Assembly: GCA_041599855.1 (NCBI GenBank)
Contig: JBFILE010000003.1
Coordinates: forward strand, 1 to 32,298
Direction: 5' to 3'
DNA length: 32,298 nt
From: Thermoplasmatota archaeon
GTDB taxonomy: Archaea; Thermoplasmatota; SW-10-69-26; JACQPN01; JAJPHT01
Positions within the stretch are counted from its first letter, which is position 1. The number at the start of each line of letters is the position of its first letter. The notes under the pieces are model-generated. The model was given only the letters and a program-made list of their open reading frames with translations. It had not been told where the DNA came from and did no database searches. The translations under genes and the position numbers were made by a program. Positions 1-32,298 of the stretch are shown here, in pieces.

Positions 1-791
1 AGGCTGCGCGTGGCGGCGATCGTCCCCCCGCCCGACAGGCCCGACGCGGCCGGCGTCGAGATGCTCACCCCCGAGTGCGCGACATGTTGGTCCGCGACGT
101 AGTTCGAGAGCGCGTTGTGGTTGATGGACGCCTGGTGCTGCGTGACGTTCGAGGCCGCGATACGGGCGTCTGCGAACGTGCCCGAAGTGACCTCCGACGC
201 CGCGTGCGTGTGGATGGTGGGCGCCTTGCCGGCGAGCTGCGCCGTGATCTTGGAGCCGCTCCAGATGTCCGTGACCGTCGTGCCCGGGTCGTTGATGAGC
301 TTCGCGGGCGCGATCTTCTTCGTCGTGGCCCCGGCGTCCTCGTAATACACGAGGCGGTCGTTCACGAAGTTCAAAGCGGCGCCCGCCGTGAGCCGGTTCG
401 CGTCCAAGACGAGGTTGCGCGTCGCGGTCAAGTCGCCCCCGCCATTGAGGCCGCTCGTGGCGCTCGTCGCCACTTGGACCGCCGAGTGGTCGACGTGGCG
501 GTTGGCAACATTGTGTGTCGCCACCTCGGCCGCAGCCGTGCCAGCAGGGTCCGCTCCCGCCTGGGCCGCCGTGACCGAGTGAGGGTTCGCCGTGCTTGCG
601 TGGTGTGCCGTGATCGTCGCGGCCGTCACCGCGTTCGGCCCGCCAGTGTCTAGGCCCGCGTCCGTCCCCTGCGTGTGGAGCTTGGTGTGGTCGTGAGCCG
701 CCTCATGCGCCGCCACGGACGCCGAGGCAGCCCCCGCCTCCTCGGCTCCCAGCACGTCCAGCGTGACGTTGTGTGCTCTGCGCCTGCGCAT
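1..791 (-). CDS. Tail fibre protein (3'-truncated by window edge; not in ORF track)
   Basis: Hand translation from ATG 791 (TGATG overlap with the upstream stop) stays open to the edge: MRRRRAHNVTLD...STANPHSVTAAQAG...SGLNGGGDLTATRNL...DIWSGSKI...HTHAASEV...SGLSGGGTIAATRS. NPHxVT, HTH and repeated GLxGGGxL/IxATRxL motifs are typical of trimeric fibres. Confidence 0.85.
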   Translation of the reverse strand, partial: MRRRRAHNVTLDVLGAEEAGAASASVAAHEAAHDHTKLHTQGTDAGLDTGGPNAVTAATITAHHASTANPHSVTAAQAGADPAGTAAAEVATHNVANRHVDHSAVQVATSATSGLNGGGDLTATRNLVLDANRLTAGAALNFVNDRLVYYEDAGATTKKIAPAKLINDPGTTVTDIWSGSKITAQLAGKAPTIHTHAASEVTSGTFADARIAASNVTQHQASINHNALSNYVADQHVAHSGVSISTPAASGLSGGGTIAATRS

Positions 792-1168
792 CAGTCCTGC
801 TCCGACGCCTCCACATACAGGTTGATGACGTTGGCGCCACCAGGAGTGTAAACCTTCACCGCGCCACCCTTCACCAGGAGCCAGTCGGGCACGATGGCGA
901 TGGGGCCGGCCTTGGCAGGCACCGAGAACACCACCTCATCGTTGGGGCTGGCGACCCCGACCCACTGCAAGTGCAGGTCGGCGGCTGTCCCGGTGTTGTT
1001 CCAGGCGTCCACCCGGAGGCGCTCGAAGCGAGCACCGCGCGAGTGGACGTGCAGCGTCTGGGCGGCCCCCAGCGTCGTCGCCGTGACCATCAGGAACTTC
1101 CCGTCCGTCATCCCCGCGCCGAGGATCACGCGGGTGGCGTACTGGCTGGCGTAGGACTGCTTGGGCAT
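791..1168 (-). CDS. Small beta-rich virion/tail-associated protein
   Basis: 125 aa, coupled to both neighbours by 1-nt overlaps, located between the ejection protein and the fibre. Function inferred from position. Confidence 0.6.
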   Translation of the reverse strand: MPKQSYASQYATRVILGAGMTDGKFLMVTATTLGAAQTLHVHSRGARFERLRVDAWNNTGTAADLHLQWVGVASPNDEVVFSVPAKAGPIAIVPDWLLVKGGAVKVYTPGGANVINLYVEASEQD

Positions 1169-4100
1169 CAGCGACCCTCCCTCTTGCGGGCGGCCTTGAG
1201 ACGACTACGCACGGGCCTGCGCGCAGCCAGGACCGCCGCATGCACGCGCGCGATGTCCTTCTCGGTCGGGTCGTCCCAGTTGAGCGGCATGGACAGGATG
1301 CGTTCCAGCGCCGCCTGGCCCGAGTCACGCACGAACTCCTCGAACTCCTCCTCGTCCCAGTACCTGGTCTTCCCGTCCTCGGTGTAGTGGTAGCTCGGCG
1401 GCTGCGTGTTGAAGGGCTTGAGAGCGCCGCCAACCGGCTGGCTGGCAACCTTCTCGTTCCAGTGCAAGAGCATGCGGTCGAGCTTGTTCGGGCCGCCCTC
1501 GGGCTCGTGAAGCGGCTCGGCGGCGAGCTGCACCACGTTGGCCATCCACGACCCGCGCGGGTTCCACGCCCACGGCTGGCCGCGCTCGATGCGCCGGCCC
1601 CAGAGGTCGCGCTTCGCGGGGGCCTGCATCGCGTGGCCTGGGGCGATGCCGCGCGCCACCTCCTTACGCAGCATCCCCGCCCATCCCGCGTCCTCGAAAC
1701 GCCGCGCCCGCTCCTCGCGAAGGTGCTCGTCCGTCATCCGCATTGGCTGCTTGATGATGTTGGGCACGTAGGCGGTCACGTAGTTCGCGAGCGTGTCCGC
1801 CGCCGCCGGGGCGCTGCGGTACTCGATCAGGCGCTGGAGATCCTGGAGCCCCTGGAGGTAGGTGGCGTCCTTCATGTGCTCATACACTGTACGGAACAGC
1901 TCCACCGACGCCTTGAGTTCGGCGTCCGGGTCCCCGGCCTTGGTGGCCTGGCGCCACTTGTTGGCGGCGTCCACGGTGATCGCGAGCGCGTTGGAGAGCG
2001 GGTCAATCTGGCGGTAGCTGACGCGCTTCCCGTTGATGCGGATGGTGTAGGGCGGGGCGGCTCCGTACTGAACTTGGCGCTCCCCGAAGTTCTCGGCCGG
2101 CGAGCCCGTGATGATCGGGTCGTCGTCGTCCCCGTCCTCGAGCCACCCGAGCACCACCAGCCCGAGCCCCGTGGCGATGATGGAGTCGGCGATGTCCGTG
2201 ACCATCTGCGCCTTGCCGCCCTTCCACTTGTGCCCGGCGCGCAGCAGGCCCGAGGCGTTGGACATCATCGACAGGTAGGCCAGCGGCGAGCGGCGCAGCG
2301 CGGCGAGCAGAAGCCGCATCGGGGTTTTGATGAACGTGAAGAACATGGTGCCCGGACCGGGGATCCCGAGCGGGTCTCCCTTGCGCCGCAGGGTTCCGAT
2401 CGCGTCCTCGAACTTCTGGAGTAGCGAGCCCGCCTCAAAGGGGTTTTGGAAGGTCAGGTAGAGCGCGGATGCTTCGGCGCCGGAGACGATCTCGGGGTCC
2501 CCGAGGGACACCAGCTCGTTCATGCGCGTGAACGTCTCCTCCGGTCCCTTACGGCCCTCGCCCTTGGCCTTACGGTAGGCTAGCGCGTACTGCTCCACGG
2601 TCTCGATGTAGCCCTTGAACGCCTCATCGAACGCGAGCAGGGAGGTGAGCGAGACCCCGCGCAGACCACGCCCGATCGGACCTCCGATGGCTGGCCCCGA
2701 CTGGCGCTCCATCCACTTGGACACCCGGTCCTCCATGTCCTTGTTCATCGCCGTGGAGGACTCGGTGCGGTAGGCCATGAGGAAGCGGCGGCCGGCTTCG
2801 GCGATCGCGGCGCCCTGGGCGCGTGCCATGACCCGCAGCTCCCCGAGTTGTGGCGCGTTGGGGGCGCGGACCACCGTGTTGATCGACGCCTCCACCACGC
2901 GCTGCACGTACAGCGACACGCCCACGTTCACCGCGTTGCCCCGGATGTTGCGCCACTGCGTGTACGGGCCGGAGAGGATGCTGGAGATGTACCACTCGGA
3001 GAGCTTGTCCCCGGTGCTGGCGCGGGTGGTCGAGACGATGCGGCGGATGCGGCTGGCAGTCACCGGGTCCGCGAAGTCCGAGAGTACGATCGCGGTGGGG
3101 TCGATGCCGTTGCGACGCAGCGCCTTGAGCAGCTTCGGGAGCTTCTTCGCCTCCGCAGCCAGGAGCGCCTGCATCTCGGCCCCGATCTCGTCGCGGCGCG
3201 CATCGCTGACGCCGGCCTCGCGGCGCTCGCGGTCGAGCCGCTCCAGCTCCTTCTGCGTGCGCACGGTGGGGCGGGCGATGATGTCCGCCATTGCGAGCTG
3301 GGCGGTGGTCTCGGTGTCGATGGCCTCGCGCCGGGCCTGGAGGGATCGGGCTGCCTCCGTGCCAGACTCCCGGTAGGCGGTGTAGACGTGCATCGACTCC
3401 ATCAGGTCCGCCTCGGAGCCGGTCTGGAGCGCACGTTGGCCCACGGTGTTGGCGATCAGCCGCATGGCGATCACCTCCACTTGGTTGAGCACCTGCACGC
3501 TCTGGTCGGGAGCCTCTCGCGTCTTGCGCATGAGGTACTCCTTCACGCCACCGAAGTTCGCGTGGAGCGCGGTCTCGGCCAGCGCGCGGGCCTCGGCGTT
3601 GGTGCGGACACCCGGCTTGTGCAGGATGTCGCGGATGATGTCGGCCATCCGAGTCAGCGTGCGCAACGCCGGGTCCACGGACGGCATGGCGAGGTCCGGG
3701 CGCGGGGTCACGCCGGAGGCTGCGGCGGACTCGATGGCGGGGAGCGCGCCGCGCGGGACGGGGACGCGCCCGCCTTTGGCGGCGAACTTGGGCGCGAAGG
3801 TGGAGAAGCCCGCCGCCTTCACGGCCTCGGCCATCGCGGGCGGGATGGGGAGGTGGTGGACGGTTTCTCTGTCGGGATACCGTGCCGGGACACCTCCCCC
3901 AACACTGCCCTTCTCCGTAGGCACCTCCGTCCTGCCGACCTTGACCCCGTACCGCTTGCCGAGCTTGTTCGCGGCGGCCGGCAGAATCTTGTCGTAGAAG
4001 CCCTCCATGCCGGCGCCGCCGATGGTGAGATTGTCGCCGGAGACGGAGCCGGAGTCCTCCGAGAGGATGCGCTTGGCGATCTCCTTGCCGACCAGCGACT

Positions 4101-7100
4101 CCAGCGTCTCGCCGACCGCTTCACCGCCGGGGCCTTGCGTGATGACCCCGCGCTCGTCCGCGCGGAACTCGGCGGCGCTCTGCCCACCCTTCACGGCGGA
4201 CACCACGATCTCGTCACGGATGCGCGTCCACCCGATCTCGTCCACCGCCTGCCGGTACGCCGTCTCGTACCGCTCCACCTGCTGCCGCCCAGTGGTCCAC
4301 GCCACGCCCTCGAACCCGTTATCCGCAGCCCACTTCAAGACCCGCTTCAGCGCCAGCGTCGGCCAGGATTGCTTGAACGGGGCGTCGGGGACGGCAGACG
4401 CCCGCGCAGTGTTAGCGGAGTCCGAAGCCGCCCGTGCCTGCGCGGCGGCAAGGGACTCGTGGTAAGACGCTCGGCCAGTGCCTGGCTCTGTGAGGCGATA
4501 CTGATGATCTAGCGCATCGTTCGCTGGCTGGTGGATGAGGTCCACAGACCAGTCGTTACCAGCCGCGTCACTGCCAACCCACCACTCCCCAGCAAGCCTC
4601 TCGTCCCACTCCAGCGACGGCGCGGCAGCCGATGGCGGACCCGCGTACCCCTTCTTCCGCCCCTCCTGATGGAGGTCGGATTGTATCTCCTCCACGAACA
4701 CCACCCGCTGCCCGTCCGCCGTCTCGCGCTCGTTGAAGCGCACGTGAGCCAGCACGTTCGGCGTCTCGCCGTAGTGGCCGCCGGTGAAGGCGCCGACGCT
4801 TTTGGTGTGGAACGCCAGGGCCGCCTGTGCCGCCGTGATGTTGCTCCAGTACGCAACGTCTCCACTGGGGCCTGTGTATAGTGAGCCGTCAGGCCGGCGC
4901 AGAACAAACTTGCCGTCCGCTCGCGTGGTAATCTCCCACCCGCCGCCTTCTGTATACGGCAGCGTCAGCAGCAGCTCCCGGTAGTTGGAGCCGCCGGGGA
5001 GCTGGTAGTCGGGGTACTTGGGCTCTGCCGCCTCTTGCGCTGCGAGATCCTTGCCCTGCGCGTAGTCCAAGAACAGCCTGGATGAGCCGTTGATGTGGCG
5101 CAACGCCTCCTCCGCGGTAGCGTAGTCCGCGACGGTTTCGCCGTGAGCCGGAGCCCCCGGCATTGGTTGGCGGTAGTCGAACACGTACCACCGCTCCGGG
5201 TCATACGTAGTCTTCTCCGGCGACCCCAGCACCTTCTCCTCCACCCCCACCCGGTGCGCCCGCACCCACTCCAGCGCCTCCGCCTTGGTGATCCGCTTGC
5301 GCTTGCGGTCGGCCACCAGCCCCTTCCAGTCCAGGTACTCCAGCTCTTCCTCGGTCACCCCCGGCTGCTTCCGCAACTGCGCGTCCAACTGCCCCGGCAG
5401 GAACGTCTCGCCCTTCAGCGACTCCACCCCGCGCTCGACCGCCGAGAACCAGCGGCGCTCCGGGCTGTCCGTGGGCGGGGCTGCGGCGAAACGGATGTCG
5501 CCATCGCGCTCAGGCGGCGTCCACACTTCAACGCCACGCAGAGAGTCGCCGGAACGCACCTCGGCGCCTGAGACCATGCGGGAGTAGTTGCGCGCGAAGT
5601 CGGACGCCATCATGCGCTGTCGCCGCCCACGCTTCCACACGACCAGTAGGCCAAAGTCTCCGTGTTCTTCCACAAGCGCAGCCAGGCGGCCCGAGCTAAC
5701 ATCCTCCGCGGTAATTGGCGTGCCCCGAACCGGCACCTTGCGGCCGAGGGGCAACGGCTTCTTGTGCTCGGCCTTGAGGTTCCGCAGCGTGCCTGTAATC
5801 TGATCGACGAAGTTTTGGGTTTCGAGCGCCCCCTCAAGGTCATCGCCCGGCCACCCCGGCTGACGCTCGATGACGCCAGGCTTGTACCTTGCATCAGCGC
5901 TTGAGCGCGGGAACGCAGTAGTAACCTTTGGAAGCATGGCGGTCGGCAGCCCGTAATCGCGCACCATCTCTGCCAGCGCGGACCGCGCCTGTTCCTCGGT
6001 GCGGTAAAAGTCCGTGACGTTCGCTCCACCTCCAACGTGGCTTGCCGACCGAAACTCCAATTCGCCCATGTATCGCCCATCACCACCCTGGACTGAGCGA
6101 TACGTTGTCACTCCGCCAGACGTTACTGGCTCTGACTTGAGCCCCGGACCAGGGACGAAGCGGATCCCAGCTGTAACACGATCAATCTGCTTGTCTTCGA
6201 CATGGAAGACTAAGCGCCCCGCACCGCGCTTACTCTCTATATGCTCGGTCCGCACCCGCCCCCAGTTGGTGTCCACTCCACGGCGCGGCATCCGCGCCTT
6301 CTCCGCCGCGAACCGCGCCTCCCCCGCCGCCCCCTCCCGCACCGGCAGCGTCTCCAGCGAGGAGATCGCCTCGTGCAGAACGCGGGCCGCCTTCAGCCCC
6401 TGGAGGTCCACGCCGATCCGCTCCAGTTGGCCCTCCTGCCACGTCTTCACGTCCACGCCGAGCCGCCGCAGGATCCGCTTCACCGCGTCCACCAACGACC
6501 GGAACACGCCCGGCTCGTTCAGCGCGATCCGCCGCAGCGTGCGCGCGCCCTCCGGGGTCCGCAGCGACTGGATCCACCCCGACAACTCCTGCGCCCGCTG
6601 CGCCAGCGCCTCCTCGCTCTGGAGGTCCGCCGTCAGCGCGTCGTACCGCTCCTCGCCGAACGCCTCCCGGTAGGCCGCTCGAGCCCGCTCCAGCCCGGCC
6701 GGGTCCACCCGGTCCACCTGCTGGTAGAGCCCGAGGATGTCCCGCTCCTTGCCCTCCGTCCGCCGGCTCCACTCATGGACGAGTTCGTGGTCCAGCACCG
6801 CCAGCGGGCTCGCCTGGTCGGCGCCGATGAACACCTCGCCGGGCTTCAGGGAGGCGCCGACGAAGCCCTTGCCCTTGGCGATCCGCACCTTGACCCCCAG
6901 CCGCTCCCCCAGCCCCACGGCGGCCTGCTGCTCCTCGGTCTCGGCCTCCACCTCCTCCAGCGGCTGCCCCCAGGCGCGTGAGACGCGCTCCAGCGTGTCT
7001 TCCGGCTCCGGGGCCGCCTCGGCCTCGGGCGCGGCAGGGGGGCTCTCAGGGGCCTCTGGCGTCTTGACGGGAGATGTCAGAGTCTTGACATCCGATGTCA

Positions 7101-8436
7101 GAGGCACCCCCTCATCGGGCACCCCCTCATCCAATGAGGCCCCCTCATTGAGGGGGGTGGGGGTGCCCGCCGCCCCGGAAGGTGGTTCGCCCTCGACCCC
7201 CCCCGCACCAGTGTCAGCCGGCTCGGGTTCCGTCGGTGGAGCGGCGGGCTTCTCTGCCGCGGTCTCCCCCTTCCCACCCTGGAGCTTCGCCAGGGCCGTC
7301 CGGGCGGCGTCCACTGCCGTCCCGGTGATCGCCATGCCCCCAGGCAGCACCGAGAACGCGATCGCCTCGCCAGCCGCCTGCTTCTTGCCGGGGACCACCT
7401 CGCCCAGGTCCGGAGCCCGCCCCTCCCTCACCGCAGCGTCCAGCTCGTGCAGGAGGTCCGACTCCCGCTCCTCCAGGAACTCCCCGATCGGGGCATGCAC
7501 CTGGCCGCGCCTCAGAACCCCCTTCAGCGCCTTCACCGCCGACCCGCCACTCACCCCCAGCTTCTCACCCATCCACGCCAGGAACGGCCCCGTCACCTTC
7601 TCCCGCATCAGCTTCGAGCCCGGCACCCCCAGCTCCGAAGCCGCCTCGTACACCTGGCTCCGCAGCGCCTGTGGCCACATCCCCTCCATGTCCTCGGCGC
7701 GCGCGTCCAGCTCGGCCCGCAACTCGCCGGCCTCGTCCTCGGAGAGCTTCAGCTTCTCGAAGAAGTCGGCCTCCGCCAGCCCCCGCGCCTGCTCGGTGGT
7801 ATGCCCCTCCCCGCCGAACGCCTGGGGCACCAATTCCCCAGCCGCGACGTGCCGGCCCACGATCCCGGCCCCGCGCCCAGCCATCGCAGCCGCCTTGAAG
7901 AGCCGGCTGGTCCGCTCGTAGTTCTTGAGCAGCGCCACCATGCCGCGGATCTTGGAGCCCCGCCGCGCCATCCCCAGCGCCCCGCCAACCCCTCCGGCAA
8001 CCAGGCTCTCGGCCAGGAACTCGCCCCCGAACTTGACCGCGCTCGGGAGGATCTCGGCCGTCCAGTCCGCGACGCTCAGTTCCCCGGAGACCGGGTTGGC
8101 CCCGAGAGCCTCCATGCGCTCCTTGACGAGGCGCAGTTGCTCCTGGCTGGCCGGCCGCCCGTCCCCGAATTCCTGTCGGTCGAGCGCCGCCATCGCGTCC
8201 GCCATCGACTCATCGAACGCCTTGTCACGCTCCGGCGCGTAGGGGATGTACCGTTCACGGGGTTTCTCGCGCAGACCCTCCCACACCCTACGCGGGAAGG
8301 ATCGGGCGTCCGCTCCGGTAAGCTCCATCACGGCGTCCACGTAATTGCTCACGCGCGCGGGCTCTCCAGTCAGGTCACCCGAGACCGACAGGAGACCGTC
8401 GATGTAGGCGCCAACCCCGTTGTCCTGGAGGCGCAC
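1168..8436 (-). CDS. Giant DNA-ejection/polyvalent virion protein (2422 aa) with zincin metallopeptidase and cargo domains
   Basis: GTG start with GGAGGTG SD; third gene of the ejection trio. Contains HELVH (6775-6789) with downstream EEALA, an EEIQSD-motif domain (4675-4692), and a helical C-terminus with SYRQIDPL/DATYLQGL/RDLWGRRI motifs like large internal virion (LPD38-type) proteins. Confidence 0.8.
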   Translation of the reverse strand: MRLQDNGVGAYIDGLLSVSGDLTGEPARVSNYVDAVMELTGADARSFPRRVWEGLREKPRERYIPYAPERDKAFDESMADAMAALDRQEFGDGRPASQEQLRLVKERMEALGANPVSGELSVADWTAEILPSAVKFGGEFLAESLVAGGVGGALGMARRGSKIRGMVALLKNYERTSRLFKAAAMAGRGAGIVGRHVAAGELVPQAFGGEGHTTEQARGLAEADFFEKLKLSEDEAGELRAELDARAEDMEGMWPQALRSQVYEAASELGVPGSKLMREKVTGPFLAWMGEKLGVSGGSAVKALKGVLRRGQVHAPIGEFLEERESDLLHELDAAVREGRAPDLGEVVPGKKQAAGEAIAFSVLPGGMAITGTAVDAARTALAKLQGGKGETAAEKPAAPPTEPEPADTGAGGVEGEPPSGAAGTPTPLNEGASLDEGVPDEGVPLTSDVKTLTSPVKTPEAPESPPAAPEAEAAPEPEDTLERVSRAWGQPLEEVEAETEEQQAAVGLGERLGVKVRIAKGKGFVGASLKPGEVFIGADQASPLAVLDHELVHEWSRRTEGKERDILGLYQQVDRVDPAGLERARAAYREAFGEERYDALTADLQSEEALAQRAQELSGWIQSLRTPEGARTLRRIALNEPGVFRSLVDAVKRILRRLGVDVKTWQEGQLERIGVDLQGLKAARVLHEAISSLETLPVREGAAGEARFAAEKARMPRRGVDTNWGRVRTEHIESKRGAGRLVFHVEDKQIDRVTAGIRFVPGPGLKSEPVTSGGVTTYRSVQGGDGRYMGELEFRSASHVGGGANVTDFYRTEEQARSALAEMVRDYGLPTAMLPKVTTAFPRSSADARYKPGVIERQPGWPGDDLEGALETQNFVDQITGTLRNLKAEHKKPLPLGRKVPVRGTPITAEDVSSGRLAALVEEHGDFGLLVVWKRGRRQRMMASDFARNYSRMVSGAEVRSGDSLRGVEVWTPPERDGDIRFAAAPPTDSPERRWFSAVERGVESLKGETFLPGQLDAQLRKQPGVTEEELEYLDWKGLVADRKRKRITKAEALEWVRAHRVGVEEKVLGSPEKTTYDPERWYVFDYRQPMPGAPAHGETVADYATAEEALRHINGSSRLFLDYAQGKDLAAQEAAEPKYPDYQLPGGSNYRELLLTLPYTEGGGWEITTRADGKFVLRRPDGSLYTGPSGDVAYWSNITAAQAALAFHTKSVGAFTGGHYGETPNVLAHVRFNERETADGQRVVFVEEIQSDLHQEGRKKGYAGPPSAAAPSLEWDERLAGEWWVGSDAAGNDWSVDLIHQPANDALDHQYRLTEPGTGRASYHESLAAAQARAASDSANTARASAVPDAPFKQSWPTLALKRVLKWAADNGFEGVAWTTGRQQVERYETAYRQAVDEIGWTRIRDEIVVSAVKGGQSAAEFRADERGVITQGPGGEAVGETLESLVGKEIAKRILSEDSGSVSGDNLTIGGAGMEGFYDKILPAAANKLGKRYGVKVGRTEVPTEKGSVGGGVPARYPDRETVHHLPIPPAMAEAVKAAGFSTFAPKFAAKGGRVPVPRGALPAIESAAASGVTPRPDLAMPSVDPALRTLTRMADIIRDILHKPGVRTNAEARALAETALHANFGGVKEYLMRKTREAPDQSVQVLNQVEVIAMRLIANTVGQRALQTGSEADLMESMHVYTAYRESGTEAARSLQARREAIDTETTAQLAMADIIARPTVRTQKELERLDRERREAGVSDARRDEIGAEMQALLAAEAKKLPKLLKALRRNGIDPTAIVLSDFADPVTASRIRRIVSTTRASTGDKLSEWYISSILSGPYTQWRNIRGNAVNVGVSLYVQRVVEASINTVVRAPNAPQLGELRVMARAQGAAIAEAGRRFLMAYRTESSTAMNKDMEDRVSKWMERQSGPAIGGPIGRGLRGVSLTSLLAFDEAFKGYIETVEQYALAYRKAKGEGRKGPEETFTRMNELVSLGDPEIVSGAEASALYLTFQNPFEAGSLLQKFEDAIGTLRRKGDPLGIPGPGTMFFTFIKTPMRLLLAALRRSPLAYLSMMSNASGLLRAGHKWKGGKAQMVTDIADSIIATGLGLVVLGWLEDGDDDDPIITGSPAENFGERQVQYGAAPPYTIRINGKRVSYRQIDPLSNALAITVDAANKWRQATKAGDPDAELKASVELFRTVYEHMKDATYLQGLQDLQRLIEYRSAPAAADTLANYVTAYVPNIIKQPMRMTDEHLREERARRFEDAGWAGMLRKEVARGIAPGHAMQAPAKRDLWGRRIERGQPWAWNPRGSWMANVVQLAAEPLHEPEGGPNKLDRMLLHWNEKVASQPVGGALKPFNTQPPSYHYTEDGKTRYWDEEEFEEFVRDSGQAALERILSMPLNWDDPTEKDIARVHAAVLAARRPVRSRLKAARKREGR
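7061..7150. repeat. Short tandem and inverted repeat cluster in the Pro/Glu-rich linker
   Basis: 21-bp imperfect tandem pair (7061-7081, 7082-7102); GGCACCCCCTCATC twice (7103-7116, 7118-7131); inverted repeat CAATGAGG-ccc-CCTCATTG (7132-7150). Confidence 0.8.
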
Positions 8437-8437
8437 C

Positions 8438-9688
8438 CTACTTCACCTCCAGCATCCTTCCGAGCTGTCCGGCTGTGCCGCCTCCGGCTTCCGACTCCTG
8501 GCGCTGGAGGTTCACGAATTCCTCTTCCGTGAACCCGTACTTGCCGAGGATCTGGGCGACCATCGCCTTGGCCTCCTCCACGCTCTTGGCCTTCTTCAAG
8601 CCGGGCGCGGCCTTCTTCAACTCTTCGCGCAGCGCGACGAGTTTTTCCTTGCGCCCACCGGGCGGCGGCTTCTCGCTGGACCCAGGGATCTTGCTCACGT
8701 CCCACCCGCCGGAGGGCTCGGCATTGCCACTACTGGCCGCGGGGAAGTTCATGGACTGCGGAGCCGGCGCGCTCGGGTCGGAAGCCGGTGGGGTGTACGG
8801 CCCCAGAATCCCCTGGTGCCACTGCGACATAGTGTCCACAAAGCTCGACCGCTGCCGCTCGGAGCGCATCTGGATCGCCTCGTCCGCGCTCAGCCCCATC
8901 TCCTCCAGCGCCCGCGCCCCGTCCCCGGACCGCACCCGCGCCTCGAACAGCGCATCCTGCGGCGACTTGCGCCCGCTCTGCACGTCGATGGCCAGCTTCT
9001 GGAGATCCTCGTTCGTCGGGTCCTCGGAGAGCCGGCCCTTCAGGTCGGTCAGGGCGCCATCCTGAGCGGCGCCGCGCTGCGCTCTCCGCGTGTTGTCCGT
9101 GACGCTCTTCTGCACCGCCGCCAGTGCTTCTTGCAACTGGTCGGGGTCGGCGTCCGGCTGCGCGAGCATCTGGAGCGTGGTCTGAGCCAGAGCCTCGTCG
9201 ATGAACCCGGACTCGGCCATGGACAGAAGCTGGTCGCTGGTCTGCTCGACCCACGCGGACATCTCCTGCTCTTGCCGCTGGGCCTTGCGCTGCTCGTGCA
9301 GCCGCACCAGCTCCAGCTCCCGCAGATCCTCCGGCAGAGACCCGACGATCGCCGCCTCCTCCGGAGCCAGGCCGAACTCCCCGGCCATCGCCTCGAAGTA
9401 GTCCGTGGCCGCCTGCTGCTCGGCCATCTGAGAGGCCATCGCCATCTCTTGCTCGGCGCGCTCCTGCGTCAGGCGCTGCTCGGCCAACGCCCGCTGCGCC
9501 ATGTACGCCTGCATCCGAGCGCTCTGGAGTTGCTCCTGCCCGGCAACCTGGCGCTCGTCCAGCCGCGCGCTCTGCTCGCGCTCGCGGATCTCCCTGGCCC
9601 GCGTCAGCCCCGCCGCCAGCGGTCCAGCGTCCGCGCCCTGGGCGGTGCCTATCGTCAGCCCGGCCGCCCCTGAGACGATGCGCGGCAT
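8438..9688 (-). CDS. Putative DNA ejection protein (coiled-coil, middle ejection gene)
   Basis: 416 aa, rich in A/Q/E/R, helical; position equivalent to P22 gp20 or T7 gp15. Confidence 0.6.
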   Translation of the reverse strand: MPRIVSGAAGLTIGTAQGADAGPLAAGLTRAREIREREQSARLDERQVAGQEQLQSARMQAYMAQRALAEQRLTQERAEQEMAMASQMAEQQAATDYFEAMAGEFGLAPEEAAIVGSLPEDLRELELVRLHEQRKAQRQEQEMSAWVEQTSDQLLSMAESGFIDEALAQTTLQMLAQPDADPDQLQEALAAVQKSVTDNTRRAQRGAAQDGALTDLKGRLSEDPTNEDLQKLAIDVQSGRKSPQDALFEARVRSGDGARALEEMGLSADEAIQMRSERQRSSFVDTMSQWHQGILGPYTPPASDPSAPAPQSMNFPAASSGNAEPSGGWDVSKIPGSSEKPPPGGRKEKLVALREELKKAAPGLKKAKSVEEAKAMVAQILGKYGFTEEEFVNLQRQESEAGGGTAGQLGRMLEVK

Positions 9689-10335
9689 CAGATCATCCCC
9701 GGGAATCCAGTGGAGCTACCGGCGCCGGGCGACTGCGGCTGCGACCCACCCCCGAACAGGCTGCCCCACGGAATCTGCCCCAAGAGACTCCCGAGTTCCG
9801 CACCCGCCACCCCGAAGCTGTTGAAGTCCGGGCTGTCCAGCCCCGCGTACGGGCTCCACCCGCGCAACGCGACACCCTGCGGCATCATCCCCGCCCGTAG
9901 GTTCGCCAACGCCCCACCACCCGCCAGCCGGGTAGTGGACCGCAGCCGCGCGATCTGCTCCGCCAGCGACCCGAGATCCCGGTTCGTCATGCTCGCGATC
10001 TGGTTCGAGGACTGCGCCGCCGCCGTCGTGTTGTACAGCCCCGTGTTCATCAGGTGCTGGGTGTTGGAGCCCTGCTGCGCCTTCCCCCGCCCCAGGATGT
10101 CCAGCTTCGCGGTTTGCCCCACGCCCTGGATGTCCTGCAAGGCCATGCGGTACGCCTCGGACATGTCGGCCAGGGCCTGACCGGACTGGTTCTTGTAGAA
10201 CCGCAGCGCACTCTTCCGGGCGCGCTCGTTCGCGGCTTTCACGCGAGATGCGTAGTCGCTCTTTTTCTTGGACCCGTAGAGACCGCCAGCGATGCCTCCG
10301 ATGGCGCCAATGGCGCTACCAATGCCGAGGGGCAT
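9688..10335 (-). CDS. Putative DNA pilot/ejection protein (P22 gp7-like position)
   Basis: 215 aa with Gly/Ala-rich hydrophobic N-terminus (GIGSAIGAIGGIAGGLYG) followed by a basic patch and Q/A-rich helices, as is typical of small ejection proteins. Confidence 0.65.
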   Translation of the reverse strand: MPLGIGSAIGAIGGIAGGLYGSKKKSDYASRVKAANERARKSALRFYKNQSGQALADMSEAYRMALQDIQGVGQTAKLDILGRGKAQQGSNTQHLMNTGLYNTTAAAQSSNQIASMTNRDLGSLAEQIARLRSTTRLAGGGALANLRAGMMPQGVALRGWSPYAGLDSPDFNSFGVAGAELGSLLGQIPWGSLFGGGSQPQSPGAGSSTGFPGMI

Positions 10336-10682
10336 TAATCCACCTCCATGCTTCCGGCCTCTCGCAAGGCCGCCATGAGTTCGTTGATCTTGTCTATCAC
10401 GTCTGCCGTTGGCGCCAGCGGGGGAAGGTCTGTGACGGACTGCGCCGCCCGCAACACCTTACCGCTCACCAACTCGATCTGTAGCCGCTGCTCCGGACCC
10501 ACCCGGAACTGGCGCGGGTCGAACGCCTGGTCCGCCTGCTCCGCGGTCTGCGGCTGCCTGCGATGACGAGGGTCCCCCAACCCGAGCGTCGCGCTGCGCC
10601 GGCTCTCTCCGGACTGCCCCGCACCTCGCAACCGACGCTGGCGCTCCGCAAGGGTCGGGGGACTGGATCGCTTCTCCGTCAT
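10335..10682 (-). CDS. Small virion protein with fibre-type trimerisation motif
   Basis: Start reassigned to ATG 10682 (ATGA overlap with the nozzle stop), 115 aa. C-terminal AAQSVTDL...VIDKINELMAALREAG resembles the head-fibre/needle trimer motif. Confidence 0.55.
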   Translation of the reverse strand: MTEKRSSPPTLAERQRRLRGAGQSGESRRSATLGLGDPRHRRQPQTAEQADQAFDPRQFRVGPEQRLQIELVSGKVLRAAQSVTDLPPLAPTADVIDKINELMAALREAGSMEVD

Positions 10683-13456
10683 CTCGGACCCTTCCTTCCA
10701 GCGGCCCACACGCGCACGCTCGCTTCCTCGTACGAGAAACTCTCCAGCGCGTTCGCGTTGCGCAGACGCAGGTAGCACGTGTCACCGGACCACCCCGCCA
10801 ACTCCGCAGGGTTGCGCCCCGCCGACAGCCGGCCGACCCGGAACGGAGCGGACAGCGGGTCGTCCGGCTCGGAACCCACGTACACCTCGTACGTGCAGCC
10901 GTGCTCATCGCTCGCGAGAACCGCCGTCAGCTCGTCGTATCCGGACTCCAACCCGCCGGCCGGCGGCACCGGGGCGATCGGCCCGATGGCGAAGTGGGCG
11001 TCGATCGCCGCCCCGTCGTCGTCCACCGCGTCCTCGTTCCACTCCCGCACGTACCCGTCGTTCCCGCCAACCAGGATGGTGCGGTCGTTCGCCGCGTCCC
11101 CATCGAACAGCACCACGGCGGTCGGCTGAGTGGTCGTCCCGCCGCCGTACTCGTCCTCCCACCACGAGCCCGTCTTGCGGTGCCAGAACCAGTGCTGCTT
11201 CACCGAGACCGTCCCGTACGGGATCTGGAACACGTGCAGCCCATCGTCCCGGTGGTTCCACACGAGCCGCATGTGATGCGTCGCCAGGTTCACGTCCTGG
11301 AACTTGCGCTGCAACCGATTGTCCGAGAGTGCCTCGGGCATCTGCGAACCAGGAGCCCAGCGCGCCACCCCGCCCCGGCTCTCGAAGAAGTACAGCACCC
11401 CGCGCGTGTCCTTGCACCACGGCTGACCGAACGACATGCCGAAGTCGTCCGTCACGAAGTCCATGCTCCCGCCCTGCATCGGGTCGCCAGTTAGCCGCCA
11501 GATGCTCTTGTCGCACCCGAACAGGAGAAGGTCATCCGCGTACGGGATCATCGTGTTCACGATGTCCGGCACCAGCCCCGCCTTCGCGTTGTTCCCGCTG
11601 ATGGCTTGCGTGGCCGCTGGAAACGCGGGAAAGTTGTTCCAGTCGTGCGGGTTGGCTACCGCGCTCATGTGCCAGTTCTGCGGGTCCTCCGGGTCGCGAG
11701 CTATCACGATCCGCCCCCGCCACGTCGTGATGAGCCTGCACCTCGGAGGGATCGTCCCTTGGGTCTTCGAGCGCCAGATCACCACGGCATCGTCGTCGAT
11801 GTCGTAGTAGCGGTAGTTGATCCCGTCCGTGAAGTACACGCGCTGAAAGAGACTCGCGACTCCGACGTATGGTGCGCCGGAGTCGAGAGCCCCGACGCCT
11901 GTACCCCCCCCGGGATCAGCAGGCGCCGTTCCGCCGCGCGTGAACGTGACGATGTTCCCGTTCGACACACCCACCATGCTCGTGGTGCGCAGGCCCGTGC
12001 CGGACTGAGTGGCGTTCACCCCGCGGATGTACGTGGCCACGATGTTCGCCGCCGTGACCTTCGCGTGTCCGAGGTACACGTACTCCACCACGTCCACCGC
12101 AGAGGCCCCGTACTCAGGCTTCGGAGACACGGGGATCCCGACGCACTTCGGCCCGAAGTCCGGCGTGCCCTGGTCGTACTGCCACACCTCCGTGCCGGCC
12201 GCCGCCGCGAACGCGATCACCTGGGGCTGGCCCGATGAGGCACCACCGTTCCAGGGCAGGTAGAGGTTGAAGTCCTCGTCCACCGCCATCTGGATCGGCG
12301 CCTCCTCGTTGATGTTGATGGCGGACACCGGGCTCGGGTCCACCGCCCACGTCCCCGCCGCCACCTTGGATACCGTGCGCCCCTCGTCCAACAGCCGCCG
12401 CACCTCGATCGCCGGCTCCGCAGTCACGGTCCCGCAGGAGTACACCCACTGCCCGTCGTTCGTCTTCTCCCCCAGAGCCAGGCCCATCCCGATCCCGCTC
12501 GTGGTCGCCTGTGTCAGCTCCCACACAGGAGCGGTCCCCACGTTCTGCGGGCTCCACTTCGAGATCCACTGTACGCTCGCGTAGTCGTCCCCGCACACGT
12601 ACAGGATCCCGTCATCCCGCACCGCCATCGCCCGCGGGAAGGCGTCCAGGCCGTTCGCACCGTTGATCGCCGTGATGGTCGCCACCGGGGCCGCGTCCAT
12701 CGTCACGTCCTGGTACACGAACACCGCGTGCCCGCCGTTGATCCCCTCGCGGTCCACATACGCGACGTACAGGTCACCGTTCTTCCAGACCAGCGCCTCC
12801 ACGTAACGCTGGCTCGTGCCGTTGTCCTCAAGTTCCCAGGCCAACTCATACTCCTCGTCGAACCCGATGCGGAAGGCCCACACTCGAGACAACTCCTGGA
12901 GCGCCGTCGTGGAGGAAGCGTGCCGTTCGTGCGGGTCGCCGGCCCCGATGAACACGTTGCCCAGGTCGTCCACCGCCATGGACCGCAGGTACGCCTCGTT
13001 CGATCCATCCCCCGCGGGGAGGTCGATGGGCGCCTGCATCGTCGCCAGGATCTCACCGTCCTGGTTCGTCTTGATGACGCCGAAAAGCGCGTCCAAGAGG
13101 TAGATGTTACCGAACACGTCCACCTCCACCCTCGTGACACGCGAGCTGGTCCCCGTGCCCTTGGTGGCGATCTGCGCCCACGCATCCGTGCCGATCCCGC
13201 TCGTGTCCTCCGCGAACGAGAGCAGCGTGTTCGGCGTCACGATCGGCGCCAGCGCCTGCACCTTGTTCGCGCCGCTCAACTGGTTCGTGTTCCAGCGCGT
13301 GAACCCCGACCGCTGCGACCCCATCACCCGCCCGTTGCGGCGGTTCACCGGGCGCATGTTCTTCACCGACCGACTCGTCCCCGGCTCCTGCAAGGAGAAT
13401 TGGTAGTTCTCGCTCAGGCCACCGAACGGGAACGGTAGGTCCAGCCGGTCAACCAT
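10679..13456 (-). CDS. Tail nozzle/tubular protein B (P22 gp10 or T7 gp12-like beta-propeller) with inserted propeller
   Basis: N-terminal FPFGGL...KNMRP...QRSG and later ITTWRGRIVIA, WHMSAVANPHDW, DDLLLFGCDKSIWRLTG motifs; lies directly after the adaptor. Confidence 0.75.
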   Translation of the reverse strand: MVDRLDLPFPFGGLSENYQFSLQEPGTSRSVKNMRPVNRRNGRVMGSQRSGFTRWNTNQLSGANKVQALAPIVTPNTLLSFAEDTSGIGTDAWAQIATKGTGTSSRVTRVEVDVFGNIYLLDALFGVIKTNQDGEILATMQAPIDLPAGDGSNEAYLRSMAVDDLGNVFIGAGDPHERHASSTTALQELSRVWAFRIGFDEEYELAWELEDNGTSQRYVEALVWKNGDLYVAYVDREGINGGHAVFVYQDVTMDAAPVATITAINGANGLDAFPRAMAVRDDGILYVCGDDYASVQWISKWSPQNVGTAPVWELTQATTSGIGMGLALGEKTNDGQWVYSCGTVTAEPAIEVRRLLDEGRTVSKVAAGTWAVDPSPVSAININEEAPIQMAVDEDFNLYLPWNGGASSGQPQVIAFAAAAGTEVWQYDQGTPDFGPKCVGIPVSPKPEYGASAVDVVEYVYLGHAKVTAANIVATYIRGVNATQSGTGLRTTSMVGVSNGNIVTFTRGGTAPADPGGGTGVGALDSGAPYVGVASLFQRVYFTDGINYRYYDIDDDAVVIWRSKTQGTIPPRCRLITTWRGRIVIARDPEDPQNWHMSAVANPHDWNNFPAFPAATQAISGNNAKAGLVPDIVNTMIPYADDLLLFGCDKSIWRLTGDPMQGGSMDFVTDDFGMSFGQPWCKDTRGVLYFFESRGGVARWAPGSQMPEALSDNRLQRKFQDVNLATHHMRLVWNHRDDGLHVFQIPYGTVSVKQHWFWHRKTGSWWEDEYGGGTTTQPTAVVLFDGDAANDRTILVGGNDGYVREWNEDAVDDDGAAIDAHFAIGPIAPVPPAGGLESGYDELTAVLASDEHGCTYEVYVGSEPDDPLSAPFRVGRLSAGRNPAELAGWSGDTCYLRLRNANALESFSYEEASVRVWAAGRKGPR

Positions 13457-14610
13457 CAGACCGGATCCGCCACTGTCCCGAAGTTCCAGAAGGGGTCAGA
13501 GCTTCCGTGCGAGGCCGCAGCGCCATTACGGATCACGCCGTAGCGCGGCTGGATCTGGTCGTCCCGCATGCGCTTGTTGGCGAACTCCTTGCTGCGCCAT
13601 ATCTCCTCCAGAAGCCTCGGCACAGCCCCGGTGGAGTCCTCCATCTGGTAGCCGCGCGCGTAGGCCCGCACCGCTTGCAGGTACAGCCCCTCCAGCCACT
13701 CGGGGATGTCCACGTAGTCCGAGTCGTCGTCCAGCCGGTTCCACCCCCGCCGGTAGTAGATGCGGATGGCGGCAGGGTCGTCGGCCAGCGGAGTCGTCCA
13801 CAGGTCGATGCGAGCCCGCGGCGCACCACCGTCCAGCCCTCCGTACAGCCGCGACGCCGAGGTCAGCGCGGTCACGTCCAGGATCCCGTCCAGGTCGCTC
13901 ACCCGCGCGCTGTTCCCTTCCACGCCTGGAACCGTGTGCGAGAGGTCCACCCCCAGCGTCGTGGTCGTGGACTCCGTGGCGAACAGGTCCAGGTCCGGGG
14001 CCGCGTTGATCGCGTCCACGAGGTTGGTCAGCGTGTCGCCAGCCGCCGTACCGATGAGGACTTGCCGGTCGTCCGCCAACTCCGTCGCCGGGTCCAGCGT
14101 CGTCTTGAACGTGAACCGCGTGCCCGGCCTGCCCGTGACGATCGCCGATCCCGTCCACGTGTTGTCCGGGTTGTGCTGCCCGTCCTCGATCGCGATGACT
14201 TCGCCGTCCGCCGGGTTGGTCCCGTCCAGCGCGAAGGTGCCTCGAGCCGCGCTCGCCACGCTGCTATGGACGATCACACCCCAGTAGCGCCACGTGCTCA
14301 CGCTCACGCTCGACGTGGAGATGTCCACCAGCCCCTGGGTCGTCCCCAGCGACAACCGGCGCACCAGGCTCTGGCGCATCTCGTACGCGGTCAGGGAGGA
14401 GAAGTCCTTGGGCAACCACGCATGCGCCACGTTGGCCTGGAACGCCACGTCCGCGTGCGCGCCCTCGCACCACTTCCAGGTGTGGGCGTCCACCAGGGAG
14501 TGCCCCGCCTGGTTCAGGAGTGAGATGCCGGGGATCTCGCCGATGTTCGATCCAGCCGAACGCAGCGTGTGCTTGATGTGCGCAAGCGCGGTGTCAACCG
14601 GGAGGACCAT
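13456..14610 (-). CDS. Head-tail adaptor (tubular protein A-like) with inserted domain
   Basis: LLNQAG...HTWKW, LPKDF, IDLWTTP...IYY...LDDDSDYVDIPEW motifs of phage adaptors; follows the capsid genes. Confidence 0.7.
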   Translation of the reverse strand: MVLPVDTALAHIKHTLRSAGSNIGEIPGISLLNQAGHSLVDAHTWKWCEGAHADVAFQANVAHAWLPKDFSSLTAYEMRQSLVRRLSLGTTQGLVDISTSSVSVSTWRYWGVIVHSSVASAARGTFALDGTNPADGEVIAIEDGQHNPDNTWTGSAIVTGRPGTRFTFKTTLDPATELADDRQVLIGTAAGDTLTNLVDAINAAPDLDLFATESTTTTLGVDLSHTVPGVEGNSARVSDLDGILDVTALTSASRLYGGLDGGAPRARIDLWTTPLADDPAAIRIYYRRGWNRLDDDSDYVDIPEWLEGLYLQAVRAYARGYQMEDSTGAVPRLLEEIWRSKEFANKRMRDDQIQPRYGVIRNGAAASHGSSDPFWNFGTVADPV

Positions 14611-14627
14611 AGGCGGTGTAGGTAGGT

Positions 14628-14658
14628 GGCGGGACGCCCTGAGCCGAGGCGCCCCGCC
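14628..14658 (-). terminator. GC-rich hairpin after the capsid/decoration genes (terminator or attenuator-like, no U-tract)
   Basis: Minus strand reads GGCGGGGCGCC-TCGGCTCAG-GGCGTCCCGCC: an 11-bp stem with one G-U pair, in the 59-nt gap between head and tail genes. Confidence 0.6.
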
Positions 14659-14669
14659 GGATCACGAGA

Positions 14670-15368
14670 TCAGAGGCTGCGTTCGGCCCACGCACCGACG
14701 AAGTCGATGTCGAAGTCCGAGGACGCGGTTGTCAGCGACTCGGCCTGCATCGTGAGGCCGAGCACAGTCGCGGGAGTGTTGGTGGGCGTGATGGTCTTGT
14801 AGAGCACGCCGTTGACGAAGAATTGAACCTTGGTCCCCGTCCACTCGAACGCCATCTCGTACCACGTGCCGGCCACGAGCGTCACGCCCAGGAGCCCGGT
14901 GAGGTGCGAACTACCGTCGTCATTGACGTGGTAGCGCAGGTTGCCGTCCCCTTGATGCGAGAACCCCATGACGATGCTGGTGGCCACGTTGTTGTAGAGG
15001 TCGCCCGAGGCGTCCACATTGGACATGCCCCAGATCTCACCCTGCACGATGGTCTCCAGGCTGACACGGGAGCGGTACTTGATCTTCTGTCCTGCGGCCC
15101 ACGGGAAACTCTGTACCGGCAGAGCCACGATGGGCGACTGCGCCGCCACCGTCCCTCCGTCCAGTTCGAGGATCCCGTTCGCCTGTGAGACGAAGTTGAT
15201 GGTTCCGGAGTTCGCCGTCAGGTCCCAGACCGCGCCCTGCTGCGCGGCACTCTCCAGGACGAGCGAGGAGCCAACGAAGTCGTCGAAAAACGCCACCGGC
15301 ATGGTCCCGATCTCCTCGCCTGCGCGAGTCGTCGGGCCAAGGGGGAAGTTGAATCCAAGGATACCCAT
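14670..15368 (-). CDS. Capsid decoration/minor capsid protein, concanavalin-like beta-sandwich
   Basis: Immediately after the MCP with an AAGGGGG SD; FFDDF...GTWYEMAFEW...VQFFVNG...DIDFV pattern. Confidence 0.65.
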   Translation of the reverse strand: MGILGFNFPLGPTTRAGEEIGTMPVAFFDDFVGSSLVLESAAQQGAVWDLTANSGTINFVSQANGILELDGGTVAAQSPIVALPVQSFPWAAGQKIKYRSRVSLETIVQGEIWGMSNVDASGDLYNNVATSIVMGFSHQGDGNLRYHVNDDGSSHLTGLLGVTLVAGTWYEMAFEWTGTKVQFFVNGVLYKTITPTNTPATVLGLTMQAESLTTASSDFDIDFVGAWAERSL

Positions 15369-15385
15369 GTGATGTGACCCCCTTT

Positions 15386-16570
15386 CTAGGCGGTGTATAC
15401 GTCGCCGGACGGGGAAACGATGCCGTGTCGCTGGAGCGAGCGCGGCGCGAGGTTGTACCAGGAGTCCACCGGGCAGATGCTGGTGAACGGCTGGTTCGGG
15501 TGCTCACGGATCTTGTGCTTCTTCATGTACCGGCGCGTGTGCCAGATCGGACGCAGGTACATGCCGTTGAGCCAGTAGTAGCGCGGACCCTTGTCGTCGG
15601 CGTTGGCCGACATCTCGGACTGGTACGCGCTCGTCGCCACGGTGTGGCGGTACAGCGCCGCCGTGTCGAGCTGGTCCACGTACTCCAGGTCGATGCCCGC
15701 GTACTGCGGCTTCTGGTAGGCCGCGTCCTGACGACTGGTCGTGACCAGCGTGTCCTGACTCGCCCGCATGAGCCGTGTGTACTGCACCTGACCGCGCTTG
15801 GAGCACGCGATGAACTGCGCGTACAGCTCGCCGTTCTCGAAGTACTCCTGTTTGGTCGGAGGCGCGACGAAACGCGTGTCCAGCCACATCGTGTCGAACG
15901 CGCCCAGGATGTTGGTGTCGTCGGTCGGGAGCGTGGTGCTGTACGTTCCGGTCTGCGGCTTCCACCACGTGTCCGCCGTCGGGTCGATGCCCGCCTTGGT
16001 CGTCCACGCAGTCTTCGTGTCCGGCACCGCGCCCTTGTAGAAGAGGCCGTCCTCGTTCTCGTTCACGAACGCCGGGATGGAGTAGGGCTGCTTGCCGCCC
16101 GCCGCCTCCATGTTCGCCACCTCGGGCACGGCGAACAGGTGCGTCTCCTTCTTGTTGATCATCGAAGTCCACATCCTCTGTTCGAGGGTGTACTTCTTGC
16201 GCTTGTACATCTGGTGGCGTGCGCCCTTGCCCAGGCCGCCAGCGTTCAGCTCGATGTCCTGGTCGGTCCAGCTCATGTGGTCCGCGAGGAACCGCCACTG
16301 GATCTCCCACTCCGTCAGGAACTGGGGCTGCTCCCAGGTGAAGGTCTCGTTCGGGTTGTAGAACAGCGCCGTGGGCTGCTCATCACCCATGATGACGTCC
16401 TTGATGGTCGAGCCACCTTGGACAAGATCCTGCGGGCCGTGGCCCTTCAGGAATCGACGAAGCAGATAGTTCCGCTTCTGCGCCTCGTTCACGACCATCT
16501 CGGCGCTCGTCAGGTACGACGGGCCGGTGATCTTGATGAGGTCTGAGAAAGTACTTACAGCAGAGGCCAA
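15386..16570 (-). CDS. Major capsid protein
   Basis: 394 aa after the scaffold gene; TTG start with GGAGA SD; VQGGSTI, WRF and C-terminal NLAPRSLQRHGIV patterns fit HK97-fold capsids. Confidence 0.85.
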   Translation of the reverse strand: MASAVSTFSDLIKITGPSYLTSAEMVVNEAQKRNYLLRRFLKGHGPQDLVQGGSTIKDVIMGDEQPTALFYNPNETFTWEQPQFLTEWEIQWRFLADHMSWTDQDIELNAGGLGKGARHQMYKRKKYTLEQRMWTSMINKKETHLFAVPEVANMEAAGGKQPYSIPAFVNENEDGLFYKGAVPDTKTAWTTKAGIDPTADTWWKPQTGTYSTTLPTDDTNILGAFDTMWLDTRFVAPPTKQEYFENGELYAQFIACSKRGQVQYTRLMRASQDTLVTTSRQDAAYQKPQYAGIDLEYVDQLDTAALYRHTVATSAYQSEMSANADDKGPRYYWLNGMYLRPIWHTRRYMKKHKIREHPNQPFTSICPVDSWYNLAPRSLQRHGIVSPSGDVYTA

Positions 16571-16574
16571 CTTG

Positions 16575-16594
16575 GTTCTCCGTTATCGGGGAAC
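16575..16594 (-). promoter_or_regulatory. Hairpin overlapping the major capsid Shine-Dalgarno
   Basis: mRNA GUUCCCCG-AUAA-CGGAGAAC pairs at 7 of 8 positions; the GGAGA SD lies in the 3' arm. Confidence 0.45.
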
Positions 16595-16613
16595 GCAGCC
16601 GGCCGGGGGCTCC

Positions 16614-17624
16614 CTACGCCTCTCGCATCAGCCGCTCCGCTTCGGCGGTCTTGCCCTGTTCGATGAGGTCGATAGCTAGATCCTCACGCTCCTCCGCTGA
16701 CATCTCGCGCTTCTTGGGCGGACTGGATGCGGGACTCGGGCTCGCGCTCCGGGCCTTCCTGCGCTCCAGATCCTTGCGTGCTTGTGCCGCCTCTTCGCGC
16801 AAGCGCGGGGCCTCCAAGACTTCACACGCCGCAGCCATCAACTCGGTTGCGTCCGTGTAGGAGCCGTCCTTGTTCAACGTCTCCATCTTCTTGACCACGC
16901 CCTTGTACGCTTCCGCGTCACCCAAGAGCTGCGGGAAACGCTCCCGCAACTCCGACCGCGCGAGCCCCTGTTCCATCCGCACCAACCGCTCCTGCTGCTG
17001 GTCGATGACCTGCACCAGGGGGCTGATGACGTTGGCGGTGTACTCGTCCACGGCCTTGCGATCGTCACCCTCGAGCCCCAGCACATCTGCGAAAGGGGAG
17101 GACAATTCGGTCAACCAAGAGGGGGAGCCAGGGGCCTCTGCTGTGGAGCCCGGCGCCTCTGTTGATCCGTCGTCCGTCTTCTTGAGCTTCTGGAACTCTC
17201 GTTCACGATCGCGCCGCTCGTTGTCCACCCGGTGGGCAAGACTGAGCAACTCCACATCGGTCAGCTTGTCGATGACCGAATCCGGGTACTTCGCCCGGGA
17301 CAGCACCTGACGCGCCTCCACGATCGCTGGATCGGGAGGGGGAGCATCCTCGGCGCTGTGTTCTTCTCCAGGAGCGTCTCCCTCGTCCGCTCCTGCGTCC
17401 TCGGCGCTCTCCGCGGCGTCAGAGGCGTCCTCCGCCTCCTCGCCAGCAGGCGCGCTCCCAGGGGCCTCCTCGTCGTCGTCGCCGTACCCGTCGTCCATCT
17501 GGGCGAGCGCGGCGTCCACGTCCATCCCAACAGGGTCGTCGTCCTCCGGCAACGGGACGATCTCGACCTTGCGTTCGGGCGCTTTCGGGGCTTCCGAAGC
17601 CGGCTCAGTCTTCACTTCGGGCAT
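16614..17624 (-). CDS. Capsid scaffolding protein
   Basis: 336 aa with a very acidic disordered N-terminus, helical core and short C-terminal helix; directly upstream of the MCP; GGAGG SD. Confidence 0.75.
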   Translation of the reverse strand: MPEVKTEPASEAPKAPERKVEIVPLPEDDDPVGMDVDAALAQMDDGYGDDDEEAPGSAPAGEEAEDASDAAESAEDAGADEGDAPGEEHSAEDAPPPDPAIVEARQVLSRAKYPDSVIDKLTDVELLSLAHRVDNERRDREREFQKLKKTDDGSTEAPGSTAEAPGSPSWLTELSSPFADVLGLEGDDRKAVDEYTANVISPLVQVIDQQQERLVRMEQGLARSELRERFPQLLGDAEAYKGVVKKMETLNKDGSYTDATELMAAACEVLEAPRLREEAAQARKDLERRKARSASPSPASSPPKKREMSAEEREDLAIDLIEQGKTAEAERLMREA

Positions 17625-17826
17625 ACGAGGGCCTCCCTTGTGCCTCTATCTTGCGCTTCCAGGCCGCGTGCGCACGCACCAGCCACGCCCCAGCCGTCTC
17701 GTTCAGACCCGGCGGAGGCATAGATGCGCCGGTCGATCCGCAGCTTGAGCAATACACCTGTTGGTGCTGGAGCCGAACCGTTTTCTCGCCACAGGAAGGG
17801 CACGTGATGTCCCGCCAGTCACTCAC
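17605..17826 (-). CDS. Zinc-ribbon protein, Lar (restriction alleviation)-like pattern
   Basis: CPSCG...VYCSSCGSTG...AAWKRK matches the CPxCG/CxxCG/AWN-R layout. Confidence 0.55.
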   Translation of the reverse strand: MSDWRDITCPSCGEKTVRLQHQQVYCSSCGSTGASMPPPGLNETAGAWLVRAHAAWKRKIEAQGRPSYARSED

Positions 17827-18178
17827 CCTCGCCCTCCGGCAGCGGCAGCTCGCCGTAGCTCAGGGTGCAGTCCGTCTCCCCGTTGTGCCGCGCGATCGCC
17901 TCGTTCAGCTCGCGCCGGCTGGAGAACCGCGGAGCGCCCTTGAGCTTCCCCTCCGTCACGTAGTCCTTGGCCAACGGCTTCCCGTTCGCGCGCCAGTTCC
18001 TCGGCAGCGACCGGCTCACGAAGTGGATGTCCTTGGCCACGGTGCCAAGCCTCGGGAACTCCGCGCTCACGTCGCACGGGCCCTTGGTCCGCACATCCTC
18101 GGTCGGCGCCTGCATCCCGGGCAACTTGCCCTCGCGCCACAGCCGCAGGCCCTCGTTCACGCTCAGGGGCTCGTCCAT
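17819..18178 (-). CDS. Hypothetical phage protein (portal-scaffold interval)
   Basis: 119 aa, overlaps both neighbours, GAGGAGG SD upstream. Confidence 0.65.
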   Translation of the reverse strand: MDEPLSVNEGLRLWREGKLPGMQAPTEDVRTKGPCDVSAEFPRLGTVAKDIHFVSRSLPRNWRANGKPLAKDYVTEGKLKGAPRFSSRRELNEAIARHNGETDCTLSYGELPLPEGEGE

Positions 18179-18354
18179 GTCTCGTCCTCCTCTTCGTCCT
18201 CAGCGGTGCAGCGCGCGTTGTGGACGTGCTCTAGGTAGTCCGCCTTCACGCACTCCAGCGCGCCCACGATCTCGTACGCCACGAGCCTGCTGGAAGCCCG
18301 CGACACACACTCCTGTAGCTCCTCGATCAACTGCTGCGTGCTCGTGCGCGCCAT
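18163..18354 (-). CDS. Small hypothetical protein with acidic tail
   Basis: 63 aa; ATG 1 nt after the portal stop. Confidence 0.55.
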   Translation of the reverse strand: MARTSTQQLIEELQECVSRASSRLVAYEIVGALECVKADYLEHVHNARCTAEDEEEDETWTSP

Positions 18355-18355
18355 G

Positions 18356-20158
18356 TCAGACCTTCGTGGTAGCGGCTCCTCCGGTCATCTTCCCGATGCT
18401 CGGCGCGTTCAGCGACAGCTTCGGTCCTTGCGACTGCAAGAGCGGCGTGCCCTTCGGCTCCGTCCCGCTCACCCCGCCCATCGGACCCTGGCTCAGTGAC
18501 GCCAGCACCTCCGGCGTGAACGCATCCCCCAGCCCCGGGAAGTTCATCGCGTCGCCCAGCGCGTTCAACTCGTCGCGCCACGGGAACTTCGGGAACATCT
18601 GCGCCAACTGGAGTGCCTGCGTCTTGAGCTGGTACGCCTCCATCACCTGCTTGGACCGCAGCCCCTCGCTCGCCCGCTCCATCGAGTACGGCTCGATCTC
18701 GAACTCCATGTCGTCCAGCGTCATGTCGTCCTCCGGGCCACCCCTGAACACCGGCTCGGGTGTACCCGTCGCCACTTCCTCGTCCTCGCCCAGCGCAATC
18801 ACCACGCTCTCCGAGTACCAGAGCCAGTGAGCGACCCCGTACAGCATGTCCACCACGCAATCCGTGAACCGCTGCTTCAGGTGCGCGATCCGCGTAGCCG
18901 CGCTCTCGTTCGCGATCGCGTGCTCGGTGGCCGTGCCCTTGCCCGACGCCGAACCCCTCTGCGCGTCGTCCACGCCCAGAACCTTGTCCAGCCGGTGCCG
19001 GGCCATCTCGATGTAGAACGCCTGCTGCTCGGTGCTGCCGCCCACCTCGATCGGCGCAATCTGCCCCTTACCGTCCTCGAACGGGACCACCACCGCCTCG
19101 TCGTGGTAAGCGTCTACCACCCGCGCCGCCGTGTTCGCGTCCGGCACGCCGATGAACCGCTTGTGCCGCCGCATACTCTCCGACTGCGCCATCGCCTGCG
19201 CGTTCAGGTCCTCGATGTTCGCAGCCGTCGCGATCAGCGGGCTCAGGCCCCACGCCGAGTCCGGCACGTAGTACGCCGAGAACAGCGTGTACGGCCCCGT
19301 CTTCGGCCCGAAGTAGCTGTGCGGCTCGCGGATGAACCGCGCCTTGATCTTGTCCCCACCCTCACCGTGCAGCCCGAAGTAGAACATCGAGCCGTTGAAC
19401 CCGTCCTGCTCCGACTCCCCGTCCACGTTGAGCCCCGGCACCCACATCGCCACGTACTGCACGAGGCCGCGCTCGGGGGAACCGCGCTGCGTCTCCTTCA
19501 CCCGCCCCGATGCCTGGTCCCACTCCAGGTCCTCGGTCAGCGACTCGATCGCGGTGATGTCCCAGCCCTCGTCCGGATGCCGCTTCGCGTGCTCGATCAG
19601 GTCGTCCTTCTGACGCTCCACCTCGTGACCGCGGAACCGCAAGTCCTGCTCGCGCGTCGCCTTCGGGTCCTGGAAGTAGCGATGCGGGGAGATCCTGTCC
19701 GCCACCGGCCACGTCCGCCGGCTCTCGCTCGCCCCCTCGTCACCCTCCTCGCGCCCACGGTCGTAGAACGGCCTCTCCCTGACGTACCCGACCCCGTAGC
19801 CCGTGCAGAACTCAGTCGCGAGCTCGGACAACAGAGCCCGGAACTTGGCGTCCCGCACCCAGCGGTTGAGACCGTGCTCCATCGCCTCCGCCGCCTCCGC
19901 GCGCTGCCCGGCACGCCTGGACTTCACCTGCACGCGCGGGTTGTCGAACACCAGCCGCGGAACCAGGAGCGAGATGTACTCGAAGTACGCCCCCTCCAGC
20001 GCCGGACCCTCGTCCGCGTCGCCAAACCCCGACTTCGCCCGCCAGTAGGGGCCGTGGTACTTTGAAACCACGGTCTCCATCGACGTGCGGTGCTGCTCCG
20101 CGTCTTCGCGGGCAACCCGCCACTCTCTGAGGAGGTCGTCTACTTCTTGTGAGAGCAA
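18356..20158 (-). CDS. Portal protein
   Basis: 600 aa between TerL and scaffold; FDNPRVQV, RISPHRYFQDP, WGLSP and GTATE motifs are typical of P22/podovirus-type portals. Exact start is uncertain. Confidence 0.85.
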   Translation of the reverse strand: MLSQEVDDLLREWRVAREDAEQHRTSMETVVSKYHGPYWRAKSGFGDADEGPALEGAYFEYISLLVPRLVFDNPRVQVKSRRAGQRAEAAEAMEHGLNRWVRDAKFRALLSELATEFCTGYGVGYVRERPFYDRGREEGDEGASESRRTWPVADRISPHRYFQDPKATREQDLRFRGHEVERQKDDLIEHAKRHPDEGWDITAIESLTEDLEWDQASGRVKETQRGSPERGLVQYVAMWVPGLNVDGESEQDGFNGSMFYFGLHGEGGDKIKARFIREPHSYFGPKTGPYTLFSAYYVPDSAWGLSPLIATAANIEDLNAQAMAQSESMRRHKRFIGVPDANTAARVVDAYHDEAVVVPFEDGKGQIAPIEVGGSTEQQAFYIEMARHRLDKVLGVDDAQRGSASGKGTATEHAIANESAATRIAHLKQRFTDCVVDMLYGVAHWLWYSESVVIALGEDEEVATGTPEPVFRGGPEDDMTLDDMEFEIEPYSMERASEGLRSKQVMEAYQLKTQALQLAQMFPKFPWRDELNALGDAMNFPGLGDAFTPEVLASLSQGPMGGVSGTEPKGTPLLQSQGPKLSLNAPSIGKMTGGAATTKV

Positions 20159-20180
20159 AGCATCAGGGGTCCTCCCAAGG

Positions 20181-21395
20181 TCACAGCACCACCAGCCAGG
20201 CGTCGATGGTGGAGCCGTTCGCTGTCGCGTTCAGGCGCATCTCAGGGTACACGTACTGCCCCGTGAGCGTCTGCGTGTTCGTCGCCGTGCCCACAGTGAT
20301 CCACGGCGCCAGAGGGTGCGCACGGCCCTGCAAGAGCACCGTGGCCGTGGTGCCCGCCACCGACTGAACCCGGGCCGTACGCCCCGAGATGCCACCGCAC
20401 GGAGCCACGGCGCTCGCGCCAGTCGCACCACCCTCGAGCACAAGATGCTGGCGCGTAGTGCCCAGCAGTGGGGTCGGCGGGTAGACGACCGCTGCTGCCG
20501 AGTACGCCCCGATGTCCCAAGCGCCAGCCCGCCCATGCGCGTTGCCCGCGATGTCGTTGAAGCCGGGCACCACAGCCACACCGGCCCCAATGAACTGGCT
20601 GCCAGACGCCAGCGCGAAGTCGCCATTGGCAGGGTCCGAGAGGGCCGACTCCGCCACGATGTTGATGAGGTTCCCTGCGCCTCCGTTGTCGTCTGCGGTG
20701 GCGTCTCCCGACGCGCAGTACTCCACGGTCGGCGCGGTGCCCATCAGGAAGTCTTGAGTGCCCGCACCGAACATGGCCGTGTTGCGCACGGTCCACGTAC
20801 CACCGAACCGCCCGTCCAGCGCCACGCCAAAGTTGGCGAGCGTGGCGTAGCCCGTACAGTTCTCGATCAACACCGGACCCGTCCCGGATACGTGGTCGAT
20901 CAGGTTCGATCCAGGCCCCACCGACACACCCTCGCGCGCATCAAGGACGCAAGAGCGGATCGTGGCACTGAAACCGGCGTTGTTCCGTGTCCGCAATAGC
21001 TTGAAGGACCCTGACACCGATGTGCCGGCGTACTCGATAAGGCATCGCGACACTACGCCGCCATCGCGAACGGTACAGACAATCCCTCCGGACTCGGACC
21101 CTGTGTAGCGCAGACGGAGCCCTGTGGCGCGCGAGTACGCCTGGCTCACGTCCAGTCCGCCACTCGCGAACGTGAGGCCCGCGCCGACCGCACCGGACCG
21201 GACTTCACGGTAGCGCGTCGCGTCGCTCGTACCTATCGCGTTGATCGTGCTGTGCGGGGCCGCCTCCAGGACCATCATCAGCCCGACACGGATCTCGTCC
21301 AGCGCAACCAAGTCCAGGCGCGTAGCAGTCTCCCAGAGATTGAACGTCGCGTAGTCCTGACCCGGCCCGATGGTCTCGATGACGGTTGTCGGCAC
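20181..21395 (-). CDS. Right-handed beta-helix protein with choice-of-anchor-Q-like motif and C-terminal duplicated domain
   Basis: N-terminal TIGPGQDYAT; beta-helix rungs (SRCLI, RSCVL, ENCT, RNTA); DPANGDFALASGS...DIAG...WDIGAY; last ~90 aa paralogous to 21817-22119. Confidence 0.7.
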   Translation of the reverse strand: MPTTVIETIGPGQDYATFNLWETATRLDLVALDEIRVGLMMVLEAAPHSTINAIGTSDATRYREVRSGAVGAGLTFASGGLDVSQAYSRATGLRLRYTGSESGGIVCTVRDGGVVSRCLIEYAGTSVSGSFKLLRTRNNAGFSATIRSCVLDAREGVSVGPGSNLIDHVSGTGPVLIENCTGYATLANFGVALDGRFGGTWTVRNTAMFGAGTQDFLMGTAPTVEYCASGDATADDNGGAGNLINIVAESALSDPANGDFALASGSQFIGAGVAVVPGFNDIAGNAHGRAGAWDIGAYSAAAVVYPPTPLLGTTRQHLVLEGGATGASAVAPCGGISGRTARVQSVAGTTATVLLQGRAHPLAPWITVGTATNTQTLTGQYVYPEMRLNATANGSTIDAWLVVL

Positions 21396-21835
21396 TACTG
21401 CACCACCCAGAAGAGAGACGTGGAAACCAGGAACTCGCCGGTCTCAGCCTGACCGACGACCGCCGCGTGCACCGGGACGCCGATCCACGGCGCGAGAAGC
21501 TCGGCGCGGTACTCGGGCTTGAAGCGGTAGCACGTCTGCGTGCCCGGCGCCTGCGCGAACACGTCGCTCACCCGGAACACGAACCGCGCGTCCAGGCAGG
21601 CGTGCCAGTGGTGGTAGATCGTCCCCGAGTAGAACGGCGACGCGAACCAGGCCGCCAACACCCAGTCATCCGTGAGCGACTGGTGGTGCCAGACCCAGGT
21701 GTCCGTCGCCGGATCCTCGCTCCAGGTCGCGTAGCTCGAGATCGGCTCGCACCACGATATCGACCACGGCCCCGAGTAGGGCACCGCCCCCCCGCACTGC
21801 GCCAGCAGCGCCAGACCTACAGCGCAAACAACCAC
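21395..21835 (-). CDS. Putative exported protein (Trp-rich)
   Basis: Start reassigned to GTG 21835 (GGGGTG SD), 146 aa; hydrophobic N-terminus VVCAVGLALLAQC. Confidence 0.55.
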   Translation of the reverse strand: MVVCAVGLALLAQCGGAVPYSGPWSISWCEPISSYATWSEDPATDTWVWHHQSLTDDWVLAAWFASPFYSGTIYHHWHACLDARFVFRVSDVFAQAPGTQTCYRFKPEYRAELLAPWIGVPVHAAVVGQAETGEFLVSTSLFWVVQ

Positions 21836-22119
21836 GCAGTCACCCCGGAGCCGTTCGCGGTCACGTTGATCCGCATCTGGGGGAACACCGGCAGCGCCGT
21901 TTCCGCCCCATCCGCTGTGAGCCCCGTGCCGAGGTTCACCCACGGCGCATCGTCCGAAGAGCGACCCTGCGCCCGCACTGTCCCAGTGCTCGTCAGGTCC
22001 GCCTGGAGCGCCGCCTGCCTATCAGGAAGGCCGCCCGGGTACATGATCGCGCTCTGTCCGGTATCGGTCCCCGTGAACGTCACGCTCACCCGGCTCGTTG
22101 CCATCAGAGACTCAACCAT
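21817..22119 (-). CDS. Small beta-sandwich virion protein (putative capsid spike/anchor)
   Basis: 100 aa; QGRxxxxAPW...PxMRxNxTANGS...AWL motif is shared with the C-terminus of 20181-21395. Confidence 0.65.
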   Translation of the reverse strand: MVESLMATSRVSVTFTGTDTGQSAIMYPGGLPDRQAALQADLTSTGTVRAQGRSSDDAPWVNLGTGLTADGAETALPVFPQMRINVTANGSGVTAWLFAL

Positions 22120-22258
22120 TGCGCCCTCGCTTCACCGGCTTCTTCTTTCCCAGCCGGTTGCGCAGCCGCTGCGCGTTACCGGCACCGAGGCGATTCCCCG
22201 CCGCGCGCACGCGAGCGAGGGTCCTGGCGCTGCCACCCGCCTTTTTCTTCTTGTGCAT
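22112..22258 (-). CDS. 48-aa highly basic peptide (not in ORF track)
   Basis: MHKKKKAGGSARTLARVRAAGNRLGAGNAQRLRNRLGKKKPVKRGRNG; fills the gap after TerL and has an AGGGTGA SD-like element. Confidence 0.6.
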   Translation of the reverse strand: MHKKKKAGGSARTLARVRAAGNRLGAGNAQRLRNRLGKKKPVKRGRNG

Positions 22259-22262
22259 CAGA

Positions 22263-23717
22263 TCACCCTGTAAAGCGTTTCTCTTCGTCGTGGAAGTCTA
22301 GCACGTCGCCCGCTGTGAACCGCTCGTACCGCTTCGGGGGAGGCACAGGGCTCATGTCGCGGTCGATGTTCAGGAACATCACGGCATACCGGGTCTGGTC
22401 GATGCCGTGGTCCGCGCACCTGGGGTCGGGCTTGTCCGGCACGTACTTGCCGTCCTCCCGCTTCAGCAGCACCCAGCTCGGAATCTCCTCCGTCGTCGTC
22501 GCCGGCATCTTCTTGCGGCGCCGCTCGGGGTCGATCCCGTACCGCATCCGGTCCTTCAGCCAGAAGATCCGGTGGTCCCGCAGCATCCAGCGCAGCATGT
22601 CGATTCCGGCCATGATCGCGTTCTTGCCCTTGCGCGCGATCGGCATCCCGTCCCGCCCCATCGCCGGCCCAAAACGCCGGTTGAGCGTCGTGATGTAGTC
22701 CCGCTCGCTCGGGTCCACCACCAGCGCTCCCAGCGGGAACTCGTCGTGCAACTCGAACACGACCTTCAGCCAGTCCTCCTGCACCCACCCCGTCTGGTAC
22801 ACCTCGACCACGGCGAACATCTTGCCCTGCCAGACACCCCAGATCGTCAGGCAGCCAGGGTGCCCAATCCCCACGTCCAGGGAGCCGAAGTACCACTCGT
22901 AGAACCGAGGCCCGTCCTCCTTCTCGGTATCCACCAGGGGCGGCAGCCGCAGCGAGCCCGGATCCAGGATGTGCGTCTGCGGCGAGAACTCGGGCAGGAT
23001 CGCACCAGACGCCAGGCTCCAGCGCCCCTCCAAGAGGTTCGCGCGCCGCTCGTCGCTCATCCCCTCCAGTGTCTCGCGCACGTACTCCTGGCCGGCCGGC
23101 GTCCACGTCCCGGCCTCCGCATCCCAGAAGAGCGGGTTGTCCTGGTGTGTCGTGCAGATGCGGAACAGGCCGTGCTCGGGGTGCTCGTTCTCCCGCTCCA
23201 GCGCCATCTGGTTGATCCAGTGGTACTCGTCCGCCGGGTTGGTGTCCAAGAGCACCTGGCGCCGCCCGCCCTTCGGGTGCCGCAGACACCGTAAGAGCCG
23301 CTCGAAGGCGTCCAGGCTCACCTCCCACGCCTCGAAGACACGGATGCGCGTGTACTGCTGCGAGTACGTACGCCCGGGCTTGTCCAGCCCGCGAACTAGG
23401 ATCACCGAGCCGTTCGGGTGGCGGTACTCCGAGCGCCTCCGTCTGTGTTCCGCCGAGCTCGTGAGCATCGGGTGGCCCGGCGGGATCACCTCCTCCTCGA
23501 GCTGCCACAGCACGGACTCAGTGAGCGACTCCCGCGTCTGCCGCACGTACAGGAAGCGCGCCCCAGGGTTGCGCTCCAGGTACTCGAAGTCGTGTTCGAT
23601 GACGTTGCGCGTCTTCCCCGTCCCCGCCGGCCCCTCGATCAGCACGAGGCGCTCGTCCAGCCCCCAGAGCTTGCGCTGGTTGCCGACCGGCGTGTAGTCG
23701 TGGAAGACGACCGTCAT
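22263..23717 (-). CDS. terL: Terminase large subunit
   Basis: Walker A GPAGTGKT, Walker B-like IRVFEA, coupling motif DTNP, LLEGRW, and nuclease motifs SLDVG, VVDPS and DHGIDQTRY. Confidence 0.95.
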   Translation of the reverse strand: MTVVFHDYTPVGNQRKLWGLDERLVLIEGPAGTGKTRNVIEHDFEYLERNPGARFLYVRQTRESLTESVLWQLEEEVIPPGHPMLTSSAEHRRRRSEYRHPNGSVILVRGLDKPGRTYSQQYTRIRVFEAWEVSLDAFERLLRCLRHPKGGRRQVLLDTNPADEYHWINQMALERENEHPEHGLFRICTTHQDNPLFWDAEAGTWTPAGQEYVRETLEGMSDERRANLLEGRWSLASGAILPEFSPQTHILDPGSLRLPPLVDTEKEDGPRFYEWYFGSLDVGIGHPGCLTIWGVWQGKMFAVVEVYQTGWVQEDWLKVVFELHDEFPLGALVVDPSERDYITTLNRRFGPAMGRDGMPIARKGKNAIMAGIDMLRWMLRDHRIFWLKDRMRYGIDPERRRKKMPATTTEEIPSWVLLKREDGKYVPDKPDPRCADHGIDQTRYAVMFLNIDRDMSPVPPPKRYERFTAGDVLDFHDEEKRFTG

Positions 23718-23905
23718 GCGTCTCCGTGCTCCACCTGCGCCGCCTCCATCAGCACGGCGATCGCGTCCCGCGCCTGCTCCATCGCCGTGGTGTAGTGGTA
23801 GACCCGCGTCCCGCCCTCGTCCTGGATCAGGTTGCGCACCGCCCGTGTGGCCCGCCGCAGCTTGGCCCGGGCGTCGATCAGGTGGTCCTTGGCCGTCTGC
23901 GTCAC
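23714..23905 (-). CDS. Small helical hypothetical protein
   Basis: 63 aa; GTGA and ATGA overlaps with both neighbours. Confidence 0.55.
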   Translation of the reverse strand: MTQTAKDHLIDARAKLRRATRAVRNLIQDEGGTRVYHYTTAMEQARDAIAVLMEAAQVEHGDA

Positions 23906-24102
23906 AGCCCCACCCCCGCCTCGGTCACCATCTCCGGCTCAGGAGGCAACTCCGACACCGGCTGCGGCTCCCGCACCTCCACGCCGGCCTGGCACTGCTC
24001 GCAGAACCGAAACACCTTCCCAGCCACCAGCAGCACCTTCGGGCAAGCGTCCTGGCTCACCCCGTGGCACGCCACGCACGTCCAGTTGCGTTCATCCATC
24101 AC
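23902..24102 (-). CDS. Small CxxC-CxxC zinc-finger protein
   Basis: CVAC...CEQC; overlaps both neighbours. Confidence 0.5.
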   Translation of the reverse strand: MMDERNWTCVACHGVSQDACPKVLLVAGKVFRFCEQCQAGVEVREPQPVSELPPEPEMVTEAGVGL

Positions 24103-24439
24103 GACTCGCCTTTAGCATCTTCTCGCGGGCCGCCCGGATGTCTTCGGGTGTGCTCAGTGGGTCGCGCCGGATGTCCTCCATATAGGCGTGGAACATCTCC
24201 AGCACCGCCGCCGCACCGCGCTCATCGTTTGCCGCCACGCACAAGTCCTCGGCCATCGCCACAATCTGCGCGGCGATGAGCGCCGCCAGACTGCCAACGT
24301 CGCGCACATTGATGTACCCTTCGGCGTCGGCTATCACCGCCTCTGTGGCGCCGACCAGAACGGTACGCGCCTGGTCGTTTGCGAAGCCCCAGTAACCCGT
24401 CTGGGTTACTTCAGCATATCCAGCTACATCGCGCATCAC
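24092..24439 (-). CDS. Hypothetical helical protein
   Basis: 115 aa; GGGAGG SD and start coupled to the upstream stop. Confidence 0.6.
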   Translation of the reverse strand: MMRDVAGYAEVTQTGYWGFANDQARTVLVGATEAVIADAEGYINVRDVGSLAALIAAQIVAMAEDLCVAANDERGAAAVLEMFHAYMEDIRRDPLSTPEDIRAAREKMLKASRDG

Positions 24440-24876
24440 AGTCCTCCCACCGGCTCCACCTTCACCACCGTCTGGACCACCGCGTTCCCGAAGCCGGGAG
24501 AGAGCGCGTCGTTCGCCCAGATGTGCTCGACTAGGTACACCCCCGGCCGAGCGAACGTCGTGGGACCGTTCAGGCTCAGGTCCCGCATGTTGTAGCCGAT
24601 GTCGTCGTCGTCCCAGTAGCCGTCCGTCTGGAGCGCATCGAAGAACACCGGAGCCGTGTCGTCGTTCGTGTTGTCGCGGTCGAAGCTCTCGTTCTTGATG
24701 GACTTCTTCGGGTCCGGCCCACTCCTCCAGTACACCAGCCGGCGGATCTCCTGCGTCGCCGTCCCGCTGATGTTCGCCCGCGTCAGATACGCTCCACTCG
24801 GATACCGGATCTGGGCCACGATCACGGGCTGTTGCCCCTCCAGGATCGTCACCTCGCTGCGGATCGTCATGCTCAT
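24436..24876 (-). CDS. Ig-like beta-sandwich virion accessory protein (putative)
   Basis: 146 aa, ATGA-coupled to the 961-aa gene; ends TFARPGVYLVEH...VVKV, like Ig/BppU-type adaptor domains. Confidence 0.5.
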   Translation of the reverse strand: MSMTIRSEVTILEGQQPVIVAQIRYPSGAYLTRANISGTATQEIRRLVYWRSGPDPKKSIKNESFDRDNTNDDTAPVFFDALQTDGYWDDDDIGYNMRDLSLNGPTTFARPGVYLVEHIWANDALSPGFGNAVVQTVVKVEPVGGL

Positions 24877-27758
24877 GGCGCCTTGGCCCCCGACACTACC
24901 AGAACGCCCGGCGTCGCTCGCGCGCGCCCCGTGATCGAAGGCCGCGCCGATGCCCGGCTACCAGGCAGCCCAGCCTCACCAGGCACACCACCAACCGTTG
25001 CCGTCAGCGCGAACGTGTACCGCCCCATGTCCGTAGTCAGCCGCGCCCCAGTCACCACCGTGGGCGTCGCCGCCAGCCCGAACTCGGCCAGCGCCAGGCT
25101 CGCCGTGGGGTTGACCGTACCACCGCCCGGGTCCGTGCTCGGCACCATGAACAGCTCGTACCGCAGCGTGAAGAACGGAGCCCGCGCCGGCACCGTCAGC
25201 TCGGCCGCCAGCGTCATCCCCCACGTACCAAGGGCCATAGACACGCCACCGGCGGGGAGGTTTTGGATCTCGGCCGTAACCCAGCCAGTCTCGTCCATCT
25301 GGCCCGTGCCGCCCATCATGTTCGTGACGAACGTCTCGTAGTCCTGATTGCCCGGACCCGCCCCAGAGTCGTACAGACCGCGCGTTTGTAGCGCCTTGTC
25401 CAGAGGCTCGAGGCTCCCCGTGATGAGGTAGGCCAGCACCGCCGTCGTTGGCGTAGTGTCCGCGTCGTCCAGCCAGCCAGGAAGAGGCCAGCGAATCCCC
25501 GTGGTTATCGGTGTGGATGTACCCGTCAGCCATGCCTGGATGAAGTTGCCCGGCACGTCCGAAGCCGCCGTCGGGTGCATCGTTTCATGGCGGAACCGAC
25601 ACAACTCCGAGATTCTGTTGACCACATCACTGTATAGCGACTGGTTGATTCCCTTCAGGGCGGACTCAGCGCACCCGTACAGCCCAAGGGCCTTGAAAAC
25701 CTGGTACTTGCTCTGGTTGACATCCACCGATGTCTCAGCGTTCGGCGTACAAGTAAGTGGCGGTGGCGGCGGCGGGCTCGGCGGGCTTTCCCAACACCCA
25801 TACCAGTCACGACCGTCAGGAAAAGCCCCTGTGTTAGTGCCGGTATCCGTGGCGCCAAAGATACCTTCATCCCAGGGATCTGCGAGACCCGAGATACCAC
25901 CCTGTGGAGTGGCGCGGATACCCATGCCTACCGACGATGCGTTCCGCAGAACAACCTTCACAGCCTCCTCGATGCGCACATACTCAACCAGGCGCCGCAC
26001 AGGGTCATGCTCGAACTGGTACATCCAAGACAGCAGATTGAGCCGCCACCCAACCGAGCGGTGGTACTGGAGCCAGCCCTGGCCGTCCCATCCGGCAGAC
26101 GTGAGCTGCTGGTTGGCGTCGGGGATATCTGTCAGGCCCAGCCACAGTGGAAACGAGAAGTTGATCCCAGCCACGCCGTAGGGGTTCACCGATAGGCGGT
26201 AGAAGTTCGCCATGAACTTCATCACCATCCGCGCACCTTGGTGGTTGATGCCGAACATCGGCAGCAGAAGCTCGTTCCACGCCCGCACGCTGTGGTTGCC
26301 GTCGTGGTATCCGCGTTCCCCTGTGTAGGTCTCGTGCGGAATCGTCCATCCGGGCGAGGGCTGGTTCCATGGCCTATCTGTCGGGATGAACTGCGACCGC
26401 TGCGTCCAGGGCACGACTGTGTTGCCGTCCACCTGGCTGTCCCACGGTGTTTTTCCCTGCACGGCGTGACCAGGCGCACCAGGCCATGAGTTGTTGTTGA
26501 TCGCGATCATGTCCTCCTGCGTGATCGGCTCGCCCGTGCGCACGTCGTACACCCAGACACGTGACCGGTCCAAAGTTGCCTGCGCGAGCTCAAGGTCGTA
26601 TAGCCAGCCCTCGCGGTGATGGTGCGCGCACCTACTCTGGTCAATCCCGTTGCCGCCAGTGCCGCCTCCACCCTGGTGGCGCGGGTGATACCAGCCAGCG
26701 GCAGGGTTGTCCATGTTGATGTGGTTATCCGTGCCGTTCGCGTAGTCGTTGCGCAAGCTGCCTCCGCTCGGCGACGTGTGAGAGCCCAGCGCCGACGCGA
26801 AACCAGCCCTGTGGGCGCTCAACGAAGCAGGAGCCACGATCTCTGGCACGCGGAACCGACCACACCCGAACCCGCGCGTCTTGTAGTAGCTGTTCTGACC
26901 AATGCACTGCCCGTGGCCGTACAACTCCAGCATGTCCACGGCCTTGCTCGCGTTGGCCGCAGGGCAGATTGCGTAGCGCCGGAACATGCCCTGTCCCAGC
27001 ACCATGATCTGGTGTTGAGTGCCGCCCAACGGCTTGACCAGTTCCGGCGGGCTCGCCCCCAGATTCTCGTGCTGCCGCGGGCTCGAGGACACCACCACCC
27101 AGCCCGGCGGGAGTCCGTTGAGCGTGATCGAGTCAAACAACATGCGCCCGTCGTTCGCGGCCTGAATCCCGTAGGGGTTGTCCAACCTGTCGGCGGAACC
27201 CGTCATGTGCATCAGGTCAATGGTGTAGATGCGCGCCGCCTGGTAACGGCCCAGCATTGCCTTCACCCCCCAGCACACCGTGGACCCATGCGGCGGCGCA
27301 CCCTCCCTGTATCGCGCCCAATACTCGACCTCGTGGTAGAACTCTCCCTGGAAGTGGCTGATTACGTTTGGACCGCCACCTGCATCGTTGAACAGGTACG
27401 CACGCATCGGCGTACCTATGTTGGCCACAGTCGTCTCCAGGTAGATGCCAGACAGGTCGTCGTTGAACACCGCGCCCTGAGCTCGCACTGCGCCGAACTC
27501 CTCCACCGAGTAGTACACGAACCCGTCGGGGTCCGCGGCTTGCGACCCATCCACGTCGCGTATCACCTCCAGAGCCGTCCACCGGCCCCGGGAGTCGAGC
27601 GTTACCCCGCGCACGTTCGCGTTATCTCCATCCACGAACAGCTTGGGGATGTTCGCGCCGTGTTCTTCTGGGTTGACCACAACCACCGCGCGCAACAGGA
27701 AGTCGTCCCCACCGAAGTTCGGCGGCTTCTCCACGCGGATGGTGTCGGAGATCGGCAT
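24873..27758 (-). CDS. 961-aa hypothetical protein, possibly a carbohydrate-active enzyme with C-terminal beta-repeat stalk
   Basis: Long ORF rich in W/H/Y/G with a helical second half and a C-terminal ~120 aa of Ala/Thr/Gly beta-like repeats. The CDS is clear; the function is speculative. Confidence 0.6.
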   Translation of the reverse strand: MPISDTIRVEKPPNFGGDDFLLRAVVVVNPEEHGANIPKLFVDGDNANVRGVTLDSRGRWTALEVIRDVDGSQAADPDGFVYYSVEEFGAVRAQGAVFNDDLSGIYLETTVANIGTPMRAYLFNDAGGGPNVISHFQGEFYHEVEYWARYREGAPPHGSTVCWGVKAMLGRYQAARIYTIDLMHMTGSADRLDNPYGIQAANDGRMLFDSITLNGLPPGWVVVSSSPRQHENLGASPPELVKPLGGTQHQIMVLGQGMFRRYAICPAANASKAVDMLELYGHGQCIGQNSYYKTRGFGCGRFRVPEIVAPASLSAHRAGFASALGSHTSPSGGSLRNDYANGTDNHINMDNPAAGWYHPRHQGGGGTGGNGIDQSRCAHHHREGWLYDLELAQATLDRSRVWVYDVRTGEPITQEDMIAINNNSWPGAPGHAVQGKTPWDSQVDGNTVVPWTQRSQFIPTDRPWNQPSPGWTIPHETYTGERGYHDGNHSVRAWNELLLPMFGINHQGARMVMKFMANFYRLSVNPYGVAGINFSFPLWLGLTDIPDANQQLTSAGWDGQGWLQYHRSVGWRLNLLSWMYQFEHDPVRRLVEYVRIEEAVKVVLRNASSVGMGIRATPQGGISGLADPWDEGIFGATDTGTNTGAFPDGRDWYGCWESPPSPPPPPPLTCTPNAETSVDVNQSKYQVFKALGLYGCAESALKGINQSLYSDVVNRISELCRFRHETMHPTAASDVPGNFIQAWLTGTSTPITTGIRWPLPGWLDDADTTPTTAVLAYLITGSLEPLDKALQTRGLYDSGAGPGNQDYETFVTNMMGGTGQMDETGWVTAEIQNLPAGGVSMALGTWGMTLAAELTVPARAPFFTLRYELFMVPSTDPGGGTVNPTASLALAEFGLAATPTVVTGARLTTDMGRYTFALTATVGGVPGEAGLPGSRASARPSITGRARATPGVLVVSGAKAP

Positions 27759-27759
27759 G

Positions 27760-28218
27760 TCAGGCCACGGTCATCGTCACCGAGCCGGGGTTGAACACCA
27801 CCTGCGTGCCGGCGACCCCCGACACGGGCGAGGCCAGTGGCCCCTTCACCACCATCGTCCCACCCGACACCTGGGTCATGAGCGCGCCGAACGTGAGGCT
27901 GGGACTGATGGGTGACGCTGCTCCGGCCCCGCCCGTCATGTCGATCGTGAGCTGGTTGGTAGCCTGCCCGCTGACCGCGTGATCCCAGCTCGTGCCACCG
28001 TCACGCGCAATCGCCTGCCGCGTGTAGTTGCCGTCACCCCACTCCGACGTGGTGCTGCCCGCCTCCCCCGGGTCCGCAGAGAAGAGCGCCAGGAACAGCG
28101 AGCCCGGCGTCACCGTCGCCAGGATCCCGCTCCCGATCTGCGTCAGGATCGGGTCGGTGATGATGTTCGACAGCCAGAACTTGAGATTGCCGTCTTCAAA
28201 GGCGTCAGTTGCGCTCAC
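27760..28218 (-). CDS. Conserved small phage structural protein (fibre/appendage-associated)
   Basis: LFLALFSADPGEAG...GNYTRQAI...ATN...VFNPGSVT pattern, widespread in phage virion modules. Confidence 0.7.
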   Translation of the reverse strand: MSATDAFEDGNLKFWLSNIITDPILTQIGSGILATVTPGSLFLALFSADPGEAGSTTSEWGDGNYTRQAIARDGGTSWDHAVSGQATNQLTIDMTGGAGAASPISPSLTFGALMTQVSGGTMVVKGPLASPVSGVAGTQVVFNPGSVTMTVA

Positions 28219-28568
28219 TCACTTTCGCTGTCTTCCTCCCCGGGGTCGTCCTTCTTCTCCAGGTCCGCCACGAAGCCGTAGCGCTTGATGTGCGTCGTGG
28301 TCTCGCCCTGCAAGTTGAGCACGCGCTCGGGCAGGCCGTCCACCCTATCGAACATCAGCTTTAGCGCGCTCACCGCGTGGCCCTCTGCACTCAGCGCCAG
28401 CGCGACCATGTTGCGGTACACCTCCCGCCGCGCCTCGAGACCAAGCTCGTCCAGGTACTCGTCCAACTCCGCAGTCAGGTTGACCTTGCGTTTTGGGCGA
28501 CCGGCGGGGTTGCCTGATACGCCGTCTTTCCACGTCCCATCTGGATTGCGAGTTGCAGGGTCAGCCAT
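28215..28568 (-). CDS. Putative terminase small subunit (DUF5681-type)
   Basis: GTWKDGVSGNPAGRPK motif followed by helices ending AVSALKLMFDRVDG. Confidence 0.75.
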   Translation of the reverse strand: MADPATRNPDGTWKDGVSGNPAGRPKRKVNLTAELDEYLDELGLEARREVYRNMVALALSAEGHAVSALKLMFDRVDGLPERVLNLQGETTTHIKRYGFVADLEKKDDPGEEDSESE

Positions 28569-28574
28569 GGCGCG

Positions 28575-28835
28575 TCAGAAGGGCGTGGCGACCGACCCAG
28601 GGCCGGGAGGAGCTGGTCCCGAGCCAGACACCACGCCCGGCGTAGGCTGGCGTTTCGGGACTCGATCTGCAAGGCCCGCGAGACCGGCAGCAGCTGCGGC
28701 GAGGTCCTCGTTCCACACCTCGGTGGTCCAGAAGCGGTGGCCGGAGTCGCACTCGCGGCGCCTGCGTGGCCGACCCTGGCCGGTCCTCAGTGTCTGGACG
28801 ACGTGCGTCCCTGTTCCGCAGCGGGGGCATATCAC
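28575..28835 (-). CDS. NrdR N-terminal-like zinc-ribbon protein
   Basis: Start reassigned to GTG 28835 (GTGA overlap), 86 aa. CPRCG...THVVQT...RRRRECDSGHRFWTTE; no ATP-cone. Confidence 0.7.
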   Translation of the reverse strand: MICPRCGTGTHVVQTLRTGQGRPRRRRECDSGHRFWTTEVWNEDLAAAAAGLAGLADRVPKRQPTPGVVSGSGPAPPGPGSVATPF

Positions 28836-29239
28836 GGCGGATCCACCCCGTCCGTACACAGCACGTCCGTGCTCGTGAAGAACACGTAGCCCTGCTCCCC
28901 TTCGAGCTGCATCCCGGCCACCGACTGGATCCGCACGCGGTCCCCGGGCCGGATGTGCCAGGGCACCTCGACGCCGCTCTCGTAGTTCACGCCGGGCGGC
29001 CCCACCGCGATCACGAGCAGCCAATCCTCCTTGGGTAGGTAGGGCGGGCGCTTGGTCTGGGCTGCGAATTCCTCGTGTGCGCCCTCGGCCTCGCGCCAGG
29101 TGGCTCGTGGGATGTGGATCTTGCCGGGCATCTCCTGGGGTACGTCGGGGATGCCGATGGCGATGCCGGGCTGCGGCTTGAAGGGGCACGGGGGCACGTA
29201 GGTCAGTCGCTCGGGGGCGTCGACGGTGATCTCGGGCAT
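28832..29239 (-). CDS. GroES/Cpn10-like co-chaperonin
   Basis: PFKP...GKIHIP...VIAVGPPG...IRPGDRV...AG...GYVFFTSTDVL maps onto the GroES consensus. Confidence 0.75.
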   Translation of the reverse strand: MPEITVDAPERLTYVPPCPFKPQPGIAIGIPDVPQEMPGKIHIPRATWREAEGAHEEFAAQTKRPPYLPKEDWLLVIAVGPPGVNYESGVEVPWHIRPGDRVRIQSVAGMQLEGEQGYVFFTSTDVLCTDGVDPP

Positions 29240-29895
29240 GGCTCTACCGATATCCCAGGTACGGGGGCGGGGTCAACAGATACGCCGTAGAAGAAGCGGT
29301 CGGCGTCCTGGGTGGCCCACTTGCGGTGGTGTTCCACGCTCCACTCGGTGGTCTGGACCTTGTAGGAGGGTGGCGGGTCGGGGAAGGGCTCTGGGATGGT
29401 TGCGGGGTCGGCCCAGAGGATGCGGTTGTTCGGTTGGAGCGCGTAGCAGCCGTTGTCGAGCTCCAGGAGGTGGGCGCACTTCCAGCCTGAGTCCCCGGCG
29501 TTCTCGGCGTACGGGGAGCCGTGCCAGTCCACGGTGAAGACGCAGCGGCCGGGGTAGCGGATGCCGTCCTTGAGCACGGTCTCGACGCGCCGGCCGGATA
29601 GGTGGGCAAACTCGATGACGGAGGGCTTGTAGCTGAAGCAGTCCCAGAGCTCGAGGTGGTCCAGGGGTAGATCTGGTGCGTCCTGGCTGTGGACGAGGGC
29701 CGAGACGGGGAGGCGGGCGATGACGGCGCCCGAGGACTGCACGAGGACCCAGAAGCCGAGTGCGCGGCCCTGGAGGGAGGTGATGCCGAAGACGGAGACG
29801 CGCTCGAACTGGCCGCGGTGCTCTGGGTCCTGGTCGTACAGGTACTCCGCTCGGAGCCAGCAGTCGAAGCACGGGATGTCCGCATTGAGCGTCAC
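29203..29895 (-). CDS. Conserved phage hypothetical protein
   Basis: RAEYLYD, LPVSAL, LWDCFSY, FTVDW and KCAH...LDNG...QPNNRI motifs recalled from a widespread uncharacterised phage family. Confidence 0.7.
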   Translation of the reverse strand: MTLNADIPCFDCWLRAEYLYDQDPEHRGQFERVSVFGITSLQGRALGFWVLVQSSGAVIARLPVSALVHSQDAPDLPLDHLELWDCFSYKPSVIEFAHLSGRRVETVLKDGIRYPGRCVFTVDWHGSPYAENAGDSGWKCAHLLELDNGCYALQPNNRILWADPATIPEPFPDPPPSYKVQTTEWSVEHHRKWATQDADRFFYGVSVDPAPVPGISVEPCPRSPSTPPSD

Positions 29896-29899
29896 AGGC

Positions 29900-30838
29900 T
29901 CAGGGAACCGGGTCGGGGATCGTGATCGGGGCGGACGCCTGGGCTGCGGGGATCAGAGCGTCGGCGATGGCGTTGCCGAGGTCGAATTGGCCCTGGCCGG
30001 TGAAGTGCTCGTGGTCGATGACACCGCCCTCGGTCACCGCGATCTTGGGGAAGGTCTCCACGTAGTGGCTGAGGCTGTTCGGGATCACGCCGTCCTCGTT
30101 GTAGAGCGGGACGGCGGTGCGAGTGGTGTCGGTGGTGAAGAGGGTGGCGTTGGCGTCAGCGGCGGCCACGGCGGTCTGGGCGTCGCGCACCGTCTTGATG
30201 AAGGGGTGCTGTGTGAGCCGGTAATTCGACTCCCGCATGATGGCGATGTGCTTGGTGCCGATGCCGCCTACGTCCGCGCGGATCTGGGCCAGGAGGGTGG
30301 TTAGGTTCGCCTCGTAGGCGTCGGCGTCCGCTTGGGAGTCGGCGTCGGCTGCACCTTGCACCCAGGCGGCCCCGAAGAACTTGGGCGTGTCCCCGGCGGT
30401 GTAGATCGCGTCGATGGGCACCGTGAAGTAGTCCTGGAGCCACACGTCGTAGAGTTCGGACGTGCTCGGGCTCCAGTCGATCTTGGCGCCTGTGGCAGCG
30501 AGCGGGGCGCCTCCTCGCGCGCACTTCGAGATGTACACGTCCTCGTTCGGGAAGGCTTGGCGGATGCGGTAGGCGAGCTGGAGCTCGCAGCCGATGGCGT
30601 CCGCGTTGGTGCCCGAGGGGGCCGTGCCGCCGGATCCCTGGAAGCCGAAGCCGCGGTCCAGCGCAACCCAGGCCCCGCCGCCGTTGATGGTGTGCGGGGT
30701 GGCCGTGGTGATCTTGTCCCAGATGAAGGCGTTGGGGATGGGCAGCGCGTAGGGGGGCCGGACCACGTGAGTCTGCGTGGAGCCCTGGCCCCAGCAGTTG
30801 GACTGGCCCATCAAGAACACCACGTTTACGTTTGCCAT
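29900..30838 (-). CDS. SGNH hydrolase, sialate O-acetylesterase (SASA)-like
   Basis: Block I LMGQSN, block II ARGG, block III WVQGAAD and catalytic DxxH (DHEH). Confidence 0.85.
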   Translation of the reverse strand: MANVNVVFLMGQSNCWGQGSTQTHVVRPPYALPIPNAFIWDKITTATPHTINGGGAWVALDRGFGFQGSGGTAPSGTNADAIGCELQLAYRIRQAFPNEDVYISKCARGGAPLAATGAKIDWSPSTSELYDVWLQDYFTVPIDAIYTAGDTPKFFGAAWVQGAADADSQADADAYEANLTTLLAQIRADVGGIGTKHIAIMRESNYRLTQHPFIKTVRDAQTAVAAADANATLFTTDTTRTAVPLYNEDGVIPNSLSHYVETFPKIAVTEGGVIDHEHFTGQGQFDLGNAIADALIPAAQASAPITIPDPVP

Positions 30839-31252
30839 CTACTGCACCGTCAGTTGCCAGGCGTTGGTGAACGCCGGAGTCCAGAGGGTCCCCTGGTGGG
30901 ACGCGCCCCGATGGTAGCCCTGGATGTACCACGTGTCACCCGGGGCCATGCCGAAGGCGTAGGGGTCCACGTAGGCGTGGTCCGTGCCGTTCTGGCCGGA
31001 GTGGAAGGCGCCGATGACGGAGCGGGGGCGGCCGACGCAGAGGGAGTGCCAAGCGCCTGGGACGGCCTGGTGGGCTGGGTAGGGCGAGGCGATGTAACAC
31101 CCGGTGCGCCAAGGGTCTGTGACCGAGCAGACTTCGATGACCTGGGATGCGGTCTGGGCCACCCAGAGGTCGGAGACGTGGGTCGGGTCCGAGTAGGGGT
31201 ACTGGTCGCAGTAGGGGCCTTGGAGGAGGCAGAGGAGGGTGGCGAGGATCAC
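30839..31252 (-). CDS. Putative exported protein resembling a Planctomycetota C-terminal domain
   Basis: Start reassigned to GTG 31252 (GTGA overlap), 137 aa. Signal-like MILATLLCLLQ, then YC...LCVG...PGDTWYIQGYHR...FTNAWQLTVQ. Confidence 0.6.
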   Translation of the reverse strand: MILATLLCLLQGPYCDQYPYSDPTHVSDLWVAQTASQVIEVCSVTDPWRTGCYIASPYPAHQAVPGAWHSLCVGRPRSVIGAFHSGQNGTDHAYVDPYAFGMAPGDTWYIQGYHRGASHQGTLWTPAFTNAWQLTVQ

Positions 31253-32298
31253 GGGACCACCATCTCGAAGTCCTCGTTGCTCTTGGTCGCGTGGCGGTGC
31301 CCTTCGATGTTCTGGGCGAAGTACCACGGGGCGCTCGAGCGGTAGATGTTCGCGCGCCAGTTGCCCCCCACGCCCTCGAACCGCACGCGGTCCACGCCAC
31401 GGATGTCGAGATCCACACGCCCGCCCGCCGGGTCGTTGAGCTCGCCGCCGGTCACGGTCAGGGAGTCGCAGTCCCAGACCTGGATCAGGGCTCGGTTGGG
31501 GTTCTTGTAGTGGATCTTGGTCGCGTCCAGCACCACGTGCCTCTGCCCGTGGACCATCAGGGCTCCGTGGGCCTGAGCCTGCTGCGTGGCCTCCATGTGA
31601 CAGCCGACGATGCGGATGTCCTGGAGGGTGCGCCCGGGGAGGCGCGTGCGGTTCCCGTTGATGTCGTCGGTGCTTTCAAAGAACGAGAGGTAGTAGCTCT
31701 TGCGCTCGCCGGGCGCAGAGTTGTCGATGAACACGCACTCCTCAAGGAGCCAATCAGCGGCGACCCCGTTCCCGAGCGGGTCGTAGATCGCCGTGCGGGG
31801 GATCTCGGGCACCACCTCGTGAGGCCAGCGCATCACGACCTGGATGGCCTGGCCCGCCATGTCCTTGACGTAACAGCGGCGCCAGTGGCCGCCCCAGATC
31901 GACTTGTTGTAGAGCGCGTGCTCGTGGTGGTTCCCGAAGAAGTAGCAGCCCTCGAAACGCCCGATGGGTCCGTAGACGTGGGTGAGCCACTTGTTGCCAG
32001 AGCGCCCCTCGACCCAGGAGCCGCGCAGGTACGTGCGGGGCTTGAAGCGCGTCTGGATGCCGCCTCCACCGTGTCCGCCCACGGTCAGCACCGAGGCAGC
32101 GTAGGACGGCACCGTGAACCACGCGGGGGCATCGCCCCAGGAGCCGAGGCTCACCCGCCGTGCGGGCGGGTTGGTCGCCACCTGCTCGCGTAGCCACGTG
32201 GGGTCGATGGTGCCCGTGGGATGCTGGAACCTGCCCAGAAGTCCGAGAAACTGCCGGCGATCTTGGCCTGCTCGAGATCCATCTTGGACGCTTCGTTG
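31249..32298 (-). CDS. Right-handed beta-helix (pectin lyase-like) protein, 5'-truncated
   Basis: Rungs FEGCYF, EHALY, WRRCYV, GQAIQ, LEECVF and IVGCHM. The frame stays open from 32181 to the window edge. Confidence 0.7.
   Translation of the reverse strand, partial: QRSVQDGSRAGQDRRQFLGLLGRFQHPTGTIDPTWLREQVATNPPARRVSLGSWGDAPAWFTVPSYAASVLTVGGHGGGGIQTRFKPRTYLRGSWVEGRSGNKWLTHVYGPIGRFEGCYFFGNHHEHALYNKSIWGGHWRRCYVKDMAGQAIQVVMRWPHEVVPEIPRTAIYDPLGNGVAADWLLEECVFIDNSAPGERKSYYLSFFESTDDINGNRTRLPGRTLQDIRIVGCHMEATQQAQAHGALMVHGQRHVVLDATKIHYKNPNRALIQVWDCDSLTVTGGELNDPAGGRVDLDIRGVDRVRFEGVGGNWRANIYRSSAPWYFAQNIEGHRHATKSNEDFEMVVP

Follow-up and report, generated by a model that had tools for sequence, protein, structure and literature searches.

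Does the embedded peptidase of a giant, multidomain virion protein release its cargo by cutting at a short motif that recurs between the domains? Processing of polyvalent proteins by zincin peptidases has been proposed before (Iyer, Burroughs, Anand, de Souza, Aravind 2017, PMC5512222), and in the main-text passages of that paper considered here no cleavage site or junction motif is named for them. The question is raised by a 2422-aa open reading frame found by translation of the window, i.e. the whole analysed stretch of 32,298 nucleotides from a Thermoplasmatota archaeon assembly (contig JBFILE010000003.1). An earlier note on this DNA described the product as a metallopeptidase followed by cargo cassettes bounded by [R/K]FAA motifs. 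The features are as follows:

1168..8436, minus strand: giant ORF P0001, 2422 aa, polyvalent virion protein
7237..8436, minus strand: N-terminal region, aa 1-400, conserved chassis common to relatives with the same peptidase
7000..7236, minus strand: Pro/Glu/Ala-rich low-complexity spacer, aa ~401-479 (translation)
6352..6999, minus strand: zincin-like metallopeptidase domain, aa 480-695, pLDDT mostly >90, family alignment
6775..6789, minus strand: HELVH, aa 550-554, zincin motif
6256..6351, minus strand: linker 1, aa 696-727, low pLDDT, relatives diverge here
6304..6315, minus strand: RFAA, aa 708-711, in linker 1
5521..6255, minus strand: cassette D2, aa 728-972, 16 relatives, no known family
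5452..5520, minus strand: linker 2, aa 973-995, pLDDT <50 at aa 977-984 and, in a second model, at aa 960-996
5482..5493, minus strand: RFAA, aa 982-985, in linker 2, the copy that the complex model puts at the catalytic site
3805..5451, minus strand: cassette M, aa 996-1544, starts WFS, GNAT-like fold core with large insertions
3790..3801, minus strand: TFAP, aa 1546-1549, aligns with the G-x-P-x-F-[S/A] end of M in relatives
3706..3804, minus strand: linker 3, aa 1545-1577, pLDDT <50 at aa 1545-1587
3778..3789, minus strand: KFAA, aa 1550-1553, in linker 3
1171..3705, minus strand: C-terminal chassis unit, aa 1578-2422 (~850 aa), starts RPDL, internal-virion-protein type

The protein lies in a virion gene block, with terminase, portal-like and capsid-like genes upstream, and its C-terminal unit matches phrog_6651, 'internal virion protein' (E 4.6e-8, aa 2116-2225). 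The peptidase, D2 and module M belong to families outside Pfam, which detects neither a peptidase family nor a polyvalent domain in the window protein at E <= 1; its 80 large relatives carry ART-PolyVal, LPD38, LPD22, InPase, ddrB-ParB, methylase, helicase and similar Pfam domains. The N-terminal region is matched by BLAST over aa ~96-480 in P0083, P0085, P0086, P0089, P0094 and P0107, and the Atlas, used as a lead only, places it among viral hypothetical clusters, in one of which 29% of members carry LPD22. Homology splits the remainder into the peptidase (aa 480-~700), D2 (aa ~750-976) and M (aa ~985-1550), while alignments of the C-terminal unit start at aa 1561-1599 and run end to end with the C-termini of P0004, P0008, P0010, P0020, P0021, P0085, P0091, P0099 and P0107. 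The units are found in different combinations: P0107, P0099 and P0091 join the peptidase directly to the C-terminal unit without D2 or M, P0085 has the window-type chassis with other content in between, and P0084 and P0097 combine the peptidase with M. The window protein is a polyvalent virion protein, comprising a chassis (N-terminal region, zincin, C-terminal unit) and the cassettes D2 and M, which are inserted between the zincin and the C-terminal unit.

Of the 98 large proteins, 18 have a peptidase of this family. In an alignment of 15 relatives its conservation runs to aa ~692, and both the HExxH and a downstream acidic pair, E608/E609, either of which is a candidate third zinc ligand, are kept; fold matches to zincins are weak (Z 4.5-5.3). 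D2 is modelled by AlphaFold2 with mixed confidence (10-residue blocks with pLDDT 49-96) and has no Atlas match. Its 16 relatives are 13 small proteins and three giants (P0087, P0088, P0092), eight of them (seven small ones and P0087) without any Pfam match, and 12 of the 13 small ones end 0-17 residues past the equivalent of aa ~976. Module M is much more widespread, with aa ~1150-1500 covered by 64-73 of the 80 relatives and matches in 415 shorter proteins; all 50 VIA-align rows for it are GNAT-fold domains (Z 7.2-9.7), among them acetyltransferases, AHL synthases and the ICL2 C-terminal domain. That the cargo is directed against the host is an inference; D2 could be assigned to no known family, and M is GNAT-like by fold alone.

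HELVH at aa 550, RFAA at aa 708 and 982 and KFAA at aa 1550 are exactly where the earlier note had put them, and TFAP precedes KFAA by four residues. The spacer at aa ~401-479 contains no F-A motif in the translation. With a composition-based expectation of 0.13, three or more copies of [RK]FAA occur in only 0.02% of 5000 shuffles. However, the motif was picked after the sequence had been read. The real protein has 18 patterns of this kind (two alternative residues plus an exact tripeptide, at least three copies, expectation <= 0.13), and every one of 2000 shuffles yields such patterns too, nine on average, so the count alone is not evidence. The position of the copies is a different matter. 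When linkers are set by low pLDDT and homology breakpoints (aa 696-727, 973-995 and 1545-1587; 98 of 2422 residues, 4.05%), all three copies fall within them, one per linker, whereas 16 of the other 17 patterns have no copy there and the remaining one has one of three. By simple arithmetic this amounts to 0.0405^3, about 7e-5, or about 1e-3 after multiplication by 18 patterns; unlike the copy number, the linker placement of [RK]FAA is beyond chance. The claim that the motifs stand at domain boundaries is borne out by homology and by two AlphaFold2 models, in which they lie in linkers outside the folded domains (mean pLDDT 43-54 per 10-residue block at aa ~700-729, in linker 1), and cassette gain or loss among homologs breaks in these same linkers. 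We consider this architecture, together with the linker placement, to be very well founded.

Among the relatives the strict motif does not recur beyond expectation (19 observed vs 14.3 expected in the 80), and it is a looser form, a basic or hydrophobic residue followed by F/Y and then A/S, that is found repeatedly at module junctions. Upstream of M, [F/Y][S/A/Q] occupies the same column in 14 of 24 aligned rows, whatever the preceding module; P0097 has 'DIRFAGEASASPPWFSAMSRAVEG' at this junction vs 'DIRFAAAPPTDSPERRWFSAVERGVES' in the window protein, and P0095, P0093 and P0089 have '[AK][RK]F[AS].AP..D[ST]'. Before the C-terminal unit, x-F-[A/S] is present within 60 residues upstream in seven of nine rows, P0008 and P0010 being near-duplicates, and 'GFSTFAPKFA' is common to the window protein, P0084 and P0097. 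The alignment with the cargo-less P0107 stops at aa 709 of the window protein, beside KFAPP of P0107. [RK]-F-A is enriched only about twofold (39 vs 18.2 expected, 2.1x, in a count that ignores shared ancestry) in the 17 other large proteins with the same peptidase family, while in the 80 large proteins that lack this family A does not rank in the top five of enriched third residues, S being enriched instead (82 vs 55.8). Judging from these alignments, [R/K]FAA appears to be the local variant, rich in alanine, of a junction motif of related polyvalent proteins, and that such a motif is real and shared with relatives seems to us quite probable. The earlier interpretation is partly supported, by the polyvalent type of the protein in its virion gene block, by the position of the motifs in linkers where cassettes are gained and lost, and by the complex prediction described below; it is not supported as regards the strict [R/K]FAA, and the three giant D2 relatives P0087, P0088 and P0092 have no such motif after D2.

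Many zincins favour substrates with a bulky hydrophobic residue immediately following the scissile bond. A complex was predicted for the peptidase (aa 480-700, with a 19-row alignment and Zn) and a 36-residue linker-2 peptide (aa 965-1000), and it scored 0.85 (runs 0.85, 0.81 and 0.87), vs 0.00 for the best of three controls; 58 of 80 solved complexes attain this mark, as do two of 110 mismatched pairs. The prediction consists of one job for one linker of the three, run with a custom alignment and a riding zinc, unlike the calibration of the tool. At least 68% of contacts agree between the runs and the partner pLDDT is at least 53. The lowest-error contacts connect R982, F983 and A984 with the strand G527-A528-S529, H550, E551, H554, E608/E609 and A612. 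The model suggests that the second motif copy sits in the peptidase active site, and since zincin-peptide complexes are common among solved structures, the score may partly reflect likeness to them.

We propose that the embedded peptidase would bind the [R/K]FAA linkers as substrates and cut at or beside the Phe, either within the capsid or once the protein has been ejected into the host. The predicted outcome is about four fragments, some 708, 274, 568 and 872 residues long, and the cargo would be freed from the structural chassis. We give such cleavage by the protein's own peptidase about an even chance.

A different origin of the motifs, which we find doubtful but consider seriously, is that they are inherited module ends that are never cut, each cassette having brought its own terminal residues when it was recombined into the chassis; the Phe-small pair would then have a local structural role or none, and the polyprotein would work uncut, like N4 virion RNA polymerase. 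M would have contributed its G-x-P-x-F-[A/S] end, and 'DIRF[A/S]' would be left over from an ART-PolyVal-type module that once lay upstream. Among 30 stand-alone M proteins (550-809 aa, from longer contigs) the alignment reaches the module end in 20, and G-x-P-x-F-[A/S/T] closes 13 of these, with just 8-34 residues after it and no cargo, so the copy at the end of M in the window protein can be explained in this way. The C-terminal end of ART-PolyVal modules is likewise a tail motif, 'QIKSA..GN.G.FDP.NPDIRFS', inside which the Pfam model ends, and 26 of its 32 carriers are without the window's peptidase family, six of the 32 without any HExxH; the window protein is not matched by a profile of this tail from which it had been left out, so the kinship of 'DIRFA' to the tail rests on five residues. 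Passages of Iyer et al. (PMC5512222) describe N4 vRNAP, ArdC and TraC1 as carrying such peptidases and travelling unprocessed, and the parts of the phi24B preprint considered here, which report detection of gp47 in virions, are silent on processing (bioRxiv 10.64898/2026.04.10.717836). Against inheritance, the motif precedes M whatever the upstream module, and a single protein has it at three junctions that are unrelated to one another. The segments that hold it have low pLDDT and are not packed against a domain. The first copy comes directly after the peptidase, so that it is part of neither M nor an ART module, and the model sets the motif on catalytic residues.

It is improbable, in our view, that cutting of the linkers falls to another protease, be it one of phage prohead maturation or one of the host after ejection, with the zincin acting elsewhere, e.g. 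on host proteins or the cell wall. Linkers that are disordered and exposed are open to proteases in general, a cell-wall role is proposed for the gp47 metallopeptidase in the phi24B preprint passages (bioRxiv 10.64898/2026.04.10.717836), and assemblin-like peptidases are mentioned for virion processing in those of Iyer et al. (PMC5512222), but the docking points to the protein's own peptidase, and no prohead protease was found among the window ORFs scanned with PHROGs and Pfam, a weak argument for so divergent a phage. Coincidence, i.e. three meaningless copies in an alanine-rich protein (12.8% Ala), is very improbable given the placement, the equivalent motifs at equivalent junctions of relatives and the docking, even if equally rare patterns recur in every shuffle and the DNA around the three copies has nothing in common beyond the codons themselves.

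Among known systems, the window protein is presumably comparable to internal virion (ejection) proteins of the T7 gp16 type, given that its gene follows capsid and tail genes and that its C-terminal unit has the PHROG match; this match spans only 110 residues, and neither a transglycosylase nor any other feature of gp16 was found. With the polyvalent proteins, as described in passages of Iyer et al. (PMC5512222), it shares a giant multidomain polypeptide beside virion genes and a zincin-like peptidase as hub domain, and it differs from them in having no Pfam polyvalent domain at the above threshold. By description it also resembles gp47 of phi24B, a 2811-aa polyvalent protein with LPD5, LPD1, LPD38 and a MuF-C metallopeptidase, found by proteomics in the virion of this podovirus and put forward as an ejection protein in the preprint passages (bioRxiv 10.64898/2026.04.10.717836); both phi24B and the window encode a SASA/NanS-type esterase, but gp47 has another domain set, and its peptidase is assigned a cell-wall role, not self-processing. 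DdrB of phage P1 and the N4 virion RNA polymerase are likewise packaged into the head and contain a zincin-type peptidase; DdrB is reported by Iyer et al. (PMC5512222) to be trimmed to about 76 kDa ahead of packaging, with no processing site given in the passages considered, whereas N4 vRNAP is packaged uncut, so an embedded peptidase does not by itself predict cleavage. Iyer et al. (PMC5512222) draw, in the passages considered, an analogy with polyproteins of eukaryotic RNA viruses, which the window protein resembles as one translation product with disparate modules and short candidate recognition sites for an embedded protease, and from which it differs in the unrelated protease class and domains and in that its cleavage is only predicted. 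For the old idea of polyvalent cargo release, the [R/K]FAA linkers provide a new and testable candidate processing site.

Contig C3, i.e. the whole window of 32,298 bases, belongs to a binned genome of 809 contigs and has a G+C content of about 65-71%. The gene of the giant protein (to which all aa numbers below refer) is located among phage virion and late genes, with matches to terminase, portal-like, head and minor-tail families:

1168-8436 (-): giant protein, 2422 residues, the biggest open reading frame (ORF) of the window
upstream of the giant gene, same strand: large terminase, Pfam Terminase_3 E 5.7e-14, phrog_2 E 2.9e-23
upstream, same strand: 600-aa ORF, weak match to the SU10 portal, below the Pfam cut-off
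upstream, same strand: 394-aa ORF, major-head-protein PHROG, E 3.6e-5
downstream of the giant gene: minor-tail ORF, PHROG match
8438-9688 (-): 416 aa, no Pfam or PHROG family
10335-10778: ORF that shares, as listed, 100 bases with the following one
10679-13456 (-): 925 aa, no Pfam or PHROG family
24873-27758 (-): 961 aa, no Pfam or PHROG family
29203-29895 (-): 230 aa, phrog_3704 'ferredoxin' (moron/auxiliary category), E 2.9e-55 over the whole length
29900-30838 (-): 312 aa, SASA carbohydrate esterase, Pfam E 2.6e-15

The phrog_3704 match clearly outranks every other family match in the window, and the overlap of 100 bases indicates that one of the two start codons is probably wrong. Most of the remaining ORFs have no family match in Pfam and PHROG scans, from which it follows that the phage is very divergent.

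The giant protein as a whole matches nothing in Pfam at E <= 1 except a chance-level coiled-coil, curated peptidase family models included, and in the GenBank phage collection it has just four weak partial matches, all in the region called here module M. A search of 5.8 billion proteins has identified 80 large relatives (1493-4227 aa, 23-40% local identity), many of which bear ART-PolyVal, LPD38, LPD22, InPase, ddrB-ParB, methylase or helicase domains; Pfam models found in those that share module M and the C-terminal unit include PF18760, PF18857, PF18834, PF18823, PF18763 and others. These relatives belong to the polyvalent proteins described by Iyer et al. 2017 (PMC5512222), and the giant protein is a new, very divergent one. 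Its putative delivery into the host with the DNA is addressed only by the position of the gene and by a match to phrog_6651 'internal virion protein' (aa 2116-2225, E 4.6e-8, 32.4 bits), which covers the profile partially (positions 1049-1154 of 1375). BLAST coverage by the 80 relatives is near nil before aa 976, amounts to 64-73 proteins at aa ~1150-1500 and falls after aa 1550; the C-terminal 860 residues are common to at most 12 relatives, and they align end to end with the C-termini of these proteins from query aa 1561-1579 on.

The giant protein comprises five separable units. When aa 480-990 were used as query in an exhaustive HMMER search, this region resolved into two independent ones, a peptidase (aa ~480-700) carried by giant proteins and D2 (aa ~750-976). 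An AlphaFold2 model of aa 480-1000 (27-row alignment, mean pLDDT 79.7) exhibits a peptidase mostly above 90 and a folded D2, with 10-residue means of 43-54 at aa ~700-729 and below 50 at aa 977-984, while in the model of aa 960-1600 (21 rows, mean pLDDT 66.9) values below 50 are found at aa 960-996 and 1545-1587. The homology units and the two models therefore define the following order of modules, with the motifs in linkers 1-3:

N-terminal region
Pro/Glu spacer
peptidase
linker 1, with RFAA at aa 708
D2
linker 2, with RFAA at aa 982
module M
linker 3, with TFAP at aa 1546 and, four residues further, KFAA at aa 1550
C-terminal unit (aa 1578 on; window 1171-3705 (-)), which opens with a conserved R-P-D-L-[A/N]-x-P

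The same opening is found in the large relatives P0004, P0021, P0085, P0091 and P0099, and a variant of it in P0020.

An earlier note had reported three copies of [R/K]FAA at apparent domain boundaries downstream of a HELVH motif, and the positions it gave agree exactly with the translation of the ORF (HELVH at aa 550; [R/K]FAA at aa 708, 982 and 1550). The number of copies by itself carries no evidence, because the motif was picked post hoc and patterns of like kind and rarity, of which the real protein has 18, are present in 2000 of 2000 shuffles, even if by composition only 0.13 copies of [R/K]FAA would be expected and three or more occur in 0.02% of 5000 shuffles. Their placement, unlike their count, is evidence: the three linkers together make up 98 of the 2422 residues, and all three copies fall inside them, one in each, whereas among the 17 other comparable patterns 16 have no copy in a linker and one has a single copy. 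The boundary positions are borne out by both homology and the two models. Sites of recombination by nucleotide identity are an unlikely explanation, since a comparison of the DNA around the three motifs revealed no shared repeat beyond the codons.

The relatives that have the same peptidase family form a mosaic, which supports the further suggestion of the earlier note that the motifs mark swappable cassettes: on one side the alignments end at query aa 703-765, inside linker 1, and on the other at aa 1578-1599, inside linker 3. In P0107, P0099 and P0091, which lack both D2 and M, the peptidase is joined to the C-terminal unit; P0085 shares the N-terminal region, the peptidase and the C-terminal unit (38% identity) but differs in what lies between them; P0084 and P0097 combine the peptidase with M, and in P0084 the alignment of this module spans aa 979-1554, from linker 2 to linker 3. 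The single linker of the cargo-less P0107 contains 'AKFAPP', and Phe is absent from the post-peptidase linkers of P0099 and P0091. Two copies of [R/K]FAP, spaced by eight residues, are present inside the C-terminal units of P0091 (aa 551-562) and P0099 (aa 956-967), and nothing like this pair is found in that of the giant protein. A residue profile around the ends of BLAST alignments was uninformative, being swamped by breakpoints inside module M.

Both inserted modules occur also as separate smaller proteins. D2 has been found by HMMER in three giant and 13 small proteins; 12 of the small ones stop 0-17 residues past the equivalent of aa ~976. It has no family match in Pfam and no usable Atlas hit; VIA-align of the peptidase+D2 model gave Z <= 5.3 only, and Foldseek found no match to this model in the PDB at E <= 0.001; that D2 went unmatched does not speak for a new fold. 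Module M is also widespread among smaller proteins, 415 of which (<1332 aa) match it, and comprises strongly conserved motifs (EEIQSDWHQ, LPGGENYRE, AWTTG, GFYDK), while remaining outside Pfam. It opens with an aromatic-aromatic-Ser anchor (WFS in the giant protein) and closes, in the alignment of relatives, with '...ITP.M.......G.P.F[S/A]'. Many of the stand-alone M proteins (P0114-P0233) have 550-800 aa, are encoded on contigs of 15-136 kb and carry an N-terminal extension of 90-300 aa. In VIA-align, all 50 matches listed for module M are GNAT-fold domains (acetyltransferases, AHL synthases and the ICL2 C-terminal domain; Z 7.2-9.7, 110-154 residues, rmsd 2.7-6.5), where according to the tool Z < 8 can reflect a common arrangement. 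Because Foldseek against the PDB returned nothing at E <= 0.001 for the model of M, we treat the predicted GNAT-like core as a lead at the level of fold; the Pfam acetyltransferase families give no match to this module.

As to the presence of the motif at the junctions of homologs, the strict form given in the earlier note did not stand, as [RK]FAA is not enriched in the relatives (19 observed vs 14.3 expected), but a looser form does recur there, namely a basic or hydrophobic residue followed by F/Y and then A/S (x-[F/Y]-[A/S]), which should replace it. This form has been documented by alignments, profiles and counts made by eye; a junction profile built from a gappy alignment engulfed whole domains, and its output served for reading sequences and yielded no counts. 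Just ahead of M, F/Y and then S, A or Q is seen in the column of the giant protein's R-F-A in 14 of 24 aligned rows (by eye), independently of which module precedes, and two more rows have F-R or Y-G. Upstream of the C-terminal unit, x-F-[A/S] occurs within 60 residues in seven of nine rows, two of them near-duplicates. The junctions of the closest peptidase relatives read '[AK][RK]F[AS].AP..D[ST]PEF..WF'. P0097 has 'DIRFAGEASASPPWFSAMSRAVEG' where the giant protein has 'DIRFAAAPPTDSPERRWFSAVERGVES', and the 'GFSTFAPKFA' of the latter is also common to P0084 and P0097. Across the other 17 large proteins that carry a peptidase of this family, [RK]-F-A is found 39 times vs 18.2 expected, a twofold excess uncorrected for ancestry; in 80 large proteins without the family it is Ser that is enriched as the third residue (82 vs 55.8), with Ala outside the top five. 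An unbiased k-mer analysis was dominated by core motifs of module M, with only F-S (1.35x) and FYS standing out, and dipeptides ahead of the anchor of M were modestly enriched (LF, YS, LY at z 2.9-4.7).

A 31-residue tail, 'QIKSA..GN.G.FDP.NPDIRFS', ending DIRF[S/A], closes ART-PolyVal-type modules (the Pfam model of ART-PolyVal stops inside it) and was counted 40 times, in 28 of 81 proteins. It recurs within single proteins (P0059, P0029, P0007 and others), with a maximum of four copies in P0059, and the next module often begins 8-12 residues further with 'TPEF..WF'. Kinship of this tail to the second site of the giant protein was considered and rejected: a profile built without the giant protein gives no match to that protein even at E <= 1000, and tail and site agree in the last five residues only, D-I-R-F-A.

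The peptidase itself, a candidate zincin-like metallopeptidase of the gluzincin type, appears intact. In VIA-align its predicted fold has weak zincin matches (anthrax lethal factor Z 5.1 with 134 aligned residues and rmsd 4.5, PprI Z 5.1, lugdulysin Z 4.7, PPEP-2/3 Z 4.5-4.6), all in a range that the tool rates as common. HELVH (aa 550-554) lies within a predicted helix (aa 544-560), and H-E-x-x-H is kept in 15 of 15 rows of the family alignment, which is conserved to aa ~692 and passes then into unalignable linkers. A downstream acidic pair, E608/E609, aligned in most rows, is a candidate third zinc ligand and contacts the modelled peptide of linker 2. This contact comes from a single complex prediction, in which the zinc-loaded peptidase (aa 480-700) was combined with linker 2 as a 36-residue peptide (aa 965-1000). 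It scored 0.85 (runs 0.85, 0.81 and 0.87; best of three controls 0.00), and of the solved complexes 58 of 80 attain this mark, as do 2 of 110 mismatched pairs, although the custom alignment and the riding zinc ligand place this one linker outside the calibration of the tool. The verdict is that the model supports binding, with contact agreement between runs of at least 68% and a partner pLDDT of at least 53; since many zincin-peptide complexes have been solved, part of the score may reflect likeness to them. The best-defined contacts are made by R982, F983 and A984 with the strand G527-A528-S529 and with H550, E551, H554, E608, E609 and A612. As modelled, the pose is that of a substrate along an edge strand across the catalytic site, where either R982-F983 or F983-A984 would be the bond that is cut. 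Many zincins prefer a hydrophobic residue after the cut.

On this in silico support, we give about an even chance to the reading that the giant protein's own peptidase would cut at the junction motifs. The main rival is that the motifs are module ends that have been simply inherited, and it owes this rank to the evidence against cleavage. The three giant proteins that bear D2 have no motif after it. Among 30 M proteins from longer contigs (550-809 aa, with M behind an N-terminal extension) the alignment reaches the end of the module in 20, and 13 of these end with G-x-P-x-F-[A/S/T] plus 8-34 residues (by eye), with no cargo to release. This peptidase family is absent from 26 of the 32 carriers of the ART tail motif, six of which lack any HExxH, and the tail profile made without the giant protein fails to retrieve it. 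Moreover, N4 vRNAP, ArdC and TraC1 bear such peptidases and yet travel uncut, according to Iyer et al. 2017 (PMC5512222). An extension of the cleavage reading, which we hold only tentatively and regard as rather doubtful, is that x-[F/Y]-[A/S] linker motifs could be recognition sites of embedded zincins, that the type of site, which is [R/K]-F-A in the giant protein, would vary together with the family of the peptidase, and that a cassette between two sites would be released automatically after delivery. If this were true, giant polyvalent proteins would be true self-processing polyproteins with products predictable from sequence.

Polyvalent proteins are regarded as a major route by which phages and conjugative elements carry enzymes into a new host, and self-processing by an embedded zincin has been already proposed in 2017 (Iyer et al., PMC5512222); our full-text literature searches found no direct test of this proposal, and neither they nor the main text of that paper yielded a defined junction or cleavage motif. 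The giant protein provides a compact test case, with one intact-looking peptidase, three linkers that share a motif, cargo-less relatives and a model that puts the motif on the catalytic residues; its value is that the 2017 proposal can be tested on it concretely and at little cost. Should the motif be the cleavage site, sequence would suffice to tell the products of many uncharacterized giant proteins of phages, and cargo such as the GNAT-like module M could be studied as discrete proteins. A comparable known system is phi24B, where a 2811-aa polyvalent protein, whose peptidase is given a cell-wall role, is packaged in the virion of a podovirus with a capsid decorated by a NanS/SASA-type esterase, as stated in a preprint (bioRxiv 10.64898/2026.04.10.717836). 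By analogy, the SASA esterase and the polyvalent protein encoded in the window may represent the same pairing.
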